A program made the translations under genes and the position numbers. From sequence record PZ026127.1: a DNA stretch of 64,000 bases; one strand, written 5' to 3'. How positions within the stretch are numbered: position 1 is the stretch's first letter; every line of letters starts with the position of its first letter. The DNA is from a phage. The notes under the pieces were generated by a model. The model was not told the origin of the DNA. It saw only the letters and a program-made list of their open reading frames with translations, and ran no database searches. Shown here in pieces: positions 1 to 64,000 of this stretch.

Positions 1-1463
1 CGAGTATCATTCGACAAGTGAATATAAGCCCAGAGACCATCGCAGGGACATTCGCTAACGCACCGATACATGAATATATTGCCGGAACAGCTCCGCGTCC
101 TAGCGACACCTACAGTTGCTCTCCTAACGGCATGATGTATTATAAAGACCGTGAAGGTGTGATTCCGACAGAAATCACAAAGGTATTCTTGCAGCGTAAA
201 GAACATAAAGGTTACATGCTTGCAGCTCAGCGTAATGGTGAGTTAATTAAAGAAGCATTGGAAAATCCTAATCTCTCGGTTGATAGTCCACTGGATATCG
301 ATTATCGTTTTGACTTCTCTGACGAAATCAAAGCCCAGATTAAAGCACTGTCAGCGCCTTCTTTAAGAGAAATGTTGAAGAAAGCCGAGCTCACTGAAGT
401 TGCAGGTAACACGGCTCAGATTAACCGTAAGTTGCTTATCAACTCCCTTTATGGTGCACTTGGTAACGTATGGTTCCGTTACTATGACCTCAGGAACGCA
501 ACTGCAATCACATTGTTTGGTCAAATGGCCCTCCAATGGATTGAACGTAAGGTTAACGAATATCTGAATAGCGTGTGTAAGACTGAAAATCAGAAGTTCG
601 TGCTCTATGGTGATACTGACTCCATTTATGTTAAGGCCGATGCAATCATCAATAAAGTAGGCGAAGATAAATTTCGTGACACTAACCACTGGGTCGACTT
701 CTTAGATAAATTTGCACGTGAACGTATGGAACCAGCTATTGATGCAGGCTTCCGTGAGATGTGCGAATACATGAACAACAAACAACACTTGATGTTCATG
801 GACCGAGAAGCTATCGCAGGTCCTCCACTTGGTTCTAAAGGTCTTGGTGGATTCTGGACAGGCAAGAAACGTTATGCACTGAACGTTTGGGACATGGAAG
901 GTACTCGTTATGCCGAACCGCACTTGAAAATCATGGGTCTCGAAACTCAGAAATCAAGTACACCTAAAGCAGTTCAGAAAGCTCTGAAGGAATGTATCCG
1001 TCGTATGCTTCAGGAAGGCGAGGCATCTTTGCAAGAATATTTCAAACAGTTTAATAAGGAATTTAACGAACTCGATTATGTAAGCATTGCAGCAGTATCC
1101 AGTGCTAACAACATCGAGAAATATAATGAAGGTGGATTCCCGGGTTCTAAATGTCCATACCACATCAAAGGTTGCTTAGCTTACATGCGTGCTTCTGCAG
1201 GTGATTTGACTATGCCTCGTATCGTTGATGGTGAAAAGGTATATGTACTGCCACTTAAAGAAGGCAACCCGTTTGGTGAAGCTTGTATGGCATGGCCGTC
1301 AGGTATTGAACTTCCGGTTCAGATTCGTGACCAAGTCCTCCGTTGGATGGACTACAACGTACTGTTCCAAAAGACCTTTATCAAACCTCTGACCGGTTTT
1401 ACTGAGTCTGCTAAAATCGACTACGAGAAAAAAGCAACATTATTTGATATGTTCGACTTTTAA
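1..1463 (+). CDS. 43: DNA polymerase gp43, C-terminal part (5' end lies outside window)
   Basis: ORF runs in frame from window edge; family-B polymerase motif YGDTDS and C-terminal LFDMFDF tail as in T4 gp43. Confidence 0.95.
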   Translation, partial: SIIRQVNISPETIAGTFANAPIHEYIAGTAPRPSDTYSCSPNGMMYYKDREGVIPTEITKVFLQRKEHKGYMLAAQRNGELIKEALENPNLSVDSPLDIDYRFDFSDEIKAQIKALSAPSLREMLKKAELTEVAGNTAQINRKLLINSLYGALGNVWFRYYDLRNATAITLFGQMALQWIERKVNEYLNSVCKTENQKFVLYGDTDSIYVKADAIINKVGEDKFRDTNHWVDFLDKFARERMEPAIDAGFREMCEYMNNKQHLMFMDREAIAGPPLGSKGLGGFWTGKKRYALNVWDMEGTRYAEPHLKIMGLETQKSSTPKAVQKALKECIRRMLQEGEASLQEYFKQFNKEFNELDYVSIAAVSSANNIEKYNEGGFPGSKCPYHIKGCLAYMRASAGDLTMPRIVDGEKVYVLPLKEGNPFGEACMAWPSGIELPVQIRDQVLRWMDYNVLFQKTFIKPLTGFTESAKIDYEKKATLFDMFDF

Positions 1464-1465
1464 GT

Positions 1466-1495
1466 GTTTACATACCACAAGGAACGTGGTAGTAT
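1466..1495 (+). promoter_or_regulatory. early sigma70-type promoter (GTTTAC -35, TAGTAT -10) upstream of imm
   Basis: GTTTAC at 1466-1471, 18 nt spacer, -10-like hexamer, then CCTATCAAC box and GAGGAA RBS. Confidence 0.5.
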
Positions 1496-1525
1496 CCTTC
1501 CTATCAACTACATGAGGAAATTACA

Positions 1526-1762
1526 ATGGAAGCTTTAATCGTTAGTGCTGGTGTTTTAGGATTCGGTTCTCTGGTTATTATGTTCATCGGTTACTTTTTA
1601 CCATGGATTCTGGCTCTTCTGCGAGGCACTCGTAGTAATGTCGGAATTTTCTTCCTTAATCTCCTGTTAGGCTGGACGATGATTGGTTGGGTAGTGGCTT
1701 TAATCTGGGCTATCGTCGCTGAACGTAAATCAAACGCACAAATCATTATTGTTAAGCAATGA
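1526..1762 (+). CDS. imm: Imm superinfection-immunity membrane protein
   Basis: 78 aa, two hydrophobic helices, position directly after gene 43 as in T4; RBS GAGGAA. Confidence 0.85.
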   Translation: MEALIVSAGVLGFGSLVIMFIGYFLPWILALLRGTRSNVGIFFLNLLLGWTMIGWVVALIWAIVAERKSNAQIIIVKQ

Positions 1763-1903
1763 AAATAATTATTTTATTTCTTATAATGACTGCCTTTACC
1801 ATTTATTGGGCAGTGGCAATTCCGCCAATGATTCCGACACTCATCATTGGATGGATTATTCTTATAGCACAAATTAAGTATAACTGTTTTAATTGAGGAT
1901 ATT

Positions 1904-2404
1904 ATGAAAAAGTTAATTATCGCAATGAGTATGCTCCTATCAGGTTGCGCGGTCCAATATGGTGATACAGTTTCGGCCGATGAAGTTGGTAAAGCTCGTA
2001 TCGCAGCTGAACAGAAACAATTCGATGGCGAAATGAAATTCCGTGCAGGTTCTGGACTTGTGTACACCCGAGCTAATAATCAATGCGGTAATAACTGTGC
2101 AAAATATGCTCAACAAGAAATCGAATTCCAACGTGAACAAGAGTCCAAGCGTGAAGCGGTACTAGCCAAACACCAGGCAGAAATGAAGCGTCAAGATGAT
2201 TTGTACAAAAAGCAGAAACTGTATGCGATGTGCGTAAACCATATCAATCTACAGATTTCCATCCACGAGGCTCGTTATTACGAAATGCTCGAAACCGAGA
2301 GCTTCGGTAAAGCTCGTGATTATAAGAAACAAATCGATAAGCTCAAGACCAAAGCACCGGCGGCAATAGAACAGTGTATTGAAATCGGTAAAGATAAGAT
2401 TTAA
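1904..2404 (+). CDS. predicted lipoprotein, function unknown
   Basis: N-terminal MKKLIIAMSMLLSGC lipobox followed by charged coiled-coil-like region; RBS GAGGA. Confidence 0.6.
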   Translation: MKKLIIAMSMLLSGCAVQYGDTVSADEVGKARIAAEQKQFDGEMKFRAGSGLVYTRANNQCGNNCAKYAQQEIEFQREQESKREAVLAKHQAEMKRQDDLYKKQKLYAMCVNHINLQISIHEARYYEMLETESFGKARDYKKQIDKLKTKAPAAIEQCIEIGKDKI

Positions 2405-2464
2405 GCAATACCAATTTATTAAAAATAGTGTATAATGTACCTACATTCACTTGAGGAACAGATA

Positions 2465-4138
2465 ATGAAAAAGGTTGTTATTTTAGGCGCGGGTCTTGGC
2501 TCACGGTTGTATCCAATTACCAACGAAATCCCGAAGGTACTGGTTAACTACAAACAACATACTGTATTAAAACATTTGTATGATTTGTATAGTAATCAAT
2601 CAGATGAAATTATTCTGGTTATTCACAGCAAATTTAACGACCTCGTTAAAGGCTATATTAAATCCATTAACATGATTAATAGTGATAAGCCTAAATTCAC
2701 TATTCGTAACGTTGATGTTGCCAATGGTTCGGCTCATGCTATCGATTGCATTGCCGAAGATATCATTGGGCACAATGTCTTGTTTAACTGGTGTGATATT
2801 ATTCCTGAAGGTCATAAAGTTGAGTGGGATAACGACTACTGTTATACCTATGGGACTGACTGTCGTTTTACATTTGAAGAACCGTACTTGCGTGAAATTG
2901 GTACCGGTGGTGGCGTAGTTGGCTTGTATCAGGTGGCTAATTGGACAGGTTTCGACCGTTCTAATTATGGTGAAGACCTTGCTGACAACCTGGATTCAAT
3001 GGTCCATTTGACTGAACGTAAGTTAGACTTTGTAGTTGATGTTGGTGACAAACTGAAACTGGCTAAGGCCCATGAAGATTCTGAAATTAACCGTGAATTT
3101 AATAAATTAGAGTTCACTGAGAATCTAGCTATTAAAGTACCTACAAACGAATTAGGTAAAGAAATCCAATCTAAAGAAATCAATTGGTACAATTCTATTG
3201 ATTCTGAATTCGTTCCTAGCATTGTAGACTTTGCTCCAGGTGAATTCATTAAAATGGAACGTATCTTTGGTCGAACCATGGCAGATGCCTACCGGTTTAT
3301 GTCTAAAGAAACTAAAGTCCTAATGGTTTATAAGGTTATTAGTGCATTACGTTCGTTCGGTGGAACTATCGATAATCCATCTGATGAGCAATGGTATTCT
3401 GATGTTAAGAAAGAAGTATTGGACAAGGTCCTTATTCGTAATGCTTCTATCGCCGGATTGATTGAAGGCTTTGCTCCACAGGGCATTACCCATGTTAACG
3501 ACTTTAAGGTAGGCGACCCTGAAAAACTTCTTCGCCATGCACTAGAAATTCTGTCTGAACATAAAGAACCGTACCAACTTATTCATGGCGACCCGCACTA
3601 CAGTAATATTATGTTGTCGGACGAAGGTGATATTAAAATCATCGACCCACGTGGTTATTTTGGTAATAGTTCTAAAGGCCCTGCGATTTATGATGAAGCT
3701 AAGGTGCTTTATTCTATCGATGGTTATGACAAATTTAACTCTGACCCTCTATGGGGTGGCTTAACTCGTAACGGAACTCGTGTATTCGTTGATATTGAAA
3801 AGGTTATGCCTTTAGATGATATTCCAATGTGTACATTTAAGCACAAGCTCTGGATTGCTGTTATCTGGATGGCATTGGCAGGTTACTTTAAAAATAACCC
3901 TCTGAAAGCTCTGGGTGCTTATTACAACGGTTTGTACCAACTGAGTGTGCTGCTGAAGCGACATCCTCGTAAGCGTAAGCTTATCACAGGTGAATTCGTT
4001 GATGAAGTTCGCGACCCTATCACGGCTCAAATTATCACTCGTTGTCCTGATAAGTGGGTTTTGCTTGACCAAGAAACTGGTGTAAAATATAAACCTACAG
4101 GTTCTACTGAACTCCACAAACAATGGAAGAAAATTTAA
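2465..4138 (+). CDS. bifunctional nucleotidyltransferase / kinase-like phosphotransferase (N-terminal sugar-1-P or phospho-alcohol nucleotidyltransferase domain, C-terminal APH/choline-kinase-like domain)
   Basis: N-terminus ILGAGLGSRLYPIT...PKVLV matches the G-x-G-[ST]-R-x-x-P-x-T nucleotidyltransferase signature; C-terminal HGDPHYSNIM...IKIIDPRG matches the catalytic loop of aminoglycoside/choline/anomeric-sugar kinases. Start set at ATG 2465 after GAGGAA; the track ATG at 2435 lies inside a TGTATAAT -10 box. Confidence 0.7.
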   Translation: MKKVVILGAGLGSRLYPITNEIPKVLVNYKQHTVLKHLYDLYSNQSDEIILVIHSKFNDLVKGYIKSINMINSDKPKFTIRNVDVANGSAHAIDCIAEDIIGHNVLFNWCDIIPEGHKVEWDNDYCYTYGTDCRFTFEEPYLREIGTGGGVVGLYQVANWTGFDRSNYGEDLADNLDSMVHLTERKLDFVVDVGDKLKLAKAHEDSEINREFNKLEFTENLAIKVPTNELGKEIQSKEINWYNSIDSEFVPSIVDFAPGEFIKMERIFGRTMADAYRFMSKETKVLMVYKVISALRSFGGTIDNPSDEQWYSDVKKEVLDKVLIRNASIAGLIEGFAPQGITHVNDFKVGDPEKLLRHALEILSEHKEPYQLIHGDPHYSNIMLSDEGDIKIIDPRGYFGNSSKGPAIYDEAKVLYSIDGYDKFNSDPLWGGLTRNGTRVFVDIEKVMPLDDIPMCTFKHKLWIAVIWMALAGYFKNNPLKALGAYYNGLYQLSVLLKRHPRKRKLITGEFVDEVRDPITAQIITRCPDKWVLLDQETGVKYKPTGSTELHKQWKKI

Positions 4139-4521
4139 TGTCACATCGAGTAGAAAATAAGCCTCATTTATGTTTTGACATCGATAACACAATCACGATT
4201 TGGAACCATGACCGTGATTATGAAAACTTTAAACCGGACACCGAAATGGTGTCCATGATTAATAAGCTTTATGATGAAGGATGCGAGATTACCTTGTTCA
4301 CTGCCCGTGGTATGACTTCATGCGGTCCAGGTCGAATCTTGGTTGAAGTAGTTCCTGCATTGGTTAAGAATCTTGAAAAGATTGGATTGAAATATCATAA
4401 TCTGCTTACACATAAGCCGAGTTATACTTTTATCATCGATGACCGAGCAATCCGTCCTGACCACTTTAAAGAAATGGTTCGTGAAGGAACTCTTGAAACC
4501 TATAAGGCATATCATCCGTGA
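4138..4521 (+). CDS. HAD-superfamily phosphatase-like protein
   Basis: Motif I FDIDNTIT (DxDxT), motif II TLFTAR, motif IV IIDDR; start ATG overlaps upstream stop (TAATG). Confidence 0.6.
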   Translation: MSHRVENKPHLCFDIDNTITIWNHDRDYENFKPDTEMVSMINKLYDEGCEITLFTARGMTSCGPGRILVEVVPALVKNLEKIGLKYHNLLTHKPSYTFIIDDRAIRPDHFKEMVREGTLETYKAYHP

Positions 4522-5054
4522 AACCAAAAATCATTGTTATCGACGGCCCGGATAATTCCGGGAAGTCTACTTTAATTGAATCGCTTTTATCTGATAAGAA
4601 ATATCGTCTTATCGATTTCCCTAAAAAGATTAATGGTAAGTGCATTTCGATAGGGACTGATAATGACAAGGCTTTAGTCGAGACGTTGTATAAGTTTTTA
4701 GACCCTAATTTTGTCTACATCTTAGACCGTGGATATCCTAGTAATATTGTTTACTCAGGATTCCTTCGTGGTGAAATGGACCCCTATGTAGAACTGGAAG
4801 ATTGGAAAGGGTTTAAATCTGAATTCAATATTATTGAGGTTATTTTAACCCGTAATCCACTGGATAAAGACTTTGAAGATGACCTTATTAAATTAACCAA
4901 AGATGAGTTCAACCTAACTATCCGGCAATATGAAACATGTTTTGAAAACGTGTTTAAAATCTTAAATCACGACGGCCATAATAACTTGCTTAACGTCGAT
5001 ATGGTAGAATTAAAACGTCTGAATGAATATATTGAAAATAAGGTGAATAAATGA
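4518..5054 (+). CDS. P-loop nucleotide kinase, thymidylate-kinase-like
   Basis: Walker A IVIDGPDNSGKST and TMK-like DRGYPSNIVYS motif; GTG start overlapping upstream stop. Confidence 0.6.
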   Translation: MKPKIIVIDGPDNSGKSTLIESLLSDKKYRLIDFPKKINGKCISIGTDNDKALVETLYKFLDPNFVYILDRGYPSNIVYSGFLRGEMDPYVELEDWKGFKSEFNIIEVILTRNPLDKDFEDDLIKLTKDEFNLTIRQYETCFENVFKILNHDGHNNLLNVDMVELKRLNEYIENKVNK

Positions 5055-5749
5055 AACACATTACCGCTGTTAGTTTTGAAAACGCGTTTAAGCAAATGAA
5101 CGAAGAAATCCTGGAAGCTCCACAGTTTGCAGTTGATTCTCGTATCGGCCGTTGTTATGAAATTGGTTCTGCTTCGGTAGAAGTACTGGATGCAAGCACC
5201 TATAAATTCACCGACCCTCGTATTAATCGTATCAACTATGATTATGCCGAATCTTTCTGGAAGTTTATGATTTCTGGTGGTACTGACGCCGCCGAAGCAT
5301 TTAAGGAATACCCTAATGTTGCTAAGTTCATTGATAAGCCGAAAAGTGACGTATTGCCTGCAAACTTCAACACTTTCTATGGACCTAGAATTGTGGCCCA
5401 ACTCCCAGCCTTACTTAAAGAGCTTAAAGAGAAGCCTAACTCAAGACGAGTTGTGTTCCAAATTCTCCAAGAACAAGACCAAGCCCTCCTTGATTCTGAC
5501 GAATCCTTAGAATATCCATGTACCGATTCGGTGACATATTATATTCGTGATGGACGTCTGTATGCACACACTCATATGCGTTCACAGAACTGTGCTATTG
5601 TTATGCAGCTGGATTTCTATCTGCAGGGTAAACTGATGGCCTTTATTGCTGAACAGTGTGGTGTTGGTCTGGGTACGTATTCCCATACTATGGTTAGTGC
5701 ACACGTATTTGAACGTGATTTTGACTACGTTCGAGGATTCCTGAAATGA
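5051..5749 (+). CDS. 42: dCMP hydroxymethylase (thymidylate-synthase fold)
   Basis: 232 aa; motif CTDSVTYYIRDGRLYAHTHMRSQN resembles T4 gp42; position between imm region and uvsX. Confidence 0.85.
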   Translation: MKHITAVSFENAFKQMNEEILEAPQFAVDSRIGRCYEIGSASVEVLDASTYKFTDPRINRINYDYAESFWKFMISGGTDAAEAFKEYPNVAKFIDKPKSDVLPANFNTFYGPRIVAQLPALLKELKEKPNSRRVVFQILQEQDQALLDSDESLEYPCTDSVTYYIRDGRLYAHTHMRSQNCAIVMQLDFYLQGKLMAFIAEQCGVGLGTYSHTMVSAHVFERDFDYVRGFLK

Positions 5750-6639
5750 GTTTGTTTATCGTTCCTATTTTCAGTATGCGTAGTTACGAAACAGGTGAAT
5801 ATGCCGTCCTTAAGGACGGCAATTTTCAACTCCATTTAAACCGTGCTTGCCCAGGTGATTATCTGGCTTATCCTAGAAATTCGAGCGATATCAAAGAATG
5901 CATTGAATTATTTCCTGAACTGAATTTTGTACCTCTTTGGTATAAAGAAAATGCTTATGAAACTCGTAAACATTTTTGGTCTGAAAATGAGTTCGTTGTT
6001 GATTCGTTAATCGAATACTATGACTGCTCAGGATTGGTAACCGATATCACAGGTTATGATGGTGCTCATACCGTACAATTCAACTTTAACATTACAATGG
6101 ACCCTGAAGTTCCTCGTTATTACATCGATGAGTTTATTGATACCGACGTGGGTTCAGTTGAACGTTCGATTTATACTACAGTCTTGAATCAATGTCAGAA
6201 AGACGTCCTGGTGTCACGAGGTGCGTCCTCTGATAAGATTTTTGTAGACCAAAAGGTAATTAATCCTGCAGTAATTGAGCGTTACTCTGAAGGTCTAGCG
6301 CCTATTAAAATTGATGGTATTTTCCATCCATTCCGTATTTCAGATAAATGCTACCAATTCGAAAGAGTTGTAGACCAGGCTGCGGCTGAGGGTTCTCGTC
6401 TTTACATCACCGACCCGAATGATTCATTTAAGCGTGAAGACTATCGTCCTGATGTAGAGATTATTAAATTCAAACCGAGTAAGGTTGAATATTATCAGAT
6501 TCTGAAATCAAGACCTCATATCATTTATCATGAGAATCCCGGTTTAGTATTCCATCCTGGTCTGGCTGAATTCATTTATTTCGGTGCCCACATCCATTCT
6601 GAGCACGAAATGCCAAGTTATGAGGACGTGGTCCTTTAA
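5746..6639 (+). CDS. unknown protein occupying the beta-glucosyltransferase position; candidate hmC-DNA transferase
   Basis: 297-aa ORF translationally coupled to gene 42 (ATGA overlap); no recognisable motif; assignment by synteny only. Confidence 0.4.
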   Translation: MSLFIVPIFSMRSYETGEYAVLKDGNFQLHLNRACPGDYLAYPRNSSDIKECIELFPELNFVPLWYKENAYETRKHFWSENEFVVDSLIEYYDCSGLVTDITGYDGAHTVQFNFNITMDPEVPRYYIDEFIDTDVGSVERSIYTTVLNQCQKDVLVSRGASSDKIFVDQKVINPAVIERYSEGLAPIKIDGIFHPFRISDKCYQFERVVDQAAAEGSRLYITDPNDSFKREDYRPDVEIIKFKPSKVEYYQILKSRPHIIYHENPGLVFHPGLAEFIYFGAHIHSEHEMPSYEDVVL

Positions 6640-6716
6640 CGCTGTAAATGTGAAGTGATATAATTACCCTATCTTAAAACGTGAGTAAAATATAATGATG
6701 CCTATGGAAAAATATA

Positions 6717-7889
6717 ATGTCTGATTTAAAATCCCGTTTGATTAAAGCTTCTACTTCTAAAATGACCGCCGACCTGACCAAATCTAAATTGTTTAATGGT
6801 CGTGACGAAGTTCCTACTCGTATCCCTATGCTGAATATTGCATTGGGCGGTGCGTTGAATGCAGGCTTACAATCAGGTTTGACAATCTTTGCTGCTCCAT
6901 CTAAACACTTTAAAACGTTGTTTGGACTTACCATGGTTGCGGCATATATGAAGAAATATCCAGACGCAATTTGTTTGTTCTATGACTCTGAGTTTGGTGC
7001 TTCAGAATCTTATTTCCGTTCGATGGGTGTTGATTTGGAACGTGTGGTTCATACACCAATCCAGTCAGTCGAACAGCTTAAAGTTGATATGACCAACCAG
7101 TTAGAAGAAATTACTCGTGGCGAAAAGGTTATTATCTTTATCGACTCCATTGGTAACACTGCTTCTAAGAAAGAAACCGAAGATGCTTTGAACGAGAAAG
7201 TTGTAGGTGATATGACTCGTGCTAAATCACTGAAATCTCTGTTCCGTATCGTAACACCTTATCTGACTATCAAAGATATCCCTTGTGTAGCAATCAACCA
7301 CACGGCTATGGAAATTGGTGGAATGTATCCTAAAGAGATTATGGGTGGTGGTACTGGTATTCTGTACTCTGCTTCTACCGTGTTCTTTATCTCTAAACGT
7401 CAGGTTAAAGATGGTACCGAGCTCACTGGTTATGACTTCACACTGAAGGCTGAGAAATCTCGTACGGTTAAAGAGAAATCAACGTTCCCTATCACCGTTA
7501 ACTTCGAAGGTGGTATCGACCCATTCAGTGGATTGCTTGAAATGGCTACTGATATTGGCTTTGTCGTGAAACCTAAAGCTGGCTGGTATAATCGTGCATT
7601 CCTTGACGAAACCACAGGCGAAATGGTTCAAGAAGAAAAAGCATGGCGTGCTAAAGCTACCGATTGTGTCGAGTTCTGGGGACCGCTGTTTAAACATGCC
7701 CCGTTCCGTGAAGCAATCGAGAATAAGTATAAGCTCGGTGCAATTAATTCTATTAAAGAAGTTGACGATGCAGTGAACGACCTTATTAACTCTCGTGTCT
7801 CTAAGAACGTTGCTGTTAAATTAGGTGGTAATGCCCAAAGCGCCGCTGATATCGAAAACGATTTGGAAGAGATGGATTTAGATGACTGA
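6717..7889 (+). CDS. uvsX: UvsX recombinase (RecA-like)
   Basis: 390 aa, N-terminus MSDLKSRLIKASTSK and overall strong match to T4 UvsX. Confidence 0.95.
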   Translation: MSDLKSRLIKASTSKMTADLTKSKLFNGRDEVPTRIPMLNIALGGALNAGLQSGLTIFAAPSKHFKTLFGLTMVAAYMKKYPDAICLFYDSEFGASESYFRSMGVDLERVVHTPIQSVEQLKVDMTNQLEEITRGEKVIIFIDSIGNTASKKETEDALNEKVVGDMTRAKSLKSLFRIVTPYLTIKDIPCVAINHTAMEIGGMYPKEIMGGGTGILYSASTVFFISKRQVKDGTELTGYDFTLKAEKSRTVKEKSTFPITVNFEGGIDPFSGLLEMATDIGFVVKPKAGWYNRAFLDETTGEMVQEEKAWRAKATDCVEFWGPLFKHAPFREAIENKYKLGAINSIKEVDDAVNDLINSRVSKNVAVKLGGNAQSAADIENDLEEMDLDD

Positions 7890-8211
7890 TTTATCTGATT
7901 TAGATAATTTCGTTAAAGATACCGAAGAGGGTCCTAGTGACCCTCGTTATTATGAGAAATCATTAGATATAATCCGTAAGTCAATGGGATCGGTTAAGCA
8001 GGAAATTATGCTTACTTTACCCGATGGCACTGCTCACATCGTTTATGTGATGAATATTGTTATTGAGAAAGATGGAAAAGTGTCGGTTGATTTCGGAACA
8101 CCTTCCGAAGACCGAAAAGAAGAGCTGGCGCTTCATGTAGAAAAATGTGTTACAATGCAAATACAAGAAGAACTGGATAAAATTAAATCTAAGAGGTGGT
8201 GGAAGTGGTAG
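7882..8211 (+). CDS. 40: gp40-like protein (head vertex assembly helper)
   Basis: 109 aa ORF between uvsX and 41, as T4 gene 40. Confidence 0.6.
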   Translation: MTDLSDLDNFVKDTEEGPSDPRYYEKSLDIIRKSMGSVKQEIMLTLPDGTAHIVYVMNIVIEKDGKVSVDFGTPSEDRKEELALHVEKCVTMQIQEELDKIKSKRWWKW

Positions 8212-9635
8212 AAACTATTTTGGCTCAACTGCTAGGCAATAGTGATTATTTCACTAAGGTCTGGCCTTATATGAATGATTCTTATTTTGACCAGGGTCCT
8301 GCAAAGACCCTTTTCAAAGAAATTAAAAAACATGTCAATGAATATAATGCAGTGCCTTCTAAGAACGCATTGAGCATTGCATTAGATAACAGTACGCTTT
8401 CAGAAGTTGAACACCAAGGCGCTAAAGAGCTTTTAAGTTCGCTGAATGCCGGACCTGAAGACCAAGAATGGTTGGTTAAAGAGACGGAGAAATACGTTCA
8501 GAAAGCAGCGATGTATAATGCAACTTCAAAAATCATTGAAATCCAAACTAATGCCGACCTTCCGGTTGAGCAACAAAATAGAAAACTTCCAGGTATTGGT
8601 GCTATTCCGGATATCATGCGTGATGCATTATCGATTTGTTTCGATTCTGAATTAGGTCATGACTGGATGGATGACTATGAAGAACGATTCAAAAGTTATT
8701 CCGATAAAGCACGTAAGGTTCCATTCCGTCTTAATATTCTGAATAAGATTACCAAGGGTGGTGCTGAGTTTGGTACTGAAAACGTATTGTTGGCAGGAAC
8801 AAACGTAGGTAAGTCTCTTGGTCTTTGTTCATTGGCTGCTGATTACCTTCAATCCGGTTACGATGTTCTTTATATCTCCATGGAGATGGCAGAGGAAGTA
8901 TGTGCTAAGCGTATCGATGCCAACCTTCTGGACGTGTCGCTGGATGATATCGATGATGGTCACGTCTCGTGGCCTGAATATAAAGCTAAGATGGATAAAT
9001 GGCGTTCAACTGCTACCTTGGGTCGTTTAAAGATTAAACAGTACCCTACCGGTGGCGCTAATGCCGATACATTCCGTGCATTATTAAACGAATACAAGCT
9101 CAAACAAAACTTTGTCCCACAGGTCGTTATCGTTGACTACTTGGCTATCTGTGCATCGTCTCGTACGAAAGTTTTCTCTGAAAACAGTTACGGATTGATT
9201 AAGATGGTTGCTGAAGAACTACGTGGACTTGCAGTAGAGAAGAAATTACTGTTGTGGACTGCAGCCCAGACTACTCGTGGTGCGAACGTTGCAGCCGAAA
9301 TCGATATGGCCGATATTGCTGAATCCTTTGGTATTGCACATACTGCAGACTTCATGTTGGGTGTGGTCGAGACAGAAGAGTTCGCTCAGATGGGTATGCA
9401 GATGGTTAAGCAGCTTAAATCTCGTTATGGCGATAAGAGCTACTACAACAAATTTAAGATTGGCGTTAAGAAAGGAAATCAACGTTGGTACGAAGTTGAA
9501 GATGATTCCAACCCAGGCCCAGTGAACACTGTTCGTGAGGCTACAGGTGAGATGAATCGCCAGGCCGAGGTCAATCGACAGACGCGTGTTAATAGAAGTG
9601 ATTTGGACGATTTAGCAGCATCTATCAAATTTTAA
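8205..9635 (+). CDS. 41: gp41 replicative DNA helicase (DnaB-like)
   Basis: Matches T4 gp41 from the MVE(T/I)IL N-terminus onwards; Walker A GTNVGKS; GTG start. Confidence 0.95.
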   Translation: MVETILAQLLGNSDYFTKVWPYMNDSYFDQGPAKTLFKEIKKHVNEYNAVPSKNALSIALDNSTLSEVEHQGAKELLSSLNAGPEDQEWLVKETEKYVQKAAMYNATSKIIEIQTNADLPVEQQNRKLPGIGAIPDIMRDALSICFDSELGHDWMDDYEERFKSYSDKARKVPFRLNILNKITKGGAEFGTENVLLAGTNVGKSLGLCSLAADYLQSGYDVLYISMEMAEEVCAKRIDANLLDVSLDDIDDGHVSWPEYKAKMDKWRSTATLGRLKIKQYPTGGANADTFRALLNEYKLKQNFVPQVVIVDYLAICASSRTKVFSENSYGLIKMVAEELRGLAVEKKLLLWTAAQTTRGANVAAEIDMADIAESFGIAHTADFMLGVVETEEFAQMGMQMVKQLKSRYGDKSYYNKFKIGVKKGNQRWYEVEDDSNPGPVNTVREATGEMNRQAEVNRQTRVNRSDLDDLAASIKF

Positions 9636-9656
9636 GGAGCTTCGGCTCCTTTTTTG
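9636..9656 (+). terminator. intrinsic terminator (GGAGC-UUCG-GCUCC hairpin plus U tract)
   Basis: ggagcttcggctcc followed by ttttttgtttt directly after gene 41 stop. Confidence 0.7.
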
Positions 9657-9665
9657 TTTTTAAGG

Positions 9666-9694
9666 GTTTACATCTCCTGTAGGCGTGATACTAT
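9666..9694 (+). promoter_or_regulatory. early promoter (GTTTAC ... TGaTACTAT)
   Basis: -35 GTTTAC, 17 nt spacer, extended -10, followed by CCTATCAAC box. Confidence 0.5.
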
Positions 9695-9718
9695 AGACCT
9701 ATCAACTTGGAGAACAAA

Positions 9719-10036
9719 ATGAAAACCATCGACTGTAAAGCAGAATATAAAGTGTATTACCATGGAAGTTGTAGTGTCGCTAATATCGGTAATATGCTTT
9801 GTCCTCCTGAGGAAACAGGAGTTCTGTCTGAAACCGGTCGTAAGAAAAACCTAAATCGTGTGTTCTTTACTGAAGATATCGGTTTGGCTAAGATTTATGC
9901 TGGACGTGCAGCTCGTTCAGTGGGAGGAGAACCCCGTCTTTATCGTGTAATTGCTCCGGTAGATGTGGTTTGTTTAAATGATACTAAAGGCGCTACAGTT
10001 TATCATGCTGAATGGGCCTTCTGTGAGGAAATCTAA
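9719..10036 (+). CDS. small ADP-ribosyltransferase-like protein (Arr-like candidate)
   Basis: 105 aa; YYHGS near N-terminus, later RVFFTED and RLYRVIAP segments line up by eye with the H-G-T / Y / acidic pattern of rifampin ADP-ribosyltransferase-type enzymes. Confidence 0.4.
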   Translation: MKTIDCKAEYKVYYHGSCSVANIGNMLCPPEETGVLSETGRKKNLNRVFFTEDIGLAKIYAGRAARSVGGEPRLYRVIAPVDVVCLNDTKGATVYHAEWAFCEEI

Positions 10037-10231
10037 ATGTCTGAATCAATTAAAGTAAAATTTGTCGGCCATTTCGCCAACGGTGATACCGCTACCAAAG
10101 AAGCTTCAGTGCGTGAAAACGATATTGTGTGGGTGGCTACCCAATTCGCTGAAGTCAATAGTATTCTAGTCAAGGCCTATGTCGACGACGTAGAAGTTTA
10201 TGAACATGATGCTCGCATTGAGGAAATCTAA
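10037..10231 (+). CDS. hypothetical small early protein
   Basis: 64 aa ORF immediately after upstream stop, early-gene orientation. Confidence 0.5.
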   Translation: MSESIKVKFVGHFANGDTATKEASVRENDIVWVATQFAEVNSILVKAYVDDVEVYEHDARIEEI

Positions 10232-10372
10232 ATGGAAGAATTTGAATGTGTAGTATGTGGTTGTTCAGTCTATGAAGACCAAGCGGTATTTGATGCTTGG
10301 GATAACGCAACCTGTTTAGACTGTGACAGCGAATTCGAAGAAATTGCTCATAAACATGAAGGTGAGGAATAA
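10232..10372 (+). CDS. hypothetical zinc-ribbon peptide
   Basis: 46 aa with CVVCGC ... CLDCD pair of Cys motifs; tightly packed between neighbours. Confidence 0.4.
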   Translation: MEEFECVVCGCSVYEDQAVFDAWDNATCLDCDSEFEEIAHKHEGEE

Positions 10373-10612
10373 ATGAATATTACCTTAATGAAACCAACTC
10401 CTAGTTCTTTTTGGAATAAATCTTTTGGTAAGCATAACATGTTTATCCAACGTACCGTAAACAACTGGGAACTAGTTCTTTCAGCGGGCCACAACGATTA
10501 TGAACAAGAATATGTAGAGTTCTTCGAATTTCCTGTGAAGCCCACTAAGCGTCAGATTCGTCAGACAAAACGTAAATTCCGTAAAATTTATTTGGAAGAT
10601 TCATTAAAATAA
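10373..10612 (+). CDS. hypothetical small early protein
   Basis: 79 aa ORF with GAGGAA RBS. Confidence 0.5.
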   Translation: MNITLMKPTPSSFWNKSFGKHNMFIQRTVNNWELVLSAGHNDYEQEYVEFFEFPVKPTKRQIRQTKRKFRKIYLEDSLK

Positions 10613-10613
10613 A

Positions 10614-10642
10614 GTTTACAACGGTCTATGGTAGTGATACTA
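10614..10642 (+). promoter_or_regulatory. early promoter
   Basis: GTTTAC at 10614, TGATACTAT extended -10, then CCTATCAAC box. Confidence 0.5.
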
Positions 10643-10671
10643 TGGACCTATCAACTACCGAGGAGAACATT

Positions 10672-10965
10672 ATGAAAAAGTTATTAATCGCAGCAATCCT
10701 TACAGTAGCATCATGTGGCACAGCTCCAGTTACGGCTGGATTGGATAAAGACCTTTGTGAATGGTCTATGACTGCAGACCAAGAATCGGTTGAACATCAG
10801 ATTTATGCCGATATCATGAACATCACTAAACGCGACCGCCCTGATATGGCTAAAGAAGTGTCAGACCAATTAGCTTCAGGTGGTGTTATGCAATATAACT
10901 GGAATTTGTATTGTGATGCCAATTTCGATAACAAAAATATCGTTAAAGAGGTGACAGGTGAATAA
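10672..10965 (+). CDS. secreted/lipoprotein-like small protein (possible spackle-type periplasmic protein)
   Basis: 97 aa from ATG 10672 after GAGGAGAA; signal peptide MKKLLIAAILTVASCG; lies in the 41-61 interval where T4 has sp. Confidence 0.5.
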   Translation: MKKLLIAAILTVASCGTAPVTAGLDKDLCEWSMTADQESVEHQIYADIMNITKRDRPDMAKEVSDQLASGGVMQYNWNLYCDANFDNKNIVKEVTGE

Positions 10966-11398
10966 GATTAACAGAAATTTAGTTATCAAAAAACTTCGTT
11001 GTAAAAATCCAAATGCACAAGCATACAGGATGTTTTGGAGCGACGACCACCAATACCTGGGTTATTTTCTTGTTGATAGCGATGATCGAATTACAATGGC
11101 TCATAAACTTCTTAACAGAGAATTAAACCATTGGCAAGAACTTATCGCGGTGAGGTCTAAATTATTTTCGTGCAATACAATGCACCAATTGGTTTATTTT
11201 TTCGCTGAAGGTATTCCTGACAAGGTTGAGTTTGATGGATTCGAATTTAAAGACATCCTCCCAGACAACGAATTGAACGACCGCGTTAATATGGACATCC
11301 CTAGCAAGTATATCAAAAACAGTCTGTTGAAAATTCTGGAAGCTCCGGTTTATTCAATAGATGACCAGATTTTTAATGCCTTTATGAATCGAGGTTAA
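10958..11398 (+). CDS. hypothetical protein
   Basis: 146 aa ORF, GTG start overlapping upstream gene. Confidence 0.5.
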   Translation: MNKINRNLVIKKLRCKNPNAQAYRMFWSDDHQYLGYFLVDSDDRITMAHKLLNRELNHWQELIAVRSKLFSCNTMHQLVYFFAEGIPDKVEFDGFEFKDILPDNELNDRVNMDIPSKYIKNSLLKILEAPVYSIDDQIFNAFMNRG

Positions 11399-11399
11399 T

Positions 11400-11621
11400 A
11401 TGTTTGTCTTAACTCAATTCTCTAAAGCGGTGTATAGTTACTCTTGTCAGTGGGAAGTCTTTATCGATTCTCCTTCACCTAAGTACGGTGTTTTTGGTCG
11501 AGTAACTACTCAAGCTTATGTTGCACGGCCAACTAAGCGCCAGCTTCGTAAACTTAAAAAGGCCCATCGCCAACTGATTGAGAGAAGGGAACAATATGAC
11601 TGCAATGTGTACGGGCTCTAA
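11400..11621 (+). CDS. hypothetical small basic protein
   Basis: 73 aa ORF directly after upstream stop. Confidence 0.45.
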   Translation: MFVLTQFSKAVYSYSCQWEVFIDSPSPKYGVFGRVTTQAYVARPTKRQLRKLKKAHRQLIERREQYDCNVYGL

Positions 11622-11787
11622 GATTTCTGTATTCGAGTTATTCGAAGAATATGAAATCATATCAAAAGACCAAGAAGCTATCCATATTATTGCCGGTGAT
11701 GGGGTGACTTGGATTATTCCACTTTACCACGAAGATACGTACGAAGTCACTGATGCAAATGGTGATAAAGCTATTTTCGTAATATAA
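11596..11787 (+). CDS. hypothetical small protein
   Basis: 63 aa from ATG 11596 preceded by GAGAAGGGAA. Confidence 0.4.
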   Translation: MTAMCTGSKISVFELFEEYEIISKDQEAIHIIAGDGVTWIIPLYHEDTYEVTDANGDKAIFVI

Positions 11788-11803
11788 ATAAGGCCAGGAG
11801 CCT

Positions 11804-11965
11804 ATGAAATCTTTTAAAGAAGTTATGAACGAAGATATGGTCGCAGGCGATGCAGGTGGTAACCCATCTAATATTGCCTCCGGAACTACCTCAGGCGCGG
11901 TCGTCAACAAAGGGCCTGAACAAATCCCATCTAAAAAGCGTAAAGAAAAATCCGAAAACGAATGA
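11804..11965 (+). CDS. hypothetical small basic peptide
   Basis: 53 aa, RBS AGGAG, Gly/Ser-rich with KKRKEK tail. Confidence 0.35.
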   Translation: MKSFKEVMNEDMVAGDAGGNPSNIASGTTSGAVVNKGPEQIPSKKRKEKSENE

Positions 11966-12003
11966 TATAATGGCTCTATTAATTTAGAGCCCAAGGAAAA
12001 ATA

Positions 12004-13032
12004 ATGTCATATGTCGATAGAGAATTTGCTGTACGTGCCTTGAATTACCAACCTAAATTCAGACAAGTAACTGGTAGTGATTTTAAATTAAACTGTCGTT
12101 GTCGTGTATGTGGCGACTCCCTAAAAGATGAGAACAAAGCTCGTTTTTGGGCCTATCCGGCCAATGACGGCTCCGTAATGCTGCACTGTTTTAACTGTGA
12201 CTATTCAGCAGGAATTAAGAAGTATCTATACGAATATGAGCCTGATTTATATCGAGAATATATTCTTGAGAAACATAAAGAGCAATCGTTCGGGAGACAA
12301 GCTGCACCTAAGGTGGAGATATCAGAAAAGATTAAAGCCAAGATGCCTGTCATCGAAAAGCTTAATTTCTGTGAACGTCTGGATAGAATGCCAAAGGACC
12401 ATCCTATTATCAAATATGTGACGTTACGTTGCATTCCTGAAAACAAATGGAACCGGCTGTGGTTTACTAAAGAATGGCCGGCATTGGTGAACTCTGTCAA
12501 TCCAGGGACCTATTCTAAAGAAATGCCTGAGCCTCGTTTGGTTATTCCAATTTTCAATAAGAATAAACAAATTGAAAGTTTTCAGGGTCGAGCCTTACGT
12601 AAAGATGCTCCACAAAAATATATTACAATAAAAGCTCATGACCAAGCTACAAAAATATATGGAATGGATACAGTTGACGAACGTCAGTTGGTGTGGGTAA
12701 TGGAAGGCCCTATTGACTCTTTGTTTGTTCCGAATGCAATAGCAATTACTGGCGGGTCGTTGGACTTGGCTATGGTTCCATGTAAAGAAACTCGTGCCTG
12801 GGTAATGGACAATGAACCCCGCCATCCTGACACAATTAAGCGTATGCAACGATTAGTTGATGCTGGCGAAAGGGTTCTATTCTGGGACAAGGCTCCATGG
12901 CCTTCTAAAGATATAAATGATATGATTATGAAAGATAAAGCTGATATAAATGATGTACTGGCATATATGAAAGCTAATATAGCCCAAGGTTTAATGGCAA
13001 AAATGAGACTTTCAAAATATTCTAAAATTTAG
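12004..13032 (+). CDS. 61: DNA primase gp61
   Basis: 342 aa; N-terminal zinc-binding CRCRVCGD ... HCFNCD and overall match to T4 primase. Confidence 0.9.
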   Translation: MSYVDREFAVRALNYQPKFRQVTGSDFKLNCRCRVCGDSLKDENKARFWAYPANDGSVMLHCFNCDYSAGIKKYLYEYEPDLYREYILEKHKEQSFGRQAAPKVEISEKIKAKMPVIEKLNFCERLDRMPKDHPIIKYVTLRCIPENKWNRLWFTKEWPALVNSVNPGTYSKEMPEPRLVIPIFNKNKQIESFQGRALRKDAPQKYITIKAHDQATKIYGMDTVDERQLVWVMEGPIDSLFVPNAIAITGGSLDLAMVPCKETRAWVMDNEPRHPDTIKRMQRLVDAGERVLFWDKAPWPSKDINDMIMKDKADINDVLAYMKANIAQGLMAKMRLSKYSKI

Positions 13033-13229
13033 GCAGGAACTCCGCTAAAGAATCCAATTATGCTTAATACGTGTTCCATTGTAACCGCTGGTAAAATTAT
13101 CCCTTGGCTAGCGGCTACAGGGACTACTAGAAGATTCCAAAGGAATACGTCTAGCGCAAGAAAACCTAACATCATTTTCTTGTCTTTCTTTTCGGCCAAT
13201 TTCCAGATTTGGTAAAAAATACTGCCCAT
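13029..13229 (-). CDS. small hydrophobic membrane protein on opposite strand
   Basis: 66 aa ORF; on - strand a near-perfect SD (AGGAGGATAAC-ATG) precedes the start; hydrophobic C-terminal half. Confidence 0.45.
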   Translation of the reverse strand: MGSIFYQIWKLAEKKDKKMMLGFLALDVFLWNLLVVPVAASQGIILPAVTMEHVLSIIGFFSGVPA

Positions 13230-13320
13230 GTTATCCTCCTGTTAAATTAATATTTATTCGCTTTAATCTAACAGTTTATAATTATCTAACTTACTAATGA
13301 ATTGAAAAGGAAAAAATATA

Positions 13321-13839
13321 ATGGCATACTTTAACGAATGCGCAAACCTGATTGATGGTGTTGATAAAGCTGAGGAAGCTTATTTTAATGCTCTGATTCA
13401 TGAAGATAAAGACCCTCTGCAAGTTATGCTTGATATGCAGAAATCTTTACAGGTTCGTTTGGCTAATGACCGTGAATATTGTTACCATCCGGACAAATTA
13501 GCGACAGCCGGTGATGTTGTTGCTTGGATGCGTGAACAGAAAGATTGTATTGACGATGAATTCCGTGAACTTCTGACTTCCCTCGGTGAAATGTCTAAAG
13601 GTGAGAAAGATGCATCTGCTGTATGGAAAAAATGGAAAGCCCGTTACCCGGAAGCACAAGCCAAACCTATTTCAGAAATGTCTCCTGAAGACCAGCTTGA
13701 AATTAAATTTGAACTCATTGATATTATGCACTTCGTATTCAATATGGCTATTGGCCTGAATATGTCGGCTGAAGAAATGTTTAAACTTTATTATCTGAAG
13801 AATGCTGAAAACTTTGCAAGGCAGGACCGTGGCTATTAA
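13321..13839 (+). CDS. 56: dCTP pyrophosphatase (dCTPase/dUTPase, MazG-like)
   Basis: 172 aa, matches T4 gp56 size and sequence character; located between 61 and soc. Confidence 0.85.
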   Translation: MAYFNECANLIDGVDKAEEAYFNALIHEDKDPLQVMLDMQKSLQVRLANDREYCYHPDKLATAGDVVAWMREQKDCIDDEFRELLTSLGEMSKGEKDASAVWKKWKARYPEAQAKPISEMSPEDQLEIKFELIDIMHFVFNMAIGLNMSAEEMFKLYYLKNAENFARQDRGY

Positions 13840-14497
13840 GGCTAAGTTTTATAGAACTTATTTGATAAAAATTAGGACGCCGAAAGGTGTCTTTTGGTAT
13901 GGTGGTAAACATGAAACCTTTATACTAAATCCAAATAAAGATAGATATCCAGGTTCTGGCAAAATCTTATGGAATATGTATAAAAAGTATGGTCTAAAAT
14001 ATAAAATACGTTGGTTTGTAGGCCACCAAAATTTAGAAGAATCTTTTAATCATGAAAGACTTTTAATAGCCAAAATAAGAGAAAAGCATCCTAACGAATG
14101 CTTGAATATATTACCAGGTGGCGCTGGCAGCGAAGGACATAAATGGACTGAAGAACAGTGTATAGAGCACAAGCTTAGATTAAATAAACCTGAAACTAAG
14201 ATTAAAATGAGGAAGGCTCAAGCTATAGCTCAGAATAGGCCTGAACGTAAAGCTCGTCAATCAGAAATAATGAAAGAGTTTTATGAGAATGGTGGGAATA
14301 AATTAATATCTGAAGCCACTTCTAAAGCTCAACGAACTGCTCCTCATTGGCATGAACCATTGAAAAGCGAAATCTATAATATTTGGCTTTCATTAGGTAA
14401 ACCAACTACAGGTCCTGTAGTCAAAGAACTTAAAGGTAAATATGACGTTACCGCAAGTGCTCTCAAAAATTTAATATACTCTTTTAGAGATATATAA
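13802..14497 (+). mobile_element. segF: free-standing homing endonuclease-like gene (SegF-like, GIY-YIG-type)
   Basis: 231 aa ORF overlapping 3' end of gene 56, at the position where T4 carries segF; N-terminal Y-x-x-Y-L-I-K ... F-W-Y-G-G-K resembles a GIY-YIG module; basic helix-rich C-terminus. Confidence 0.55.
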
Positions 14498-14531
14498 ATA
14501 CACCTGTAATTAAACAACAAAGGAGTTAATT

Positions 14532-14765
14532 ATGGGTGGTTTCGTTAATATCAAAACCTTTACACATCCAGCTGGTGAAGGTAAAGAAGTTAAAGGTACT
14601 GAGGTTTCGGTTCCGTTTGAGATTTATTCAAACGAGCACCGTATTGCAGACTCTCATTATCAGACTTTCCCTTCGGCCGTTGCAGCCTATACTACTGTAG
14701 TGACTGATGCAGCCGATTGGCGAACTAAGAACGCAGCAATGTTCACGCCGACCCCAGTAGTTTAA
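14532..14765 (+). CDS. soc: small outer capsid protein Soc
   Basis: 77 aa; VNIKTF ... HYQTFPS motifs match T4 Soc. Confidence 0.85.
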   Translation: MGGFVNIKTFTHPAGEGKEVKGTEVSVPFEIYSNEHRIADSHYQTFPSAVAAYTTVVTDAADWRTKNAAMFTPTPVV

Positions 14766-14770
14766 TTATA

Positions 14771-14794
14771 AGGAACCTTCGGGTTCCTTTTTTG
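14771..14794 (+). terminator. intrinsic terminator (GGAACC-UUCG-GGUUCC plus U tract)
   Basis: aggaaccttcgggttcc followed by ttttttgg after soc. Confidence 0.8.
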
Positions 14795-14859
14795 GTTTTA
14801 AGGGTTTACTTTCTAAGAAGGTTATGTTAAGATGGTCTTATCTTATAGAGGAGAACACT

Positions 14860-15069
14860 ATGTTAAATCGTTGGATTAAACCAAATAAAACTTTAGATGA
14901 AATTATCGCTAACCACGTATTGAAAAAGTACTTTTATACGCCTTGGTATACCGAAGTTATTGTCCATTCATTTATGATGCATGAAGACGGTTCTATCGAA
15001 TTTAATGCCGAAATCCGTCACGAGACTGATGATATTGATAAAGTTGAATTTAAACGAGGTTTCCTATGA
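14860..15069 (+). CDS. hypothetical small protein
   Basis: 69 aa from ATG 14860 after GAGGAGAA. Confidence 0.5.
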   Translation: MLNRWIKPNKTLDEIIANHVLKKYFYTPWYTEVIVHSFMMHEDGSIEFNAEIRHETDDIDKVEFKRGFL

Positions 15070-15389
15070 TTCGTTGGCTTAAGAATTTTTTCAAGACCAA
15101 ACCTGGTGAAGGGGTGGTTCCTATCTCAGGTCTGAAGGAATATGTTTATGTGGGCGATGGTATGATGGAAGAAGTTATCCGTCAACCTGAAAAAGCCGGT
15201 AATGTAGGCCCGGGTGCCCTTCCTTTGAATTCTAAAAAGTTTAAAGAGCATCTAGAAGCTCGTCGCACAAGCCATATTGATACTACTCCTATTATGGTTG
15301 CGGCTGCTGTCAGTTCTTGGACTGGTGATTCTTCTTATTCGTCTTATGACTCAGGAAGCTGTGACTCATCGTCCGGCTCGTGTGATTAA
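15066..15389 (+). CDS. hypothetical protein with Ser/Cys-rich low-complexity C-terminus
   Basis: 107 aa, ATGA start/stop coupling; C-terminal SSWTGDSSYSSYDSGSCDSSSGSCD. Confidence 0.5.
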   Translation: MIRWLKNFFKTKPGEGVVPISGLKEYVYVGDGMMEEVIRQPEKAGNVGPGALPLNSKKFKEHLEARRTSHIDTTPIMVAAAVSSWTGDSSYSSYDSGSCDSSSGSCD

Positions 15390-15589
15390 TGAAACCTTTA
15401 TCATGGCTTAAAGATTGGCTGGACCGTCCTGGTGATTATCTTGATGACGGGTGGTTGGACCAAGCTAATGCAGAAATGAAACGCGAGTCCGAAGAATGGA
15501 TTCTTAAAGGTATCCGTGAAGAACGCGAAAAGAAATTAGAACGCGAAGCTCTTAGAATTATGCGTGACATCTATGGGGATAAATCATGA
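15389..15589 (+). CDS. hypothetical small protein
   Basis: 66 aa, coupled to upstream gene. Confidence 0.45.
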
Positions 15590-15753
15590 CTACTGAAGAG
15601 GCCGAAAAACAAGCTAAAGAGGCACTGGATTTGCTTCTTAAAATTGGTAGTAAAATGATGAAAGAAAACGAGAAATACATCCAAGAAAATAAAATTCCGG
15701 ATGGTCCTTTAGTAGGTAAACTAAGAAGAGGAAATCATAATGAAAGTTTATGA
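15586..15753 (+). CDS. hypothetical small protein
   Basis: 55 aa ORF, ATGA coupling to upstream gene. Confidence 0.35.
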
Positions 15754-16228
15754 ACTAGAATTCCATGTACGTGATTCATCTGGACAGACACGTCCTTATG
15801 ATGCTACGGTGTGTCTTATCTTTGTCGACAATGGTACGAATTCTATAACCCAGTTAGAAACACGATTAAAAGATATTAAGCTTCCAGAAAATATTATGAT
15901 GAAGGCTTACCATAACAAAAATGTTGATGTTGCTGAAGATTGTCCTTTTAGCCTGGCTGAAGCATTACATATCAAGGGTTATCGCCATCCGGACCCGTAT
16001 GGCGAAGGAACAATGGACATTTTCTATAAAGATACCGATAGAATGTCCAACGAACGTCTTAAAGGTCGTACTTATCTTATTTCCGCTACCGAAGACCTTA
16101 TTGAAGTTGAACGTCAGATTTGGAAGCACTTTGATATTGGATTGCGCTTTACCATGACTGAAGACGCTATTCGTGATGCTAAGGTACGAGCTCGTATGTA
16201 CGAGTACGGTCCTATCGGTGGTTACTAA
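15740..16228 (+). CDS. hypothetical early protein
   Basis: 162 aa ORF with RBS AGAGGAAA. Confidence 0.5.
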
Positions 16229-16416
16229 TGGACTTATTTGATATGTTTGTCATTCCGGACCCTGAGCCTGAAACAACTCAGGAGCCGCCTGTTGACCTTG
16301 TCAATGAACTTGATATGATTATACAGAAGCACGGTTTTAAGTTGCCTAAAGATGCTCTTAGCGACCTTGCTTCTTATTACTTAGACCCTCCACCCTGGGC
16401 CCCTTGGGTAAAATAA
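16228..16416 (+). CDS. hypothetical small acidic protein
   Basis: 62 aa, coupled start. Confidence 0.45.
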   Translation: MDLFDMFVIPDPEPETTQEPPVDLVNELDMIIQKHGFKLPKDALSDLASYYLDPPPWAPWVK

Positions 16417-16471
16417 AGTTTTACACCTCCTCCCTTCATGTTATAATGACCTCTAAATCACCGGAGGTCAT

Positions 16472-17041
16472 ATGAACATCGAACAAAAATGTCTTTATCA
16501 AGACCGAATCAATTCCAAATTCTCAAAACACGAACAGAATCTTTTAGAAAAATGTCTGGATGCTAAAAAAGACCCTAACTTCCATTACGACCTTGACAAA
16601 CTGGTTCGCAAGCATGTTACTTCAGCGGTTCCAGTAGAGTTGTATCGTGGGATTACCACCAGAGAACTTGAGCAATTAGAGCTCCTTTCAGTAGGTTGTC
16701 AATGGTCTCCTGGTCGAGTTACTTCTTTTAGTACACAATACTCTCAGGCTCGTCAATTCGCAGGGGCATGGGAATATGGAACCAAAACCATTTTAAGTCT
16801 CAGGAATGCACCGTTCATTTTCGACTACTACAATCATGCTATCGACCTTGTTCTTGCAGGGAATGTGGATGAGCTTGAAATAGATGAAACCCGTATTGAC
16901 CTCTATGATATGGTTGAAACTGAATGTGAGTTCATGGTCTCCAGCCTATCAAGATTTGAGATTGTTGAAATCGAAACCGTCAAAAGGGACCCGTACGAAA
17001 TCGAGTACAAAACAATTCATTTAAAAATGTTGGATTTTTAG
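16472..17041 (+). CDS. ADP-ribosyltransferase, ModA/ModB family (R-S-E class)
   Basis: 189 aa; LYRG (Arg), SFSTQ (STS) and ECEF (E-x-E) motifs in the expected order. Confidence 0.7.
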   Translation: MNIEQKCLYQDRINSKFSKHEQNLLEKCLDAKKDPNFHYDLDKLVRKHVTSAVPVELYRGITTRELEQLELLSVGCQWSPGRVTSFSTQYSQARQFAGAWEYGTKTILSLRNAPFIFDYYNHAIDLVLAGNVDELEIDETRIDLYDMVETECEFMVSSLSRFEIVEIETVKRDPYEIEYKTIHLKMLDF

Positions 17042-17095
17042 TTTACAGGCAAGGAAGCTTGTGGTACTATCTTTCTATCAACTGAGGAGAATAAT

Positions 17096-17710
17096 ATGTT
17101 ATATCCAAGCCATAAATTAGCAGAATTTATCAACAATGCCAAATGCGATGATTTCCGTGAGAATACTCAGATAGAAATTGATGAGGTGTATTCTGATTTA
17201 GAACAGAGTACCCTCTGGCAGTGTATGGAAAATAAACCGGATACTATCCAGGAAACTCTGAACAAAATTATTCGTAAGAACCTGACTTCTGTAGTGCCTG
17301 ACAAGTTGTACCGTGGGATTTCTAAGAAGACTATGGCATATCTTGAATCTACTATGTGTGTAGGTGCCGTAATTGAATTCGACCGAGTAATGAGCTTCTC
17401 AAAAGATTTCAATGTAGCTCGTAACTTCGCATCTTATAACTTCTACGGCACATTTAATATCTTTTGTATTAATGATGCACCATTTGTGTACAATTATCAG
17501 GAAGAAATCTTTAAAATGTTATGTGCCGCGCCCCCTGAAGAGTTCCCAGGTGCATTTCCTGAATCTACCCGTGTAGCAAACTTACAATTAATCAATGATG
17601 AAGATGAGATGATGTTCCCTGCGGGAACTACGCTGCGCGTAGACTCTATTGAGAGAAATCCTAAATGGAATAATTACACCATTTGGAATCTTTCCGTTCT
17701 TTCTTACTGA
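17096..17710 (+). CDS. ADP-ribosyltransferase, ModA/ModB family paralog
   Basis: 204 aa; LYRG, MSFSKD and EDEMMFPAG motifs; tandem with preceding paralog. Confidence 0.7.
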   Translation: MLYPSHKLAEFINNAKCDDFRENTQIEIDEVYSDLEQSTLWQCMENKPDTIQETLNKIIRKNLTSVVPDKLYRGISKKTMAYLESTMCVGAVIEFDRVMSFSKDFNVARNFASYNFYGTFNIFCINDAPFVYNYQEEIFKMLCAAPPEEFPGAFPESTRVANLQLINDEDEMMFPAGTTLRVDSIERNPKWNNYTIWNLSVLSY

Positions 17711-17778
17711 ACCACCCGGTTTAATTGAAAGGCAAAGTCCTTGATTCATTATACCGTCGAAAATTTAAAGCAAAAAAG

Positions 17779-17808
17779 TGTTTACTTTACCGAGCAACAT
17801 GATACTAT
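17779..17808 (+). promoter_or_regulatory. early promoter
   Basis: GTTTAC ... TGATACTAT with downstream CCTATCAGC box. Confidence 0.5.
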
Positions 17809-17848
17809 AGACCTATCAGCTAATCGTCCGTAAGATGAGAAAAATATT

Positions 17849-18598
17849 ATGCCTACTATTAAAACTAACGATGAATTTGAGTTAAAGGTTTACAAACGTC
17901 GCGAACACACTAAAGCCTCTGCCAAAAAACGTGGTAAGGACTTTAACCTGTCTAGTAAGTACGTTCGTAGACTTCTTGAACAAAAAGTGTGTGCATATTC
18001 AGGCGAGCGCTTTGATGAGAATTCAGATAAAGATAAGATTTCGTTTGAACGCTTTAACAACGATATAGGTTATATCGAAGGTAATGTAATCCCGGTTAAA
18101 GTTAAGTACAACGGGTTGCGAGCTGATTTGTCTTTAGATGAATTGAAACGTGCACAGACTCGTTTAGCGTCCCGTATTTCAGGTGGTTCTAAAATGCCTA
18201 ATAGTTTTAAAGTTACCCCAGATAATTATTATAAAATTCGTAAAATAGTTAAAAATATTAAAGATACCCAAAGAGGTCTTAAAAAGCGTGAAAAACGTCT
18301 TAAGGACCTTATTAAATCAGGAGCCACTGATAATACCCCTTCTGTCATCGCGGTTAAGGCCCGTATCCATGGTTCTAACGCTTCAATAGGTACTATGGAA
18401 AAGGGTCTTAAATCTTTAATTGGTGGGCCTGATTGGCGTGTCAAGTTTAAATTGTCTGAAGCAGAAACGCGTTACGATATGTATGATAAAATTATTCAAG
18501 GTCTGGAGCGTTTAGAACACCTTTCTTTTATTGACAAAATGAAGTTGAAAAAAGGTCTTCCGCTGAATGCTTCAATTTTTTCACTGATTAGAGGTTAA
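17849..18598 (+). CDS. hypothetical basic protein at the position of T4 srd; contains degenerate HNH-like segment
   Basis: 249 aa; CAYSGERF ... GYIEGNVIPV resembles an HNH core with catalytic residues substituted. Confidence 0.45.
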   Translation: MPTIKTNDEFELKVYKRREHTKASAKKRGKDFNLSSKYVRRLLEQKVCAYSGERFDENSDKDKISFERFNNDIGYIEGNVIPVKVKYNGLRADLSLDELKRAQTRLASRISGGSKMPNSFKVTPDNYYKIRKIVKNIKDTQRGLKKREKRLKDLIKSGATDNTPSVIAVKARIHGSNASIGTMEKGLKSLIGGPDWRVKFKLSEAETRYDMYDKIIQGLERLEHLSFIDKMKLKKGLPLNASIFSLIRG

Positions 18599-18599
18599 C

Positions 18600-18899
18600 G
18601 TGATGTACTATGCATACGTATTAGTTCACAAGGACAAAGACGGGTACGAAATTCCATTAGAAGAGGCCGGTGAGGTGACTTTGTATTCGACAAAGATTGG
18701 AGCCGATACCGCTCTATCCGTTTATGAAATGTCAACAAAAAGATATCTTCGGCTTGGACGCCTTGAAACGGTGTGCACACCTAGAAAATGGTGGTTTGAT
18801 AAGTGGGAAACTAAAACAGTATATCCTACCGAAGAACGAGCCCGAGAACTTAAATTAGTTTTAGACACTTTATATGTTAAGCGAGTAAAATTGGCATGA
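18600..18899 (+). CDS. hypothetical protein
   Basis: 99 aa ORF between srd-position gene and dda. Confidence 0.45.
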   Translation: MMYYAYVLVHKDKDGYEIPLEEAGEVTLYSTKIGADTALSVYEMSTKRYLRLGRLETVCTPRKWWFDKWETKTVYPTEERARELKLVLDTLYVKRVKLA

Positions 18900-20227
18900 T
18901 TACATTTGAAGACTTGAACATCGGCCAGAGGACGGCCTTTAAAGAAATCATTGAAGCTATTAAACGACGTAAGGGCGAATGGATTACATTGAACGGCCCT
19001 GCTGGTACGGGTAAAACAACCCTTACCAAATTTATTCTTGACCATCTAGTCAAGAATGGTGAACTCGGAGTTATTTTGACTGCACCTACCCATGCGGCCA
19101 AAAAGGTGTTGTCGAAACTCGCAGGTCAAGAAGCATCAACAATTCATAGAATTCTAAAAATTAACCCTACTACGTACGAAGACCAGGACATCTTTGAACA
19201 ACGCGAAGCTCCTGACTTGAGCAAATGTAATGTTCTAGTTGTTGACGAAGGCTCGATGATTGACGGTAAGCTGTTTAAGATTATTGAATCCTCCGTGCCA
19301 CCATGGTGTACTGTATTAGGGATTGGCGACAGAGCTCAGCTACAGCCAGTGGAACCTGGAAGTGATGGTAGTCCGCAGTTGTCTCCATTCTTTACACATC
19401 CAAAAATCAAGCAATTGCATTTGACCGAAGTAATGCGTAGTAATGCTCCTATCATTGAGGTTGCTACCGAAATCCGTAATGGTGGGTGGTTTAGAGATTG
19501 TATATTCGAAGGACATGGTGTCCATGGTTTTAAATCTCAAACTGCTTTAAAAGATTTTATGATGAATTATTTTTCCATTGTAAAAGACGCGGATGCCTTA
19601 TTTGAAAATAGGATGTTTGCTTATACAAATAAATCGGTTGAAAAGCTGAATAGCATTATTCGTAAAAAGCTTTATGAAACCGATGCACCTTATATCAAGG
19701 GCGAAATCCTAGTGATGCAAGAGCCTTTTATGAAGGAACTTGAATACGATGGTAAGAAATTCTCTGAAACCATTTTTAATAATGGACAAATGGTTCGTAT
19801 TCTGGATGTGAACCATACCTCGTTGTTTTTGTCTGCTAAGGATGTAGGCACTCGTCAAATGATTAATTACTGGGACCTGCAAGTAGAATCTATCGATGAA
19901 GATGATGAGTATTATGTAGAGCATTTAAAGGTTATCGATGAGGCTTCAGTTGAGAAGTTCCATTATTTCTTGGCTAAGGTTGCTACTGAATACAAAGCCA
20001 TGCGTGGAACGGGTAAGAAACCTAAGTGGGCTGATTTCTGGAAAGCCAAGCGAATGTTCAGTAAGGTTCGAGCTCTTCCTGTGAGCACTGTTCATAAATC
20101 CCAAGGACTTACAGTCCAAAACAGTTTCATCTATACTCCATGCATGCATATGGCTGATGCGAATTTAGCTTCACAGCTGGCTTATGTTAGTATTACTCGT
20201 GCTCGTACTGACGCCTACTACGTTTGA
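18896..20227 (+). CDS. dda: Dda DNA helicase (SF1B)
   Basis: 443 aa; Walker A GPAGTGKTT and strong overall match to T4 Dda. Confidence 0.9.
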   Translation: MITFEDLNIGQRTAFKEIIEAIKRRKGEWITLNGPAGTGKTTLTKFILDHLVKNGELGVILTAPTHAAKKVLSKLAGQEASTIHRILKINPTTYEDQDIFEQREAPDLSKCNVLVVDEGSMIDGKLFKIIESSVPPWCTVLGIGDRAQLQPVEPGSDGSPQLSPFFTHPKIKQLHLTEVMRSNAPIIEVATEIRNGGWFRDCIFEGHGVHGFKSQTALKDFMMNYFSIVKDADALFENRMFAYTNKSVEKLNSIIRKKLYETDAPYIKGEILVMQEPFMKELEYDGKKFSETIFNNGQMVRILDVNHTSLFLSAKDVGTRQMINYWDLQVESIDEDDEYYVEHLKVIDEASVEKFHYFLAKVATEYKAMRGTGKKPKWADFWKAKRMFSKVRALPVSTVHKSQGLTVQNSFIYTPCMHMADANLASQLAYVSITRARTDAYYV

Positions 20228-20234
20228 GGAAAAT

Positions 20235-20474
20235 ATGATTAAAGTAACTAAAGACCAATTTTATAAGTTGAAATTCGAAACCGAACATATTATTAAAGTC
20301 AACCAAAATAATATCAGCATTAGGCAAAAGGCCCATACTGTCCTGAACTCTCTTAAAGAGATTGAAAGTGATTTTATTGCAGTACAAAATCTGATGGACG
20401 ACAATATCTCTTCGGTTTATATTGAAGACTACACCGTTGGCCAAATCCGAGACCTTATGAGGTACGTTAAATGA
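20235..20474 (+). CDS. hypothetical small protein
   Basis: 79 aa from ATG 20235 after GAGGAAAA. Confidence 0.45.
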   Translation: MIKVTKDQFYKLKFETEHIIKVNQNNISIRQKAHTVLNSLKEIESDFIAVQNLMDDNISSVYIEDYTVGQIRDLMRYVK

Positions 20475-21145
20475 AAGATATAATTATTGACTTTGAAACC
20501 TTTGCCACTACTCAAAATGCAGCGGTTATCGACCTAGCCGTAATTGCTTACGACCCTAATCCAGAGGTTGTAGAAACGTTTGAAGAGCTTACTCAACGAG
20601 GCCTTCGTATTAAATTTGACCTCGCTTCTCAACGTGATAAACGACTGTTTTCTAAAAGCACGTTGCAGTGGTGGAAAGAGCAAGGGCCTGAAGCGCGTAA
20701 AAACCTGGCTCCATCTGAAATTGATGTGTCCACTTCTATTGGTCTCGGTAATTTCCTGGAATACTGCCGTAAAAACGAAGTAGACCAATGGAAATCCCAG
20801 ATGTGGTGTCGTGGAATGTCCTTTGACTTTCCTATCTTAGTCGACCTTATTCGTGATGCTTATCGTTCTGAAGGGGTTCCTGAGAATGAAATCGATACCA
20901 GTAAATTAGAACCGGTTAAATTCTGGAACCAACGTGACATCCGTACAGCTATTGAAGCATATTCACTAACTCGTGGATTGAGCATGTGTCCTCTGCCTAA
21001 CGGAACATTGAACGGCTTTGTTGCTCATGACTCCATCCATGACTGTGCTAAGGATATCTTGATGCTGAAATATGCCCAACGTTATGCCTTAGGCCTGGAA
21101 GATGTCCCTGAGAATCCGGACCCATTAAGTATAAAAAATCGATAA
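20471..21145 (+). CDS. dexA: exonuclease A (DnaQ-like 3'-5' exonuclease)
   Basis: 224 aa, N-terminal DFET exonuclease motif; position after dda as in T4. Confidence 0.8.
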   Translation: MKDIIIDFETFATTQNAAVIDLAVIAYDPNPEVVETFEELTQRGLRIKFDLASQRDKRLFSKSTLQWWKEQGPEARKNLAPSEIDVSTSIGLGNFLEYCRKNEVDQWKSQMWCRGMSFDFPILVDLIRDAYRSEGVPENEIDTSKLEPVKFWNQRDIRTAIEAYSLTRGLSMCPLPNGTLNGFVAHDSIHDCAKDILMLKYAQRYALGLEDVPENPDPLSIKNR

Positions 21146-21148
21146 AAG

Positions 21149-21179
21149 TGTTTACTTCTCCTCATGACATGATATTATC
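21149..21179 (+). promoter_or_regulatory. early promoter with embedded inverted repeat
   Basis: GTTTAC, TGATATTAT; CTCCTCATG in spacer pairs with CATGAGGAG at the RBS. Confidence 0.5.
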
Positions 21180-21205
21180 TACCCTATCAACATGAGGAGA
21201 ACAAA

Positions 21206-21715
21206 ATGAAAATTTATCGAGTGGAGTCATCGTTCAGTATCTTAGATAACAGCGATGTTATAGCAATCACTCACCAACAGTGCCGCCAATTAACACCGTA
21301 TAGAGGCTCGTTTGATGAATGGAGCGAAGGTTGGTTATTAGAAGTAGGTTTCGACAAACCTAATTTTAGACACCACCATACCAATAATAAAAATATTCCA
21401 CTACCAGGTCAAGACAAGTTGTTGGTGGAAAATTCTAATAAAACCATTCGAACTAAGTGGAACCAGCCTGATTATGAAGGCTGTGATGATTATATTCCAG
21501 GTTGGTTTGTTAATCTCTACCATTTTGCTTTTGCCAGTGAGTATGATATGATGCGCTGGTTCACTCGTGAAGAGCGTGAAGAATTATCTTCTAAAGGATT
21601 CTATCTTGCCGTTTACGAAATCCCTGAAGATGAGGTTGTCATTGGTGGCCGCCAAGTAATGTTCCGCAAATCCCATGCTGAACTCGTAGATTTTATTGAA
21701 TTGAGAACAATATGA
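21206..21715 (+). CDS. hypothetical protein
   Basis: 169 aa ORF with GAGGAGAA RBS. Confidence 0.5.
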   Translation: MKIYRVESSFSILDNSDVIAITHQQCRQLTPYRGSFDEWSEGWLLEVGFDKPNFRHHHTNNKNIPLPGQDKLLVENSNKTIRTKWNQPDYEGCDDYIPGWFVNLYHFAFASEYDMMRWFTREEREELSSKGFYLAVYEIPEDEVVIGGRQVMFRKSHAELVDFIELRTI

Positions 21716-22260
21716 AATTTAATTACAACCCTAAATACACCCCGAATCCGGCAGCTAAACTGATTGATTTTGATGTTTTAAGCACTTATGTATGCCCTGT
21801 TAAACCACTGGAAATTAAGGAACCTGCTATGAATACTCAGACTATCGAAATCGGCAAAACCTACAAACTGGTTGAACCTGAAATTAAAACTAAGGCCTTG
21901 ATTTCTGGCCATAAAACTCTGACTGAGGTTTTTGGCGAAGGCGAATTTATTGTTGAAGAATTTACCAAAAGTGACTGGTTTACTAAATCTTACGTCATCC
22001 ACGGCCGTCGATTAGATAATAACAAAATAGAGAAAATCTTGGTTTATGAAGATGAGTTCATCCTGTTCCAAGAAGTTGAAGAACAAGACCCTACCGACCT
22101 TCTGTGTGCTGCTGTGTCTATCCGTCGTCCTTTTGATAATCCTATCTGTGGTTGGGTAACAGACCAGTGGGTTGAAGACGGTGTTGAGCTGCTGAACGTT
22201 GTACATGCTGGTGATTTTAGCGTAGTACCTCGTAGTGCAGTGGTTAATGTATTGAATTAG
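21712..22260 (+). CDS. hypothetical protein, paralog A
   Basis: 182 aa; C-terminal GWVTDQWVEDGVELLNVVHAGDFSVVP shared with next gene. Confidence 0.5.
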   Translation: MKFNYNPKYTPNPAAKLIDFDVLSTYVCPVKPLEIKEPAMNTQTIEIGKTYKLVEPEIKTKALISGHKTLTEVFGEGEFIVEEFTKSDWFTKSYVIHGRRLDNNKIEKILVYEDEFILFQEVEEQDPTDLLCAAVSIRRPFDNPICGWVTDQWVEDGVELLNVVHAGDFSVVPRSAVVNVLN

Positions 22261-22333
22261 TAGTTTACTTTATCGAGAGCCATGTTATAATGGCTCTCAT
22301 GGAGAATAAACTTATTAACCAAGAGAGAAAATT

Positions 22334-22885
22334 ATGATTACTATCGGTGAAATTGTTCGTGTATCCAAAGAATCTCGCTCAAAAGCCGCGGGTCGTTTTG
22401 TTGAAGTTGCTGGTATTCGTACTAATTTAGTAGGTGGAATTAAAGAAGTTAAAGTGCGTATTATTCCTAAAAATGGCCAGACTGAAACTCAATTCGCTTA
22501 TGTGCATCCTAAATTCCTGGAATCAACTGAATTCACTGGACACATCGCTCCTGTAGTTGAAGAAGTTGAATCCCATGATGGGTATGTATGTGAAAGCAAT
22601 GATATCCGTGGCGTAGTAGCTCAAGACGTTGAAACTATTGACCAATCTCATGTTGGTGTTGATTTCAAATGGAAATTAGGTAAAGGTGTCTTTTTCGTTT
22701 CACCTAAACCGTTTGAATACAATTGCAAGTATGGTCCGACTTATGAAACCACTAGTATGTCCGGTTACATCACAGACCAATGGGTTGAAGAAGGTGTTAA
22801 GCTGTATAACATCGTGTTCCTTGGCACCTTTAAAGTAGTTCCTGAAAGTTTTATTGTTGAGTACGCTGATATTCATTTTGCATAA
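22334..22885 (+). CDS. hypothetical protein, paralog B
   Basis: 183 aa; C-terminal GYITDQWVEEGVKLYNIVFLGTFKVVP. Confidence 0.5.
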   Translation: MITIGEIVRVSKESRSKAAGRFVEVAGIRTNLVGGIKEVKVRIIPKNGQTETQFAYVHPKFLESTEFTGHIAPVVEEVESHDGYVCESNDIRGVVAQDVETIDQSHVGVDFKWKLGKGVFFVSPKPFEYNCKYGPTYETTSMSGYITDQWVEEGVKLYNIVFLGTFKVVPESFIVEYADIHFA

Positions 22886-22957
22886 AGTTTAAAAACAGTA
22901 TACAACAGGGTAGTAGTGTGATACTATTACCCTATCAACAAATGAGAGGAAAATAAA

Positions 22958-23176
22958 ATGGCTAAAGTTACTGTGAACTCGACTCGTGAAGAATTTGAAG
23001 ATGTTCTGTTCAACCCTGATTTAATCGTGGTTCAAAAGGAACATTCTGATACGTTTTCTCATTTATCGTCGGTTTATGTATACGAAAACCAAGGTGATGA
23101 AAACCCTATCTATGCGGTGTTCCGTGAAATCACTGCTGAAGGCACCGACTTCTGGAAGGAAACTTATAATGCTTAA
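22958..23176 (+). CDS. hypothetical small protein
   Basis: 72 aa, RBS GAGAGGAAAA. Confidence 0.5.
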   Translation: MAKVTVNSTREEFEDVLFNPDLIVVQKEHSDTFSHLSSVYVYENQGDENPIYAVFREITAEGTDFWKETYNA

Positions 23177-23606
23177 TCAAGAACTTGAATTTGAAAAAGG
23201 TAAATGGTACTATTTTAAAGATGATGCGGCAGAAGCTGAATTCCGTAAGCTGAATTCCCATAATATTAGGAATCCTAATAATTCTTCTATAGCAGATATC
23301 ATTGTCAATTCTGAAGGTTTTTGCCCTGTTAGATTAGCGGCAGGTTATGTGATGAACGTGGACTTGGCTTATGGTGATAACACTGATATGGTTTTATATC
23401 CAAGCGAGCGTAAATTCTTTACGGAAATGGTTGTAGTTGACAGTGAAGACGAATGGGCCGAAGATGGTTTCTCTGAAGACGAAGACACGTCTGAAGATGC
23501 AGCTCCATTCGAACCGAGTGATTTTCCTTTAACTAAAATCACTATCTCTAATAATTCTGAAGCCTGGTCAGTTTTCCAGATGTTGAAAGCTCACTTTAAG
23601 GAATAA
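23169..23606 (+). CDS. hypothetical acidic protein
   Basis: 145 aa from ATG 23169 overlapping upstream stop; acidic C-terminal stretch. Confidence 0.45.
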   Translation: MLNQELEFEKGKWYYFKDDAAEAEFRKLNSHNIRNPNNSSIADIIVNSEGFCPVRLAAGYVMNVDLAYGDNTDMVLYPSERKFFTEMVVVDSEDEWAEDGFSEDEDTSEDAAPFEPSDFPLTKITISNNSEAWSVFQMLKAHFKE

Positions 23607-23607
23607 T

Positions 23608-23784
23608 ATGCCACTTTATGATTACAAATGCCAATCTGAAGACTGTGCAAAAGAATACGAAAAAATCAAGAAAATCTCTGAAAGAGATAATGATGTTTGT
23701 CCTGATTGCCATCGGCTGGCTGTTCGGTTAGTCTCGGCTCCTAAACATGTTAATGGCGGTTTTTACGACCTGCTGACTAAGTGA
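23608..23784 (+). CDS. zinc-ribbon protein (FmdB-like MPxYxYxC family)
   Basis: 58 aa; MPLYDYKCQSEDC ... CPDCH two Cys pairs. Confidence 0.45.
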   Translation: MPLYDYKCQSEDCAKEYEKIKKISERDNDVCPDCHRLAVRLVSAPKHVNGGFYDLLTK

Positions 23785-23790
23785 GAAATT

Positions 23791-24051
23791 ATGAAATATA
23801 TTAATCGTTCTATTGCAGCTCTCGTATTAGCAGTTTCTTTGGTTGGATGTACTGATGCCGATAATGCTACCCGTGTATTGGATGCAAATGGCTACGAACA
23901 AATCCAAATCACAGGATACAACCTATTTGGCTGCTCTGAAGATGATTTCCAACGTACAGGCTTTATTGCTGTGGGTCCGACAGGTAAAAGGGTTGAAGGA
24001 ACTGTTTGTTCTGGATTATTCTTTAAAAAGTCGACCATTCGATTTGATTAA
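23791..24051 (+). CDS. predicted lipoprotein
   Basis: 86 aa; signal and lipobox LAVSLVGC. Confidence 0.5.
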   Translation: MKYINRSIAALVLAVSLVGCTDADNATRVLDANGYEQIQITGYNLFGCSEDDFQRTGFIAVGPTGKRVEGTVCSGLFFKKSTIRFD

Positions 24052-24067
24052 GGGCTTCGGCCCTTTT
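24052..24067 (+). terminator. intrinsic terminator (GGGC-UUCG-GCCC plus U tract)
   Basis: gggcttcggccc tttt before gene 39. Confidence 0.6.
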
Positions 24068-24117
24068 ATGCTTTAAGTGAAATGGGATAATATTCTCCTA
24101 CTACATGAGGAAATAAC

Positions 24118-25935
24118 ATGATTAAGAATGAAATTAAAGTACTGTCCGACATTGAACATATCAAAAAACGTAGTGGGATGTATATTGGCTCAAGTGCTAA
24201 TGAAGCTCACAGTCGATTCCTGTTTGGTAATTTTACACAGGTAAACTATGTTCCTGGACTGGTTAAATTAATTGATGAAATCATTGATAACTCTGTCGAT
24301 GAAGCTATTCGTACCAATTTTAAATTCGCAAATAAAATTGATGTTCAAATTAAGAATAACCAGGTTTCAGTTTCTGATAATGGTCGTGGTATTCCACAAG
24401 CAATGGTCACCGACCAAAATGGTGAACAGATTCCAGGTCCTGTAGCTGCATGGACTATTCCAAAGGCAGGTGGTAACTTTGGAGATGACGCTGAGCGTAA
24501 GACAGGCGGCATGAATGGTGTCGGTAGTAGTTTAACTAATATCTTCTCTGTTTTGTTCACAGGCATCACCTCTGATGGTGAGAATGAGATTACTGTTAAC
24601 TGTTCAAACGGAATGGAAAACAAAGGTTGGTCTACTAAGAAATCTAAAGGTAAGGGTACTTCGGTTATATTCACCCCAGACTTTAATCATTTCGAAGAAA
24701 ATAGCCTGTCACAAATTTATCTGGATATTACATTAGACCGATTGCAAACTCTGGCCGTAGTTTATCCTGATATTCAATTTACTTTTAATGGTAAAAAAGT
24801 AGATGGCAACTTTAAAAAGTATGCTAAGCAATTTGGTGAAGACTTTGTAATCCAAGAAACCGATAATGTTTCGATGGCATTTACTCCTTCTCCGGATGGA
24901 TTCCGTCAACTGACTTATGTAAACAATATCCACACCAAGAATGGTGGCCACCACGTTGAATGCGTATTCGATGATATTTGTGAACACCTTCTGCCAGGCA
25001 TTAAAAAGAAATACCGTGGAATTGAAGTAACTAAAGCTCGTGTTAAAGAATGCCTTACGATGGTGATGTTCATTCGTGATATGAGCAACATGCGTTTTGA
25101 TTCACAGACTAAAGAACGTTTGACCTCTCCTTTTGGTGAGATTCGCAATCATATCCAAATTGATGCTAAGAAAATTGCTCAAGCCATTCTTAAAGTTGAT
25201 GGGTTGATTATGCCTATCGTTGAAGCTGCTTTAGCACGTAAATTAGCAGCTGAAAAGGCTGCCGAAACTAAAGCCGCTAAGAAAGCTTCTAAAGCCAAGG
25301 TCCATAAGCATATTAAAGCTAACCTATACGGCAAAGATGCTGATACAACCCTGTTCCTAACCGAAGGTGATTCCGCTATGGGTCCTTTCATTGAAGTTCG
25401 TAATAAAGACCTTCAAGGTGGTTACCCATTGCGTGGTAAGGTTATGAATACCTGGGGAATGACAGCAACAGATATCATGAAGAACAAGGAACTATTTGAT
25501 ATCTGTGCAATCACTGGACTTGTTATTGGCGAACCTGCAGAGAAAACTAACTATCGTAATATCGCTATTATGACTGATGCTGATGTGGATGGTACTGGTT
25601 CGATTTATCCATCATTGCTAGCCTTCTTTAGTCAATGGCCCGAATTGTTCGAACAAGGCCGAGTACGGTTCTGTAAAACTCCGGTGATTATTGCCCAGGT
25701 TGGTAAAGAACAGGAATGGTTCTATGACGTTCCTAGTTATACCAAAGCTAAGGACTCTCTACCAAAACATTCTATTCGGTACATCAAAGGACTAGGTTCT
25801 CTTGAGAAAGCTGAATATCGTCGAATGATTCAAGACCCTAAATTTGATGTGGTTCAATTACCTGAAGATTGGAAAGAACAGTTCGAAATGCTCCTTGGTA
25901 ATGACCCACAACTCCGTAAGGCCTGGATGTCGTAA
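24118..25935 (+). CDS. 39: DNA topoisomerase II large subunit (GyrB-like ATPase), uninterrupted 39/60-equivalent
   Basis: 605 aa single ORF with GHKL ATPase N-terminus and Toprim-like C-terminal half. Confidence 0.9.
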   Translation: MIKNEIKVLSDIEHIKKRSGMYIGSSANEAHSRFLFGNFTQVNYVPGLVKLIDEIIDNSVDEAIRTNFKFANKIDVQIKNNQVSVSDNGRGIPQAMVTDQNGEQIPGPVAAWTIPKAGGNFGDDAERKTGGMNGVGSSLTNIFSVLFTGITSDGENEITVNCSNGMENKGWSTKKSKGKGTSVIFTPDFNHFEENSLSQIYLDITLDRLQTLAVVYPDIQFTFNGKKVDGNFKKYAKQFGEDFVIQETDNVSMAFTPSPDGFRQLTYVNNIHTKNGGHHVECVFDDICEHLLPGIKKKYRGIEVTKARVKECLTMVMFIRDMSNMRFDSQTKERLTSPFGEIRNHIQIDAKKIAQAILKVDGLIMPIVEAALARKLAAEKAAETKAAKKASKAKVHKHIKANLYGKDADTTLFLTEGDSAMGPFIEVRNKDLQGGYPLRGKVMNTWGMTATDIMKNKELFDICAITGLVIGEPAEKTNYRNIAIMTDADVDGTGSIYPSLLAFFSQWPELFEQGRVRFCKTPVIIAQVGKEQEWFYDVPSYTKAKDSLPKHSIRYIKGLGSLEKAEYRRMIQDPKFDVVQLPEDWKEQFEMLLGNDPQLRKAWMS

Positions 25936-25979
25936 TAAATATGTATGGTACTAATTGGTGCCATACAAAAGGAGACTTT

Positions 25980-26141
25980 ATGAGAAAGTACTGGGTTACG
26001 CTCGTCACCGGTGAATACGGTTATATCTGGACTGATACTAGACCTCAGTTTGCAGAATACGTGACTATTACAGTCGAGACATGGGACGGCGAAGTTTACC
26101 AAACCCGCGGACAAGTCTATAAGGTCGATTCAAGTAACTAA
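25980..26141 (+). CDS. hypothetical small protein
   Basis: 53 aa from ATG 25980 after AGGAG. Confidence 0.4.
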   Translation: MRKYWVTLVTGEYGYIWTDTRPQFAEYVTITVETWDGEVYQTRGQVYKVDSSN

Positions 26142-26144
26142 TAA

Positions 26145-26164
26145 GGGCCTTCGGGCCCTTTTCG
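26145..26164 (+). terminator. intrinsic terminator (GGGCC-UUCG-GGCCC plus U tract)
   Basis: gggccttcgggccc tttt. Confidence 0.7.
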
Positions 26165-26213
26165 GGGTTTACAAAGACCTGTGGTTATGATAGGATTATT
26201 TAGAGGTGAGAAT

Positions 26214-26537
26214 ATGATTATGCAAGATAACAGTATAGTGAACACTGACAACCTGGCTCTATCCTTTATGGAAACAGCCATTCGTAACTGTAAGGACGAA
26301 GGAGTAGTGACTACAAGCGGTAAGGGACTTGAATACCTTAAGGCTGTAAAATCTATTGCCTTAAAGATTAAAGATAACCAGGCGCTCTCTCCTGTTGTCC
26401 AGGAAAAGGTTTTAGAGATAATGTATCGCCACAGAGAGCACAAAAGTACAATGGGTTCTATGAGAAGAATTCTGGCTGAACTAGGTTCTACCAGAGAATA
26501 TGTTCAACATGAGGTAGTTAAAAATGACAAACTTTAA
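26214..26537 (+). CDS. hypothetical protein
   Basis: 108 aa from ATG 26214 after GAGGTGAGAA. Confidence 0.45.
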   Translation: MIMQDNSIVNTDNLALSFMETAIRNCKDEGVVTTSGKGLEYLKAVKSIALKIKDNQALSPVVQEKVLEIMYRHREHKSTMGSMRRILAELGSTREYVQHEVVKNDKL

Positions 26538-26727
26538 AGTGAATATTGATTTGTTCGATAAAGCCGTCCATAAAGAATTCCGGTTAATCCAACGATTTTT
26601 TGATATCAATGCGGCTGAGGATTTTAAAGAACGCTTTAAAGAAATCAGATATAAAATACTCAACGACATCGCTACTAAGGACGAGCTCCTTGAAGTGGCA
26701 GACATTTTTAAACGTAACCTGAATTGA
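26524..26727 (+). CDS. small protein upstream of rIIA (rIIA.1 position)
   Basis: 67 aa ORF. Confidence 0.45.
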   Translation: MTNFKVNIDLFDKAVHKEFRLIQRFFDINAAEDFKERFKEIRYKILNDIATKDELLEVADIFKRNLN

Positions 26728-26734
26728 GAAAAAT

Positions 26735-28945
26735 ATGATTATTGAAACCGAAAAAGAACAAATCATTGGTAATGGTGCTAAGTCCACAGGCTTTACTATT
26801 CAGGCATCGCCTAAGGTCTTTAAAATTTTGTCATCAGACCTTTATAGTAATAAAGTACGTGCCGTAGTTCGTGAACTAATTACCAACATGATTGATGCCC
26901 ATATTCTAAATGGTAATAAAGAACGTTGGAAAGTACAGGTTCCTGGTAAACTAGACCCTCGCTTTGTATGTCGTGATTTCGGTCCGGGTATGAGTGATTT
27001 CCAAATTCGTGGTGATGAAAACGAAACAGGTTTGTACAACTCTTATTTCGCATCATCCAAAACGGCTTCTAACGATTTCATCGGTGGCTTTGGCCTTGGT
27101 TCAAAATCTCCGTTCAGTTATACCGAAACGTTTAATATCACCTCATGGCACAATGGCGAAGTTCGCGGTTATGTAGCATATATGGATGGTGATGGCCCGC
27201 AGATTAAACCTACTTTCGTAGAACCTATGCAGCCAGGTGATAAAACAGGTATCGAAATCACGGTTCCTGTTGATGAAGAAGATTTCCGTAAGTTTGAAAC
27301 TGAAGTTCGTTATATCATGCGGCCTTTCATTGGTCTTGGTGATGTAGACGGTGTTGAAGTTGATTATTTCCCTGAATTTGACGATTACCATCCTGTAACC
27401 ACTACAAATTATGGCAGCTTCGAACGTTCAGGACTTTATGCAGTTTATGGTGGTATTGTTTATCCATTGGATTCTGCCTATAATAAAGGCACATGGATGC
27501 GTACTCGCCATGATGTAGTTTATATTAAGTTCCCTATGGGTTCACTGGATATTGCTCCGTCTCGTGAAGTGTTGTCTCTTGATAAACGTACGATGGAAAA
27601 TATTGCAACCCGTATCGAAGCACTGGATGCAGTGGTCTTTAAAAACGATACACAGGAATGGGTTGAATCTGATAATCCACGCCATGTTTATCGTGACCTT
27701 TCTAACCTTGGTTACAGTGCTCGTGACTATCTTACCAAAAAAGGTGGAACTAGCCTGTTTACTACAGAAAAATTGACATATGAGAAATTATACCAGCGTT
27801 ATACCCTTCAAAACGACCTTATTAATTTAGGTGTGGTTTACGAAGTCGTTTCAGACCCACGTTTGAAACGAATTAAGTCAAGTGGTAATACTTCTTCGGT
27901 AGCAGGACTTAGTAATTTATTAGGCATTAATAAGAAAGAAATCCATGTTGTTTATGATGATGAAAAAGGTCGTGTGCCATTAGTTCGAGGTCTTTGGGCT
28001 CTGGCAATGGACAACAGTGCTTCGGCTAAGAAAATTGTTAAAGAGAACAATATTCCTAAATACGGAACTGACCTTATTTTTGTCGACCCAAATTCAATGT
28101 TGCAAATGCAACAACTTGAAAAGGTTAAAGAACTTTTTAAAGGTGACACAATTCATTTTTATAAAGTCTCTGAACTGAATAAAATTGTTAAGCCATGGAT
28201 TCCGGTTACTGTCCGTTCATCAGAACCGCGTCCTAAAACACCGAGTGCTTATCGTTGGTTCATTAAAGACGGGCGCTGGCAACAAGAGACCATGTATTTG
28301 ACTGCTGCCGAAGCAGAAGAAATTACAGGTTATGTTCTGTTTGGCAGTCGTTCTGATATTATGGGAATGGATGAAGCTTATGGTATCTTTGACATCAATA
28401 CCACTACCATGTGTCGTATGGCTAATTTGATTGGTGCTACCGAATTCCATATCATTCGCCCTCAGATTGCCAAAAAGATTAAAAAGTTAGGCCAATGCGA
28501 ATGCTTGATGGAAGCTACATTAGAAGCTTATGCTGAAGCCTTAGACGCGGTAGATGTTGATGACTACCTTGGTAGCAATACTCGAGCTCGGTATTACCTT
28601 GAAATCATTGCTAAGTTCCCTCAGCTTAATTTCATGACCAAGTATTTCAGTGATAAGCCGGTAACTGAAGCATATACTCGTCTGAGTAATTTCTATGATA
28701 TATTCCGTTATATGAATTTCCATGGTTATATCACTGATGATAAGCTTTCCGTTATCAAGAAAATTTGTAACAATACTTTTTTTAAGTTGACTGATAATGC
28801 TTCAAGCAACAATGATAAAATGACTGTACAGTTTGAATCTGATTACCATTTAGTTTCGGACTACATGTATCGTCGTGGAACATCCATTACCGAGGCTTCT
28901 GTAGCTCAAATTGTTAAATTCATGAAAGCCGTGGAAGCGGCTTAA
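26735..28945 (+). CDS. rIIA: RIIA lysis-inhibition/membrane integrity protein
   Basis: 736 aa; N-terminal GHKL-like segment; size and order as T4 rIIA. Confidence 0.9.
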   Translation: MIIETEKEQIIGNGAKSTGFTIQASPKVFKILSSDLYSNKVRAVVRELITNMIDAHILNGNKERWKVQVPGKLDPRFVCRDFGPGMSDFQIRGDENETGLYNSYFASSKTASNDFIGGFGLGSKSPFSYTETFNITSWHNGEVRGYVAYMDGDGPQIKPTFVEPMQPGDKTGIEITVPVDEEDFRKFETEVRYIMRPFIGLGDVDGVEVDYFPEFDDYHPVTTTNYGSFERSGLYAVYGGIVYPLDSAYNKGTWMRTRHDVVYIKFPMGSLDIAPSREVLSLDKRTMENIATRIEALDAVVFKNDTQEWVESDNPRHVYRDLSNLGYSARDYLTKKGGTSLFTTEKLTYEKLYQRYTLQNDLINLGVVYEVVSDPRLKRIKSSGNTSSVAGLSNLLGINKKEIHVVYDDEKGRVPLVRGLWALAMDNSASAKKIVKENNIPKYGTDLIFVDPNSMLQMQQLEKVKELFKGDTIHFYKVSELNKIVKPWIPVTVRSSEPRPKTPSAYRWFIKDGRWQQETMYLTAAEAEEITGYVLFGSRSDIMGMDEAYGIFDINTTTMCRMANLIGATEFHIIRPQIAKKIKKLGQCECLMEATLEAYAEALDAVDVDDYLGSNTRARYYLEIIAKFPQLNFMTKYFSDKPVTEAYTRLSNFYDIFRYMNFHGYITDDKLSVIKKICNNTFFKLTDNASSNNDKMTVQFESDYHLVSDYMYRRGTSITEASVAQIVKFMKAVEAA

Positions 28946-28959
28946 TCTAAGGAAATATT

Positions 28960-29928
28960 ATGTACAATATTAAGTGTTTGACCTCCGCTGAGCAAGTTGA
29001 AATCGTTAAGTTATATATTTCTGGTAATTATACTCAGAATGAGTTGGCTGACTGGTACAGTGTATCAGTTGATACAATCCGTAAAGTCCTGAAAAATGCT
29101 AAAGGAGCTGGACAGGCCCAGGTAGTTATTACCGGAAATATCAAAGTAACAGTTCCTAACGAGCCTAGTGAAGTTCCCGTTGAAGTTACTATTGGCGGCT
29201 CTCGCCCTGAAATTATCTGGAACGCGAGTTCTAAATTCGTATCCATCACTGAAGGTCGTACAGTATGGAACACCACTAATAAGAACAAACATTTTGATGC
29301 CATCGTACAGGCTCTTAAAGAATCTCGTTTCGATGACGCGATTAAACTGATTTCCATTAAAGAAGCCGTTAAGGCCTTTGTTAAAGGCAACGTTCGTATT
29401 GAAGGTGGACGTCTGGTTTACCAAGGCATTGAATTGCGTTCAGGGTTGATTGACCGTATTATCACTTCAATGGAAAACGGTGAAGACTTCGAATTCTACC
29501 TGCCGTTCCTTGAGAACCTGTTAGAAAACCCAAGCGAAAAAGCTGTACAACGTTTGTTCGACTTCTTGGTGGCAAACGACATCAAAATTACTGAAGATGG
29601 TCACTTTATTACGTGGAAGGTGGTTAACTCCGATTACACCGACTGCCGTACCGGTACGTTTGATAACTCGCCAGGCAAACCTGTTAAAATGCCTCGTTCA
29701 CGTGTGAATGATGACGACGAAGTAACTTGTTCAAGTGGTCTGCACGTTTGCTCTCGTAGTTATATCGGTCATTTTGGCAACTCAAGCTGTAAAGTAGTTT
29801 CATGTAAAGTTAACCCACGTGATGTTGTTAGTATTCCGGTCGATTACGGTGATGCTAAAATGCGTGTATGTTATTATGAAGTTCTGGAAGACGTCACCGA
29901 ACAGTTCGCAAACGAATACAAATACTAA
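28960..29928 (+). CDS. rIIB: RIIB protein
   Basis: 322 aa directly after rIIA. Confidence 0.9.
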   Translation: MYNIKCLTSAEQVEIVKLYISGNYTQNELADWYSVSVDTIRKVLKNAKGAGQAQVVITGNIKVTVPNEPSEVPVEVTIGGSRPEIIWNASSKFVSITEGRTVWNTTNKNKHFDAIVQALKESRFDDAIKLISIKEAVKAFVKGNVRIEGGRLVYQGIELRSGLIDRIITSMENGEDFEFYLPFLENLLENPSEKAVQRLFDFLVANDIKITEDGHFITWKVVNSDYTDCRTGTFDNSPGKPVKMPRSRVNDDDEVTCSSGLHVCSRSYIGHFGNSSCKVVSCKVNPRDVVSIPVDYGDAKMRVCYYEVLEDVTEQFANEYKY

Positions 29929-29965
29929 ATCAATAACGGAGGCTTCGGCCTCCTAATGAGGAATT

Positions 29966-30163
29966 ATGTTAGGTTACCAAGCACGTGTAGTTGAAGAATA
30001 CGACCAGTTAGTTCTTAAAATTAATGCACTAGAAACCTTTATTGAAGGTGGTGTTTTTGAAACTCTTGATATCCGTCAACAAGGGTTACTGATTGCCCAA
30101 CTGGACGCGATGGGTGCTTATGCTCATTGTTTAGAAGTTCGTATTTCTTATTTCGGTGAGTAA
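29966..30163 (+). CDS. hypothetical small protein
   Basis: 65 aa, RBS GAGGAA. Confidence 0.45.
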   Translation: MLGYQARVVEEYDQLVLKINALETFIEGGVFETLDIRQQGLLIAQLDAMGAYAHCLEVRISYFGE

Positions 30164-30164
30164 A

Positions 30165-30482
30165 ATGATTAATTATATGAATGTTGGCGACGAAGATATC
30201 AAAAATTCATATCTCCAAGGTAACCATGTGGTAGATAAGGTTTATTGTGTAGATGTAATCAAATCCGATAAAGCCACGGGCCATCTTTTCGCCGCAGACG
30301 TGATTTTTGATTCAATTGAAAACCTTAAAAAATTAGACCACAGTAAATTGAGTGAAAACTCTCGTATCTATTTTGGTAATGTTCACGTCGAAGAATTGTA
30401 TATTGGTGGTGATTATGAATCCGTCAAATCCGGGACTAGTTCGACTGTCGAAGATGCCGACATTTACCCTGAAGACATCTGA
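30165..30482 (+). CDS. hypothetical protein
   Basis: 105 aa from ATG 30165. Confidence 0.45.
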   Translation: MINYMNVGDEDIKNSYLQGNHVVDKVYCVDVIKSDKATGHLFAADVIFDSIENLKKLDHSKLSENSRIYFGNVHVEELYIGGDYESVKSGTSSTVEDADIYPEDI

Positions 30483-30495
30483 TTTAACAGGTGAA

Positions 30496-30972
30496 ATGAA
30501 GGTCAAGATTAAGGACACCGTATTGTATTCCTTAAGCCAAGACCCGTCCCAAGATAAGAAAGAAGTATTGACTCGGTGTGTCATTGCAACGTATGCCGAG
30601 TATATGGTGGCTGATTGGTTGAAAGGATACGTTAACAGTGGTCTGGAAGACCATGATGACCCTTATACCTATGCCTGGGATGTTTTAGCGCATCCTATGT
30701 ACTGTGGACTTCGTGTAGAGGTTAAGACCCACCAATCAGATTCTAAGTGGATTTCCTGCACTACAGGATACTCTGGTGACTTCCCGTATGGAACAGGGAT
30801 TAACCTGGGACCGCTCCTGAATCATAAAGTTGCAGACTGTATAATTATATTCGACACTTCAGTAAATGAGGCAGGCGACGTCCTGTTCACTCCTAAGTTC
30901 TCTGGTGACAGAGAAGCCATCACAAAGCTAGTCCGTAAGAGTAATTACAACGGCTGGTATCTCGCCTTATAA
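30496..30972 (+). CDS. PD-(D/E)xK-type nuclease candidate at the denB (endonuclease IV) position
   Basis: ATG 30496 after AGGTGA; D ... EVK motif (WDVLAH ... RVEVKT); lies between rIIB and ndd. Confidence 0.45.
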   Translation: MKVKIKDTVLYSLSQDPSQDKKEVLTRCVIATYAEYMVADWLKGYVNSGLEDHDDPYTYAWDVLAHPMYCGLRVEVKTHQSDSKWISCTTGYSGDFPYGTGINLGPLLNHKVADCIIIFDTSVNEAGDVLFTPKFSGDREAITKLVRKSNYNGWYLAL

Positions 30973-31044
30973 ATTTTTAAAATAGTATTTACATACGCCA
31001 TGGATGGTGTTACTATCTTCCTATCAACTAATGAGGAGAACAAA

Positions 31045-31311
31045 ATGGATATCAAATTATATTACGCTAAACACAAAGTTACAGGTATGGTTGTTGCCGC
31101 TATGTATGATGCATCAGGTGAAGGTGGTGATGTTACTACAGAGTTATCTCTTTCTGAATGTAAATTTCTCCGTCCCTTAATCGCATCAAAGGAAGATTTA
31201 GAAAAGCTTATTGATGGAAAACTGGATAATGTTGACGGCATAGATATTCTTTATGACCTCCGCACGGCATTGTACAGGGGATTGATTGAGATAAAAGAGG
31301 TGGTGTTTTGA
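31045..31311 (+). CDS. hypothetical small protein
   Basis: 88 aa from ATG 31045 after GAGGAGAA. Confidence 0.45.
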   Translation: MDIKLYYAKHKVTGMVVAAMYDASGEGGDVTTELSLSECKFLRPLIASKEDLEKLIDGKLDNVDGIDILYDLRTALYRGLIEIKEVVF

Positions 31312-31578
31312 GTAGCAAAATGTGGTGCCTTATTTGGATGGCCTGTATCCCAGTGATTTGCGTATGTTTTAGTTTATTGTTGTGGAAATTGGCATAAATC
31401 AGTATACATCTCCATTAATCATGATATTATAGACCTATCAACTAATGGAGATGATTATGAAAAACTTACTTAAAGCAATTTGGAACATGTTTGTGTTGTT
31501 AATGGTATTGAGCATTTTCCCAATCGTTTTTATGATTGACCATGTACGTGTATTCTTTAACTTCTGAGGAAAATATTA

Positions 31579-31790
31579 TGAAACTTTTTAAAGATGTGGT
31601 AGTCGGCGAGAGCTTTGTATTGCATAATGGCCAACAACTGATTCGCATTTCTCCTTTGCAAGTTGGGACTGAATTACAACCTGTTAATGCTACAGACCTT
31701 TATGATTCAACTAAGCGTTTTTGTGTAGGCCCTAGTGTGCAATGCCTTACTGTTGATGAACTGATGGCTATTTCTGTTGACGCTGAATAA
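31579..31790 (+). CDS. hypothetical small protein
   Basis: 70 aa from ATG 31579 after GAGGAAAA. Confidence 0.45.
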
Positions 31791-31800
31791 GGAAAATATT

Positions 31801-32145
31801 ATGTCTAAATTATTTTTTGGTAATCGCAACATTATGTTCTTTAAACAGATTAGCATGTCAGAAACATTTGATTTAAGTTATTCAGGCGACACAAAAGCTG
31901 TTAACCTTAAAAATTTAGCGTCTGCAGAATTTGCATTCTATCAGGACCCTGAAACTGGTTTCTACAAATTTATTAAGTTCCGCATGACTATGGACCGCGA
32001 TTATCGTGACGTTTATTATACAAGTTATGAAAGTGTTATCAATGCAATTCGTGAAGCTTATGGATTGGATTCGTTATCTCTTGACCGCCTGTATAATGCA
32101 AGCCTTTACACCAGCGGATTTATTTTAGAACAGCTACAAAAATAG
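31801..32145 (+). CDS. hypothetical protein
   Basis: 114 aa from ATG 31801 after GGAAAA. Confidence 0.45.
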   Translation: MSKLFFGNRNIMFFKQISMSETFDLSYSGDTKAVNLKNLASAEFAFYQDPETGFYKFIKFRMTMDRDYRDVYYTSYESVINAIREAYGLDSLSLDRLYNASLYTSGFILEQLQK

Positions 32146-32173
32146 TTTACAACCTCGAGAATCATGTTATAAT
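32145..32173 (+). promoter_or_regulatory. early promoter with inverted repeat flanking -10
   Basis: GTTTAC, TGTTATAAT; GAGAATCAT / ATGGTTCTC flank the -10. Confidence 0.5.
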
Positions 32174-32222
32174 GGTTCTCGTTGACTGGATAACAAACCA
32201 TTAATCTACTGAGGAAATTGAT

Positions 32223-32672
32223 ATGAATACTTATATGACTCGCCGTAACGTTCTGTCTGCTGGTGCTACTACTGTTGCTTATGTTAAGAACGGTGAATAC
32301 CAAAATGGTAAACCTTCTAAAGAAATCTCTGCTCAGCCAGGCTTCTACTTCTTTGTTAAAGGTGGAGCTGATTCTCGTGTCGTAGCGGCTCGTTTTTATG
32401 TCGGTAATCAACGTTCGGCCCAAGGGCTCGACGGTATCGTGGCTAACATTCGTAAGAAACGTTCTCAATCAGCTCGCACTATGGCAGTGAACGGTGTTGT
32501 GTATGAAGTTCTTTATGTACCGGCTTCTAAGATGAAACCTCTGACTACCGGTTTTGGTAAGGGTCAAATTGCAATGGCTTTCACTCGCAATCATAGTTCC
32601 GACCTCCAGACACTGGAAGAAATGAACCGTATGTTGGCTGATAACTTTAAATTCATCCTGCAGGCTTACTAA
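32223..32672 (+). CDS. ndd: nucleoid disruption protein Ndd
   Basis: 149 aa; C-terminal half ([10 protein letters not shown] ... [14 protein letters not shown]) nearly identical to T4 Ndd. Confidence 0.9.
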
Positions 32673-32845
32673 TGAAATCTCTATTTGTAATGGGTTACCT
32701 ATTAGTTTTAGCCTTATTCACATCGACCGGAGCCTTTATGGCTTTAGGTCTACCTCTTAATGATAATGTGGCTGTCGTTATGTGTGTAGGTGGTGGATTT
32801 ATTTGTTTTGAACGTTTATGCAAAATGTGTGGTGTGTATGAGTAA
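32672..32845 (+). CDS. small hydrophobic peptide
   Basis: 57 aa membrane-like ORF overlapping ndd stop (TAATG). Confidence 0.35.
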
Positions 32846-32925
32846 TTTCCATAACGAACATGTGATGCAGTTCTATCGTAACAATCTTAAAACTAAAGGC
32901 GTCTTCGGACGCTAATGAGGAAAAT

Positions 32926-33087
32926 ATGGTTATCCTAGTTTTTATTGAACTTATTATGGCTATAGTCTGTTCAGTTTGCTTCTTTTTAGGTGTGTGGACC
33001 CCTGGTCCAATATTCTTAAGTTTTCTGCTTATTGGCTGGGTTCTTTCTACTTCTGTCGGTTTACTTAAGACGATTAAAAATGATTAA
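32926..33087 (+). CDS. small hydrophobic peptide
   Basis: 53 aa, RBS GAGGAAAA. Confidence 0.35.
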   Translation: MVILVFIELIMAIVCSVCFFLGVWTPGPIFLSFLLIGWVLSTSVGLLKTIKND

Positions 33088-33220
33088 TAAAATCTTGGGC
33101 TACTCGTTAGCCCTTGCTGCTTTATTAGTAGCGCTGTATTATGGAGTAATGTTCGGACTTATCCAAGTTGTGCTTTTTATTTCCGATGTTATTATGGCTA
33201 TTCATTCACTAGTATGGTAA
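33080..33220 (+). CDS. small hydrophobic peptide
   Basis: 46 aa transmembrane-like ORF. Confidence 0.35.
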   Translation: MINKILGYSLALAALLVALYYGVMFGLIQVVLFISDVIMAIHSLVW

Positions 33221-33224
33221 AATT

Positions 33225-34553
33225 ATGGAATTAACATCTCGTGGTTTAAAAAGTATTATCGACAACGAAGCATTGGCTTATGCAATGTATACTGTCGAAA
33301 ACCGAGCCATTCCAAATATGATTGATGGCTTTAAACCTGTACAACGTTTTGTAGTTGCTCGTTGTCTTGATATGGCTCGTGGTAATAAAGAAAAATTCCA
33401 CAAACTAGCTTCTATTGCAGGTGGCGTAGCCGACCTTGGATATCACCACGGTGAAGGTTCTGCTCAGGAAGCTGGCGCTTTGATGGCTAACACGTGGAAT
33501 AACAACTATCCACTGTTAGATGGTCAGGGTAACTTTGGTTCCCGATTGGTTCAAAAAGCTGCGGCCTCTCGTTATATCTTTGCACGCATTGGAAGTAACT
33601 TTGCAAAAGTTTATAAGGACACAGAATATGCTCCGGTTCATGCTGATGTCGAACATAAGCCACCGGCTTTTTATCTGCCTATTATTCCTACTGTTCTTCT
33701 TAATGGCGTTTCCGGTATTGCAACTGGTTATGCAACTAATATTCTTCCTCATAGTTTTGATTCTGTTAAGAAAGCTGTATTGCAAGTTCTTCAGGAAAAA
33801 CGAGTAACCAAACCTAAAGTGGCTTATCCTGAATTCCGCGGTGATGTTGTTGAGATTGAACCAGGTAGTTATGAGATTCGTGGAACGTATAAGTTCACGT
33901 CTCGAACCCAAATGCATATCACAGAAATCCCATACAAATACGACCGTGAAACATATGTGGCCAAGATATTAGACCCTCTGGAAGAAAAAGGGTATATCAC
34001 ATATGATGATGACTGTGACGAGAACGGTTTCGGCTTCAAGGTTAAGATTCGTAAAGAATACGAATTGCCTACTGATGAAGATAAGAAGCATGAAAAAATC
34101 ATGAAGGACTTCGGGTTAATCGAACGTCGTTCACAAAACCTGACCGTCATTAATGAGAAAGGTAAACTTAAGGTTTACGAAGATGCAGTTGAACTGATTC
34201 GTGATTTCGTTGAGGTCCGTAAGACCTTTGTACAGAAACGTATTGATGGTAAAATCATCGAAACTGAAGAAGCTTTCAAACTGGCATTGGCTAAAGCCAC
34301 ATTTATCAAAGATGTTATTGATGGTGTAGTGGTTATCCAAGGTAAGACTCGTAAGGTTTTAACCGAAGAATTGGCCGGTAATAAAGTCTATGGCGAATAT
34401 GCCGATAAACTAGTGGCCATGAACATTTTCCATATCACTTCTGATGAAGCTAAGAAACTGGCTTTGGAAGCCAAGGCTAAGAAAGAAGAGCATCAATATT
34501 GGAAAACCACTGATGTGGTAACTGAGTATGTTAAAGATTTGGAGGCTCTATGA
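33225..34553 (+). CDS. 52: DNA topoisomerase II medium subunit (GyrA-like)
   Basis: 442 aa; N-terminus with NMIDGFKPVQRF and catalytic-Tyr region. Confidence 0.9.
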   Translation: MELTSRGLKSIIDNEALAYAMYTVENRAIPNMIDGFKPVQRFVVARCLDMARGNKEKFHKLASIAGGVADLGYHHGEGSAQEAGALMANTWNNNYPLLDGQGNFGSRLVQKAAASRYIFARIGSNFAKVYKDTEYAPVHADVEHKPPAFYLPIIPTVLLNGVSGIATGYATNILPHSFDSVKKAVLQVLQEKRVTKPKVAYPEFRGDVVEIEPGSYEIRGTYKFTSRTQMHITEIPYKYDRETYVAKILDPLEEKGYITYDDDCDENGFGFKVKIRKEYELPTDEDKKHEKIMKDFGLIERRSQNLTVINEKGKLKVYEDAVELIRDFVEVRKTFVQKRIDGKIIETEEAFKLALAKATFIKDVIDGVVVIQGKTRKVLTEELAGNKVYGEYADKLVAMNIFHITSDEAKKLALEAKAKKEEHQYWKTTDVVTEYVKDLEAL

Positions 34554-34653
34554 GCCTTGGAGTCGAGTTCTTGTTACTCTGTATCTTTGCTGTTATCCTA
34601 GGCCTGGCGACAGGCTTAGCTATAGGTTTAATAGCAGCCCACTTTAAAAAGTA
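34549..34653 (+). CDS. small hydrophobic peptide
   Basis: 34 aa transmembrane ORF coupled to gene 52 stop. Confidence 0.3.
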
Positions 34654-34655
34654 AG

Positions 34656-34682
34656 GAACCTTCGGGTTCCTTTTTTTGGGTT
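34656..34682 (+). terminator. intrinsic terminator (GGAACC-UUCG-GGUUCC plus U tract)
   Basis: ggaaccttcgggttcc ttttttt. Confidence 0.8.
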
Positions 34683-34696
34683 TAGTGCAAAAAAGT

Positions 34697-34736
34697 GTTT
34701 ACATCTGCTTTAAACATGATACTATAGACCTATCAA
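34697..34736 (+). promoter_or_regulatory. early promoter
   Basis: GTTTAC ... CATGATACTATAGACCTATCAA cassette. Confidence 0.5.
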
Positions 34737-34763
34737 ATAAATGAACTGAAACGGAGATACAAA

Positions 34764-35399
34764 ATGTCTAAAATTACTTATATCATCAAAGCTTCTGAAG
34801 ACGTCCTGAATGAAAAAACTGCTTCGATCTTAGTACATATCATCAAGCATAACTTCATCACTTCAGGCGAAGTCCGTGAAGCCCTGAGTGAGCAATTTAG
34901 TGCAGCAGTGGTTAACTCTAACATCGGTGTATTGATTAAGAAAGGATTCATCGAAAAATCTGGTGACGGTTTAGTGGCTACAGGTGAAGCAATGGACCTG
35001 GTTCAAAAAGCTGCCGACCTGTTCGCTTCTGAAAATGCTCCAGAGATGTTGGAAAAACGTAAAACGCGTAGTTCACGTGGTGTTACTCCTGAAATGGTAA
35101 CACTGGCTGATGAAGTTAAAGCTTTATTAGAAGACCGTATCGAGATTCGTGAAATTGCTGAAAACCGTAGCAACCTTGAAGTTCGATTCGCTAAACGTAC
35201 CAATGGTATTCGTCAAATTGAAGTCCGTCGTGATGGAATGATGCGTATCTTCGGTTATAATATGACTGATAAAGAAAAACAAGTGTTTACTTCCTTGAAT
35301 CTTGATGTTAAGATTAAGACTGGTGGTAAGAATACTTATATCGACTTCCAAAACGTATCATCTGAAGTTATCAAAACCGTAACCAACGCAATTATCTGA
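34764..35399 (+). CDS. motA: MotA middle-transcription activator
   Basis: 211 aa; N-terminus MSKITYIIKAS and VVNSNIGVLIKKG closely match T4 MotA. Confidence 0.9.
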   Translation: MSKITYIIKASEDVLNEKTASILVHIIKHNFITSGEVREALSEQFSAAVVNSNIGVLIKKGFIEKSGDGLVATGEAMDLVQKAADLFASENAPEMLEKRKTRSSRGVTPEMVTLADEVKALLEDRIEIREIAENRSNLEVRFAKRTNGIRQIEVRRDGMMRIFGYNMTDKEKQVFTSLNLDVKIKTGGKNTYIDFQNVSSEVIKTVTNAII

Positions 35400-35413
35400 C
35401 TGAGGAAATTATT

Positions 35414-35743
35414 ATGAACAAGCTGAATATTGTTAATGAACTTCGTCGTTGTGCAGAACCTACTCAAGAAGGTTGGGATATTTGGTACCACGGTGCTTAC
35501 CTCGGCACTATTGTTAAGATTAAAGCAGGTAAATACTTAATCATCCGTGGTGGTTCTGAAGCTTCTATGGGTATTCGCAAAAACTTTATGGCAGCAATCA
35601 GCACCTTTGTTCCGGCGGCCTACGAAGTTTATAAAGCGGACTACAAAGAATACCAGGAATCACAGCCGGTTATTCGTTCAATTGGTGTTAATAAAGCTCA
35701 ACAGAAAACTTTATGGCAACGTGTTAAAGGATGGTTCAAATGA
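35414..35743 (+). CDS. hypothetical protein
   Basis: 109 aa, RBS GAGGAAA. Confidence 0.5.
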   Translation: MNKLNIVNELRRCAEPTQEGWDIWYHGAYLGTIVKIKAGKYLIIRGGSEASMGIRKNFMAAISTFVPAAYEVYKADYKEYQESQPVIRSIGVNKAQQKTLWQRVKGWFK

Positions 35744-36078
35744 TTCCGATGGAACTTGACTGGGACGGCGAAGGCCATTCCCTTAAATTAATCGAAGAGC
35801 AGCGTAATGATTGGGACGAGCGTGTAGCTCTGGTAAACGGTATTAAGAAAATTTATCAACTCAATCTCCAGATTGATAACGTTCATCTTGAATTTGGTAT
35901 GCAGTTATTACGATTTCTTGAGATTATTTTTATTGAAAAGGTAAATATAACTTCGTATGGCGAGGGCCAAACAGTTGATATTAAATTATCATCCTATTAT
36001 AAAGGTGATTTAATTGAAACTGCCACCAAAATTCAAGAATTTGCTAAAGATAATGGCCATAAGGTGATTTTCAAATGA
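35731..36078 (+). CDS. hypothetical protein
   Basis: 115 aa, coupled start. Confidence 0.45.
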
Positions 36079-36563
36079 ATCCATTAAAAGCTAAAGAATT
36101 ATCCTTTAAACACCGTCTGGCTTTATTAGATAAAGCACTTTCTCGTGAGACGCCCGAAAGTCTAGCAGCTAAATTACAGGCCTATGGCGACTACACCGAA
36201 TATACGGAAGAGGATGTTCTGGAAGAGGTTCCTGAAATCTGTTGGCAGATTGCTCATTGGAACAACAATGAAAAATATCAGCGTCGGATTGTGTGTGCAG
36301 CCAACCGCTTTAAGTTAAAAGACGGTGGGACTCTGGTTATTCCTGGTGCTCGTCATTATTCTAAAGATATGGCTGAAGTTCTCGACCAGGTAAGTGATAA
36401 ACTTGTATCAGACCATGTTTGTGGTGATGACCAAGGATTTATTGACCAATATTCAAACTATTGGACTCGCGAAGAAGCAATGATTATTGCAACTTATGCT
36501 AATCAAGTTCGTATTGAACGTGGCGGTAGTGAAAAAGAACTTTACTCTGAGGACCTTTACTAA
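36075..36563 (+). CDS. hypothetical protein
   Basis: 162 aa, ATGA coupling. Confidence 0.5.
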
Positions 36564-36844
36564 TGAATCTTAAACAACTCCAAATTGATGCAATCGAAGC
36601 CCATATTAATCATGTTAAACGTCTGAATGTCATGGTGGAAGATAATTGGGGAACTTATGTGAACCAACCAGCTTGGGATGCCTTAGACCATGAATATATA
36701 AAGAATATTAGTTCTAAGACAATCCATGGTAATATGGAAGGGTTGAAGCCGTTCCTACGTGATATGTATATTGCAACTAATAAAGAAATTATCAGCTCTC
36801 TTGAATATCAATTAAGGAAATTACGTGAACAATCTGGTAGCTAA
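36563..36844 (+). CDS. hypothetical protein
   Basis: 93 aa, coupled start. Confidence 0.45.
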   Translation: MNLKQLQIDAIEAHINHVKRLNVMVEDNWGTYVNQPAWDALDHEYIKNISSKTIHGNMEGLKPFLRDMYIATNKEIISSLEYQLRKLREQSGS

Positions 36845-36933
36845 GCACGATTTCAATAAGGCTTCTGTCCATAAGGACAAGAAGAAAAATCTTAAAGAGT
36901 CTAAACGTAAGCAGAAACATAAGGGTAAAGGCT

Positions 36934-37218
36934 ATGATTACTAAGCTCCACACACATAAAGTAACGGAACTGGTTATTCTCATCGATGAGCTTTTTAAAA
37001 TCTATGCTTCTGTACCAGCGGAAATCTTTACAGAAATTCTTTGCGATTTGGATAGTAGCTTTGCCTATATCCAGCCAGAATACGTCATTCAGTTCTTTGG
37101 TGAACGTCCCGGTTATGCTAAAGTAGTTTTTGGCCCCGGATTAGATGAAGAACAAGTTTTAAGAGAAATCCAAGAAGAAATTGATGACTTTGGATTAGAA
37201 GATTACATTGAGGAATAA
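36934..37218 (+). CDS. hypothetical acidic protein (arn position; possible DNA-mimic anti-restriction protein)
   Basis: 94 aa, strongly acidic C-terminus; lies between motA region and asiA. Confidence 0.4.
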   Translation: MITKLHTHKVTELVILIDELFKIYASVPAEIFTEILCDLDSSFAYIQPEYVIQFFGERPGYAKVVFGPGLDEEQVLREIQEEIDDFGLEDYIEE

Positions 37219-37220
37219 TT

Positions 37221-37379
37221 ATGAGTCATAACTTAGAGAATACCGTAACAGGCATGCGTACACGTGAGCAGGAGTGCTTTGAGGAATTCCTGGGAGCTGA
37301 TTTTAAGTTCCAGGAACCAATAGAAGAGATGTATCAGGAATATGTTAAAAAGAACGAAGGACATGTTTACAATCCCTAA
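37221..37379 (+). CDS. hypothetical small acidic protein
   Basis: 52 aa ORF after AGGAATAA. Confidence 0.35.
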   Translation: MSHNLENTVTGMRTREQECFEEFLGADFKFQEPIEEMYQEYVKKNEGHVYNP

Positions 37380-37434
37380 GGATATGTTAGTATAGCCATA
37401 TCAGATAATGTCGTACTGAATTGAAGAGAATATT

Positions 37435-37710
37435 ATGACTAAAATTGAAATCGTTTCCGAAATTGCCACTATTGTTTCCATTTTGATTAAAACGGATTGT
37501 GAAGACATCATGCAACGTCGTGATGAGTTTATTGCCTTTTTGAATGAGTTAGGTATTCGTAATGAACATGGAAAGGAACTTAATGGTTTGTCTTATAACA
37601 AATTATTTAAGTCTTTAACTGAAGATGAGCGTGAAACTCTTATTGAGCAATTTAATGAAGGGTATGAAGATATACACCGTTATTTAATGATGTATACCTC
37701 CAATTTCTAA
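37435..37710 (+). CDS. asiA: AsiA anti-sigma70 factor
   Basis: 91 aa; IVSILIK ... FIAFLNE ... FNEG ... YRYL pattern matches T4 AsiA. Confidence 0.9.
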   Translation: MTKIEIVSEIATIVSILIKTDCEDIMQRRDEFIAFLNELGIRNEHGKELNGLSYNKLFKSLTEDERETLIEQFNEGYEDIHRYLMMYTSNF

Positions 37711-38360
37711 CGTGTTCGACCTAATGTCCTCCCGGCTTGACCACACATAGACGAAAGTCTAGGAAATCCTAAATCCGGTTTGATATCATACCAGTACAAC
37801 GATATCGAGCCGGCGTAGACGTTATCCAAATTAAAAAACGGGCATGAAAACATATACGTGAATTGTGTTTTCTTCTTTGTAGGGAGAAACACTGATTCAG
37901 TACTTGATTCAAAATAGTTCCCGTTAACTCCCGCCATATATTCTACTGACGTTTTGTCAATTGGAAACCCTCCCGTGTTTTTTGCGTCTACCGTTTCCGG
38001 TAATTTACCCTCGTAAGCCACCATATCCACAAAATAATTCATGTTGGTTGGTCTAAAAGAATATATTGCTGTGAAGTCTGCGCCTGAAGAAGAATGCACT
38101 ATTCGGAGCTGCTCGATAGCCGCAATTTTAAATCTATTGTCCTGGTCTTGTCTAATCATTTCAGTATAAGAGGCATAAGTTGTCTCTTTGTAAAAGTTTA
38201 GAATATACTCGCCTTTATACCAAACCAATGCCATAAAGAACAATAATATTACGACTAGGACCCGGGAAAAAACAACTTTCCCGGAAGAAGTATCTTTAAA
38301 AATTCTATCAAGAAGTCCAAAAAGTAGGTCTGATAATGATATTCCTACTTTTGGTTCCAT
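37707..38360 (-). CDS. t: holin T
   Basis: 217 aa; SDLLFGLLDRIFKD N-terminus, one TM helix, large periplasmic domain, matches T4 holin; SD AAGGAG. Confidence 0.9.
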   Translation of the reverse strand: MEPKVGISLSDLLFGLLDRIFKDTSSGKVVFSRVLVVILLFFMALVWYKGEYILNFYKETTYASYTEMIRQDQDNRFKIAAIEQLRIVHSSSGADFTAIYSFRPTNMNYFVDMVAYEGKLPETVDAKNTGGFPIDKTSVEYMAGVNGNYFESSTESVFLPTKKKTQFTYMFSCPFFNLDNVYAGSISLYWYDIKPDLGFPRLSSMCGQAGRTLGRTR

Positions 38361-38378
38361 ACTTTTCTCCTTTAAAGA

Positions 38379-38386
38379 TATTTATA
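38379..38386 (-). promoter_or_regulatory. late promoter TATAAATA for t
   Basis: Exact TATAAATA on - strand about 19 nt upstream of holin ATG. Confidence 0.55.
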
Positions 38387-38391
38387 AATTC

Positions 38392-39189
38392 TTAACTAAG
38401 CCAAGGGCCGTAAATCGTACCGGTCGCGCCCCATGCAGGAGCAGAAACGGCAACAGCAGCTCCAGAACCGCCCGCTGCCCCAACTTTAAGAACTTTACCA
38501 CCATCATTCCATGCGTTCTGGCCTGCGGCGCCAGCATCACCGCCATGACCTGAGTGGGCGTTACCATAATTGTATCCACCGCCAGGGCTTTCATAAGAAG
38601 CACCACCACCGGAGTATCCACCACCGCCACCAGGACCAAATGGACGTCCACCACCACCACCGATATCTTGCCAGTTAGCACCTGAGTGAGGACGATACGC
38701 AATGCCACCACCGCCACCACCACCGCCACAGATAACCCCATAGTTCCAAATACGTAGTCTATGACCTATATGGTTGACTATACAATCACCGCCCCATTGA
38801 CCGTTACCGTCGCCACCTGAATGGGTCCACCCACCGTGGCCGCCTCGGCCCCACATATGCACGCCTCCATGAATAGTCAAATTGACATATTCATTAGGTG
38901 TGTCGGCATTCATAAAGAACAATGGAACATTACGGTCGTAAGATACTATATCGCCTGTGATATTAAACACAATAGGTGCGCTGCCTGCTTCAAAACAGCG
39001 GTCGCGGAACCACTGGCCATTAAAATTATGGTTTGCTGTTATGGTGTGAATTACTTCAACAGACCGACCGTTCATATTACTCATCCAAAATGGGACACCC
39101 ATTCTTAATCTTACAGCGGCTCCTGCCATCCAAGGGTCTCCTGTCTGCGCCCTTGCAGAAGTTCCTATCCACGGTCCTGCTACTGCCAT
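38392..39189 (-). CDS. 38: gp38 receptor-binding adhesin, T2-type with glycine-rich motifs
   Basis: Poly-Gly blocks separated by variable segments; start set at ATG 39189 after GGAGG. Confidence 0.8.
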
Positions 39190-39220
39190 ATAAACCTCCA
39201 AGGGGCCGAAGCCCCTCTTA

Positions 39221-42200
39221 TTATTTTAACAATGATTTAATTAATGCTTTAAGTTCTTCAATCTCTGATTTCAATTCTGCTATTTCTGCAGTGTGCTCAT
39301 TGATTGCAGCTGTATTTAAACCAATTACACCGTTATAGTTCAAACGAAGTAAAGCTTCACCATCAGGGTCGCCTTCAACCAATTCAGGTAAAATAGCTTG
39401 AACTTCTTGAGCAATTAAACCAGCGTTAGGTTCCCATTTCTGATTACCTTCTTCATCCAGGCCACGTTTCTGCATATAAGTGTAGCCGTTAATTTTAGAA
39501 AGCTTCTCAGAAGCATTTTCAAATTTAACAAGGTCTTTTTTAACACGAATATCAGAACGAACATAAACGTCACGGACAAATGTTGAATAGGCATCGCTTT
39601 GTTGGATTAAATGACCAAAAGAAATAATAGCTCTTCCTGTTTCAGTCCACAAAGCACCAGTGGTATCCCAAAGACCTTCATGGATATGGTAAGAACTAGA
39701 CCATGAAGCAATATGCATACCATTGGCAACCATATTGATTCGGCCGTCACCACCATGCGATAATCCTGTGTCGTTATCACCAATAGCAATACTAGGAGAG
39801 CCTAATCCATTAACAGTACCAACACCAATTGCAGGAGTCTGGACTAAAGACGGGGCGTAAAATAAACCACTAGAGTGGAATTCGAAAATACCTGCAGGAT
39901 CGTTGCCATTTTCCTGGTTACCAACACGGATAATAGCTTGGGCCCATGTATTAGTAATACGACGCATACCGAAATCAACACCCGATACATATCCTTCATT
40001 AGTAATACCAGATTTTCCTTTGATAATCGGATAATAACTATCATTACCAACATTACCAAAATCTACAAACACCGGAGCTTCTTGCTTCCATTGGTTTCCC
40101 CAATCGCCAGCCTGGTGCGCAGCCCATTGTGTACCCTTTATATAAAGACGGTCCTTATTAAAATAAAAAGTATCCGACCCTTGAGGAGCTAAACCAATTT
40201 CCCCACTATTATGAATATTAAAACCTGAATTAGTTTGGAAACTATAAAACGATAAGGCATTATCAGCGCCGCCATTACCTACATACCAGTTATTAACGCC
40301 GGCTTTTTGCCCTTTAACATAACCGGATTCGGTTGCAGCACTGTTAATAACAATAGCATCCGAGTTTGCATTAAGAGTTAAGCGGCCGGTCATCGTGTCG
40401 CCTTCTTTAGAAACACGGCTATAGACAGCACCAAGAAGATTGGTTACATCACCGGCAGAAGTAAACGTTTTCCAGATATCAGACCAGATGTTACCATTTT
40501 TGCTAATAGTAGCTTCACCACCGCCAACCTGCACGTTATCCGGGAAATTAACTGTACCATCAGCATTAAATCTTGATGTATGACCTTGGGTCCCGTCTTC
40601 TTTGTAATGATGCAAAACAAAAGTCCCGGAATTAATTTCAGTACCTAAAGACCAAACAGCTTTTCCTTGTAAGAATTTCTGCTTAACAATAGGATAATAT
40701 TTACTTACCGCGTCATCATCAATTTCTTGGAAAACAGGAGCTGCTTGTGCATATTGAATATCGTAACCGCCTGCACCTGCACCATGTCCACCGAATTTAA
40801 TATAGCCGTTCGCAGTGATCGTATTGTATCTTGACTGTAAATCTGGAATACTTACTTTACCGGTATCTAAAGCCATACTAAATGGGCGAAGTGGTCCGAT
40901 ATCACCGGACATGCCTTCACCGAATGCAGTAGGAATAATATGAAGACTTCCTTCCGAACGTCTAAAAATGACCCCGTAATCGTTGTTCCAGATGCGGAGC
41001 CCGTTAACAGCATTTGTAGTAATTTCGCCTGCGGTATGGACCGCTCTATCAACCAAAATATCTTTTTTAACAACAAGATTTTCGTTAATAGTTTGTTGTC
41101 CATTTAATACGGCCTCAACGGTATTATCTTTATTGCGCTGGATATAATGCATCCAACTTACGGCATCAGATATTTCCATCACGTTTTTACGGGTGCCGCC
41201 TACTGTATTAAATGTGTTACCCCATACGGCAATAGACATATTATCAACAGAGCTCTGACCAGTGGTATAACCTTTAAAAAGCAAAACTGAGTTGTTATTT
41301 CGGCCATCAATATTAACCGAACCACCAACAACATCAATATTACCAGGAGTAACTAACAAACCACCAGCGGTGTTAACGTTTGTAGTACCCTTACCACGGA
41401 AATAGTGGTGATAATTACCGCCTTGATAATACCCTAAAAGAGTTTGTCCGTCGCCGTAAGCATTATTATCATGATAAGTGACAACTGTAGCCAAAGCATA
41501 GTTTTCCGACGGAGGTGTTGTCATAAGAACCCCGTCCGGAGAATAACCCATAACCATTTTTCTAAGGCTTTGTGTTTCCGTAGGTCCGTAAATGAAAGTT
41601 CTTGTTCCGTTGTTTACTGTATGGAAATATCCATCCTGATGCCATTTTAACCCGGTGTCATTATCACCAAGAGCAATTGAAGCAGTTCCTAATTCAGAAT
41701 ATCCTTTAGAGTTACCTGGGGTGCCTACAGAAATAGAATGACCGGCTTTCAATCCACCAGACCAAGTAAATGACCAAAGATAGGCGTCTAATCCATCTCC
41801 AGCATACCAGGTTATCCCGTCATTATCTTTAACTTCATGGAAAATGCTCGAACTAACTGCATTTCGCATAACACGGAGATGGTTAATAGCTGTTTCACTT
41901 TCTGCCAATGGGCTATTATCGGCCATTGAATAGATATCATAATCGCCTATCTTCTTCCCGTTTGTAATAACTTTATCGGTCAGAATTTGTGGAGATGAAA
42001 TAGATTTCCATGCTGATACTTCAGGTGAAGTAAATAGTCCACTGCCTGAAAATGCATAAGTGCTTTCGCTTCCTGCAGCATAATCTTGAACGCGAATATT
42101 AACTACTTGATTGGTCAAACCCGCATTGTTAGGAGAAAAGATAATACCACGCTCACGGTCATCGCCATCAAAGAAACGAAGATGAGAAGTTGAGGCGCTC

Positions 42201-42541
42201 TTAGAAATAAGTTCTCCACCTTCGGTCATTATCCGACCTGCAGCAATAATATCACGAGTTACGCGAGCAATCCCTGTTAAATTAAAATCACCTGTTTGGG
42301 TAAAGGTACCATTTAAGGTATAATCGCCGGTCTGGTTGTAATTTCCTTTATGAATAACGTTACCGTCAATATTACCACCTTTAGCAAAGCCAAGGTCGAT
42401 GATAGCGCCAGAGTCGTCTTTAGTAAAAAGTAATCGGTCCTTTAAGTTAATAGCCAGTTCGCCTTCAGCCAACTGGGCCGGTGTTGGACGTACACCGGCT
42501 ACTTTACTTCTTTTAAATTGGATTTGCTTTAAAGTAGCCAT
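39221..42541 (-). CDS. 37: long tail fibre distal subunit gp37 with C-terminal intramolecular-chaperone domain
   Basis: 1106 aa; C-terminal SDIRVKKDL ... GLIAQEVQ ... coiled-coil tail typical of autoproteolytic chaperone domains. Confidence 0.9.
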
Positions 42542-42549
42542 AATGCCTC

Positions 42550-43197
42550 TTAATAATAACCAAAATCTTGAATAGAATCTTTAATAACAATCTGGTCAAA
42601 ACGAGGAACGTGTCCTGCGTCAGAGGCCGGATTCAGCGAAATAAAGTTAGGAGCAGCAAGTACTCCGGTCATTGTTTGCATGTTAGTATTATTTATTTGG
42701 ACTTGTTTTGCGTTATCTACTAACGATAATCCTACTTGAGCTTTAGTAGGGGTGTTGCCTGGGCTGAATACACGACCTGATTCGTCATAAACTTGACGGA
42801 ATAATGAATCACCCATTACTGTGAGGCGTTTAGCACCCACTACTGTACTTGGGTCAAATATAACGAACGGTGTACCATCTTCCGTTTCATATCCAAAAGC
42901 ACCTTTAATACGGAAAGAAGCTGTGAACGGGGCTCCGCCAGTTCTTGCTCCTAATTTAATACCGTATCCATTGGTATCATTAAAGGTCAGCCCTTTTTCA
43001 AAATACACGTTATTCTTATAATTACCACCATCTGCTTTTGAAACAAAATCGTTATCAGTGGCTTGTGGTTTATTATATTCGGTGTAAACTTTATATGTTT
43101 TGTAAAGAAGGTCATTTGATACAGGCGTTAAGGGAAAATTACCTTGGTGCCATAATACCGAACCTCCTGCTGTAGAACCTAATTTTAAATCTGCCAT
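42550..43197 (-). CDS. 36: long tail fibre distal connector gp36
   Basis: 215 aa; position and size as T4 gp36. Confidence 0.85.
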   Translation of the reverse strand: MADLKLGSTAGGSVLWHQGNFPLTPVSNDLLYKTYKVYTEYNKPQATDNDFVSKADGGNYKNNVYFEKGLTFNDTNGYGIKLGARTGGAPFTASFRIKGAFGYETEDGTPFVIFDPSTVVGAKRLTVMGDSLFRQVYDESGRVFSPGNTPTKAQVGLSLVDNAKQVQINNTNMQTMTGVLAAPNFISLNPASDAGHVPRFDQIVIKDSIQDFGYY

Positions 43198-43245
43198 TTG
43201 AGTTTCCTTTGGGAGTTATAGCCTTTTATATATTTATGGCTGTAA

Positions 43246-43264
43246 AAACGAAAAAGGAACCCGA
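43246..43264 (-). terminator. intrinsic terminator on - strand after gene 35
   Basis: - strand reads ggaaccttcgggttcc followed by tttttcgttttt. Confidence 0.7.
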
Positions 43265-43271
43265 AGGTTCC

Positions 43272-44393
43272 TTAATATTTTTCTCTAAATTCAGCGACCC
43301 AAACCTGACCAGGTTTAGTGCCTGTTTTATCATATAGCTGGGCTATGGTAGTACCCATATTTTTAGTTTCCGTACCAAAGTTCATACGAATACCGTTAAC
43401 ACCAAATTCAGCAGGTTTTGGCTGAGGTTCTGATTCAGATATCTCACCGAACATAACATTTCGAACTCCGCCTTGGCCAGCCGAAGCTGTTTTTCTGGCA
43501 TAAAGAGTAAAGTCTGTAGTACCTTCAGGAACCATTACTACCCGTTCAAATGTCATCCATGCACCAGCAGGAACGTTGGAAGGAACGTCCATATTAACTG
43601 TCCCAGTTAAAGCACCTGAGGCATTAAAAAATCTAACAGACATCTGAGAAGTCCCTACGTCTTTTAAAGCTTGGTCGCGCATTAATTGAAACTTAAGGTA
43701 AAAGAATTCACCTGGTTTCATATTATAATCTGTTAATGGGGTGGTAGGAGATTCGGTAGGAAATCGCTTAATTTCATCTCCATCATTGCTTAGATAAGTG
43801 CTTTCGTCTTCAACAATTCTGACAGGATATCCTGTACCACCGACATCACTGATATCATCAAATACCACTTCCAATGGAGTAGAAACATCTTCGACCAATA
43901 CCCCATCATTATAAAGCACATGTTCCATTACTATAGCATTCCTTCCTGAAACATAAAATGCCGAATAAGACGGCTCGAAGCGGTCTATTAGCCATTTAGA
44001 TGGAAATGCGGTACTTCCTGCTGCACGGAACCAATCGATAAGTTTTTGTGAAGCATTTAATCTACCAGAAGATACTAAACAAACTATTCTATTAGCCGGT
44101 ATAGAATTTATATACGTTATAAAAGCTTCAGAAATAACATCAAAATCTTTTGTAAAACTATAAGTTTTGTTAGCCACTATTTTGGGTTCAGCACTAACAT
44201 CAATTTCTATAAGGTTTAATCCATTTTGAAAATTCTGGGAACCGAAGTTCCCATCTTGAAATTTAACATATGCTTTTGTGGTAGACTTAGTACAACTACC
44301 CGCTATACTAAGTTTATACCTTACAGCATTGTTTTCAGATAATGTAGGAACCTGGACATATCCTTGTCCAAATTCTGCCATAAATCTTTCCAT
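43272..44393 (-). CDS. 35: long tail fibre hinge protein gp35
   Basis: 373 aa; position between 34 and 36. Confidence 0.85.
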   Translation of the reverse strand: MERFMAEFGQGYVQVPTLSENNAVRYKLSIAGSCTKSTTKAYVKFQDGNFGSQNFQNGLNLIEIDVSAEPKIVANKTYSFTKDFDVISEAFITYINSIPANRIVCLVSSGRLNASQKLIDWFRAAGSTAFPSKWLIDRFEPSYSAFYVSGRNAIVMEHVLYNDGVLVEDVSTPLEVVFDDISDVGGTGYPVRIVEDESTYLSNDGDEIKRFPTESPTTPLTDYNMKPGEFFYLKFQLMRDQALKDVGTSQMSVRFFNASGALTGTVNMDVPSNVPAGAWMTFERVVMVPEGTTDFTLYARKTASAGQGGVRNVMFGEISESEPQPKPAEFGVNGIRMNFGTETKNMGTTIAQLYDKTGTKPGQVWVAEFREKY

Positions 44394-44401
44394 AATACCT
44401 C

Positions 44402-47400
44402 TTATTCAATCCACTCAAACTTAACGGATTTAGTGACCGGGTCAGGAATAATACGCACGTTACCAATACGTAACCAATCAAGGATTGTAATGTTTTTCAT
44501 GGTAGCATTATCTGCAGGTAAAGCACCCACGTCATTGGCTGTAGGCGGGTTAGCTGCTGTATAAACCATAGCAAAATCCGTCCACTCATTTTTATTTTTC
44601 TGCCAAGTACGTGTATAACGAATAGTACCACCATTCAGTCCTGTAGGGTAACATATCCAATCTTGATAACATGAATCCAAGGTATTGCCAAACTGGGTTA
44701 ACGTACCAGGGTATTTAATTTCATTTTTATCTCTATCAAAGAAATCAAACCATTGGCCTCTAAGCTTTTCATCATTAGAGCCTAAAACTGGGGCTCCTTC
44801 AGTACCATCCTCATTCAGATAATGTATTTCAGGCGAATCAAAAGTTCCATCTAACGTCAACCAACCTGTAGCTTTCCAATCTCCATCCGTTACTGAAGGC
44901 GGCTTGGTCTGAATTGTATCAATAGTTATATGACGACGTAATATCATTCTATGATAACCCGGGAACTTACTATAAGTAGCCTCGTCACTGATATCAACAG
45001 ACCAGAAGCCAACTGTTTCTGCAGTAGGAGCTTGCTCGATAAGACTTGGCTTAGTACCAAATGCACGAACTGGAGCATTAACACGGAGAACACCTGTCAT
45101 TGTGTCGCCGGCCTGGTTAACAAAGTTCCGGTCTACAATTTCTACAGCGTTTTTCTCGGTCAGAACTTTATAAGCACCGCCACCATTAGCTACGATATTT
45201 CCTGCATCTAATGTTTTAAGAACCAAATTCTGAGAATTATCGCCTAAAGACAATGTAGCACCAGAAGATTCACCTGTGGTGGTTGCGATGGTTCTTCCAT
45301 TCAGGACAAAGTTATTTTTGGCCTGGACATCATTCCCAGCACTAAGGTTATTCAGAGCAGCCACATTACCTGTAGCGGTGTTCATAGTCAATACGTTAGT
45401 CGTATCACCAATGGTTAATGTAGTTCCTGTAGATGGAGCTGTTATTTTCCATTTATTGGTTCCGTTAACAACGTTCACTGTGCCAAAGGTAGAATTCGTA
45501 GCTGTAACATCCGTAAATGTAGCAGTACTAGAAGACACCAGAGGAGCTGCCAGGTTCAATTGTTTGGTCAGGGTTAAAGAACCATTAACCGTTTGGTCGA
45601 CGTCTCTACGAATGAACTGGAGTGAATCTAGGCCATCCAATTTCTCGGAGTTCACAGCCGTAGCATTTATAGGTAAAAAGTTCTGTAAAGTTTTATTCAT
45701 CTCGTAAGATGAAACCGCATAACCCGTTTTAGGGTAGTTAGCTGCGTTCAGAACAGTATCATCGTTCTCGTAAAGGCCTGTGCCTGAGTTAAATTTAACA
45801 CCGGAACCGGTAACTTTATTTCCTGAATGGGTTAAAGCACCTTCGGTTAGTTTAACAAATCCACGACGAAGTGCAGTAGCTTCCCAAGTGGTTTCGGTCT
45901 GTACTACATATTTTAAACCAGAAGGGCTTACAGCCAGAACTTTAGAAGTTCCTGCAGTTGTTTCGGTATTCGTTGCAACACGAATAATACCTTCAGAACT
46001 TTCAGTAGATTTTTTAGAATGCAATTTCAAAGGAGTGATGATAGTTTTATCATCGGTACCAACGTTGACTTCGGTCTGGGTTGCCAGGCGAGCAGTACCA
46101 CGTTGAGTCTCATTTGCTTCTCTAATATCTAGTGTATAATGGTTCCATAAGGTTCCTGATTCAACCAAACCACTGGCTGCTGAGACAGAAGTTCTAGCAG
46201 TATCATTAAATCTTGTTTTAACTTTCAACGGAGTTGAAATAACATTATCTAACGTACCAGCATCAAATTCTACCTGTGTTGCAATTCTAGCAATACCAGT
46301 CAATCCTTCCGTAGCTTTCCTATCATTTAACGTTTTAGGCGTTACTGCACGAGTATAATCTGTTCCAGTATCAGTTTCCTGTTGCGTAGCAATTTCAATT
46401 AACCCTGTACGAGTATCAAGAGCCACACGAGCATGTAATGTTTCAGGAGAAACAGCACTGTTGGCAAATCCACTTGCAGTTTGACCTGCGTTAACTTCAG
46501 ATTGGTTAGAAAGATATACCGTACCCTGTTGAACTTGGGTAGCTTTATACTGGTCAAGAGCTTTAGGAGAAATAACCAAATTGCCTACGTTCTTATTATA
46601 AACGTTAGTACCTACGGTGTCCCTAGCAGTCGCAGGAGCGGTTCCTACAGTAGAGGTATATGTTACAATACCTGAAAGACTTTCCGAACCCTGGCGCGCT
46701 TGTAGCTTCTTAGGAGTGATGATTGTAGTATCATCTGTACCCGTGTTAGTTTCAACTTGCGTAGCAATTTCAGCAACACCACGACGAGTTTCGGTTGCAG
46801 TACGTTCGTTTAATTTCTTAGGAGAAATAATCAAATCGTCCTGGAATGCGAAGGTTGTGTCCTGGTTCACCTGAGCAGTAGTAGCAATACGAGCAATACC
46901 ACGACGAGATTCAGTCGCCACACGATTAGCTAAAGTCTGCGGAGTAATTGCCAGTTCTTTTTCAGGATTATTTTCATGGTCAACGTTTGCTTGAGTCTGG
47001 GACGCAAGGGCAATAACACCTAAACGAGCACGAGTTAAATCATCTTTAGAATCCACACGTTCTATAGTAGGAACGTTCTGGGCAACAACCCAATATTTGC
47101 CACCTGTAGTGGTGTCTTCGATATAACTCAGTTCAATAACCGGAGTATAACTTATATTGCCATTAAAGGTCAGTACGTCATTCAATACCCATTCGGTTTC
47201 TGGTGGATATTCTGAACGTTTAGGGAATTGAAGCAACTGGACGGATGAAGCAATCTTATCTCCTACGGCAGCCTTAATATTTACTGTCTGAGCTTTACGG
47301 AGATAGTTCAGAGCAATCTTAACGACATCACCCTGGGCCACACCGGTAGGTAATGTGATATTAATTGTCTGGGGTGTCGTGTTATTAGGACCAAAAACAA

Positions 47401-48373
47401 TAACACTTTCGTTAGCCAAGAGTTCAACATCGTCACGAATTACACGTAAACGAGTTTGAAGGTCGCCGTCCCAAACATACCATAATTTTTCGTTAGAGTT
47501 ATAAACGAAGAATCCATCGCCTGAGGTACGGAATTCCATGCTATGCTGATCAGGTTTACCTAATGCAGACGAAGCATCAAACGTTTCAACGATTAAGTGG
47601 AACTTACTTCCTAAACCATCGATATCAACGGTTTTAATCATATCACCTTGGTTCGCATACTTAGGAAGAGTAAACTTAATTACTGCACCTGAAGTATAAC
47701 GACGGAGAACATTATCACCGGCTTGAGCTTGGAACTGAGCGGTGTTCGGTTCTACACGAATACCACGTTCTTCGTTACCAGCTTCCCAGAAATGCCAAAG
47801 ACGGTTAGCAAAGATAAGCATGTTATAAGAAAAAGGCTTCGTAATTAAGGTCTCAGTAAACTGATTACCAAAACGAACAATTTTCTGGTTACCGCCACCA
47901 GGAGCAGAACTAGACTGAACCTTTATTTCGTTATAACCAACACGTCCACCGATATCTTTAATTACAACGGTATCGCCGTCTGTAGGGTTAGGAGGCAAGG
48001 TAAATGTAGTAAAGCTAGCAGCGGAATCCACCGCAATATATTCACCAGAAGCCAGTTGGCGTGTAGGAGATGCTACGGTAATCCATTTAGGGTCCGTACG
48101 GGTAGCGGTCCAATAACCAGGTACAAAGGTTCCTGCCGGAGCATCGATATCACGTTGAGCAACCCAGATACGTTGGTCATGGATTACGGCGAACCCTTTC
48201 TTATATCCACGCGTCTCGTCGTACGCCTGGATGGTGTTCTCATCTATAAAGAATTCAACGTTGACGCCGTCGTCTAATACATTGTAATCGGCTTTGGCAA
48301 CATTGATAACTTTCTCGCCTGCAGCATCGAGTCCGGATGTAGCACGGAAGGCAGGTTTTAAAATATCGGCCAT
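44402..48373 (-). CDS. 34: long tail fibre proximal subunit gp34
   Basis: 1323 aa; long collinear match to T4 gp34 including repeated RRG(I/V)A(R/E)IAT segments and C-terminal FEW(I/V)E. Confidence 0.9.
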   Translation of the reverse strand: MADILKPAFRATSGLDAAGEKVINVAKADYNVLDDGVNVEFFIDENTIQAYDETRGYKKGFAVIHDQRIWVAQRDIDAPAGTFVPGYWTATRTDPKWITVASPTRQLASGEYIAVDSAASFTTFTLPPNPTDGDTVVIKDIGGRVGYNEIKVQSSSAPGGGNQKIVRFGNQFTETLITKPFSYNMLIFANRLWHFWEAGNEERGIRVEPNTAQFQAQAGDNVLRRYTSGAVIKFTLPKYANQGDMIKTVDIDGLGSKFHLIVETFDASSALGKPDQHSMEFRTSGDGFFVYNSNEKLWYVWDGDLQTRLRVIRDDVELLANESVIVFGPNNTTPQTINITLPTGVAQGDVVKIALNYLRKAQTVNIKAAVGDKIASSVQLLQFPKRSEYPPETEWVLNDVLTFNGNISYTPVIELSYIEDTTTGGKYWVVAQNVPTIERVDSKDDLTRARLGVIALASQTQANVDHENNPEKELAITPQTLANRVATESRRGIARIATTAQVNQDTTFAFQDDLIISPKKLNERTATETRRGVAEIATQVETNTGTDDTTIITPKKLQARQGSESLSGIVTYTSTVGTAPATARDTVGTNVYNKNVGNLVISPKALDQYKATQVQQGTVYLSNQSEVNAGQTASGFANSAVSPETLHARVALDTRTGLIEIATQQETDTGTDYTRAVTPKTLNDRKATEGLTGIARIATQVEFDAGTLDNVISTPLKVKTRFNDTARTSVSAASGLVESGTLWNHYTLDIREANETQRGTARLATQTEVNVGTDDKTIITPLKLHSKKSTESSEGIIRVATNTETTAGTSKVLAVSPSGLKYVVQTETTWEATALRRGFVKLTEGALTHSGNKVTGSGVKFNSGTGLYENDDTVLNAANYPKTGYAVSSYEMNKTLQNFLPINATAVNSEKLDGLDSLQFIRRDVDQTVNGSLTLTKQLNLAAPLVSSSTATFTDVTATNSTFGTVNVVNGTNKWKITAPSTGTTLTIGDTTNVLTMNTATGNVAALNNLSAGNDVQAKNNFVLNGRTIATTTGESSGATLSLGDNSQNLVLKTLDAGNIVANGGGAYKVLTEKNAVEIVDRNFVNQAGDTMTGVLRVNAPVRAFGTKPSLIEQAPTAETVGFWSVDISDEATYSKFPGYHRMILRRHITIDTIQTKPPSVTDGDWKATGWLTLDGTFDSPEIHYLNEDGTEGAPVLGSNDEKLRGQWFDFFDRDKNEIKYPGTLTQFGNTLDSCYQDWICYPTGLNGGTIRYTRTWQKNKNEWTDFAMVYTAANPPTANDVGALPADNATMKNITILDWLRIGNVRIIPDPVTKSVKFEWIE

Positions 48374-48405
48374 TTTATTTCCTTTTCGTTTTCAGGGTAT
48401 AGAAC

Positions 48406-48413
48406 TATTTATA
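48406..48413 (-). promoter_or_regulatory. late promoter TATAAATA for gene 34
   Basis: Exact TATAAATA on - strand about 33 nt upstream of gene 34 start. Confidence 0.5.
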
Positions 48414-48420
48414 GCAAGAT

Positions 48421-48449
48421 GTTTACTTCCTTAAAACCCATGATATAAT
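48421..48449 (+). promoter_or_regulatory. early promoter for rnh
   Basis: GTTTAC, 14 nt, TGATATAAT; followed by GACCTCT / AGAGGTT inverted repeat. Confidence 0.55.
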
Positions 48450-48480
48450 GGACCTCTCAACTACTTGAACAGAGGTTCAT

Positions 48481-49428
48481 ATGAACGATTTAGATTTTTT
48501 ACTTCCTGAAGAAGACCAACAAAAAGATGGATTTTTACTCCTAGATTTCAGCCAAATCATTATGGCTGCGGCTTTCCAAGAGTTTGGTGAGAATGCTGGA
48601 TTTCCTAAAGTAACTACAGCAATGCTTCGACACCTCGTGTTGAATTCAATTAAGAAAAACATTAAAGACTTTAAAAAACAAGGTTACAGCCAACTGGTTA
48701 TTTGTGTTGACAACTCTAAATCAGGTTATTGGCGTCGTCGCTATTCACCTTATTATAAGAAAAACCGTGCTAAGGCTCGTGAAGAATCATTATTTGATTG
48801 GGAAGGCTTATTTACGGCAATGCATATTATTGTTGATGAGCTTGAACATAACATGCCTTATATTGTTATGAACATCGATACTGTCGAGGCCGATGACCAT
48901 ATTGCTGTTTTAACCCGAATCCTCACGGCTTTAGGCCATCCTGTTATGATCGGTTCTTCGGATGGTGACTTTACCCAGCTCCATAAATTCCCTGGGGTAA
49001 AACAATGGTCTCCAATGCAGAAAAAATTCGTCAAAACAAAATCTGGCGATTCATTGCTTGATTGCGTGACTAAGGTTGTTAAAGGTGACCGTAAAGATAA
49101 CGTCGCGAGTATTAAAGTTCGTGGTGATTACTGGTTGACGATGGTTGAAGGCGAACGTACTCCTAGCACTCGTGCCAAGGAACTTGAAGCAATTGCTCTG
49201 AATTATTATGACCATGATATAATTAAAACACTTCTTACTGAAGAACAATATGAACGTTTCTGTGAAAACCAAATCTTAATTGATATGGACTTTATTCCAG
49301 ATGATATTGTTGCTTTAATTACTGAAAGATATAATACGTATAACAAACCTTCGAAATCTAAAGTCTATCCTTATTTCGTTAAATCTGGTTTGTCTAAACT
49401 AACCGCTACAGTAGCTGATTTTTATTAA
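48481..49428 (+). CDS. rnh: RNase H (5'-3' exonuclease, FEN family)
   Basis: 315 aa; collinear match to T4 RNase H (CIDNAKSGYWRR-like, SSDGDFTQLHK). Confidence 0.9.
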   Translation: MNDLDFLLPEEDQQKDGFLLLDFSQIIMAAAFQEFGENAGFPKVTTAMLRHLVLNSIKKNIKDFKKQGYSQLVICVDNSKSGYWRRRYSPYYKKNRAKAREESLFDWEGLFTAMHIIVDELEHNMPYIVMNIDTVEADDHIAVLTRILTALGHPVMIGSSDGDFTQLHKFPGVKQWSPMQKKFVKTKSGDSLLDCVTKVVKGDRKDNVASIKVRGDYWLTMVEGERTPSTRAKELEAIALNYYDHDIIKTLLTEEQYERFCENQILIDMDFIPDDIVALITERYNTYNKPSKSKVYPYFVKSGLSKLTATVADFY

Positions 49429-49438
49429 GGTGAATATA

Positions 49439-49708
49439 ATGGCTAAAGAAAAAGTGAAAGTTGAATTCAATCAAGAAGAACATGGTAACACATTGGCACA
49501 ACTGATTAAGTCGGCTTCTGATACTAAATTAAAAATGGAAGCTTACGGTGACGAAATTAAAGATATCAAAGACCGTGCTAAGACTGAACTTGGTGTAGAC
49601 GGTAAAATGTTTAACCAACTGTTCTCTCTGTACCATAAAGGCACTCGTGAACGTTTCGAAGACGAAAAAACTGAAGTGGTAGAACTGTATGACACAATCT
49701 TTGAATGA
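49439..49708 (+). CDS. dsbA: DsbA double-stranded DNA-binding protein
   Basis: 89 aa from ATG 49439; position between rnh and 33. Confidence 0.7.
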   Translation: MAKEKVKVEFNQEEHGNTLAQLIKSASDTKLKMEAYGDEIKDIKDRAKTELGVDGKMFNQLFSLYHKGTRERFEDEKTEVVELYDTIFE

Positions 49709-49991
49709 TTTTGATGGAGCGGTTAATACCGCTTCCGAACCTGTCCATGTGCTCGTAAACAAACAACAGAATGGCCTTGATATTGAGGCCTTTGTTGAAG
49801 CTGAAGGTTGTAGTTACCTCGAAGCGGCTACCGCATGGTTGGAAGAGAACAGCATCCCTGAAGGTAACTTTGCTCGTTATTTGCCTGCAGGAATTATTGA
49901 TAAAATTATGAACGAAGCCATTGATGATAACTTGCTTCGACCTTCAATGGCTCGAACGCAAAAAACTAATACTCTGGATTTCTTGTTATGA
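49689..49991 (+). CDS. 33: late transcription co-activator gp33
   Basis: 100 aa acidic protein between dsbA and 59. Confidence 0.7.
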   Translation: MTQSLNDFDGAVNTASEPVHVLVNKQQNGLDIEAFVEAEGCSYLEAATAWLEENSIPEGNFARYLPAGIIDKIMNEAIDDNLLRPSMARTQKTNTLDFLL

Positions 49992-50641
49992 TTAAGATTC
50001 GCATGCCACCAAACAATAACCGTATGGTGAATGGTAAGAGCGTATATTCACTATACTTAATGCTCAAACATCACTTCAATGCCAAATACGACGTTATAAA
50101 ATATAACTGGGTCATGCGAATCTCTGATACGGCTTATCAAAAACGTCGTGACAAATATTTCTTTGAGAAATTGAGTGATAAATACACTTTGAAAGAGCTT
50201 GCTCTTATTTTCATGAGTAACTTGGTGGCTAACCAAGACGCATGGATTGGCGACATCAGTGATGCCGACGCCTTAGTCTTTTACCGAGAATATATCGGTA
50301 GACTTAAAAGAATAAAACAAGTTTTTGAGGATGATATCAAAAACATCTATTATTTCAGTAAGAAAGTGGAAGTTAAAGCGCTTTCTGAAATTTTTGATTA
50401 TAATAAAAAAGTTAACTCGAGCTATATTTTTAAGCTCCTTCAATCGAATGTTATTTCATTCGAAACGTTTATTTTGCTTGATTCATTTATGGATATAATT
50501 GATAAACATGATGAACAGACCAACGATTTAGTGTGGTCTAAGTATTCGACTAAATTAAATGCTTATAAGAAAATTCTTATAATCGATAATTTAGAAGCTC
50601 GTAAATTGTTCATTGAAACTATCAAATCTTGTAAGTTTTAA
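49988..50641 (+). CDS. 59: gp59 helicase loader
   Basis: 217 aa; near-identical to T4 gp59 across most of its length. Confidence 0.9.
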   Translation: MIKIRMPPNNNRMVNGKSVYSLYLMLKHHFNAKYDVIKYNWVMRISDTAYQKRRDKYFFEKLSDKYTLKELALIFMSNLVANQDAWIGDISDADALVFYREYIGRLKRIKQVFEDDIKNIYYFSKKVEVKALSEIFDYNKKVNSSYIFKLLQSNVISFETFILLDSFMDIIDKHDEQTNDLVWSKYSTKLNAYKKILIIDNLEARKLFIETIKSCKF

Positions 50642-50730
50642 TGCTTCAAACCAACTGTGTTAATATACTAACTCAATCTGTTAAAAACTGTTAATAAAAT
50701 ATAACTGCTAAATCTGCTAAGGTAAATAAT
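50642..50730 (+). promoter_or_regulatory. gene 32 mRNA leader / candidate autogenous translational operator
   Basis: AU-rich leader with iterated CTG(T/C)TAA units immediately upstream of gene 32 start. Confidence 0.45.
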
Positions 50731-51636
50731 ATGTTTAAACGTAAAGACCCTTCCCAACTGGCTGCTCAACTGTCTGCAATGAAAGGTGGTTCTTCTTTCT
50801 CTTCCGATGATAAAGCTGAATGGAAATTGAAAGATGACAATGGCGTTGGTACTGCGGTAATTCGTTTCCTACCTTCGAAAAACGAAGAAAATCCATCTCC
50901 ATTCATTAAGCTCGTTAACCACGGCTTTAAGAAAAATGGTCAATGGTACATTGAAAACTGTACGTCTACACACGGTGATTTCGATTCATGTCCTGTATGT
51001 AAATACATGAACCAGAATGATACCTTTAATACTAATAATGCCGAATACAAACTGATGAAACGTAAAACTTCCTTCTGGGCTAACATCCTTGTTATTAAGG
51101 ATAGTGCAGTGCCTGCTAACGAAGGTAAAGTGTTTAAATTCCGTTTCGGTCAGAAAATTATGGATAAAATCAACCAGATGGTTGAAGTTGATACCGATAT
51201 TGGTGAAGTGCCGGTTGACGTAACATGTCCGTTTGATGGTGCGAACTTCGTACTGAAATCTAAGAAAGTTGGCGACTTCAAGAACTATGACGATTCCAAA
51301 TTCATGGGTCAGTCTGAAATTCCTAACATCAATGATGAAGCTTACCAAGCTAAATTGATGGAAGAAATGCACGACCTTTCTAAACTGCTCGATTTCAAAT
51401 CATTCGAAACTAACGAAGCCAAGTTTAAGAAAGTTGTTGGTACAGCTGCTCTTGGTGGTGCTGCCGCTAAAGCTTCTGCAGCCGCTGATAAGATTGGTGA
51501 TGACCTGGACGCATTCAGTGCAGACCTTGATGCATATGATTCTAAACCATCTACACCGACTCGTTCCACTACTCCTGAGCCGTCAGTAAGTCCTTCTGAT
51601 GACGATGGTCTGGACGACCTGTTAGCTGGTCTATAA
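50731..51636 (+). CDS. 32: gp32 single-stranded DNA-binding protein
   Basis: 301 aa; Zn-binding [14 protein letters not shown] and acidic C-terminal tail. Confidence 0.95.
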
Positions 51637-51652
51637 GTTATTGATTTATAAT

Positions 51653-51678
51653 GGGAAGACTTCGGTCTTCCCTTTTTG
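51653..51678 (+). terminator. intrinsic terminator (8-bp stem, UUCG loop, U tract)
   Basis: gggaagacttcggtcttccc ttttt after gene 32. Confidence 0.85.
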
Positions 51679-51688
51679 GCATTTAATG

Positions 51689-51731
51689 GTTTACAACGCC
51701 TTTAAACATGATACTATAGACCTATCAACTA
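51689..51731 (+). repeat. early-promoter cassette copy 1 (identical 43-nt promoter-plus-box unit)
   Basis: gtttacaacgcctttaaacatgatactatagacctatcaacta, identical to copy at 52401. Confidence 0.7.
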
Positions 51732-51746
51732 CATGAGGAAATAAAA

Positions 51747-52136
51747 ATGGAAATCGGTAAAACTTATGAACTTCGTCCTGAATGCATTAAAGACTTTATT
51801 GAAATGGACGAATATGAAAATAATAAAAGCATGGTCGGCCTTATCCAAGACAACGGCGGTTGGTTTGAAGTAAAGGATATGGTGACTATGGATGGCGACA
51901 AATTTGTGACTGAAATCGAATGCGCCAACGGCGAGATTTATAATGAAGTTGGGTTGGTGCCAAATTATTTTGAGTTGCATGAAGACGAGTTCTATTGCTT
52001 CCGTGAATATGTTGTGGAAGATAAAGAAATCGATGAGCCTATTGCTAAGGCCGGTGTGACTCAAATCCATTGCATTGTCACCGAACAGAACGTTGACCAA
52101 ATCATTGAACTTTTGCAAAAAACTTTTAAGGCCTAA
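51747..52136 (+). CDS. hypothetical protein
   Basis: 129 aa, RBS GAGGAAA. Confidence 0.5.
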   Translation: MEIGKTYELRPECIKDFIEMDEYENNKSMVGLIQDNGGWFEVKDMVTMDGDKFVTEIECANGEIYNEVGLVPNYFELHEDEFYCFREYVVEDKEIDEPIAKAGVTQIHCIVTEQNVDQIIELLQKTFKA

Positions 52137-52137
52137 T

Positions 52138-52398
52138 ATGACTAAAGATGATTTCCTGGATGCAGTAGAAAAAGCCAGTGAGAAATTTGAAGTGATGGGT
52201 GTACGAGTTCATAAAGACCGAAATTACGGGCTCGATATCCAAACTTATTCATTATGGCTTGTAGGTGAACATAGTCTTGTAACCACCTTAGTTATGGGTG
52301 TTGATGCCCAACCTTTACTGGTTAAATTTAGAAGTATGGAAAAAGCTACCAAAGAAATGATTAAACTTGGTAAATGGCTTGATAAAATTCAAAAATAA
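52138..52398 (+). CDS. hypothetical protein
   Basis: 86 aa from ATG 52138. Confidence 0.45.
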   Translation: MTKDDFLDAVEKASEKFEVMGVRVHKDRNYGLDIQTYSLWLVGEHSLVTTLVMGVDAQPLLVKFRSMEKATKEMIKLGKWLDKIQK

Positions 52399-52400
52399 AT

Positions 52401-52443
52401 GTTTACAACGCCTTTAAACATGATACTATAGACCTATCAACTA
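52401..52443 (+). repeat. early-promoter cassette copy 2
   Basis: 43-nt exact repeat of 51689-51731. Confidence 0.7.
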
Positions 52444-52461
52444 ATGAGTGAGGAAAATAAA

Positions 52462-52689
52462 ATGGCTAAGGTTAATATTGATATCGTTGATTTTGAATAC
52501 ACTTACGAAGTTATCCGTAATCGTTATCCTTCTTTAGTTATGACCCATATTAAAGATACTCAATTCTGTAGTATGCAAATTGAAGTCCAAGGTCCTCTTG
52601 AAGACCTTACCCGCTTTATGGCTGACGAGTATTGTGACGGTATGCACCCGGAAGACGCTAAATTTTATATGGGCTTAATTCAAAAATAA
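52462..52689 (+). CDS. hypothetical small protein
   Basis: 75 aa from ATG 52462 after GAGGAAAA. Confidence 0.45.
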
Positions 52690-52744
52690 GTTTACACCAG
52701 GCTATGGTAGTGATACTATAGCCTTATCAACTAAGGAGAATAAA

Positions 52745-54433
<1,689 letters not shown>

Positions 54434-54494
54434 AAATTCAAATAATCTGTACTCTGTTTTTGGTTATTATGGTCGGGCTGAATTTGGTGCTATA

Positions 54495-54788
54495 ATGAGA
54501 GTCTGTAGAGTTGTTAACAAGTATAAAGAAGATTTTGATGTCAACATCCAACGTGGAACTATGTGGGGTAATCCATTTAAAGATGGAACCCGCGAGGAAA
54601 ACATCAAGAACTTTAAAGAATACTTTATTGCTAAAATAAAATCGGGCGAAATTAAAAGAGAACATCTTGAAACCCTTAGAGGTATGCGTATAGCGTGTAC
54701 CTGTAAACCTAAGGACTGTCATGGGGATGTGATAGCCTTGATTGTTAACAAACTTTTCAAAGACACGTTCTCATTAGAAGACCTATAA
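54495..54788 (+). CDS. hypothetical protein with GNPF ... CHGDV motif (DUF4326-like)
   Basis: 97 aa ORF between td and nrdA. Confidence 0.45.
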   Translation: MRVCRVVNKYKEDFDVNIQRGTMWGNPFKDGTREENIKNFKEYFIAKIKSGEIKREHLETLRGMRIACTCKPKDCHGDVIALIVNKLFKDTFSLEDL

Positions 54789-54854
54789 ATATCAGTCCAT
54801 GCTTAACAGGTTCTATGATAGAATAATTGTAGAACCTAACATATTGAGGAAATT

Positions 54855-57110
54855 ATGCAAGTACAAAAAAGTAGTGGTGTATCCCAAGATTTTGACGCAC
54901 AAAAAATTATTAAAGTTCTGACTTGGGGCTGTGAAGGAACCCAAATCGACCCCTATGAATTATACGAAGAAATCAAATCTCATCTTCGTGATGGTATGAC
55001 TACCAAAGATATCCAAAATCTGACTGTTAAGGTAGCAGCCAACCTTATTTCAGTTGAAGAGCCTGATTACCAATATGTTGCTGCAAAGCAATTGATGTTT
55101 GCACTGCGTAAAGAAGTTTATGGCCAGTTCGAACCACGTAGCTTTATCGACCATATTTCCTATTGTGTTAACGAAGGTAAATATGACCCTGAATTGCTGT
55201 CTCGATATTCTGCAGAAGAAATTACTTTCTTAGAATCTCATATCAAGCATGAACGTGACTTTGAATTGACCTATGCAGGTGCGATGCAGCTGAAAGAGAA
55301 ATATCTGGTTAAAGATAAGACTACGGGTAAAATCTACGAAACCCCTCAGTTCGCTATCATGTGTATTGGCATGGCCTTACACCAAGAAGAGCCAGGTAAT
55401 CGTTTGGCACATATTATTCGTTTTTATGATGCTGTAAGTACCCGTCAGGTTTCATTACCAACTCCTATTATGGCTGGAGCACGTACACCTACCCGTCAAT
55501 TTAGTTCTTGTGTGGTTATTGAAGCAGGCGACTCACTGAAATCTATTAACAAAACTGCTAACTCAATAATTGAATACATTTCTAAACGTGCAGGTATTGG
55601 TATCAACGTTGGTATGATTCGTGCTGAAGGTTCTCGTATTGGCATGGGTGAAGTCAAACATACTGGCGTTATTCCATTCTGGAAACATTTCCAGACTGCT
55701 GTTAAATCATGTTCACAAGGTGGAATCCGTGGCGGCGCTGCTACTGCTTATTATCCTATTTGGCATTTGGAAGTTGAAAATCTGCTCGTTCTGAAAAACA
55801 ACAAAGGCGTAGATGAGAACCGTATTCGTCATATGGACTACGGAATCCAGATGAACGACCTTATGATGGAACGTTTCGGTAAAAATGATTACATCACGCT
55901 GTTTAGTCCTCATGAAATGGGTGGTGAGCTTTATTATTCTTATTTCGAAGACCAAGACCGTTTCCGTGAATTGTATGAAGCAGCTGAAAAAGACCCTAGT
56001 ATTCGTAAGAAACGTATTAAAGCACGTGACCTCTTCGAATTGTTCATGACCGAACGTTCAGGCACTGCACGAATTTATCCTCAGTTCGTTGATAACACTA
56101 ACAACTTCACACCATTTATTCGTGAAAAAGCTCCTATTCGACAGAGCAACTTGTGTTGTGAAATTGCTATCCCGACTACTGACGTGAATAGTCCGGACGC
56201 TGAAATTGGTTTGTGTACGTTGTCTGCATTCGTATTGGATAACTTCGATTGGCAGGACCAAGACAAAATCAACGAGCTCGCTGAAGTCCAGGTACGTGCA
56301 CTTGATAACCTATTGGACTACCAAGATTATCCTGTTCCTGAAGCTCTGAAGGCCAAGAAACGTCGTAATCTAGGTGTTGGTGTTACTAACTACGCCGCTT
56401 GGTTGGCAAGCAACTTTGCTTCTTATGAAGACGCTAATGATTTAACTCATGAACTGTTTGAGAGATTACAATATGGACTTATCCGAGCATCAATCAAGTT
56501 GGCCGAAGAAAAAGGACCTTGCGAGTATTATTCAGACACTAAATGGTCTCGAGGCGAATTACCTATCGACTGGTACAATAAAAAGATTGACCAAATCGCA
56601 GCCCCTAACTATGTTTGTGACTGGACGTCGTTGCGGGAAGACTTGGCTAAACATGGCATCCGTAATAGCACATTATCAGCACTTATGCCGTGTGAATCAA
56701 GCAGCCAGGTTTCCAACTCTACAAACGGTATCGAACCTCCACGTGGTCCGGTAAGTATTAAAGAATCTAAAGAAGGTAACTTCCGTCAGGTAGTTCCTAA
56801 TGTAGAACATAACCAAGGACTCTACGATTACGCTTGGAGCCTCGCTAAGAAAGGTAATAAACCTTATCTTACCCAAGTGGCAATAGCGTTGAAATGGGTG
56901 TGTCAATCAGCATCAGCGAATACATATTACGACCCGCAGATTTTCCCAAAAGGAAAAGTTCCGATGTCGGTAATGCTTGATGACCTGCTGTATTTCTGGT
57001 ACTACGGCGGTAAGAACCTTTACTATCATAACACCCGTGATGGCTCTGGTACTGATGACTACGAAATCGAAACTCCTAAAGCCGACGATTGTGCAGCTTG
57101 TAAGCTTTAA
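54855..57110 (+). CDS. nrdA: aerobic ribonucleotide reductase large subunit
   Basis: 751 aa; ATP-cone N-terminus and class I RNR active-site region. Confidence 0.95.
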   Translation: MQVQKSSGVSQDFDAQKIIKVLTWGCEGTQIDPYELYEEIKSHLRDGMTTKDIQNLTVKVAANLISVEEPDYQYVAAKQLMFALRKEVYGQFEPRSFIDHISYCVNEGKYDPELLSRYSAEEITFLESHIKHERDFELTYAGAMQLKEKYLVKDKTTGKIYETPQFAIMCIGMALHQEEPGNRLAHIIRFYDAVSTRQVSLPTPIMAGARTPTRQFSSCVVIEAGDSLKSINKTANSIIEYISKRAGIGINVGMIRAEGSRIGMGEVKHTGVIPFWKHFQTAVKSCSQGGIRGGAATAYYPIWHLEVENLLVLKNNKGVDENRIRHMDYGIQMNDLMMERFGKNDYITLFSPHEMGGELYYSYFEDQDRFRELYEAAEKDPSIRKKRIKARDLFELFMTERSGTARIYPQFVDNTNNFTPFIREKAPIRQSNLCCEIAIPTTDVNSPDAEIGLCTLSAFVLDNFDWQDQDKINELAEVQVRALDNLLDYQDYPVPEALKAKKRRNLGVGVTNYAAWLASNFASYEDANDLTHELFERLQYGLIRASIKLAEEKGPCEYYSDTKWSRGELPIDWYNKKIDQIAAPNYVCDWTSLREDLAKHGIRNSTLSALMPCESSSQVSNSTNGIEPPRGPVSIKESKEGNFRQVVPNVEHNQGLYDYAWSLAKKGNKPYLTQVAIALKWVCQSASANTYYDPQIFPKGKVPMSVMLDDLLYFWYYGGKNLYYHNTRDGSGTDDYEIETPKADDCAACKL

Positions 57111-57163
57111 TAAAATCTGATTATAATTGACTCATGGATGAGTCACTAACAAATGAGAATAAC

Positions 57164-58342
57164 ATGTCTACAGTTTTTAATACCACCCCAGTTGATGTTT
57201 TAGTCGAACCGATGTTCTTTGGTTCAGGATTGGGTATTGCCCGTTATGATATCCAACGTCATAAAGTATTCGAAGAGCTTTGTGAAAAGCAGTTGAGTTT
57301 TTTCTGGCGTCCAGAAGAAGTCAACTTGATGATGGATGCTGCTCAATTTAATAAGCTTCCACAATTCCAACAAAATATTTTTACCAATAACCTGAAGTAT
57401 CAATCACTTCTGGATAGTATCCAAGGACGTGCTCCTTCTGCTGCACTTCAAGCCTTGATTTCAGACCCTAGCCTTGATACATGGGTGGCTACATGGACCT
57501 TTAGTGAGACTATTCACTCTCGTTCATATACCCATATCATGCGTAACCTCTATACAGACCCGTCAAAGGTATTTGATGAAATTCTGTTAGATGACGCTAT
57601 TATGAAACGTGCCGAATCTATTGGTCGTTATTACGACGACGTTATTGAGAAAACTCGCTATTGGCAGAATGCTAAAGCTGATATCGAATACCAAAAAGAA
57701 ATTAATGCAGACGAAGACGATATTGAAGATGCTATTGAGCATGAGATGTATTGGAAGCGTGAGCTAATGAAATCCCTTTACCTTTGCCTTCATGTAATCA
57801 ACGCATTGGAAGCTATTCGTTTTTATGTATCTTTCGCATGCACCTTTAACTTCCATAAAAACATGGAAATCATGGAAGGTAATGCTAAGATTATGAAGTT
57901 CATTGCACGTGATGAACAGCTTCACCTTAAAGGTACTCAGTACATTATTCGTCAACTCCAACTTGGTACTGACGGTGACGAATGGGTTAAAATTGCTCAA
58001 GAGTGTGAACAAGAAGCAGTTGATATTTTCATGGAAGTTAACCGTCAAGAAAAAGAATGGGCTGCTCATCTGTTCAAAGATGGTACTTGCCCTGGATTAA
58101 ATACTCAGAACATGGGTGCTTTTGTCGATTACCTGACAGTTTCTCGTATGAAGCAATGTGGCTTACCGTGTCCTATTACTGATGCTCCTGCCCGCCATCC
58201 TTATCCTTGGATTCGCGAATACCTGAACTCTGATGCTGTACAGGCTGCTCCTCAGGAAGTGGAAATCAGTTCTTACCTTGTAGCACAAATTGATAACGAT
58301 GTCGATGAAAAAGTAATGGCATCGTACAAGAAATATTTTTAA
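57164..58342 (+). CDS. nrdB: ribonucleotide reductase small subunit, uninterrupted (no intron)
   Basis: 392 aa from MSTVFNT; di-iron ligand pattern; continuous ORF. Confidence 0.9.
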   Translation: MSTVFNTTPVDVLVEPMFFGSGLGIARYDIQRHKVFEELCEKQLSFFWRPEEVNLMMDAAQFNKLPQFQQNIFTNNLKYQSLLDSIQGRAPSAALQALISDPSLDTWVATWTFSETIHSRSYTHIMRNLYTDPSKVFDEILLDDAIMKRAESIGRYYDDVIEKTRYWQNAKADIEYQKEINADEDDIEDAIEHEMYWKRELMKSLYLCLHVINALEAIRFYVSFACTFNFHKNMEIMEGNAKIMKFIARDEQLHLKGTQYIIRQLQLGTDGDEWVKIAQECEQEAVDIFMEVNRQEKEWAAHLFKDGTCPGLNTQNMGAFVDYLTVSRMKQCGLPCPITDAPARHPYPWIREYLNSDAVQAAPQEVEISSYLVAQIDNDVDEKVMASYKKYF

Positions 58343-58369
58343 GGAATGGGGCTTCGGCCCCTTATTGCT

Positions 58370-58783
58370 ATGAAAGAAATCGCAGACGAATTTAGCTTTA
58401 TCAAGTACGTCACCCTAGAACTCCAAGATGACGCCAGCATTGCTCCACTCACAGTACCAAATAAACAAAATGTCATATATGCTATAGCGGTTGATGATAT
58501 ACTAGTCTACATCGGGAAGACTAAAAATCTTCGTAAGCGCATCAACTACTACCGAACCGCTATTAATCGTAAGGACCAAACGTCAGATTCGACCAAGTCC
58601 ATTCTGATTCATGAAGCATTAATGGCAGGTAAAAAGGTAGAGTTCTATGCACGGCAGTGCTTTAATCTGTCGATGACTAACGAACTTGGAACTATGTCAG
58701 TTGAGACCATGTCTCTTGAAGAGCCAATGTTCATAAAGAAATTTAATCCACCTTGGAATACCCAACATAGGATAAAGCAATGA
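58370..58783 (+). CDS. denA: endonuclease II (GIY-YIG nuclease)
   Basis: 137 aa; VIYAIAVDDILVYIGKTKNLRKRINYY core, close to T4 DenA. Confidence 0.9.
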   Translation: MKEIADEFSFIKYVTLELQDDASIAPLTVPNKQNVIYAIAVDDILVYIGKTKNLRKRINYYRTAINRKDQTSDSTKSILIHEALMAGKKVEFYARQCFNLSMTNELGTMSVETMSLEEPMFIKKFNPPWNTQHRIKQ

Positions 58784-59928
58784 TTGAATTATATGATAAC
58801 TTGATGGCCCTGGTTAAAAACTCGACTAAATCTAAGTTCTTCTTTAAAGACTTTCAGAGTGCGCTAGGAGTCAACTATCGCATCTTTAGTTATAACTATG
58901 CATCGTACAGTGATTGGTTGGAAGACGGCGCACTAGAGTGCCGAGGCATTATGTTTGAAATGGACGAGAACGGTCCAGTACGTATTGCTGCTCGTCCTAT
59001 GCAAAAGTTCTTTAACCTTGACGAAAACCCTCTGACCATCGGTCTAGATTTGTCACCAGAAAATATTGACCTCGTAATGGCTAAGGAAGATGGTTCTCTG
59101 ATTTCTACATTCATGGACCGACAGTATCTTTCTGTTAAATCTAAAGGCTCTATCCATTCATCAATGGTGCATGATTCTTTACGGTTCCTTCGTCTCCCTG
59201 AGAACGAGGCTTTTGCCGCACGTCTAGAAGAAATCACCAAAGCTGGGTATACCTGCAACCTTGAATATGTTGCACCTACCAACCGTATCGTGCTGGCTTA
59301 CCAAGAAACAAATCTCATCCTGTTGAACGTTCGTAATAATGAAACCGGTGAATATATTCCATATGCGGAATTGTTTAAGGACGGCGCACTGCGTAAGCAT
59401 TTGGTTGAAAGCTATGAGCTCGCTGAGGGCGATTTCGTAGAAAACATCCGTAAGCAGGAAGGCATTGAAGGTTTCATCTTTGTACTGAAAGATGGTACGT
59501 TCTTTAAACTCAAAACCGCCTGGTACAGTGCACTGCATCATACCAAAGATTCCATTAACAACAACGAACGTTTGTTTGAAGTTGTAGTGGCTGGTGGAAC
59601 TGATGACCTTCGTGGTCTGTTCAGTACAGATTCCTTTGCTATCGAGAAAATCGATGCCTTTGAACGCATCCATTTAGATTACCTAGAACAATCATTAGCC
59701 TTGTTAGAAGCAGCTTACTCTCAACTCAAAGGTCGCGACCGTAAAGACTATGCCGTTACTGGACAGCTAATCCTTAAGGACTTCCCAGGGTTGTTCTCTA
59801 TTCTTATGCAGGCGTACGTAGGCGGTATTAATTATGATACGGTCATGGACCAGATTAACTCTGTGTTCTTGAAAAATCATAAGGCCCAAATCCCTGAAAA
59901 ATATTTGAAAGAAATTGTGGTAGAGTAG
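58780..59928 (+). CDS. rnlA: RNA ligase 1
   Basis: 382 aa; YRIFSYNYASYSDW and ECRGIMFE motifs match T4 Rnl1 (gene 63). Confidence 0.9.
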   Translation: MIELYDNLMALVKNSTKSKFFFKDFQSALGVNYRIFSYNYASYSDWLEDGALECRGIMFEMDENGPVRIAARPMQKFFNLDENPLTIGLDLSPENIDLVMAKEDGSLISTFMDRQYLSVKSKGSIHSSMVHDSLRFLRLPENEAFAARLEEITKAGYTCNLEYVAPTNRIVLAYQETNLILLNVRNNETGEYIPYAELFKDGALRKHLVESYELAEGDFVENIRKQEGIEGFIFVLKDGTFFKLKTAWYSALHHTKDSINNNERLFEVVVAGGTDDLRGLFSTDSFAIEKIDAFERIHLDYLEQSLALLEAAYSQLKGRDRKDYAVTGQLILKDFPGLFSILMQAYVGGINYDTVMDQINSVFLKNHKAQIPEKYLKEIVVE

Positions 59929-59956
59929 TTTACATCTCCTCATGACGTGTTAGTAT
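59928..59956 (+). promoter_or_regulatory. early promoter with TCTCCTCAT / ATGAGGAGA inverted repeat
   Basis: GTTTAC, GTTAGTAT -10-like; spacer sequence pairs with the RBS. Confidence 0.5.
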
Positions 59957-59986
59957 AGACTTACCAACTAATGAGGAGAAAACAAA

Positions 59987-60487
59987 ATGAATATGCAAAT
60001 GATTACTAACGAAATGGTTGTTAAGGCTTTTGGTGACTCTACTGACGGCATCCAAGTTTTTAAAGGTTCTCGTGCAGTAGGTTACCTGACCGATCTTCGT
60101 GTCACTTTAGCTAAAAATGCTAAAAAGAAAATCAAGCAAAAAGAATACTCTACCCGTTATGCAGAAGAAAAGCGTGAAGCCATGCCGGAAGCTGTTAACT
60201 CTATGGTTGAGTTTCTCCAAAATAACCTTTCCAAGTACGATGCCGAGGTATTCATTAATATTAGCCAACCTAATGTTAAAATCTCAGGCATCACTTTCTA
60301 TTTGATTTGTGACCCATTAAGCGACAAGTTTAATCGCCTTGGCATTTCAAGTCCTTACCATACTGCTGAAGAATTATGTTTTATGTTTGAAACGTATAAA
60401 ATTCAGTGTGAAAATCCTAAAACGGTTCTTATTAATTCCCTGTCACGTGATGACATCATCGAGATTATTACCAAATGTCTAAATTAA
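59987..60487 (+). CDS. alc: Alc-like protein (transcription termination on cytosine DNA)
   Basis: 166 aa in the position and size of T4 alc. Confidence 0.65.
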   Translation: MNMQMITNEMVVKAFGDSTDGIQVFKGSRAVGYLTDLRVTLAKNAKKKIKQKEYSTRYAEEKREAMPEAVNSMVEFLQNNLSKYDAEVFINISQPNVKISGITFYLICDPLSDKFNRLGISSPYHTAEELCFMFETYKIQCENPKTVLINSLSRDDIIEIITKCLN

Positions 60488-60828
60488 GTATTTACCTTTT
60501 AGCTGGAGCCATTGCAGTAGGTGCTTATGGTTTTATTTCGTATCAATCAAGTCGTATTGATACCCTTACTGAAGAACTGAAAACAACCCAGCAAACGGCC
60601 AAACAGAATGCCGAAGCCGTAGATGACCTACGTGGCCAATACTCTGATATTGAATTCCGTACTACTGAAATGAATGCCCGAATGGATAAAATTAAGGTAG
60701 AAAATGAAAAGCTCCGTAAAGATTCGAAGAAGGCGCACGTGGTGGCAAGTAAGCCAGGATTGGTCGAAAAACAAATCAACAAGTCCTTCGATTCCTTTAC
60801 AGAAGACTTCAGGAGCATTACAGAATGA
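60475..60828 (+). CDS. membrane-anchored coiled-coil protein
   Basis: 117 aa; N-terminal TM helix then coiled coil. Confidence 0.5.
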   Translation: MSKLSIYLLAGAIAVGAYGFISYQSSRIDTLTEELKTTQQTAKQNAEAVDDLRGQYSDIEFRTTEMNARMDKIKVENEKLRKDSKKAHVVASKPGLVEKQINKSFDSFTEDFRSITE

Positions 60829-61115
60829 TTAAATTATCTGTGGTAGTATTATCTATTGGCTTGTTAGTTGGATGTGCCCAGGACATCCCTGTAGTGCCTA
60901 AGCAACAACTACATCCTTCATGGCCACAACCTATTGCCAAACATAATGTTAAATGGCAGGTTAAGGTAATCGATGGTAAAGCTTGGGTTGGAATGCCATT
61001 TGAAGATTCCCAAGAACATCGTATTTGGTTGAATGACGTAAAAAGATATGTACAAGACCAGAAATCTATGTTATGTTATTATCGTTCTGGACTAAAAGAG
61101 GAGAAGTGCAAATGA
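60825..61115 (+). CDS. predicted lipoprotein
   Basis: 96 aa; lipobox LLVGC. Confidence 0.5.
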   Translation: MIKLSVVVLSIGLLVGCAQDIPVVPKQQLHPSWPQPIAKHNVKWQVKVIDGKAWVGMPFEDSQEHRIWLNDVKRYVQDQKSMLCYYRSGLKEEKCK

Positions 61116-61282
61116 TTGAAGCGTGTACTGATGGATGGGATATCGTTCGATTCGGTTTTGTCTGCTTTTGTTTTGGAATTCTGATTAGTATATGTATTGG
61201 CGGTCTTTTCGGAAAGTAGTTTACAAACTCATGGGAGCAGAGTATAATGCTCCTACGGATTATAAAAATCGAGGAAATTATT

Positions 61283-61761
61283 ATGACTTTACGTGATAAC
61301 AGTTTTGTGGCTAAGCCTGAATACATTTCAGGCGTTAAATCTCCTGTATTACAAAAGCTCTTAAAATTAGGGTCCTGTGCAAGTACACCAATTGAAAAGA
61401 AGGCAACTTTCGATTTTGCTTGGGCTATGGTAGACGGTATTGATGTAGTAAGACAGGTATCTTTTTATGCTCCAGGGTCTATTGAGCCTTCGCAGATTAT
61501 TAATTTGAATGGAAGTAATTATATTACCGTCCAACAGTGGTATCGTATGATGCGCCCGGTTTGGGAATACCCTGAATTCATTGAAGAGTACAATGAAAAA
61601 GAACGTATTCGCGAGCTAGTAAAAAGTTTTGAATATGCGGCTAAACGCCATGGACAAATGCAATCCGCAGTAACCCTCGGTGATGTTCCTGAAAGTGTTG
61701 CTTACGAATCAGGTAAAACCCTTAAAACTTGCCGTGAAGAACTTTATAAGGAACTTGGTGT

Positions 61762-61765
<4 letters not shown>
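61283..61765 (+). CDS. hypothetical protein
   Basis: 160 aa from ATG 61283 after GAGGAAA; the upstream track ATG lies inside the promoter -10. Confidence 0.5.
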
Positions 61766-62965
<1,200 letters not shown>

Positions 62966-62966
<1 letters not shown>

Positions 62967-63163
62967 TGAATAATATCGAAAAGATTTTTCGTACAATCGA
63001 AGAAATTGAAAAACGTAAATGCTTTTTCTTCGGTGTATGGCCTTTAACTGATGGACGTATTGGCCTGGATGTTATGGACTATAAAGATGAAGACAAGGTC
63101 GATGGTGGTATTTTTAAATCCGCTCCTGAACTCCTTGCCTTCTTGGAAGAACATTATGTATAA
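62966..63163 (+). CDS. hypothetical small protein
   Basis: 65 aa from ATG 62966 overlapping pseT stop. Confidence 0.4.
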
Positions 63164-63371
63164 CAAACACCACGAAGTTGAAGAAGAAGCTTATAAAGAG
63201 CTTCAGAAACTGGTAGGTCAGAATATGTCTCCTACCCTCATTAACTCACTAGCAGCCCTTCGTAATGACCTCAATGAACGTTACAAAGGCGAGTACTATG
63301 TTGAGTTCGTTCCTCTGACTGAAGTCGTTGACCGGTTTATTGTTAACGTGAAGGTCCATACAGTACACTGA
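63156..63371 (+). CDS. hypothetical small protein
   Basis: 71 aa from ATG 63156. Confidence 0.4.
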   Translation: MYNKHHEVEEEAYKELQKLVGQNMSPTLINSLAALRNDLNERYKGEYYVEFVPLTEVVDRFIVNVKVHTVH

Positions 63372-63378
63372 GGTAATT

Positions 63379-63657
63379 ATGTTCCCTACTTATTCTGAAA
63401 TTGTTAAAGTAGTTTTTAGTCAGATTGTATCTGATTACCTATACGAACCCGTCGACACGTCGACTGAACTAAAGGTGCATGGTCGTTTGTCTGCTATTCT
63501 GGAAATCATGTTCCCGGATGCAGTTGATGCAATCACTGTTCAACTCACGCCTGGTGCAGCAATTGCAATTGTCCCATTTAAAATTGATAACCACATTTTG
63601 GCTATTTCATGCAAAATGGACTTCCAGAAACAAACGGTAGTTGTCGAAGCAATTTAA
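63379..63657 (+). CDS. hypothetical protein
   Basis: 92 aa, RBS GAGGTAA. Confidence 0.45.
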   Translation: MFPTYSEIVKVVFSQIVSDYLYEPVDTSTELKVHGRLSAILEIMFPDAVDAITVQLTPGAAIAIVPFKIDNHILAISCKMDFQKQTVVVEAI

Positions 63658-63659
63658 GT

Positions 63660-63699
63660 GTTTACACTATGGTAGGACTGTGGTATAGTAGTCCTACCG
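63660..63699 (+). promoter_or_regulatory. early promoter with inverted repeat flanking -10
   Basis: GTTTAC; GGTAGGACT / AGTCCTACC flank TGGTATAGT. Confidence 0.5.
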
Positions 63700-63720
63700 A
63701 AACAAATGAGGAAATCGAAA

Positions 63721-64000
63721 TGAGCCAGTTCTTTGAAGAGCGTAAGTTTTATAAGTTCGTTGGTGAATACACTAAAAACAAATTCACTAATAACGGTGCT
63801 TATGGCCTCAATACAGCTTTTGCTAAGTATGTGGGTATGAATCCGTTTGAAGTTGAAATTGATTACCATAACGGGAAGCCACGTGTAAGCCGAATTCGTG
63901 TATATGACGAGATGATGTTTGTCGACCCGAGCAAAATGACAGGTAATCCTAATGATGCAAATAGTGTTCTTTTTAATTCATCAGGCTTTTTTAGCCATGA
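63721..64000 (+). CDS. hypothetical protein, 3' end outside window
   Basis: ORF starting at ATG 63721 after GAGGAAA and running to window edge. Confidence 0.45.

Follow-up and report, generated by a model that had tools for sequence, protein, structure and literature searches.

Arabinosylated DNA in T4-like phages

An arabinosyl pathway was proposed for phage RB69 in 2018 (Thomas 2018, PMC6024577) and was characterised in 2025-2026 (Lee 2026, PMC13326640, which cites He 2026 and Mahler 2025). RB69 DNA had first been reported to carry arabosyl-hmC (PMC6024577), and the "hmC" assignment has since been corrected by NMR and MS. According to Lee et al. 2026 (PMC13326640), RB69 gp48 has been shown experimentally to be a flavin-dependent 5-hydroxy-dCMP synthase, the sugar follows the route arabinose-5-phosphate, arabinose-1,5-bisphosphate, arabinose-1-phosphate, UDP-arabinofuranose, and HY126 AfhE and AfhF are stated to have been shown to produce UDP-arabinose for DNA modification. 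The first transferase (RB69 gp46:47, DLP3 gp79) is presented there as a hypothesis, not marked as experimentally confirmed. The same authors define an Asn at position D169 of ThyA as diagnostic of hydroxylases, and explicitly place the Dhakaviruses among the genera with a syntenic cluster (Lee et al. 2026, PMC13326640).

Pentosyl-5-hydroxy-dC, with its [M+H]+ at m/z 376, is seen in both RB69 and DLP3. The products differ between phages. RB69 DNA is mono- and di-arabinosylated, DLP3 (cluster gp76-83) makes a tri-arabinoside, and the poly-arabinosylating subtype has one or more extra gp3-type transferases. Shewanella phage Thanatos, from a distant host and lineage, is described as encoding a 561-aa nucleotidyltransferase-phosphotransferase fusion, a 237-aa ThyA homolog and a 300-aa GT-fold protein (TH1_060/062/063, PMC12838424); according to Lee et al. 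(PMC13326640), it has a single transferase and mono-pentosylated cytosine.

Layout of the Dhakavirus cassette

The window analysed here, a stretch of 64,000 nucleotides, comes from a T4-like coliphage of the genus Dhakavirus and shares 96-98% nucleotide identity with QL01, WG01, Bp7 and JS98. Its modification block (2465-6639) consists of five translationally coupled genes, all on the + strand, with start/stop overlaps of 1-4 nt at 4138, 4518, 5051 and 5746, and sits in the interval from gene 43 to uvsX, as in RB69. The features are as follows.

1759-1896, gp42.1-like small ORF of 45 aa, between imm and the block
1904-2404, + strand, lipoprotein-like ORF of 166 aa, lipobox LLSGC
2465-4138, + strand, AfhE-like fusion of an NTP_transferase and an APH-kinase domain (ORF as listed by program, 2435-4138)
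4138-4521, + strand, AfhF-like HAD-family phosphatase (ORF as listed by program, 4123-4521)
4518-5054, + strand, P-loop kinase with a thymidylate-kinase fold, RB69 gp45-like
5051-5749, + strand, thymidylate-synthase-family protein, putative 5-hydroxy-dCMP synthase, at the T4 gene 42 position
5746-6639, + strand, GT-B fold protein of 297 aa, putative DNA glycosyltransferase, RB69 gp46:47 ortholog
13321-13839, + strand, gp56 dCTPase/dUTPase, outside the cassette (tblastn with QL01 gp56, 78% identity, 173 aa)

The fusion gene likely starts at 2465 rather than at 2435, because the QL01 annotation and the start of the homolog alignment agree on this position and a Shine-Dalgarno sequence, GAGGAA, precedes it. 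For the HAD gene, the QL01 annotation, the homolog alignment start and a TAATG overlap with the upstream gene make 4138 the likely start, not 4123. The gp56 gene is also named in the QL01 annotation, and the gene for gp1, a dNMP kinase, lies beyond the window, yet is found in the near-identical QL01 genome.

The ORFs described in an earlier, sequence-only reading of this DNA were all found at their positions on the + strand, and hundreds of phage genomes carry close homologs of each block gene and of the lipoprotein-like ORF. The four genes that it counted from imm to the synthase are real, and the small ORF at 1759-1896 has to be added as a fifth. The lipoprotein, which had been counted in the pathway, is no part of it, because a homolog is present in Gaprivervirus VR7, whose equivalent slot has no modification genes.

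From the orthology of its proteins, the diagnostic residues, the folds, the order of the genes and those that are absent, we consider it highly probable that the block is the arabinosyl-5-hydroxycytosine cassette known as RB69 gp45-55, HY126 Afh and DLP3 gp76-83, in its Dhakavirus form. The system is thus the known hypermodification and not a new one. All five proteins are orthologous to cluster proteins of RB69, HY126 and 92A1. The closest characterised systems, RB69 and HY126 (Mosigvirus), share with the window the slot, the five core proteins, the diagnostic residues of the synthase, gp56 and gp1. Identity to their proteins is 79% for the synthase (RB69 gp48; 81% to 92A1), 67-70% for the first transferase (RB69 gp46:47), 63% for the HAD protein (RB69 gp51), 42% for the fusion over its full length (RB69 gp52:53 and HY126; 47% to Serratia phage 92A1) and 37% for the P-loop kinase (RB69 counterpart). 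The last two values are far below those of the flanking core proteins (82-90%), so that a drift in substrate of the cassette enzymes is conceivable from these identities.

Gene order differs in one respect, the P-loop kinase gene being upstream of the synthase gene in the Dhakavirus and after the transferase gene in RB69. The order fusion, HAD, P-loop kinase, synthase, transferase is that of Klebsiella phage vB_Kpn_F48 (Marfavirus), and identities to Klebsiella phages of the F48 group reach 80% for the fusion, 86% for the synthase and 69% for the transferase. Between its kinase and synthase genes, F48 still has two ORFs that are lost in the window, a gp49-like one and one for a gp50-like "peptidase". 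Synthase, transferase and fusion occur with near-identical counts per genus (346, 353 and 368 phage records).

Sugar activation, transfer and the acceptor base

In Pfam, the fusion protein matches NTP_transferase in its N-terminal part (2.5e-8) and APH in its C-terminal part (1.3e-5), and the motifs GAGLxxRLYPIT..PK, HGDPxxSN and IDPRGYFG are conserved in an alignment with HY126 and 92A1. Its NCBIfam matches (MurU, GlmU, RmlA) are all far under the family cut-offs. Some GenBank records name it GlmU or "capsular polysaccharide biosynthesis protein". We predict that the sugar is phosphorylated by the APH-like domain at the C-terminus of this fusion. The separate P-loop kinase, which the sequence-only reading had counted in the pathway, has a thymidylate-kinase fold and is probably a pyrimidine nucleotide kinase, not the sugar kinase; no published role for this kinase of the cluster was found in the literature. 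In the HAD protein, the motifs FDxDxT, TARG and IIDD are conserved, and the structure database gave matches to PDB 9IQW (E=3e-54) and 1XPJ (1.4e-11). A GmhB-type assignment was not obtained, the closest NCBIfam family being TIGR01689, capsule biosynthesis phosphatase (4.4e-14, under the family cut-off). PDB 9IQW was deposited under the title "Capsule biosynthesis protein".

The idea of a nucleotide-activated sugar other than glucose, such as a pentose, made by the phage itself with a kinase, a phosphatase and a nucleotidyltransferase agrees well with these results, the proteins being orthologs of those of the published arabinose pathway. The analogy drawn with HldE/GmhB was also a good one, as the logic is that of the route given by Lee et al. 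2026 (PMC13326640): phosphorylation at C1, removal of the distal phosphate by a HAD enzyme and nucleotidylation, with a bifunctional enzyme involved. The fusion is nevertheless not homologous to the HldE domains, since Pfam finds NTP_transferase and APH but neither PfkB nor CTP_transf_like; it shares its domain families with AmgK, an APH-like kinase, and MurU, an NTP_transferase protein. It differs from these systems in being one polypeptide, nucleotidyltransferase first and kinase second, and in that its product is predicted to go to DNA, whereas HldE/GmhB and AmgK/MurU serve the cell envelope.

The 297-aa protein encoded directly downstream of the synthase gene had been noted to lack a glucosyltransferase signature. 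This holds for its sequence, which has no match in Pfam, NCBIfam or PDB, but its structural model shows a clear GT-B glycosyltransferase fold. That it is a transferase, as had been thought, is borne out by this model and by its orthology to RB69 gp46:47, and we propose by analogy that it adds the first arabinose to 5-hydroxycytosine in DNA. A tblastn search of the window and of QL01 1-140 kb detected no homolog of beta-gt, and no alpha-gt gene is annotated from gp47 to gp55 in QL01.

Compared to RB69, the Dhakavirus lacks the isomerase gp55, the U32-peptidase-like gp50 and gp49, the latter two being absent from the cassette, as well as the second transferase gp3, encoded between gp39 and rIIA. 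With RB69 gp55 as the tblastn query, neither the window (best E 1.6) nor QL01 1-140 kb yielded an arabinose-5-phosphate isomerase, and with RB69 gp3 (366 aa, GT4-like) no second transferase was found in the window or in QL01, where the gp39-rIIA gap is only about 800 bp. The cassette is the most reduced version among those compared. The isomerase, encoded by RB69, HY126, DLP3 and 92A1, is not universal among phages with the cluster: 276 phage records are positive for it, versus 346-368 for the core genes, and Klebsiella phages are absent from its matches.

The lack of an isomerase, together with the 42-47% identity of the fusion to characterised orthologs, far under the genome average, would suit a cassette that makes 5-hydroxycytosine and activates another pentose phosphate, for instance ribose-5-phosphate or xylulose/xylose derivatives, yielding a different and undescribed cytosine glycoside. 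There are precedents for other sugars: Rhizobium phage RL38J1 installs hexoses on 5-hydroxycytosine, and Thanatos TH1_063, which its authors chose by structural similarity to glycosyltransferase folds, is reported to have UDP-xylose pyrophosphorylase activity in vitro (PMC12838424). We nevertheless find such a product unlikely. The two enzymes that have to recognise the sugar, transferase and phosphatase, share 63-70% identity with the RB69/HY126 proteins. Moreover, Gram-negative hosts all make arabinose-5-phosphate for Kdo via KdsD. The F48 slot is also devoid of an isomerase, yet Lee et al. (PMC13326640) group the Marfaviruses with the 5hodC-synthesising genera.

The acceptor base depends on the nature of the ThyA homolog. 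Its place at the T4 gene 42 position, its match to the thymidylate-synthase family in Pfam (4.8e-14), an Asp at ThyA N177 (MQLD) and an acidic residue, Glu, at L143 (LEYPC), both common to T4 gp42, and the original report of arabosyl-hmC in RB69 (PMC6024577) would all fit a T4-type dCMP hydroxymethylase, in which case the cassette would put a non-glucose sugar or a phospho-alcohol on 5-hydroxymethylcytosine. This reading, which was that of the sequence-only analysis, is very unlikely. The protein has just 25% identity to T4 gp42, over 159 aa, against 79-81% to enzymes shown to make 5-hydroxy-dCMP, and phmmer gave E=1.5e-125 to PDB 9IQU/9IQC/9IR2 versus 4.7e-6 to T4 gp42 (1B49). In an alignment where the E. 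coli ThyA numbering was checked, it has Asn at D169 (RSQN), the reported hydroxylase-diagnostic residue, where T4 gp42 has Asp; the catalytic Cys146 is kept (LEYPC). The RB69 precedent itself has been revised. Judged by its sequence, the protein is an ortholog of the 5-hydroxy-dCMP synthase and not of dCMP hydroxymethylase, and we predict 5-hydroxycytosine, not 5-hmC, as the acceptor base, because of the orthology to RB69 gp48 and of the Asn at the D169 position. The proposal of a sugar placed on a modified cytosine, replacing glucosylation, thus stands, with a different base.

Finally, that the fusion and HAD proteins are auxiliary metabolic genes for host-surface (capsule or LPS) sugars with no link to DNA, as the TIGR01689 family, the 9IQW title and the GenBank names might suggest, can practically be discarded, since all capsule-type family matches are under cut-offs, the two genes overlap and are co-oriented with those of the synthase and the GT-B transferase, they co-occur with these over about 350 phage genomes, and HY126 AfhE/AfhF, according to Lee et al. 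(PMC13326640), were shown to serve DNA modification by producing UDP-arabinose.

Proposed pathway

For the enzyme activities, we rely on the literature on the RB69, HY126 and DLP3 orthologs, and infer by analogy those of the Dhakavirus phage; the host as source of arabinose-5-phosphate, the addition of one arabinose only and the part played by the P-loop kinase are likewise put forward as deductions. None of the literature searched reports on the chemistry of Dhakavirus virion DNA.

In the base branch, gp56 would supply dCMP and remove dCTP, which is why we regard it as an accessory of the pathway. The synthase would then hydroxylate dCMP at C5 with O2 and flavin, giving 5-hydroxy-dCMP, as opposed to T4 gp42, which adds a hydroxymethyl group by folate one-carbon transfer. 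The phage gp1 and host NDK would convert it to the triphosphate, the P-loop kinase may assist in this branch, and the phage polymerase would insert the modified nucleotide instead of dC.

In the sugar branch, arabinose-5-phosphate would come from the host KdsD/GutQ, because the phage lacks an isomerase gene. The APH-like domain of the fusion is predicted to phosphorylate it at C1, giving arabinose-1,5-bisphosphate, from which the HAD phosphatase would take off the 5-phosphate to leave arabinose-1-phosphate, and the N-terminal nucleotidyltransferase domain would join the latter with UTP into UDP-arabinofuranose. The phage is thus predicted to build its own donor, whereas T4 draws on host UDP-glucose. 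Once the DNA is replicated, the GT-B enzyme would attach arabinofuranose to the 5-OH group of its 5-hydroxycytosines. As a single transferase is encoded, without the extra gp3-type enzymes of the poly-arabinosylating subtype, the final product is predicted to be the mono-arabinoside only, unlike in RB69; by description, this likens the Dhakavirus to Thanatos.

If this is true, five genes would form a minimal sufficient set for making glycosyl-5-hydroxycytosine, strictly dependent on the host KdsD/GutQ, and the supply of the sugar precursor would then be an exploitable host dependency.

Gene layout between the polymerase gene and uvsX

ORF calling placed all genes of window 1-9000 on the + strand. 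Those from the polymerase gene to uvsX are listed below, with the coordinates of the mechanical call.

Genes from DNA polymerase to uvsX
18-1463, +, DNA polymerase gp43, C-terminus
1526-1762, +, imm
1759-1896, +, 45-aa membrane ORF
1904-2404, +, lipoprotein-like ORF
2435-4138 (mechanical), +, large ORF with an N-terminal NTP_transferase and a C-terminal APH-type kinase domain
4123-4521 (mechanical), +, small HAD-like ORF
4518-5054, +, P-loop kinase
5051-5749, +, thymidylate-synthase-family ORF
5746-6639, +, 297-aa ORF without family match
6717-7889, +, uvsX

The gene anatomy described in the sequence-only reading is real, since window 1500-6700 is 96-98% identical to sequenced Dhakaviruses (QL01, WG01, MX01, Bp7 and the JS98 group). 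Two starts need correction. The fusion gene most likely begins at 2465 and not at 2435, because a GAGGAA Shine-Dalgarno sequence precedes 2465, the QL01 annotation agrees and alignments to homologs set in at this codon; for the HAD gene 4138 is the likeliest start, given the TAATG overlap, also found in RB69. With these starts, the five genes of 2465-6639 are linked by overlaps of 1-4 nt (at 4138, 4518-4521, 5051-5054 and 5746-5749), as in a translationally coupled operon. A TATAAT hexamer lies at 2431-2436, within the 60 bp that separate the lipoprotein gene from the fusion start, and suggests that the cassette may have its own promoter; the hexamer is visible directly, and a promoter and terminator scan showed no enrichment compared to shuffled sequences. 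The mechanical start at 2435 falls inside this element.

The lipoprotein-like ORF, beside imm, has a lipobox (LLSGC), is rich in coiled coil and belongs to phrog_1754. It had been counted in the modification pathway, and this does not hold. A homolog with 50% identity occupies the same slot in Gaprivervirus VR7 (locus L010), where the order is pol, imm, 42.1, lipoprotein, uvsX, and this pol-uvsX slot contains no ThyA homolog, no sugar genes and no transferase. Gapriverviruses do have denA, denB, alc and dCTPase homologs, and a base modification of unknown kind has been suggested for them (Nikulin et al. 2021). Weaker homologs are found in several T4-like genera, among them Gelderlandvirus STP4-a, where the gene is next to those of a true dCMP hydroxymethylase and of two glucosyltransferases. 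No homolog was found in the compared regions of RB69, HY126, 92A1 and T4. Given the VR7 slot and the STP4-a context, gene neighbourhood makes the lipoprotein an imm neighbour and not a pathway member; a role in superinfection exclusion or in the envelope would be our guess. The 45-aa hydrophobic ORF (1759-1896), a conserved micro-ORF that had been overlooked, overlaps the imm stop codon and shows homology (53-60% identity) to RB69 ORF054c, to VR7 "42.1" and to the region between 42 and imm in T4.

Orthology with the arabinosyl-5-hydroxycytosine clusters

Each of the five cassette proteins has an ortholog in the gene 43-uvsX block of coliphage RB69, of its close relative HY126 and of Serratia phage 92A1.

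Identity of the cassette proteins to their orthologs
ThyA homolog: RB69 79%, HY126 79%, 92A1 81%
297-aa protein: RB69 70% and 63% (two halves, frameshifted gp47/gp46), HY126 67%, 92A1 45%
HAD protein: RB69 63%, HY126 64%, 92A1 67%
Fusion protein: RB69 42%, HY126 43%, 92A1 47%
P-loop kinase: RB69 37%, HY126 36%, 92A1 39%

The RB69 block was proposed to make UDP-arabinose for arabinosylated cytosine by Thomas et al. 2018 (PMC6024577), and its pathway has since been worked out, according to Lee et al. 2026 (PMC13326640), which also presents findings by He et al. 2026 and by Mahler et al. 2025. As reported there, RB69 and DLP3 DNA carries 5-hydroxycytosine with one, two or three D-arabinofuranosyl units, a thymidylate-synthase homolog makes 5-hydroxy-dCMP out of dCMP using flavin and O2, HY126 AfhE (the fusion) is both arabinose-5-P kinase and UDP-arabinose pyrophosphorylase, and AfhF (the HAD protein) is a Mg-dependent phosphatase acting between the two AfhE steps. 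A phage-made pentose donor and its transfer, one of the options in the sequence-only reading, are supported. The system is not new: it is the published arabinosyl-5-hydroxycytosine cluster, and Dhakaviruses are on the list of genera with a syntenic cluster in Lee et al. 2026. Petrov et al. 2010 had noted a gene-42 homolog in JS98 and the lack of glucosyltransferases, and had asked what JS98 and RB69 do without them; that question is now answered. A literature search on the DNA composition of Dhakaviruses (JS98, IME08, Bp7) found no chemical analysis.

The acceptor base, taken earlier to be 5-hmC, has to be revised, and with it the label "gene 42" for the ORF at 5051-5749. In Lee et al. 2026 (PMC13326640), the residue diagnostic of hydroxylases is an Asn where E. 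coli ThyA has Asp169. In our synthase alignment (A1) this site reads RSQN in the window protein, RB69, HY126 and 92A1, whereas it reads RSND in T4 gp42 and RSCD in E. coli ThyA; the length of the E. coli sequence used and its residues 143, 146, 169 and 177 fit the published numbering. The window synthase further has Asp at N177 and Glu at L143, and keeps the catalytic Cys. Its identity to T4 gp42 is 25%, over 159 aa only. Against PDB sequences, it matches 9IQU/9IQC/9IR2, whose sequence matches the HY126-type enzyme, at 1.5e-125, and T4 gp42 at 4.7e-6.

The other enzymes keep the signatures expected of their families. The fusion retains the nucleotidyltransferase motif GxGxxRLxPxT..PK and the kinase motifs HGDxxxxN and IDPRG, and the HAD protein, with a match of 3e-54 to PDB 9IQW, retains DxDxT, TARG and DD. 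Comparison with HldE/GmhB and AmgK/MurU was apt for the pathway logic of the former and the domain families of the latter, but the window proteins belong to neither family, since matches to curated families all fell far under the cut-offs. The P-loop kinase had been cast as the sugar kinase of the pathway; we reject this because its fold is that of thymidylate kinases and because the fusion has its own APH-like kinase domain, reported as arabinose-5-P kinase. The 297-aa protein, modelled from a 48-sequence alignment (pLDDT 95, pTM 0.89), has a GT-B fold in the model and is the predicted DNA arabinosyltransferase.

Identity to RB69 is uneven over the pol-to-UvsX region, so that the cassette is a mosaic: the flanking core proteins stand at 82% (pol) and 90% (UvsX), the synthase at 79%, the transferase at 67-70%, the HAD protein at 63%, the fusion at 42% and the kinase at 37%. 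On a finer scale, compared to QL01, gp56 dCTPase (13321-13839) is at 78% and the HAD phosphatase (4138-4521) at 91% among neighbours at 99-100%, a pattern that points to recent recombination with other Dhakavirus lineages.

A reduced gene set

Searches by tblastn covered the 64-kb window and QL01 1-140 kb, together one whole Dhakavirus genome. No RB69 gp55 arabinose-5-phosphate isomerase, gp3-type second arabinosyltransferase, U32-peptidase-like gp50, gp49 or T4 beta-gt was found in either. The gp56 dCTPase and alc are within the window, and gp1 dNMP kinase is in QL01. In RB69 the second arabinosyltransferase (ORF003c) lies between gp39 and rIIA, whereas the window interval between gp39 (topoisomerase) and rIIA (25935-26735) has only small ORFs in ~800 bp, and is therefore too short for a gene of the gp3 type.

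Three of the genes travel together across the phage collection: 346 records have the hydroxylase-type synthase, 353 the first transferase and 368 the fusion enzyme, with near equal counts per genus (among them Escherichia 177, Acinetobacter 57, Klebsiella 25-26, Shigella 15). Fewer records have the isomerase (276) or the gp3-type transferase (212), 137 of them from Escherichia in each case; ~40 Escherichia and 26 Klebsiella phages therefore have the core cassette without these two genes. Klebsiella Marfavirus F48 has the gene order of the window but keeps gp50- and gp49-like genes, and the Dhakavirus layout is the most reduced of the four compared (RB69/HY126, 92A1, F48, window). Absent here, gp50 and gp49 appear dispensable for the core pathway, and gene content suggests that the phage isomerase and second transferase are so too, a modest comparative point and not a discovery.

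RB69 (locus L002, 9120-10525), HY126, 92A1 and F48 (locus L012, 3907-5309) all have both the U32-peptidase-like gp50 and the small gp49. RlhA and TrhP are U32-family members, and by this kinship the role of gp50 may be worth a look. The papers on these enzymes, which deal with the hydroxylation of bases in rRNA and tRNA (Kimura 2017, Lauhon 2019), are among the references of Lee et al. 2026.

Predicted pathway and meaning for Dhakaviruses

From the directly established orthology, signatures, folds, operon structure and gene absences, and from the activities given for the orthologs in the literature, we infer the following pathway in the window phage. The gp56 protein would make dCMP, which the ThyA homolog would hydroxylate to 5-hydroxy-dCMP; gp1 and host NDK would bring it to the triphosphate, a step to which the thymidylate-kinase-like P-loop kinase may contribute, and gp43 would build the modified nucleotide into DNA. 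Arabinose-5-P would presumably come from host KdsD/GutQ, and would be converted to the 1,5-bisphosphate by the fusion kinase domain, to arabinose-1-P by the HAD phosphatase, and to UDP-arabinofuranose by the nucleotidyltransferase domain. The GT-B enzyme would then attach arabinofuranose, within DNA, at the 5-OH of 5-hydroxycytosine. A single transferase should yield a mono-arabinoside, as Lee et al. 2026 (PMC13326640) state for phage Thanatos, which also has only one.

Public records of the cassette in the phage collection mislead systematically: "phosphoheptose isomerase" stands for the HAD phosphatase, "thymidylate synthase" or "dCMP hydroxymethylase" for the 5-hydroxy-dCMP synthase, "RNA polymerase binding protein" for the transferase, and "capsid and scaffold protein" for the lipoprotein. 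In Dhakavirus records, the gene called "thymidylate synthase" or "dCMP hydroxymethylase" is to be taken as that of a 5-hydroxy-dCMP synthase, and the adjacent "phosphoheptose isomerase", "thymidylate kinase" and "hypothetical protein" genes as a UDP-arabinofuranose pathway with a DNA arabinosyltransferase. Many therapeutic coliphage candidates are Dhakaviruses, and the predicted arabinosyl-5-hydroxycytosine DNA would affect how sensitive they are to restriction, to CRISPR and to type IV (GmrSD/BrxU-like) defences, as well as the ease with which they are sequenced and engineered.

Follow-up and report, generated by a model that had tools for sequence, protein, structure and literature searches.

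The gene at positions 2465-4138 of the window, by which we mean the whole 64,000-nucleotide stretch of phage DNA that was analysed (record PZ026127.1), is very probably the Dhakavirus ortholog of AfhE and, as such, would provide the activated sugar with which 5-hydroxycytosine in phage DNA is arabinosylated. Its product joins a nucleotidyltransferase fold to a kinase fold, both with conserved catalytic residues; it has orthologs over its full length, and it stands in a block of overlapping genes. The features discussed here are collected in the table.

Features of the AfhE-type gene, its product and the adjoining block (positions are those of the window)
Feature	Position	Strand	Match value	Details
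Shine-Dalgarno-like GAGGA	2453..2457	+		7 nt 5' of ATG 2465; read from sequence
AfhE-type bifunctional enzyme	2465..4138	+		557 aa; first gene of block
NTase domain (sugar-1-phosphate nucleotidyltransferase)	2465..3064	+		aa 1-~200; G10, R14, K24, D111, D192
Matches of N-terminal half: RmlA, GalU, LicC, MurU, HddC			15-16
APH/choline-kinase-fold kinase domain	3077..3958	+		aa ~205-498; K224, E238, H374-G375-D376...N381, D394
Matches of C-terminal half: choline kinases, LicA, APH enzymes, glucosamine kinase, maltokinase, MTR kinase			14-16
C-terminal extension of ~55 aa	3962..4135	+		aa 500-557; pLDDT lower, 72-86
HAD-family phosphatase, AfhF homolog	4138..4521	+		64% identical to the HY126 protein directly downstream of AfhE
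Thymidylate-kinase-like P-loop protein	4518..5054	+		36% to HY126 homolog; phrog_761 'thymidylate kinase', E 3e-39
ThyA homolog, D169N signature	5051..5749	+		79% to HY126 enzyme, 26% to T4 gp42
First DNA arabinosyltransferase homolog	5746..6639	+		67%, E 3e-149, full length

In the pathway that we propose, the substrates, the UDP carrier and the order of the steps are borrowed from the literature on orthologs. The C-terminal APH-fold kinase would use ATP to place a phosphate on the anomeric O1 of D-arabinofuranose-5-phosphate, giving Araf-1,5-bisphosphate; the HAD phosphatase would strip the 5-phosphate to leave Araf-1-phosphate; and the N-terminal nucleotidyltransferase would convert Araf-1-phosphate and UTP to UDP-Araf and pyrophosphate. 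The glycosyltransferase would then move the arabinose to 5-hydroxycytosine in replicated DNA, with the ThyA-fold enzyme providing the modified base as 5-hydroxy-dCMP. The AfhE polypeptide alone would be insufficient, since its transferase domain can act only once the 5-phosphate has been taken off Araf-1,5-bisphosphate. The sequence-only reading of this DNA had suggested that a single polypeptide could phosphorylate a small molecule and go on to make its NDP derivative. The domains, the motifs and the report on HY126 AfhE agree with both activities, although the scheme needs a separate phosphatase between the two steps. Among the substrates suggested at that stage, arabinose, the first listed, fits the ortholog, but the kinase substrate given in the summary of the HY126 work is arabinofuranose-5-phosphate rather than the free sugar.

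The chemistry of arabinosyl-5-hydroxycytosine has been published for RB69, DLP3, HY126, Bas46/47, 92A1 and Maestro (PMC13326640, PMC13390438). In particular, Lee et al. (2026) report that the DNA of RB69 and DLP3 contains arabinofuranosylated 5-hydroxycytosine, not hydroxymethylcytosine, and they list the Dhakaviruses with the lineages whose clusters are syntenic (PMC13326640). Our literature search for enzymology or DNA chemistry of any Dhakavirus found none.

The window comes from a Dhakavirus, a T4-like coliphage of the JS98/QL01 type, and its 1400-6800 stretch shows 96-98% nucleotide identity to QL01, which is classified as a Dhakavirus, and to WG01, MX01, Bp7 and their relatives. Positions 2465-4138 encode a protein of 557 aa plus the stop codon, on the + strand. 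The program-listed ORF spans 2435-4138, with the ATG at 2465 internal to it. We take this ATG to be the real start because the QL01 CDS is annotated from the equivalent ATG, because the MKK... N-terminus that it yields is common to all homologs (alignment and BLASTP), and because a Shine-Dalgarno-like GAGGA lies upstream. The gene limits first proposed are thus borne out by both the ORF list and the QL01 annotation. The alternative ATG at 2435 sits within a TATAAT hexamer (2431-2436); neither a -35 nor a MotA box can be recognised with this hexamer, and we claim no promoter there. Opposite-strand ORFs within the gene (e.g., 2965-3279 and 3812-4192, minus) are unsupported and were set aside as mechanical ORFs. 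Compared with QL01, the codons of the gene show 20 synonymous differences and 1 nonsynonymous difference, which places this AfhE-type gene under purifying selection. A scan of 1400-7000 for promoters and terminators returned matches no better than those in shuffled controls. The gene had also been placed in an early operon; this is plausible from gene order, position, strand and overlapping ORFs, and the label has to rest on these since the promoter scan stayed at chance level.

A Pfam search placed both halves of the protein in the expected families and above the gathering cutoffs: NTP_transferase (PF00483) at aa 13-110 (E = 2.5e-8; 34.3 bits, cutoff 21.2) and APH (PF01636) at aa 356-427 (E = 1.3e-5; 25.6 bits, cutoff 23.2). 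In NCBIfam, the N-terminal part gave sub-threshold matches to many sugar-1-phosphate nucleotidyltransferases, and the C-terminal part gave a weak match to methylthioribose kinase. MurU, LicC and LicA were among the top structural matches of the two halves. Searched against PDB sequences, the protein matched only distant nucleotidyltransferases and no solved structure of an AfhE. The C-terminal extension of ~55 aa is found in the T4-like phage clade and, judging from alignment occupancy, is missing from more distant homologs.

The motifs that had first suggested the two activities were located at aa 6-19 (ILGAGLGSRLYPIT) and aa 23-27 (PKVLV) for the nucleotidyltransferase and at aa 374-383 (HGDPHYSNIM) and aa 390-397 (IKIIDPRG) for the kinase. 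All four are present as described and are invariant in an alignment of 41 homologs that are 30-81% identical. At the level of single residues, G8-A-G10-L-G-S-R14, P23-K24, D111 and D192-x-G194 of the transferase are kept in 41/41, G10 and R14 belonging to the GxGxR loop and D111 and D192 being the metal-binding aspartates. The features of PF00483-type enzymes, namely the G-x-G-x-R loop, a downstream Lys and metal-binding Asp residues, are therefore all found here. The kinase residues K224, E238, H374-G375-D376, N381 and D394 are likewise kept in 41/41, and the half shows the Brenner motif HxDxxxxN, the downstream metal-binding Asp and the ATP-binding Lys-Glu pair of the APH family. Loss of the predicted catalytic residues upon careful alignment, which the sequence-only reading had named as one finding that would speak against it, was not seen, since these residues are unchanged in every one of the 41 homologs.

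Of 50,697 phage records searched in translation, 368 contain a full-length match. Identity was at least 95% in 52 of these (Dhakaviruses), 80-90% in 21, including Klebsiella Marfaviruses, and below 60% in about 287, including RB69-type Mosigviruses (42-43%), Serratia phage 92A1 (47%), Acinetobacter phage Maestro (43%) and Shewanella phage Thanatos (44%). In tblastn, residues 1-562 of HY126 AfhE (XAN60479.1) were matched with 42.7% identity (E = 1e-131), and a MAFFT alignment of the two proteins ran end to end at 45% identity. The Bas46 homolog, Bas46_0146, which carries the annotation 'putative enzyme involved in UDP-arabinose biosynthesis', was 43% identical by BLASTP, and phrog_4098 was matched with E = 3e-269 (1-557 against 1-559). 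By these alignments, 2465-4138 is a full-length ortholog of HY126 AfhE, RB69 ORF53_52c and Bas46_0146. The identity of only 43-45% to the characterised enzyme leaves sugar or nucleotide specificity unfixed.

The enzyme family is already known. Thomas et al. (2018) showed that RB69 ORF053c and ORF052c form one 561-aa gene with an NTP-transferase/phosphotransferase architecture, listed homologs that include gp43 of the JS98-like phage IME08, and proposed a role for the RB69 fusion in UDP-arabinose synthesis (PMC6024577). [quoted passage not shown] 2026, as summarised in PMC13326640). The Thanatos ortholog, TH1_060, is essential, its knockout abolishing phage propagation, and with xylose-1-P in vitro it gave no assignable activity (PMC12838424). 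Because the fusion was described in 2018 and enzymatically characterised in 2026, and because Dhakaviruses appear in the published comparisons, the novelty that had been attached to the gene falls away.

Some metagenomic proteins of 922-946 aa carry a HAD phosphatase, a SIS isomerase, a nucleotidyltransferase and a kinase in one chain. These four-domain fusions link all four activities and provide independent 'Rosetta stone' support for the pathway. Only the fusion proteins appear to be cellular, and even this is uncertain. An assignment of the distant homologs to bacteria was dropped; the one 310 kb contig examined looks like a large phage.

The AfhE-type gene opens a five-gene block (2465-6639) in which each ORF overlaps the next by 1 to 4 nt. 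At TAATG (4136-4140), the start codon of the phosphatase overlaps the AfhE stop codon. The phosphatase is of the HAD-IIIA type, with FDIDNT as motif I, and matches the NCBIfam capsule-biosynthesis phosphatase TIGR01689 (E = 4e-14). For the thymidylate-kinase-like protein, the kinase P-loop matches in Pfam and NCBIfam were weak. The ThyA homolog matches PDB entries 9IQU, 9IQC and 9IR2 (E = 1.5e-125), whose chain is 100% identical to the HY126 protein (PP658200.1); it was via these entries that the HY126 cluster was found. This homolog reads MRSQN where T4 reads MRSND, D169 being kept in both T4 and E. coli. According to Lee et al. (2026), the ThyA homolog marked by D169N is a flavin-associated 5-hydroxy-dCMP synthase (PMC13326640), and from this signature we predict that the Dhakavirus protein is likewise a 5-hydroxy-dCMP synthase, not a dCMP hydroxymethylase. 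The glycosyltransferase homolog matches phrog_3891 (E = 8e-159) and gives no match in Pfam; its counterparts are RB69 gp46:47 and the HY126 protein, to which the function was assigned in PMC13326640. In public Dhakavirus records, the genes of the block are named 'hypothetical protein', 'phosphoheptose isomerase', 'thymidylate synthase' and 'GlmU'.

Some GenBank labels would instead make the protein a GlmU-type bifunctional enzyme or a glycosyltransferase. Besides the labels themselves ('bifunctional protein GlmU', 'capsular polysaccharide'), this reading can draw on weak NCBIfam GlmU matches, limited to the N-terminal nucleotidyltransferase part, and on an early CDD assignment to the GT-A superfamily mentioned in PMC6024577. 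However, the C-terminal half has a kinase fold rather than the left-handed beta-helix of the GlmU acetyltransferase, the GlmU model scores 21.8 where its cutoff is 366.85, with all NCBIfam scores far under the curated cutoffs, and Thomas et al. report poor scores against glycosyltransferase models (PMC6024577). Both labels are ruled out by the fold evidence, and we give them virtually no credence. A subtler alternative keeps the enzymes and changes their order: the HAD phosphatase would free D-arabinose from Ara5P, the kinase would phosphorylate C1, and the transferase would make UDP-Ara. Although this scheme is the one drawn in Table 1 of Lee et al., the text of the same paper adopts the bisphosphate route, which by its account of the HY126 work was shown experimentally for AfhE together with AfhF, and it notes that AfhF homologs resemble GmhB, the heptose-1,7-bisphosphate 7-phosphatase (PMC13326640). 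Since that likeness agrees with passage through a bisphosphate, like that of the GmhA-HldE-GmhB pathway, we regard the phosphatase-first order as improbable.

A further question concerns the sugar itself. [quoted passage not shown] The syntenic slot of RB69p003, from gene 39 (24118-25932) to rIIA (26735-28942), has no room for it. The phage isomerase is encoded by HY126, RB69, DLP3 and 92A1, and in Serratia phage 92A1 the U32-like gene is present as well. In this the Dhakavirus departs from the characterised clusters, of which the isomerase is a regular though not necessarily a defining member. The cluster of the Marfavirus relative, in which the enzyme is 80% identical, keeps the Dhakavirus gene order, adds a U32-like gene and likewise contains no isomerase. 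E. coli produces its own Ara5P via KdsD and GutQ, for Kdo synthesis. Because the isomerase gene is absent from the window and from the rest of a near-identical Dhakavirus genome, we infer that the starting Ara5P would come from host KdsD and GutQ; with its single glycosyltransferase, the phage would make mono-arabinosylated 5-hydroxycytosine.

The same absence allows other readings. There is a small chance that the phage runs a stripped-down pathway on a small host pool of Ara5P (KdsD/GutQ, Kdo/LPS), or that its AfhE has shifted to another host pentose phosphate, in which case 5-hydroxycytosine would bear a sugar other than arabinose. Since the isomerase that ties the RB69-type pathway to arabinose is missing from the phage, one could specifically suppose that the Dhakavirus enzyme activates another pentose phosphate or uses another nucleotide, for example turning ribose-5-P into NDP-ribofuranose. 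The missing SIS isomerase, in the window and in the rest of QL01, the modest identity to AfhE, and the Marfavirus relative that likewise lacks the isomerase in its cluster all point this way. However, the donor-recognising transferase and the phosphatase are 67% and 64% identical to the HY126 proteins, which makes such a switch unlikely, and the host has Ara5P of its own making. In addition, Lee et al. place the Dhakaviruses with the arabinosylating clusters (PMC13326640). We therefore consider this specificity change improbable as well, and arabinose remains the sugar that AfhE would be expected to activate.

The DNA hypermodification that AfhE feeds protects phage genomes against restriction enzymes and CRISPR nucleases, which makes it relevant to phage therapy, to host range and to the sequencing or engineering of such phages. 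For annotation, the genes of the Dhakavirus block point to a cluster that makes UDP-arabinose and arabinosylates 5-hydroxycytosine. With no isomerase of their own, these phages are predicted to depend on host Ara5P, and their DNA is predicted to carry the mono-arabinosyl form. Petrov et al. (2010) reportedly left open the fate of the modified cytosine in JS98-type phages, which are without glucosyltransferases; by analogy with the RB69-type systems, its use may be arabinosylation.

Compared with known systems, the block occupies the same slot, between genes 43 and uvsX, as the genes for hydroxymethylcytosine glucosylation in T4 (gp42, alpha-gt and beta-gt), and both systems combine a ThyA-fold enzyme with a DNA glycosyltransferase. 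T4, however, draws on the UDP-glucose of its host and can do without sugar-activation enzymes, and its gp42 keeps D169 and makes 5-hydroxymethyl-dCMP. As had been stated when the gene was first noticed, T4 has no such enzyme here: its 43-uvsX interval contains only imm.1, imm, 42, beta-gt and segA, with no nucleotidyltransferase-kinase gene.

The closest likeness is to the HY126/RB69-type cluster. The Dhakavirus protein has nearly the length of HY126 AfhE, RB69 ORF53_52c (gp52:53), Bas46_0146 and DLP3 gp82 (557 against 561-562 aa), aligns with them end to end in the same layout of nucleotidyltransferase, kinase and C-terminal tail, and shares their invariant catalytic residues. The same HAD phosphatase follows with overlapping stop and start codons, and the same D169N ThyA homolog, glycosyltransferase and thymidylate-kinase-like gene lie between DNA polymerase and uvsX. 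The two clusters differ in that AfhE is only 43-45% identical to the HY126 protein, whereas the neighbouring ThyA homolog, glycosyltransferase and phosphatase are 64-79% identical, and in that the Dhakavirus thymidylate-kinase-like gene precedes the ThyA homolog. [quoted passage not shown]

Among cellular enzymes, AmgK (a MurNAc/GlcNAc anomeric kinase) with MurU (a MurNAc-1-P uridylyltransferase) and LicA (a choline kinase) with LicC (a CTP:phosphocholine cytidylyltransferase) use the same two folds for consecutive kinase and nucleotidyl-transfer steps, but as separate polypeptides, on other substrates and with no phosphatase in between. 5-Methylthioribose kinase (MtnK) is a stand-alone enzyme of methionine salvage without a transferase domain, and its sequence similarity is marginal. 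The logic of the pathway is that of the ADP-heptose route of Gram-negatives, with the SIS isomerase GmhA, the kinase/adenylyltransferase HldE and the HAD phosphatase GmhB: phosphorylation at C1 gives a bisphosphate, a HAD enzyme removes the distal phosphate, and a transferase fused to the kinase makes the NDP-sugar. HldE works on a heptose with ADP as carrier and joins a ribokinase-fold kinase to a cytidylyltransferase-fold transferase. Because its domains thus have different folds, HldE and AfhE are analogous, not homologous.

The product of the ThyA-fold gene in the predicted arabinosylation cluster carries the D169N signature of 5-hydroxy-dCMP synthases, reading MRSQN, and it shares 79% identity with the HY126 enzyme, for which a crystal structure exists (PDB 9IQU), but only 26% with T4 gp42. 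Because of this signature and these identities, the modified base in the phage DNA is predicted to be 5-hydroxycytosine, probably not hydroxymethylcytosine. In the records of relatives, the gene is named either 'thymidylate synthase' or 'dCMP hydroxymethylase'. A weak second ThyA-like match (23% over 104 aa against the HY126 enzyme) was observed at about 53930-54226 on the plus strand; it probably marks the true thymidylate synthase (td) of the phage.

The HAD phosphatase gene of the cluster is named 'phosphoheptose isomerase' by RefSeq records and by phrog_1238. Since no isomerase domain was found in its product, which instead matches phosphatase models, the name seems to be an annotation error passed on between records. 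Its length is 127 aa in the window versus 119 aa in the close relative QL01, and the two genes differ in length by 24 nt close to the 5' end. Every arabinosylation cluster examined has kept a thymidylate-kinase-like P-loop protein, whose place in the gene order differs here from that in HY126; the gp1-type dNMP kinase of the phage is encoded separately, elsewhere.

Features within and upstream of the predicted arabinosylation cluster
Feature	Position	Strand	Basis
45-aa hydrophobic ORF	1759-1896	+	60% identical to 47-aa HY126 ORF
166-aa ORF between imm and cluster	1904-2404	+	phrog_1754 member, family of unknown function
Conserved C-terminal tail of AfhE ortholog (about 55 aa; aa 500-557)	3962-4135	+	Pattern KWVL.D.ETGV.Y.P...QW
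HAD phosphatase	4138-4521	+	HAD-IIIA and capsule-biosynthesis phosphatase model matches
Thymidylate-kinase-like P-loop protein	4518-5054	+	36% identical to HY126 homolog
ThyA homolog, D169N-type	5051-5749	+	Sequence comparison with HY126 enzyme and T4 gp42

Within the family of AfhE, the bifunctional nucleotidyltransferase-kinase, the C-terminal tail is restricted to the T4-like phage clade; it has lower model confidence and could be an interaction module. More distant homologs were also recovered. In metagenomic proteins (P0068, P0077, and P0092; locus L012, 14-2854), HAD, SIS isomerase, nucleotidyltransferase, and kinase domains are fused in a single chain of 922-946 aa, placing the entire sugar-activation pathway within one polypeptide; in L012, a sulfotransferase gene adjoins the fusion gene. 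Another homolog, 31% identical, lies at 8001-9659 of a 310-kb contig (L011), with no obvious HAD, SIS, or ThyA neighbour. This contig, which carries NinX, Fpg, and gyrase/topoisomerase genes together with many ORFs lacking Pfam matches, looks like a very large phage.

Upstream of the cluster, the HY126 counterpart of the 45-aa ORF is located between the isomerase and AfhE; as a small, membrane-like protein, it appears to accompany the cluster. The 166-aa ORF has a lipoprotein-like N-terminus, MKKLIIAMSMLLSGC; in T4, imm.1 occupies a comparable position. The arabinose-5-phosphate isomerase, the U32 peptidase-like gene, and the second arabinosyltransferase of RB69 and HY126 are absent from the Dhakaviruses, as judged from the whole window and QL01 28000-137000 (L006-L008). 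The cluster of the Marfavirus relative (L010) likewise has no isomerase but, in contrast to the Dhakaviruses, has kept the U32-like gene.

Follow-up and report, generated by a model that had tools for sequence, protein, structure and literature searches.

A HAD phosphatase and a thymidylate kinase-related P-loop kinase within the predicted arabinosyl-5-hydroxycytosine gene cluster of a Dhakavirus

The stretch of phage DNA analyzed here (64,000 nucleotides of sequence record PZ026127.1, hereafter the window) carries a run of five contiguous genes on its plus strand: an AfhE-like bifunctional enzyme combining a nucleotidyltransferase with an APH-type kinase (2465-4138), a 127-aa AfhF-like phosphatase of the HAD superfamily (4138-4521), a 178-aa P-loop kinase related to thymidylate kinases (4518-5054), a predicted 5-hydroxy-dCMP synthase, that is, a flavin-dependent dCMP 5-hydroxylase of the thymidylate synthase superfamily (5051-5749), and a putative first DNA arabinosyltransferase of the RB69 gp46:47/DLP3 gp79 type (5746-6639). 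A homologue of the gp56-type dCTPase, an accessory to the pathway, is encoded on the same strand at 13321-13839. Reading the junctions from the sequence revealed overlapping stop and start codons at TAATG 4136-4140, GTGA 4518-4521, ATGA 5051-5054, and ATGA 5746-5749; the linked run therefore comprises five genes, rather than three. The HAD and kinase reading frames are genuine genes and not chance openings, since both match PHROG families (2.8e-42 and 3.1e-39, respectively) and homologues of each turned up in over 340 phage records. The DNA of the region is 97.6% identical to Dhakavirus genomes, and the source phage is a T4-like Dhakavirus, a group listed among the carriers of the arabinosyl-5-hydroxycytosine cluster (PMC13326640). 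Homologues from HY126 or RB69 were found for every gene of the run (43, 64, 36, 79, and 67% identity, in gene order), and by this homology the genes are those of the published, already known cluster for arabinosyl-5-hydroxycytosine DNA hypermodification (Lee et al., 2026; He et al., 2026), represented by the Afh genes of HY126, gp45-55 of RB69, and gp76-83 of DLP3.

The reading frame of the AfhE-like gene opens at 2435, with ATG 2465 as the probable start codon. The protein read from this codon is 43% identical to its HY126 homologue over the full length, matches phrog_4098 from residue 11 onward (3.5e-269), and contains the Pfam domains NTP_transferase (residues 13-110; 34.3 bits, cut-off 21.2) and APH (residues 356-427; 25.6 bits, cut-off 23.2). 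AfhE acts both as an arabinose-5-phosphate 1-kinase and as a UDP-arabinofuranose pyrophosphorylase (PMC13326640). The product of the last gene of the run is 67% identical to a 299-aa HY126 protein and matches phrog_3891 (7.9e-159), and it gave no match in sequence searches of Pfam, NCBIfam, or the PDB; its assignment as a glycosyltransferase comes from structure predictions (PMC13326640, Table 1). The dCTPase homologue is 78% identical to RB69 gp56 over its full length, and the role of such enzymes in supplying dCMP and removing dCTP is taken from the T4 and RB69 annotation and from Table 1 of PMC13326640.

The HAD gene extends from ATG 4138 to TGA 4521. Its product contains motif I, D14-x-D16-x-T18 (FDIDNT; D14-I-D16-N-T18), T55 of motif II (LFTARG), K93 of motif III (THKP), and D101-D102 of motif IV (IIDDR). 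All four motifs were kept in alignments with PDB entries 9iqw (residues 3-127), whose aligned part matches the HY126 protein at every residue, and 1xpj (E-value 1.4e-11), so that a 127-aa HAD protein with motifs I-IV, as given in the preliminary description, is borne out. The protein shares 63% identity with RB69 gp51 and is similar to AfhF of HY126, RB69 gp51, and DLP3 gp81 in its length (127-128 aa for the group), the absence of a cap domain, and the four catalytic motifs; within the superfamily it is of the AfhF/EcbF-BcbF/1xpj type. It scored below the NCBIfam cut-off for the capsule biosynthesis phosphatase subfamily TIGR01689 (52.5 bits versus 162) and is kin to this subfamily, not a member of it. 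Like the AfhF gene of HY126, the HAD gene lies directly downstream of an AfhE-like gene, and the overlap of its start with the AfhE-like stop (TAATG) also recurs in HY126; however, it is followed here by the kinase gene, whereas a gp50-like gene comes next in AfhF-type systems. According to the account in PMC13326640, which cites He et al., 2026, AfhF is a Mg2+-dependent phosphatase of the sugar-donor pathway that converts arabinofuranose-1,5-bisphosphate to arabinofuranose-1-phosphate. At 64% identity and an E-value of 3e-54 to AfhF of HY126 (9iqw), the HAD protein is predicted to be the arabinofuranose-1,5-bisphosphate 5-phosphatase of UDP-arabinofuranose synthesis, and the early suggestion that it trims a sugar bisphosphate was essentially right. 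In contrast to the described AfhF systems, the source phage lacks an arabinose-5-phosphate isomerase of its own: no homologue was found across the whole 64-kb window, and a phage-encoded isomerase is likewise absent from Dhakavirus and Klebsiella-phage records, though the kinase and HAD genes are present there. The missing isomerase is a lineage variant of the arabinosylation cluster, and arabinose-5-phosphate is presumably provided by the host KdsD/GutQ.

The gene at 5051-5749 had been described as a dCMP hydroxymethylase (gene 42) coupled to the kinase. The coupling was confirmed by the ATGA overlap; the enzyme itself is 79% identical to the crystallized HY126 enzyme and 78% to RB69 gp48, as compared to 26% for T4 gp42, and it matched the HY126 crystal structures (PDB 9iqu/9iqc/9ir2) at ~1.5e-125 and T4 gp42 (1b49) at 4.7e-06. 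Its residues at E. coli ThyA positions 143, 146, 169, and 177 are E, C, N, and D, which agrees with the cluster signature L143E, D169N, and N177D; D169N is the published diagnostic of 5-hydroxy-dCMP synthases (PMC13326640). The synthase and T4 gene 42 belong to a common superfamily, occupy the same slot between gene 43 and uvsX, and both keep the catalytic Cys and the dCMP-selecting Asp177, but the former has Asn in place of Asp169, and its close homologues use flavin and O2 to make 5-hydroxy-dCMP, whereas T4 gene 42 makes 5-hydroxymethyl-dCMP. The D169N substitution and the identity values rule out a gene 42 identity, and judging from its sequence the gene is a 5-hydroxy-dCMP synthase; the base made would accordingly carry a 5-OH rather than a 5-CH2OH group.

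The kinase gene runs from GTG 4518, the sole usable start upstream of the P-loop, to TGA 5054, and database proteins align with its 178-aa product over the whole length. The reported coupling of the HAD gene to such a P-loop kinase holds, with the GPDNSGKST and DRGY..S elements recovered as the P-loop G10-PDNSGKS-T18 and D70-R71-G-Y-P-S75. The protein was assigned to phrog_761 and is 36-37% identical to the HY126 homologue and to RB69 gp45, which belongs to the same PHROG. Of all the cluster's proteins, it has diverged the most. Across 34 family members, G10, D12, G15, K16, D70, R71, N76, and D121 are invariant. The family motifs GxDxxGKST, FPK, and DR-x-x-x-SN-x-VY align to the yeast and Candida thymidylate kinases, with D12 corresponding to the acidic residue in GLDRTGKTT of the yeast enzyme. 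In thymidylate kinases, the acidic residue at the third P-loop position contacts the 3'-OH of the acceptor nucleotide. The residue after D70-R71 is G or F, and the conserved S75, N76, and Y79 align to DRYVYSGVAY; a strongly conserved F-x-DDLI motif at residues 119-124 is the family's own. The kinase shares with Tmk and with YorR of B. subtilis SPbeta (PDB 2axp/3kb2) the P-loop NMP-kinase fold, GxDxxGK[ST]T with its conserved acidic residue, FP(K/R), and DR-x-x-x-S-x-x-x-Y. In PDB searches, the family profile matched YorR at 9.8e-10 and thymidylate kinases at ~1e-7, whereas the kinase remained under the cut-offs of Pfam PF02223 thymidylate kinase (15.1 bits versus 27) and NCBIfam TIGR00041 (19.1 bits versus 83.25). 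An AlphaFold2 model (pLDDT 87.2) had thymidylate kinase, YorR, and PPK2 as Foldseek neighbors with a probability of ~1.0 and moderate TM-scores (0.5-0.59); the predicted fold is of the NMP-kinase type, in agreement with the thymidylate kinase-like motifs. The family is small and divergent, with only 59 cluster representatives among 1.84 billion proteins, and acidic (median pI 5.1).

RB69 gp45, DLP3 gp78, and RL38J1 gp214 are listed as thymidylate kinase-like "nucleotide kinases" on the basis of fold matches (PMC13326640, Table 1). The kinase shares with this type the association with a D169N synthase; the sequence comparison was made with RB69 gp45, and the likeness to DLP3 gp78 and RL38J1 gp214 follows the Table 1 description. 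No measured substrate for phrog_761-family kinases was found in PMC13326640 or the other literature searched. That thymidylate kinases and YorR are the nearest proteins of known structure, together with a weak NCBIfam match to (d)CMP kinase, would fit a general (d)NMP kinase acting on dTMP, dCMP/CMP, or UMP that boosts dTTP or UTP with no specificity for a modified base; UTP is consumed by UDP-arabinofuranose synthesis, and an orphan copy in Morganella phage MP1 is kept between gp43 and uvsX with no other cluster gene within 50 kb. We regard such a housekeeping function as unlikely given the gene context and distribution of the family. The counts of phage records per genus are equal for the kinase and the HAD protein (Escherichia 177, Acinetobacter 57, Klebsiella 25, and so on), and the T4-like distribution follows the arabinosylation cluster instead of the replication genes (344 records versus 1413 for the gp1-type dNMP kinase). 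Among 40 non-T4-like IMG/VR loci with a distant kinase homologue, 28 have a thymidylate synthase-family gene within 8 kb; this gene directly adjoins or overlaps that of the kinase in 12 of the loci and has the dCMP-type Asp at position 177 in 27 of the 28, so the neighbors are dCMP-type synthase homologues and not canonical ThyA. Members of the kinase family are also fused to a dCMP-type synthase homologue (P0062) and to a MazG/PRA-PH-like pyrophosphatase of the dCTPase type (L028), and a dCMP deaminase is a neighbor in one locus (L046). Unlike Tmk, the kinase is found among dCMP-modifying synthases rather than with dTMP synthesis; the true thymidylate synthase of the phage lies ~48 kb away (53570-54433), which ties the kinase to the dCMP hydroxylase. 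In addition, rephosphorylation of unmodified dCMP would oppose the phage dCTPase. We infer that the kinase phosphorylates a 5-substituted dCMP, here 5-hydroxy-dCMP, and a nucleotide kinase supplying a modified dNTP is the best explanation of its properties.

The gene order in the source phage (HAD, kinase, synthase, glycosyltransferase) differs from that of most lineages: in 12 of the 14 complete T4-like loci the synthase comes first and is followed by the glycosyltransferase and then the kinase, and the gene ends overlap. P-loop sugar kinases are known within the same broad fold class, and the translational coupling of the kinase to the HAD phosphatase might suggest a role in the sugar arm of the pathway, for instance on free arabinose or arabinose phosphate. 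However, phosphorylation of the sugar has already been attributed to AfhE, specifically to its C-terminal domain, the kinase of most lineages adjoins the synthase and glycosyltransferase instead of sugar genes, and its distant relatives have no sugar-pathway genes among the neighbors scanned. RL38J1 likewise has a "nucleotide kinase" but none of the arabinose-pathway enzymes among its entries in Table 1 (PMC13326640). Based on these observations, we consider an activity on sugars very unlikely.

The preliminary description had also raised the possibility that the kinase phosphorylates the hydroxymethyl group of a modified pyrimidine, implying a non-glycosyl modification. A precedent exists for a DNA base being the target of a P-loop kinase (PMC8989533), and gp54 of Pseudomonas phage M6, a validated 5-hmU DNA kinase, resembles the kinase in being a P-loop enzyme of small size whose gene is close to that of a thymidylate synthase homologue within a base-hypermodification cluster. 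Some members of the kinase family carry a fused HhH-GPD or UDG DNA-glycosylase domain. Such fusions hint at chemistry at the level of DNA and recall the pairing of 5-HMUDK with the glycosylase-like aGPT-Pplases; the fused domains, however, match the HhH-GPD and UDG families of Pfam and not the aGPT-Pplase families. M6 gp54 belongs to phrog_800 (2e-39) rather than phrog_761, was aligned by hhalign over 29 P-loop columns only, and is basic (pI 8.7), whereas the kinase is acidic. Its partners are aGPT-Pplase transferases, and no aGPT-Pplase or amino-acid:DNA transferase homologous to M6 gp51 was found in the window (best E-value 0.36) or in 56 related loci, which lack M6 gp54 homologues as well, as does the window. 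Finally, M6 gp54 acts on a hydroxymethyl group, which the source phage does not make, and in RB69, DLP3, and their relatives arabinosyl ethers are the products that have been measured. Phosphorylation of the C5 hydroxyl of a modified pyrimidine in DNA, in the manner of 5-HMUDK and for a non-glycosyl substitution, is thus extremely improbable, and homology predicts a glycosyl (arabinosyl) modification instead. The earlier interpretation is, overall, partly supported.

Taken together, these results make it likely that the HAD and kinase genes function within an arabinosyl-5-hydroxycytosine cluster, the former in a sugar arm and the latter on 5-hydroxy-dCMP in a base arm. The sequence relationships were established in the present analysis; for AfhE, AfhF, and the synthase, we adopt the biochemistry reported for the HY126, RB69, and DLP3 orthologues, and the kinase substrate is the one inferred above. 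In the sugar arm, the AfhE-like enzyme would convert arabinose-5-phosphate to arabinofuranose-1,5-bisphosphate, from which the HAD protein would strip the 5-phosphate, and the AfhE nucleotidyltransferase domain would then turn arabinofuranose-1-phosphate into UDP-arabinofuranose. In the base arm, dCMP from the phage dCTPase would be hydroxylated by the synthase and the resulting 5-hydroxy-dCMP phosphorylated to the diphosphate by the P-loop kinase; the modified triphosphate would be polymerized into DNA, where the glycosyltransferase would add arabinose. In vitro, the RB69 gp1-type dNMP kinase forms the diphosphate of 5-hydroxy-dCMP, and its co-expression with the synthase is enough for 5-hydroxycytosine to appear in plasmid DNA (PMC13326640). 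The kinase step is therefore apparently redundant, since Dhakaviruses also encode gp1; all T4-like phages have gp1 (1413 records), so both kinases coexist. The two belong to unrelated families, and the role proposed for the P-loop kinase is that of T4 gp1, the phosphorylation of a phage-specific 5-substituted dCMP that spares dCMP. No chemical analysis of Dhakavirus DNA was found in the literature searched, and arabinosyl-5-hydroxycytosine in the virion DNA of this phage is predicted from homology and from Fig. 4 of PMC13326640.

A second kinase kept beside gp1 would be accounted for if 5-hydroxy-dCMP received its first arabinose prior to replication and the kinase acted on arabinosyl-5-hydroxy-dCMP, a substrate too bulky for a gp1-type kinase. 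The order of synthase, glycosyltransferase, and kinase in most T4-like loci is consistent with this, as are the consecutive RL38J1 tags 214-216 for kinase, glycosyltransferase, and synthase (PMC13326640, Table 1). We nonetheless consider it quite unlikely. The distant family members adjoin dCMP-type synthase homologues with no glycosyltransferase among the neighbors examined, the fusion partners are a synthase or a dCTPase-like domain and not a glycosyltransferase, and MP1 has the kinase and no glycosyltransferase nearby. Moreover, the later arabinose additions take place on DNA, and the scheme would depend on a DNA polymerase that accepts arabinosylated dCTP, which no evidence supports. If true, the pathway would lead from dCMP via 5-hydroxy-dCMP and arabinosyl-5-hydroxy-dCMP to the diphosphate, with the polymerase incorporating an already glycosylated dCTP; it would explain why the first arabinosylation has so far not been reconstituted on 5-hydroxycytosine DNA and would be the first instance of a base being glycosylated ahead of replication.

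The window comes from a T4-like phage. Bases 2400-6700 share 97.6% DNA identity with Salmonella phage vB_SalD_ABTNLS3, a classified Dhakavirus, and 97.5% with Escherichia phages WG01 and QL01. On the plus strand, the C-terminal part of DNA polymerase gp43 (18-1463) is followed within 1526-2404 by two small ORFs for hydrophobic membrane proteins and a 166-aa ORF (phrog_1754, function unknown) whose N-terminus resembles that of a lipoprotein. In T4 the equivalent slot is occupied by imm and imm.1, and a near-identical genome annotates one of the small ORFs as 'immunity to superinfection'. Five plus-strand genes come next, encoding a 567-aa protein similar to the bifunctional UDP-arabinofuranose enzyme AfhE of phage HY126 (2435-4138; both domains above the Pfam cut-offs), a 127-aa HAD phosphatase (4138-4521), a 178-aa P-loop kinase (4518-5054), a 232-aa thymidylate-synthase homologue (5051-5749), and a 297-aa putative glycosyltransferase (5746-6639), and these are followed on the same strand by UvsX, gp40, and gp41, in that order. 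Overlapping stop and start codons at the four junctions (TAATG, GTGA, ATGA, and ATGA, in order) chain the five genes together. The mechanical AfhE-like ORF opens at 2435; a start at the second methionine (2465), giving 557 aa, agrees with the PHROG profile, with the homologues, and with how the 97.6%-identical genome is annotated. A scan of 1400-6800 for promoters and terminators returned none above the shuffled expectation. The HAD and kinase ORFs and their motifs are present where the preliminary description had placed them, and, judging by PHROG matches (E-values 2.8e-42 and 3.1e-39, respectively) and by the more than 340 phage genome records in which each has homologues, both are real genes.

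The gene downstream of the kinase had been described as gene 42, encoding dCMP hydroxymethylase, and this designation proved wrong. Its product is 79% identical to the HY126 hydroxylase and 78% to RB69 gp48 but only 26% to T4 gp42; in the PDB it matches 9iqu, 9iqc, and 9ir2 at E-values of ~1.5e-125, compared with 4.7e-06 for the T4 dCMP hydroxymethylase 1b49. The residues at E. coli ThyA positions 143/146/169/177 are E/C/N/D in this synthase, whereas they are D/C/D/D in T4 gp42 and L/C/D/N in ThyA. RB69 gp48 and DLP3 gp80 convert dCMP and O2 to 5-hydroxy-dCMP, apparently with flavin as a cofactor (Lee et al., 2026, PMC13326640). The D169N substitution was diagnostic in that study, nine of nine further D169N homologues having yielded 5-hydroxycytosine, and Dhakaviruses are among the lineages named there as bearing the syntenic cluster (PMC13326640). 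The D169N signature, the homology, and the Dhakavirus listing thus indicate that the base made by this phage is 5-hydroxycytosine, not 5-hydroxymethylcytosine. The phage also has, at 53570-54433, a canonical thymidylate synthase with 46% identity to E. coli ThyA; it lies ~48 kb from the 5-hydroxy-dCMP synthase, and the two superfamily members have different jobs.

The HAD protein carries motifs I (D14, D16, T18), II (T55), III (K93), and IV (D101-D102). It matches PDB entry 9iqw (E 3e-54); over the aligned part, that chain has the same sequence as the HY126 protein whose gene comes directly after the AfhE-like one. The HAD protein shares 64% identity with this HY126 protein and 63% with RB69 gp51. 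As the work of He et al. (2026) is reported in PMC13326640, the kinase domain of AfhE makes arabinofuranose-1,5-bisphosphate, the Mg2+-dependent phosphatase AfhF of HY126 converts it to arabinofuranose-1-phosphate, and the nucleotidyltransferase domain of AfhE turns the latter into UDP-arabinofuranose. Identity between the AfhE-like ORF product and the HY126 enzyme is 43%. Of two readings proposed earlier, the one that placed the phosphatase in a sugar-donor pathway agrees with the 9iqw match and with the two-domain AfhE-like neighbor, which point to a predicted role in UDP-arabinofuranose synthesis. The phosphatase already has a solved orthologue, and the arabinosyl system itself is already published. 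The name 'phosphoheptose isomerase', commonly given to the HAD protein in databases, was rejected as a propagated mislabel, since the HAD motifs are present and an isomerase domain is absent.

Compared with the published clusters, the Dhakavirus cluster is trimmed, being without the isomerase, the gp50-like gene, and the gp3-like second glycosyltransferase. Using L001:6499-7134 and L005:5932-7101 as comparison loci, we found neither an arabinose-5-phosphate isomerase nor an RB69 gp50-like gene in the 64-kb window, and the stretch from topoisomerase II (24118-25935) to rIIA (26735-28945) has no gp3-like second arabinosyltransferase. Records with the isomerase number 276, as against 344 for the kinase, and as a group those of Dhakaviruses and Klebsiella phages lack it. 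The missing isomerase and second arabinosyltransferase suggest that arabinose-5-phosphate is supplied by host KdsD/GutQ, and that the DNA of this phage probably carries a single arabinose per base.

According to the other reading proposed earlier, the kinase phosphorylates the hydroxymethyl group of a hydroxymethylpyrimidine, giving a non-glycosyl modification. The validated kinase for 5-hmU DNA (5-HMUDK) is gp54 of phage M6 (PMC8989533). All that it shares with the kinase family profile is a 29-column P-loop alignment, and it belongs to a different PHROG (phrog_800), so 5-HMUDK membership of the kinase was rejected. Homologues of M6 gp54 or of the M6 gp51 transferase were found neither in the window nor in the related loci, and members of the kinase family are acidic, with a median pI of 5.1, in contrast to M6 gp54 (pI 8.7). 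With no hydroxymethyl group, a likeness confined to the P-loop, no gp51 partner, and an acidic protein, base phosphorylation is not upheld; the earlier interpretation was thus half right, its donor-pathway reading standing while base phosphorylation and the gene 42 label fall. In the M6 record (L007:16686-17249), gp54 is labelled 'terminase small subunit', as is phrog_800.

The kinase, with the P-loop GPDNSGKST and the motif DRGYPS, belongs to phrog_761 and has diverged more than any other protein of the cluster, with 36-37% identity to RB69 gp45 and to its HY126 counterpart, a protein of 182 aa (XAN60473.1). It misses both thymidylate kinase cut-offs (15.1 vs 27 bits in Pfam; 19.1 vs 83.25 in NCBIfam). 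Searched exhaustively, 1.84 billion cluster representatives yielded only 59 relatives at E <= 1e-3, and a word-based protein search only 9. As a single sequence it gave marginal PDB matches (best E 0.064), whereas a profile of 34 family members matched SPbeta YorR of B. subtilis (9.8e-10), followed by thymidylate kinases (~1e-7), in alignments spanning the acidic P-loop, the FPK motif, and the DR...SN.VY motif. By fold, the AlphaFold2 model (pLDDT 87.2) is closest to thymidylate kinases, YorR, and PPK2, although the TM-scores are moderate (0.5-0.59). The kinase thus represents a family of its own that is related to thymidylate kinase, rather than being a Tmk.

To place this family in its genomic context, 56 IMG/VR loci with kinase relatives were collected with a 10-sequence alignment as the query, and their ORFs were scanned. 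The whole set of AfhE-like, HAD, synthase, glycosyltransferase, and kinase genes was present in 14 of the 16 T4-like loci, usually in the order synthase, glycosyltransferase, kinase; the kinase directly follows the HAD gene only in the Dhakavirus locus and one Klebsiella-type locus. A thymidylate-synthase-family gene lies within 8 kb of the distant kinase relative in 28 of the 40 non-T4-like loci, abutting or overlapping it in 12. Nearly all of these synthase homologues (27/28) carry the dCMP-selecting Asp at 177, and position 169 is D in most and N in one. Protein P0062 is a kinase-synthase fusion (D143/D169/D177), locus L028 encodes a MazG/PRA-PH-like pyrophosphatase fused to the kinase beside an N169 synthase, and a dCMP deaminase is among the kinase neighbors in L046. 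The synthase neighbors, the fusions, and the deaminase tie the family to a dCTP/dCMP modification pathway, which would run from dCTP through dCMP and 5-modified dCMP to 5-modified dCDP, with the kinase at the last step. From these neighbors and fusions, we infer that it is a 5-substituted-dCMP kinase, here acting on 5-hydroxy-dCMP. This role is further supported by per-genus record counts, which are equal for the kinase and the HAD gene, and by the ~48 kb separating its synthase partner from the true thymidylate synthase. Also in its support, records with the universal gp1 dNMP kinase number 1413, compared with 344 for this kinase. A sugar-kinase role was rejected on the gene context.

In vitro, the RB69 gp1 homologue phosphorylates 5-hydroxy-dCMP, and co-expression of gp1 with the synthase in E. 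coli is enough for 5-hydroxycytosine incorporation (PMC13326640); Dhakaviruses also encode gp1, in addition to the phrog_761 kinase. Lee et al. did not succeed in rebuilding the first arabinosylation step on DNA containing 5-hydroxycytosine and could not tell whether it happens on the mononucleotide (PMC13326640), which leaves room for arabinosyl-5-hydroxy-dCMP as the kinase substrate. A preprint with Tn-seq of phages LC53 and Bas46 reports no essentiality data for the kinase, and the Thanatos phage paper does not mention it.

Several family members have other associations. P0042 and P0043 bear a C-terminal HhH-GPD and P0064 a C-terminal UDG-superfamily DNA-glycosylase domain, fusions that the nucleotide-kinase explanation leaves unaccounted for. 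In the T4-like Morganella phage MP1 (NC_031020), a 39%-identical kinase stands alone between gp43 and uvsX (L064:20500-21030); the first 50 kb are devoid of synthase, glycosyltransferase, AfhE-like, and HAD genes, and this copy could be a remnant or point to a more general role of the kinase. A C5-cytosine DNA methylase-like gene lies immediately 5' of the kinase and a dCMP-type (D177) synthase homologue in two viral contigs, at L057:6889-8001 and L048:6899-8002. In the non-T4-like locus L028 (IMGVR_UViG_3300028840_000981, 7566-10315), the pyrophosphatase-kinase fusion, a SAM-dependent methyltransferase-like protein with an O-methyltransferase domain among its best Pfam matches, and a synthase homologue with the E143/N169/D177 5-hydroxylase signature are adjacent, and could form a route to 5-methoxycytosine or another non-glycosyl 5-hydroxycytosine derivative.

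Dhakaviruses have been widely proposed for phage therapy, and how sensitive a phage is to restriction, CRISPR, and type IV systems is set by the modification of its DNA. Public records carry the mislabels 'phosphoheptose isomerase', 'thymidylate kinase', and 'thymidylate synthase / dCMP hydroxymethylase'; in OR756449 (4739-6326), the 5-hydroxy-dCMP synthase is named 'thymidylate kinase' and the 'phosphoheptose isomerase' is the HAD phosphatase. Dhakavirus DNA most likely contains arabinosyl-5-hydroxycytosine, not hydroxymethylcytosine, and this correction matters for the annotation of Dhakavirus modification genes. With the system itself published, the remaining interest lies in the kinase family, which in its wider extent marks phages modifying dCMP at C5. 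The substrate of the kinase, once defined, would complete the pathway and would also bear on whether the first glycosylation takes place on the nucleotide or on DNA.

Follow-up and report, generated by a model that had tools for sequence, protein, structure and literature searches.

Gene content of the locus

The window analysed here is a stretch of 64,000 nucleotides of phage DNA (sequence record PZ026127.1). An ATG-initiated open reading frame (ORF) at positions 5746–6639 on the plus strand encodes a protein of 297 residues that is predicted to be a compact GT-B glycosyltransferase. Its start codon overlaps the TGA stop codon of the preceding gene (5051–5749, plus strand) in an ATGA at 5746–5749, as read from the sequence, and a GAGGA is located 8 nt 5′ of the start. 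The preceding gene encodes a 232-residue thymidylate synthase (ThyA) homologue (Pfam Thymidylat_synt), a predicted 5-hydroxy-dCMP synthase, and the gene for UvsX (Pfam T4_UVSX_C, E 4e-36) starts downstream at 6717. The coordinates and the coupling to the upstream gene given in the original prediction were thus verified, as was the placement of the ORF in the slot of the T4 beta-glucosyltransferase, the gene order in T4 being 42, b-gt (351 residues), segA and uvsX.

A tblastn search identified homologues of the 297-residue protein in 353 phage records, with a coverage of at least 80% in 349. The protein matches PHROG 3891 ('unknown function') with an E-value of 8e-159 and is labelled hypothetical in GenBank records. 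These matches, together with a confidently predicted fold (see below), identify the ORF as a real gene and not a chance ORF. The protein is 99.7% identical to its counterpart in Shigella phage PSD9 and 97% identical to that in JS98, which identifies the window as Dhakavirus DNA.

The synthase and transferase genes are the last two in a module of five, all on the plus strand. The first gene (2435–4138) encodes a 567-residue bifunctional protein of the AfhE/RB69 gp52:53 type, with an N-terminal sugar-1-phosphate nucleotidyltransferase and a C-terminal sugar kinase. It matches Pfam NTP_transferase and APH as well as uridylyltransferase entries of NCBIfam, and is 41–44% identical to RB69 ORF053c+052c. 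PHROG 4098 aligns to residues 11–567; this onset of homology makes the ATG at 2465 the probable start. The second gene (4123–4521) encodes a HAD-type sugar phosphatase of the AfhF/RB69 gp51 type that is 63% identical to RB69 ORF051c and matches the NCBIfam capsule biosynthesis phosphatase family TIGR01689 (E 5e-14). The alignment with ORF051c starts at residue 8; the ATG at 4138, overlapping the preceding stop codon, is a possible true start of this gene. The third gene (4518–5054) encodes a 178-residue P-loop protein of the RB69 gp45 type, resembling dNMP and thymidylate kinases, with the motif GPDNSGKST. It matches PHROG 761 ('thymidylate kinase', E 3e-39), gives weak matches to Pfam and NCBIfam kinases, and is 37–44% identical to RB69 ORF045c, Thanatos 064 and DLP1 076. 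Overlaps of 1–4 nt at four consecutive junctions (TAATG at 4138, GTGA at 4518, and ATGA at 5051 and 5746) link all five genes in the order AfhE-type protein, HAD phosphatase, P-loop kinase, synthase and transferase. The GC content of the module (0.37–0.40) is the same as that of its flanks, giving no sign of recent acquisition. A scan for promoter-like sites (17 found, 17.9 expected) and terminator-like sites (2 found, 4.0 expected) gave no signal.

According to the account that Lee et al. (NAR 2026, PMC13326640) give of the work of He et al., the AfhE and AfhF orthologues produce UDP-arabinofuranose from arabinose-5-phosphate, and HY126 AfhE is reported there as a UDP-arabinose pyrophosphorylase. 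The 567-residue protein is accordingly named here as the predicted source of UDP-arabinofuranose. RB69 has an arabinose-5-phosphate isomerase, ORF050c/049c and a second transferase of the gp3 type, none of which are present in the Dhakavirus genome; a search of the window for genes of the isomerase and ORF050c/049c types found neither. Because a phage isomerase is absent, arabinose-5-phosphate is presumably supplied by host KdsD/GutQ.

Sequence family and conserved motifs

The 297-residue protein can be regarded as an orthologue of RB69 gp46:47, Acinetobacter phage DLP3 gp79 and Shewanella phage Thanatos TH1_063. It is 67–70% identical to RB69 ORF047c+046c (gp46:47), and TH1_063 is a full-length orthologue (seq id 51%, E 1e-97). 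The protein had been described as unrecognised; by sequence, its gene belongs to an already described family with a predicted activity, the RB69 and DLP3 orthologues of which were named 'arabinosyltransferase 1' in 2025–26 (Lee et al., NAR 2026, PMC13326640).

The family is small, with 242 members among 1.84 billion representative sequences at E ≤ 0.001. An alignment of 45 homologues, which is also the basis of the structure model described below, contains the invariant motifs MRS, DGN, FxPFRxxD, TDPN, K and H-P-G. All of these are found in the 297-residue protein (M11–S13, D24–N26, F193–D200, T222–N225, K246 and H270), and the invariant residues R12/S13, D24/N26, R197/D200, D223/N225, K246 and H270 are candidates for catalysis or binding. 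Distant relatives of 345–380 residues contain an additional C-terminal segment of about 50 residues. The window protein is acidic, with a net charge of −19 and a pI of 4.9 (family median 5.2).

Two divergent homologues bear on the role of these motifs. In the hmC phage PS2, a homologue is located downstream of a D169 gp42 and upstream of ba-gt and b-gt; all catalytic motifs have been lost, and this copy appears to be a decayed relic of the family. EVB81_139 of Rhizobium phage RHph_I46, which represents the RL38J1_215-type 'galactosyltransferase 1' of Rhizobium phages (Pootjesviridae), is a distant member (hhalign probability 98.9%, about 25% identity) in which the invariant motifs are retained. 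It is flanked by an N169 synthase (see below) and a P-loop protein. The base-proximal sugar in the Rhizobium phages is reported to be galactose (PMC13326640), a donor specificity that differs from the arabinose predicted for the window. Retention of the motifs in the galactose-using Rhizobium member and their loss in PS2 suggest that they track the 5-hydroxycytosine pathway rather than a particular sugar.

Sequence searches did not connect the family to known glycosyltransferases. Scans of Pfam (E ≤ 0.1) and NCBIfam (E ≤ 0.01) with the 297-residue protein gave no match, and a profile search of PDB sequences with the family returned nothing credible (best E 0.74). With hhalign, the family showed no similarity to RB69 gp3 (GT4-type, probability 0.3%), to T4 beta-glucosyltransferase (probability 0.13%) or to T4 alpha-glucosyltransferase. 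The lack of obvious similarity to T4 beta-glucosyltransferase, noted earlier, is thus borne out, the best blastp E-value being 6. Overall, the family could not be linked by sequence to any glycosyltransferase family of CAZy, Pfam or NCBIfam.

Predicted structure

The AlphaFold model of the 297-residue protein has a mean pLDDT of 94.6 and a pTM of 0.89. It displays a GT-B fold, with GT4 structures as the closest structural neighbours, and the protein is modelled as a minimal GT-B with two Rossmann domains. Since the Pfam, NCBIfam, PDB-profile and hhalign searches were all negative, the GT-B assignment is a structural one. The fold comparison proposed in the original prediction therefore yields a GT-B fold and not a nucleotidyltransferase-type fold.

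The neighbours of the model include the bacterial retaining GT4-type structures of sucrose-phosphate synthase (PDB code 6kih), BshA (6n1x), PimA (2gej) and MshA (3c4q), at 8–11% identity. The 297-residue protein is about 60–100 residues shorter than these enzymes and matches neither Glycos_transf_1 nor Glyco_trans_4. Membership in CAZy GT4 was also considered at the level of the Pfam Glycos_transf_1 profile, and neither the Pfam and NCBIfam scans nor the PDB profile search placed the protein there. The region that would correspond to the GT4 EX7E motif reads F-H270-P-G-L-A-E275-F, as judged from the alignment, and a canonical EX7E is not evident.

Foldseek also returned GT-B structures, but UDP-GlcNAc 2-epimerases come first (E about 1e-6), alongside MshA and HepE, and a similar top match has been described for RL38J1_215 of a Rhizobium phage (Lee et al., PMC13326640). 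These matches would be expected of a nucleotide-sugar remodeller resembling UDP-sugar 2-epimerases or hydrolases, a function that we regard as very improbable for the 297-residue protein. Membership in the UDP-GlcNAc 2-epimerase family, taken as a match to Pfam Epimerase_2 together with the best structural match, was not found.

The published assignment of TH1_063 raises a further alternative. Purified TH1_063 gave UDP-xylose from UTP and xylose-1-phosphate, detected by LC-MS/MS, and was described as a UDP-xylose pyrophosphorylase (PMC12838424). As a full-length orthologue at 51% identity (E 1e-97), it suggests that the window protein might be a UDP-pentose pyrophosphorylase, converting UTP and pentose-1-phosphate to UDP-pentose, with transfer left to another protein. 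The GT-B fold and the gene context argue against this assignment as the biological role. No Pfam or NCBIfam match and no structural neighbour of the 297-residue protein is a sugar-1-phosphate nucleotidyltransferase, and the corresponding signature (G-x-G-x-R, here LGAGLGSRL) is located in the neighbouring 567-residue protein. The cluster thus already has a canonical nucleotidyltransferase, of the type for which the HY126 member is reported as the UDP-arabinose pyrophosphorylase in the account cited above. Moreover, a pyrophosphorylase at this position would leave Thanatos and the Dhakaviruses without any transferase. We therefore consider a pyrophosphorylase function improbable. The UDP-xylose signal could instead reflect the reverse reaction of a GT-B enzyme at its donor site, as would fit a transferase that uses UDP-pentoses.

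The upstream synthase and the acceptor base

The 232-residue ThyA homologue is 79% identical to RB69 gp48, for which 5-hydroxy-dCMP synthase activity has been shown experimentally (PMC13326640). It matches PDB entries 9iqu/9iqc with an E-value of 1e-125, compared with only 5e-6 for the T4 dCMP hydroxymethylase (PDB code 1b49). In E. coli ThyA numbering, the protein contains N169, D177 and E143, whereas T4 gp42 has D169; the Asn/Asp difference is also seen directly by comparison with RB69 gp48 and T4 gp42. Asn169 is a signature of flavin-dependent 5-hydroxy-dCMP synthases (PMC13326640). N169 and the high identity to RB69 gp48 together point to 5-hydroxycytosine as the acceptor base. Hence, the upstream gene, which had been taken for gene 42, is predicted to make the 5-hydroxycytosine precursor and not to encode a dCMP hydroxymethylase, and is not a functional gene 42.

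The T4 alpha- and beta-glucosyltransferases (GT72 and GT63) are phage GT-B enzymes that act on a cytosine C5-oxygen, as is predicted for the 297-residue protein. These glucosyltransferases modify hydroxymethylcytosine in DNA with UDP-glucose as the donor, and they share no sequence similarity with the window protein. T4 beta-glucosyltransferase is basic (pI 9.05) and inverting, whereas the window protein is acidic and predicted to be retaining. The acceptor of the GT63 enzyme goes together with an hmC-making synthase of the D169 type, and the window homologue is of the N169, RB69 gp48-like type. A divergent analogue of T4 beta-glucosyltransferase acting on hydroxymethylcytosine would account for the shared genomic slot and the GT-B fold; it is contradicted by this synthase, and we attach almost no probability to it.

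Number of transferases in the genome

A tblastn search of the window and of the nearly identical PSD9 genome with RB69 ORF003c, two DLP1 glycosyltransferases, the T4 alpha- and beta-glucosyltransferases and PS2 ba-gt revealed no second transferase. When seven known T-even transferase types were searched in the window and the rest of PSD9, the 297-residue ORF was the only match, and ten further mid-sized ORFs of the window, scanned with Pfam, yielded standard T4 genes only. The gene is therefore the only one of the DNA-glycosyltransferase type in the whole PSD9 genome. In the original prediction it was the best candidate for the transferase that modifies hmC. Its standing as the sole, GT-B-fold candidate for a DNA-base glycosyltransferase is upheld genome-wide, whereas the acceptor must be revised in view of the N169 synthase upstream.

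The distal arabinosyltransferases, RB69 gp3/HY126 glycosyltransferase (PDB code 9iqz) and DLP3 gp76/gp77, attach the second and third sugars to a preceding sugar, as shown on DNA (PMC13326640). With about 366 residues, compared with 297, they are larger and less acidic than the window protein, their sequence relation to its family is undetectable, and they are absent from the window phage. The gp3-type transferase is missing although the gp39–rIIA junction, its site in RB69, falls inside the window. This type is distributed only among Mosigviruses (at least 95% identity) and Acinetobacter/Tegunavirus phages (below 60%). Thanatos has the same cluster as the window, TH1_063 is also its sole GT-fold protein, and its DNA contains one pentose per cytosine (PMC13326640). 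With one transferase in the genome, the DNA of the window phage is predicted to be mono-arabinosylated, as reported for Thanatos.

Proposed function of the 297-residue protein

Taken together, these data make it likely that the 297-residue protein is the base-proximal UDP-arabinofuranose:5-hydroxycytosine arabinosyltransferase, probably of the retaining type. There is good support for the identity of the synthase and for the GT-B fold; the donor, the stereochemistry of the transfer and the form of the acceptor are inferred. In the proposed pathway, the ThyA homologue would hydroxylate dCMP to 5-hydroxy-dCMP, as expected from the 79%-identical RB69 gp48. The 567-residue protein and the HAD phosphatase would convert host arabinose-5-phosphate to UDP-arabinofuranose, by analogy with their HY126 orthologues. 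The transferase would then bind UDP-arabinofuranose in its interdomain cleft and transfer the arabinofuranose to the 5-OH of 5-hydroxycytosine. Retention of the anomeric configuration would give an alpha ether linkage, the linkage found in RB69 and DLP3 DNA (PMC13326640). The suggestion that the donor might differ from that of T4 is supported to this extent, UDP-arabinofuranose being predicted in place of UDP-glucose. By analogy with all other known phage DNA glycosyltransferases, the acceptor would more probably be DNA than the mononucleotide, although the preference is not a strong one.

Several observations count against an arabinosyltransferase. Single purified glycosyltransferases, including DLP3 gp79, had no activity on DNA containing 5-hydroxycytosine with UDP-arabinofuranose or UDP-arabinopyranose (PMC13326640). 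No transfer was observed with TH1_063 in vitro, as tested with UDP-xylose on non-hydroxylated acceptors (PMC12838424). Additionally, the protein is acidic, has no sequence link to glycosyltransferase families and shows no evident EX7E.

Association with the P-loop kinase

Ten genomic contexts of the transferase were compared: the window, RB69, Thanatos, DLP1, two jumbo-sized contigs, a marine T4-like contig, another T4-like contig, a phage contig of the Pol III-alpha type and Rhizobium phage RHph_I46. A homologous P-loop kinase adjoins the transferase in all ten, and an N169 synthase does so in nine. The kinase gene is downstream of the transferase in RB69 and DLP3, whereas it is upstream of the synthase in the window. 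In at least eight distant homologues, the transferase is fused at its C-terminus to a P-loop domain with the motif EGFDRIGKD; at least seven have an N-terminal fusion to a HAD-like domain. BLAST and an HMM of six sequences were too insensitive for the C-terminal extensions, which were resolved by hhalign of the aligned extensions. The fused domain aligns to the cluster kinase (probability 94%, E 1.3e-7) and matches Pfam Thymidylate_kin in P0204. A separate dNMP kinase of the gp1 type is also kept (PSD9_218 in PSD9 and EVB81_135 in RHph_I46), which argues against the cluster kinase being a mere stand-in for it. The always adjacent 178-residue protein is probably a required partner of the transferase, and the data suggest that the failed reconstitutions lacked this partner.

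This association bears on the form of the acceptor. The same chemistry might take place on free 5-hydroxy-dCMP, after which the P-loop kinase would phosphorylate the glycosylated dNMP and the polymerase would incorporate the resulting dCTP analogue. The constant adjacency and the fusions fit such a route, as does the usual gene order of synthase, glycosyltransferase and kinase, which is also the order of the pathway. RB69 gp1-type kinase already phosphorylates 5-hydroxy-dCMP (PMC13326640), so an extra kinase needs another job. The inactivity of single glycosyltransferases on DNA containing 5-hydroxycytosine and the acidity of the family are in line with a nucleotide acceptor, and Lee et al. 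(PMC13326640) state that their own data do not reveal whether the first sugar is added to the mononucleotide or to DNA. However, phage DNA glycosylation is post-replicative wherever it has been characterised, the later arabinoses being added to DNA (PMC13326640), and the literature contains no report of a glycosylated nucleotide pool. Gene fusions often link proteins of a shared pathway whose steps need not follow one another, and GKD takes the place of GKS/T in the P-loop of the fused and the Rhizobium proteins, which may indicate a non-catalytic binding role. On balance, transfer to the free nucleotide is possible, though rather unlikely. We propose only tentatively, and with a somewhat low expectation, that the transferase and the kinase work as a unit on free 5-hydroxy-dCMP and that the polymerase uses a pre-glycosylated dCTP analogue. 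A nucleotide-level acceptor, if true, would explain why the first transfer resisted reconstitution on DNA.

Implications

In hundreds of T4-like genomes, the transferase is labelled 'hypothetical' and its neighbour 'dCMP hydroxymethylase' or 'thymidylate synthase'. The affected phages include Dhakavirus, Mosigvirus, Klebsiella and Acinetobacter phages that are used or proposed for therapy. If the corrected reading, with an arabinosyltransferase acting on 5-hydroxycytosine, is true, these phages carry arabinosylated 5-hydroxycytosine, a modification that determines the restriction, CRISPR and glycosylase defences that they evade or trigger. In the window phage, the five-gene module with its single transferase would give a mono-arabinosyl genome. 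The enzyme, if activity can be obtained, would be a compact tool for placing pentoses on DNA. The adjacency and fusions of the transferase and the kinase provide a lead on the pathway step that was not reconstituted in the study of Lee et al. (PMC13326640). If glycosylation takes place on the nucleotide, it would precede replication, which would be a first among the glycosylation routes to hypermodified phage DNA.

Sugar genes and flanking features of the window

The mechanically called start codons listed for the two predicted UDP-arabinofuranose genes, at 2435 for the 567-aa protein and at 4123 for the HAD phosphatase, are probably too far upstream. Homology in the 567-aa protein starts at residue 11, which corresponds to an ATG at 2465 (window 2435-2465). 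In the phosphatase, it starts near residues 6-8, corresponding to an ATG at 4138 that overlaps the upstream stop codon as TAATG (window 4123-4138).

The DNA polymerase gene stops at 1463. The region between it and the arabinose genes (1526-2404) holds two ORFs, one of 78 aa that is predicted to be a membrane protein and one of 166 aa; in RB69 the equivalent place is taken by the arabinose-5-phosphate isomerase. Within this region, 36 codons (1786-1893) are 58% identical to RB69 ORF054c. No arabinose-5-phosphate isomerase was found in the whole genome of the near-identical Shigella phage PSD9, so the phage presumably makes use of the host's isomerase.

Between the transferase gene and uvsX, immediately past the stop codon of the former, is a promoter-like site (6636-6664; TTAACG, 17 nt, TG-TATAAT) with 10/12 matches; such sites are no commoner across the surrounding region than in shuffled sequence. 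Elsewhere in the window (52758-54433), a conventional second ThyA homologue (true td, 287 aa) is located directly 3' of a DHFR gene, and the phage thus has a genuine thymidylate synthase in addition to the hydroxylating ThyA homologue. Outside the window, PSD9 contains three Alt-type NAD:arginine ADP-ribosyltransferase genes in tandem (PSD9_6 to PSD9_8; L010:4478-10590).

Fused transferase homologues and possible relics

Natural fusions of the transferase were found among its distant homologues. A P-loop kinase-like domain is fused C-terminally in P0201, P0204, P0215, P0222, P0227, P0242, P0244 and P0250; its motif is EGFDRIGKD, in which the usual Ser/Thr after GK is replaced by Asp. The N-terminal fusions (P0131, P0144, P0150, P0155, P0161, P0172 and P0190) carry a HAD-like domain homologous to L005:3678-4301.

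Serratia phage PS2 (NC_024121), an hmC-type phage, encodes a full-length, 308-aa family homologue, FF83_gp042 (L009:5001-5927; hhalign, 99%), located between a true D169 gp42 and ba-gt and b-gt. All of the family-invariant motifs (MRS, DGN, FPFRISD, TDPN and HPG) are gone, and the protein seems to be a relic, either decayed or repurposed. Cronobacter phage VP8 (match H39) was grouped with it as the same kind of case.

Gene neighbourhoods of other family members

P0117, more divergent than any other family member, is encoded on a 26-kb Logan contig (L014:3496-7220) from a phage whose polymerase is of the Pol III alpha type. A P-loop kinase-like gene overlaps its gene on the upstream side, and downstream come a Peptidase_U32-like gene, possibly of the RB69 ORF050c type, and a gene with a faint resemblance to GT47. 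Within 4 kb there is no ThyA homologue, and the cluster may represent a variant pathway.

On a 383-kb contig (GCA_040384225.1), a Flavodoxin_2 (FMN reductase-like) gene (L006:4426-4932) precedes the N169 ThyA homologue by two genes, and its product may supply reduced flavin for the hydroxylase. Additionally, a 153-kb marine T4-like contig (BATS) contains an NAD-dependent sugar epimerase/dehydratase gene (L015:6683-7567) just downstream of the synthase-transferase-kinase trio, which hints that marine relatives use a different or further-modified sugar.
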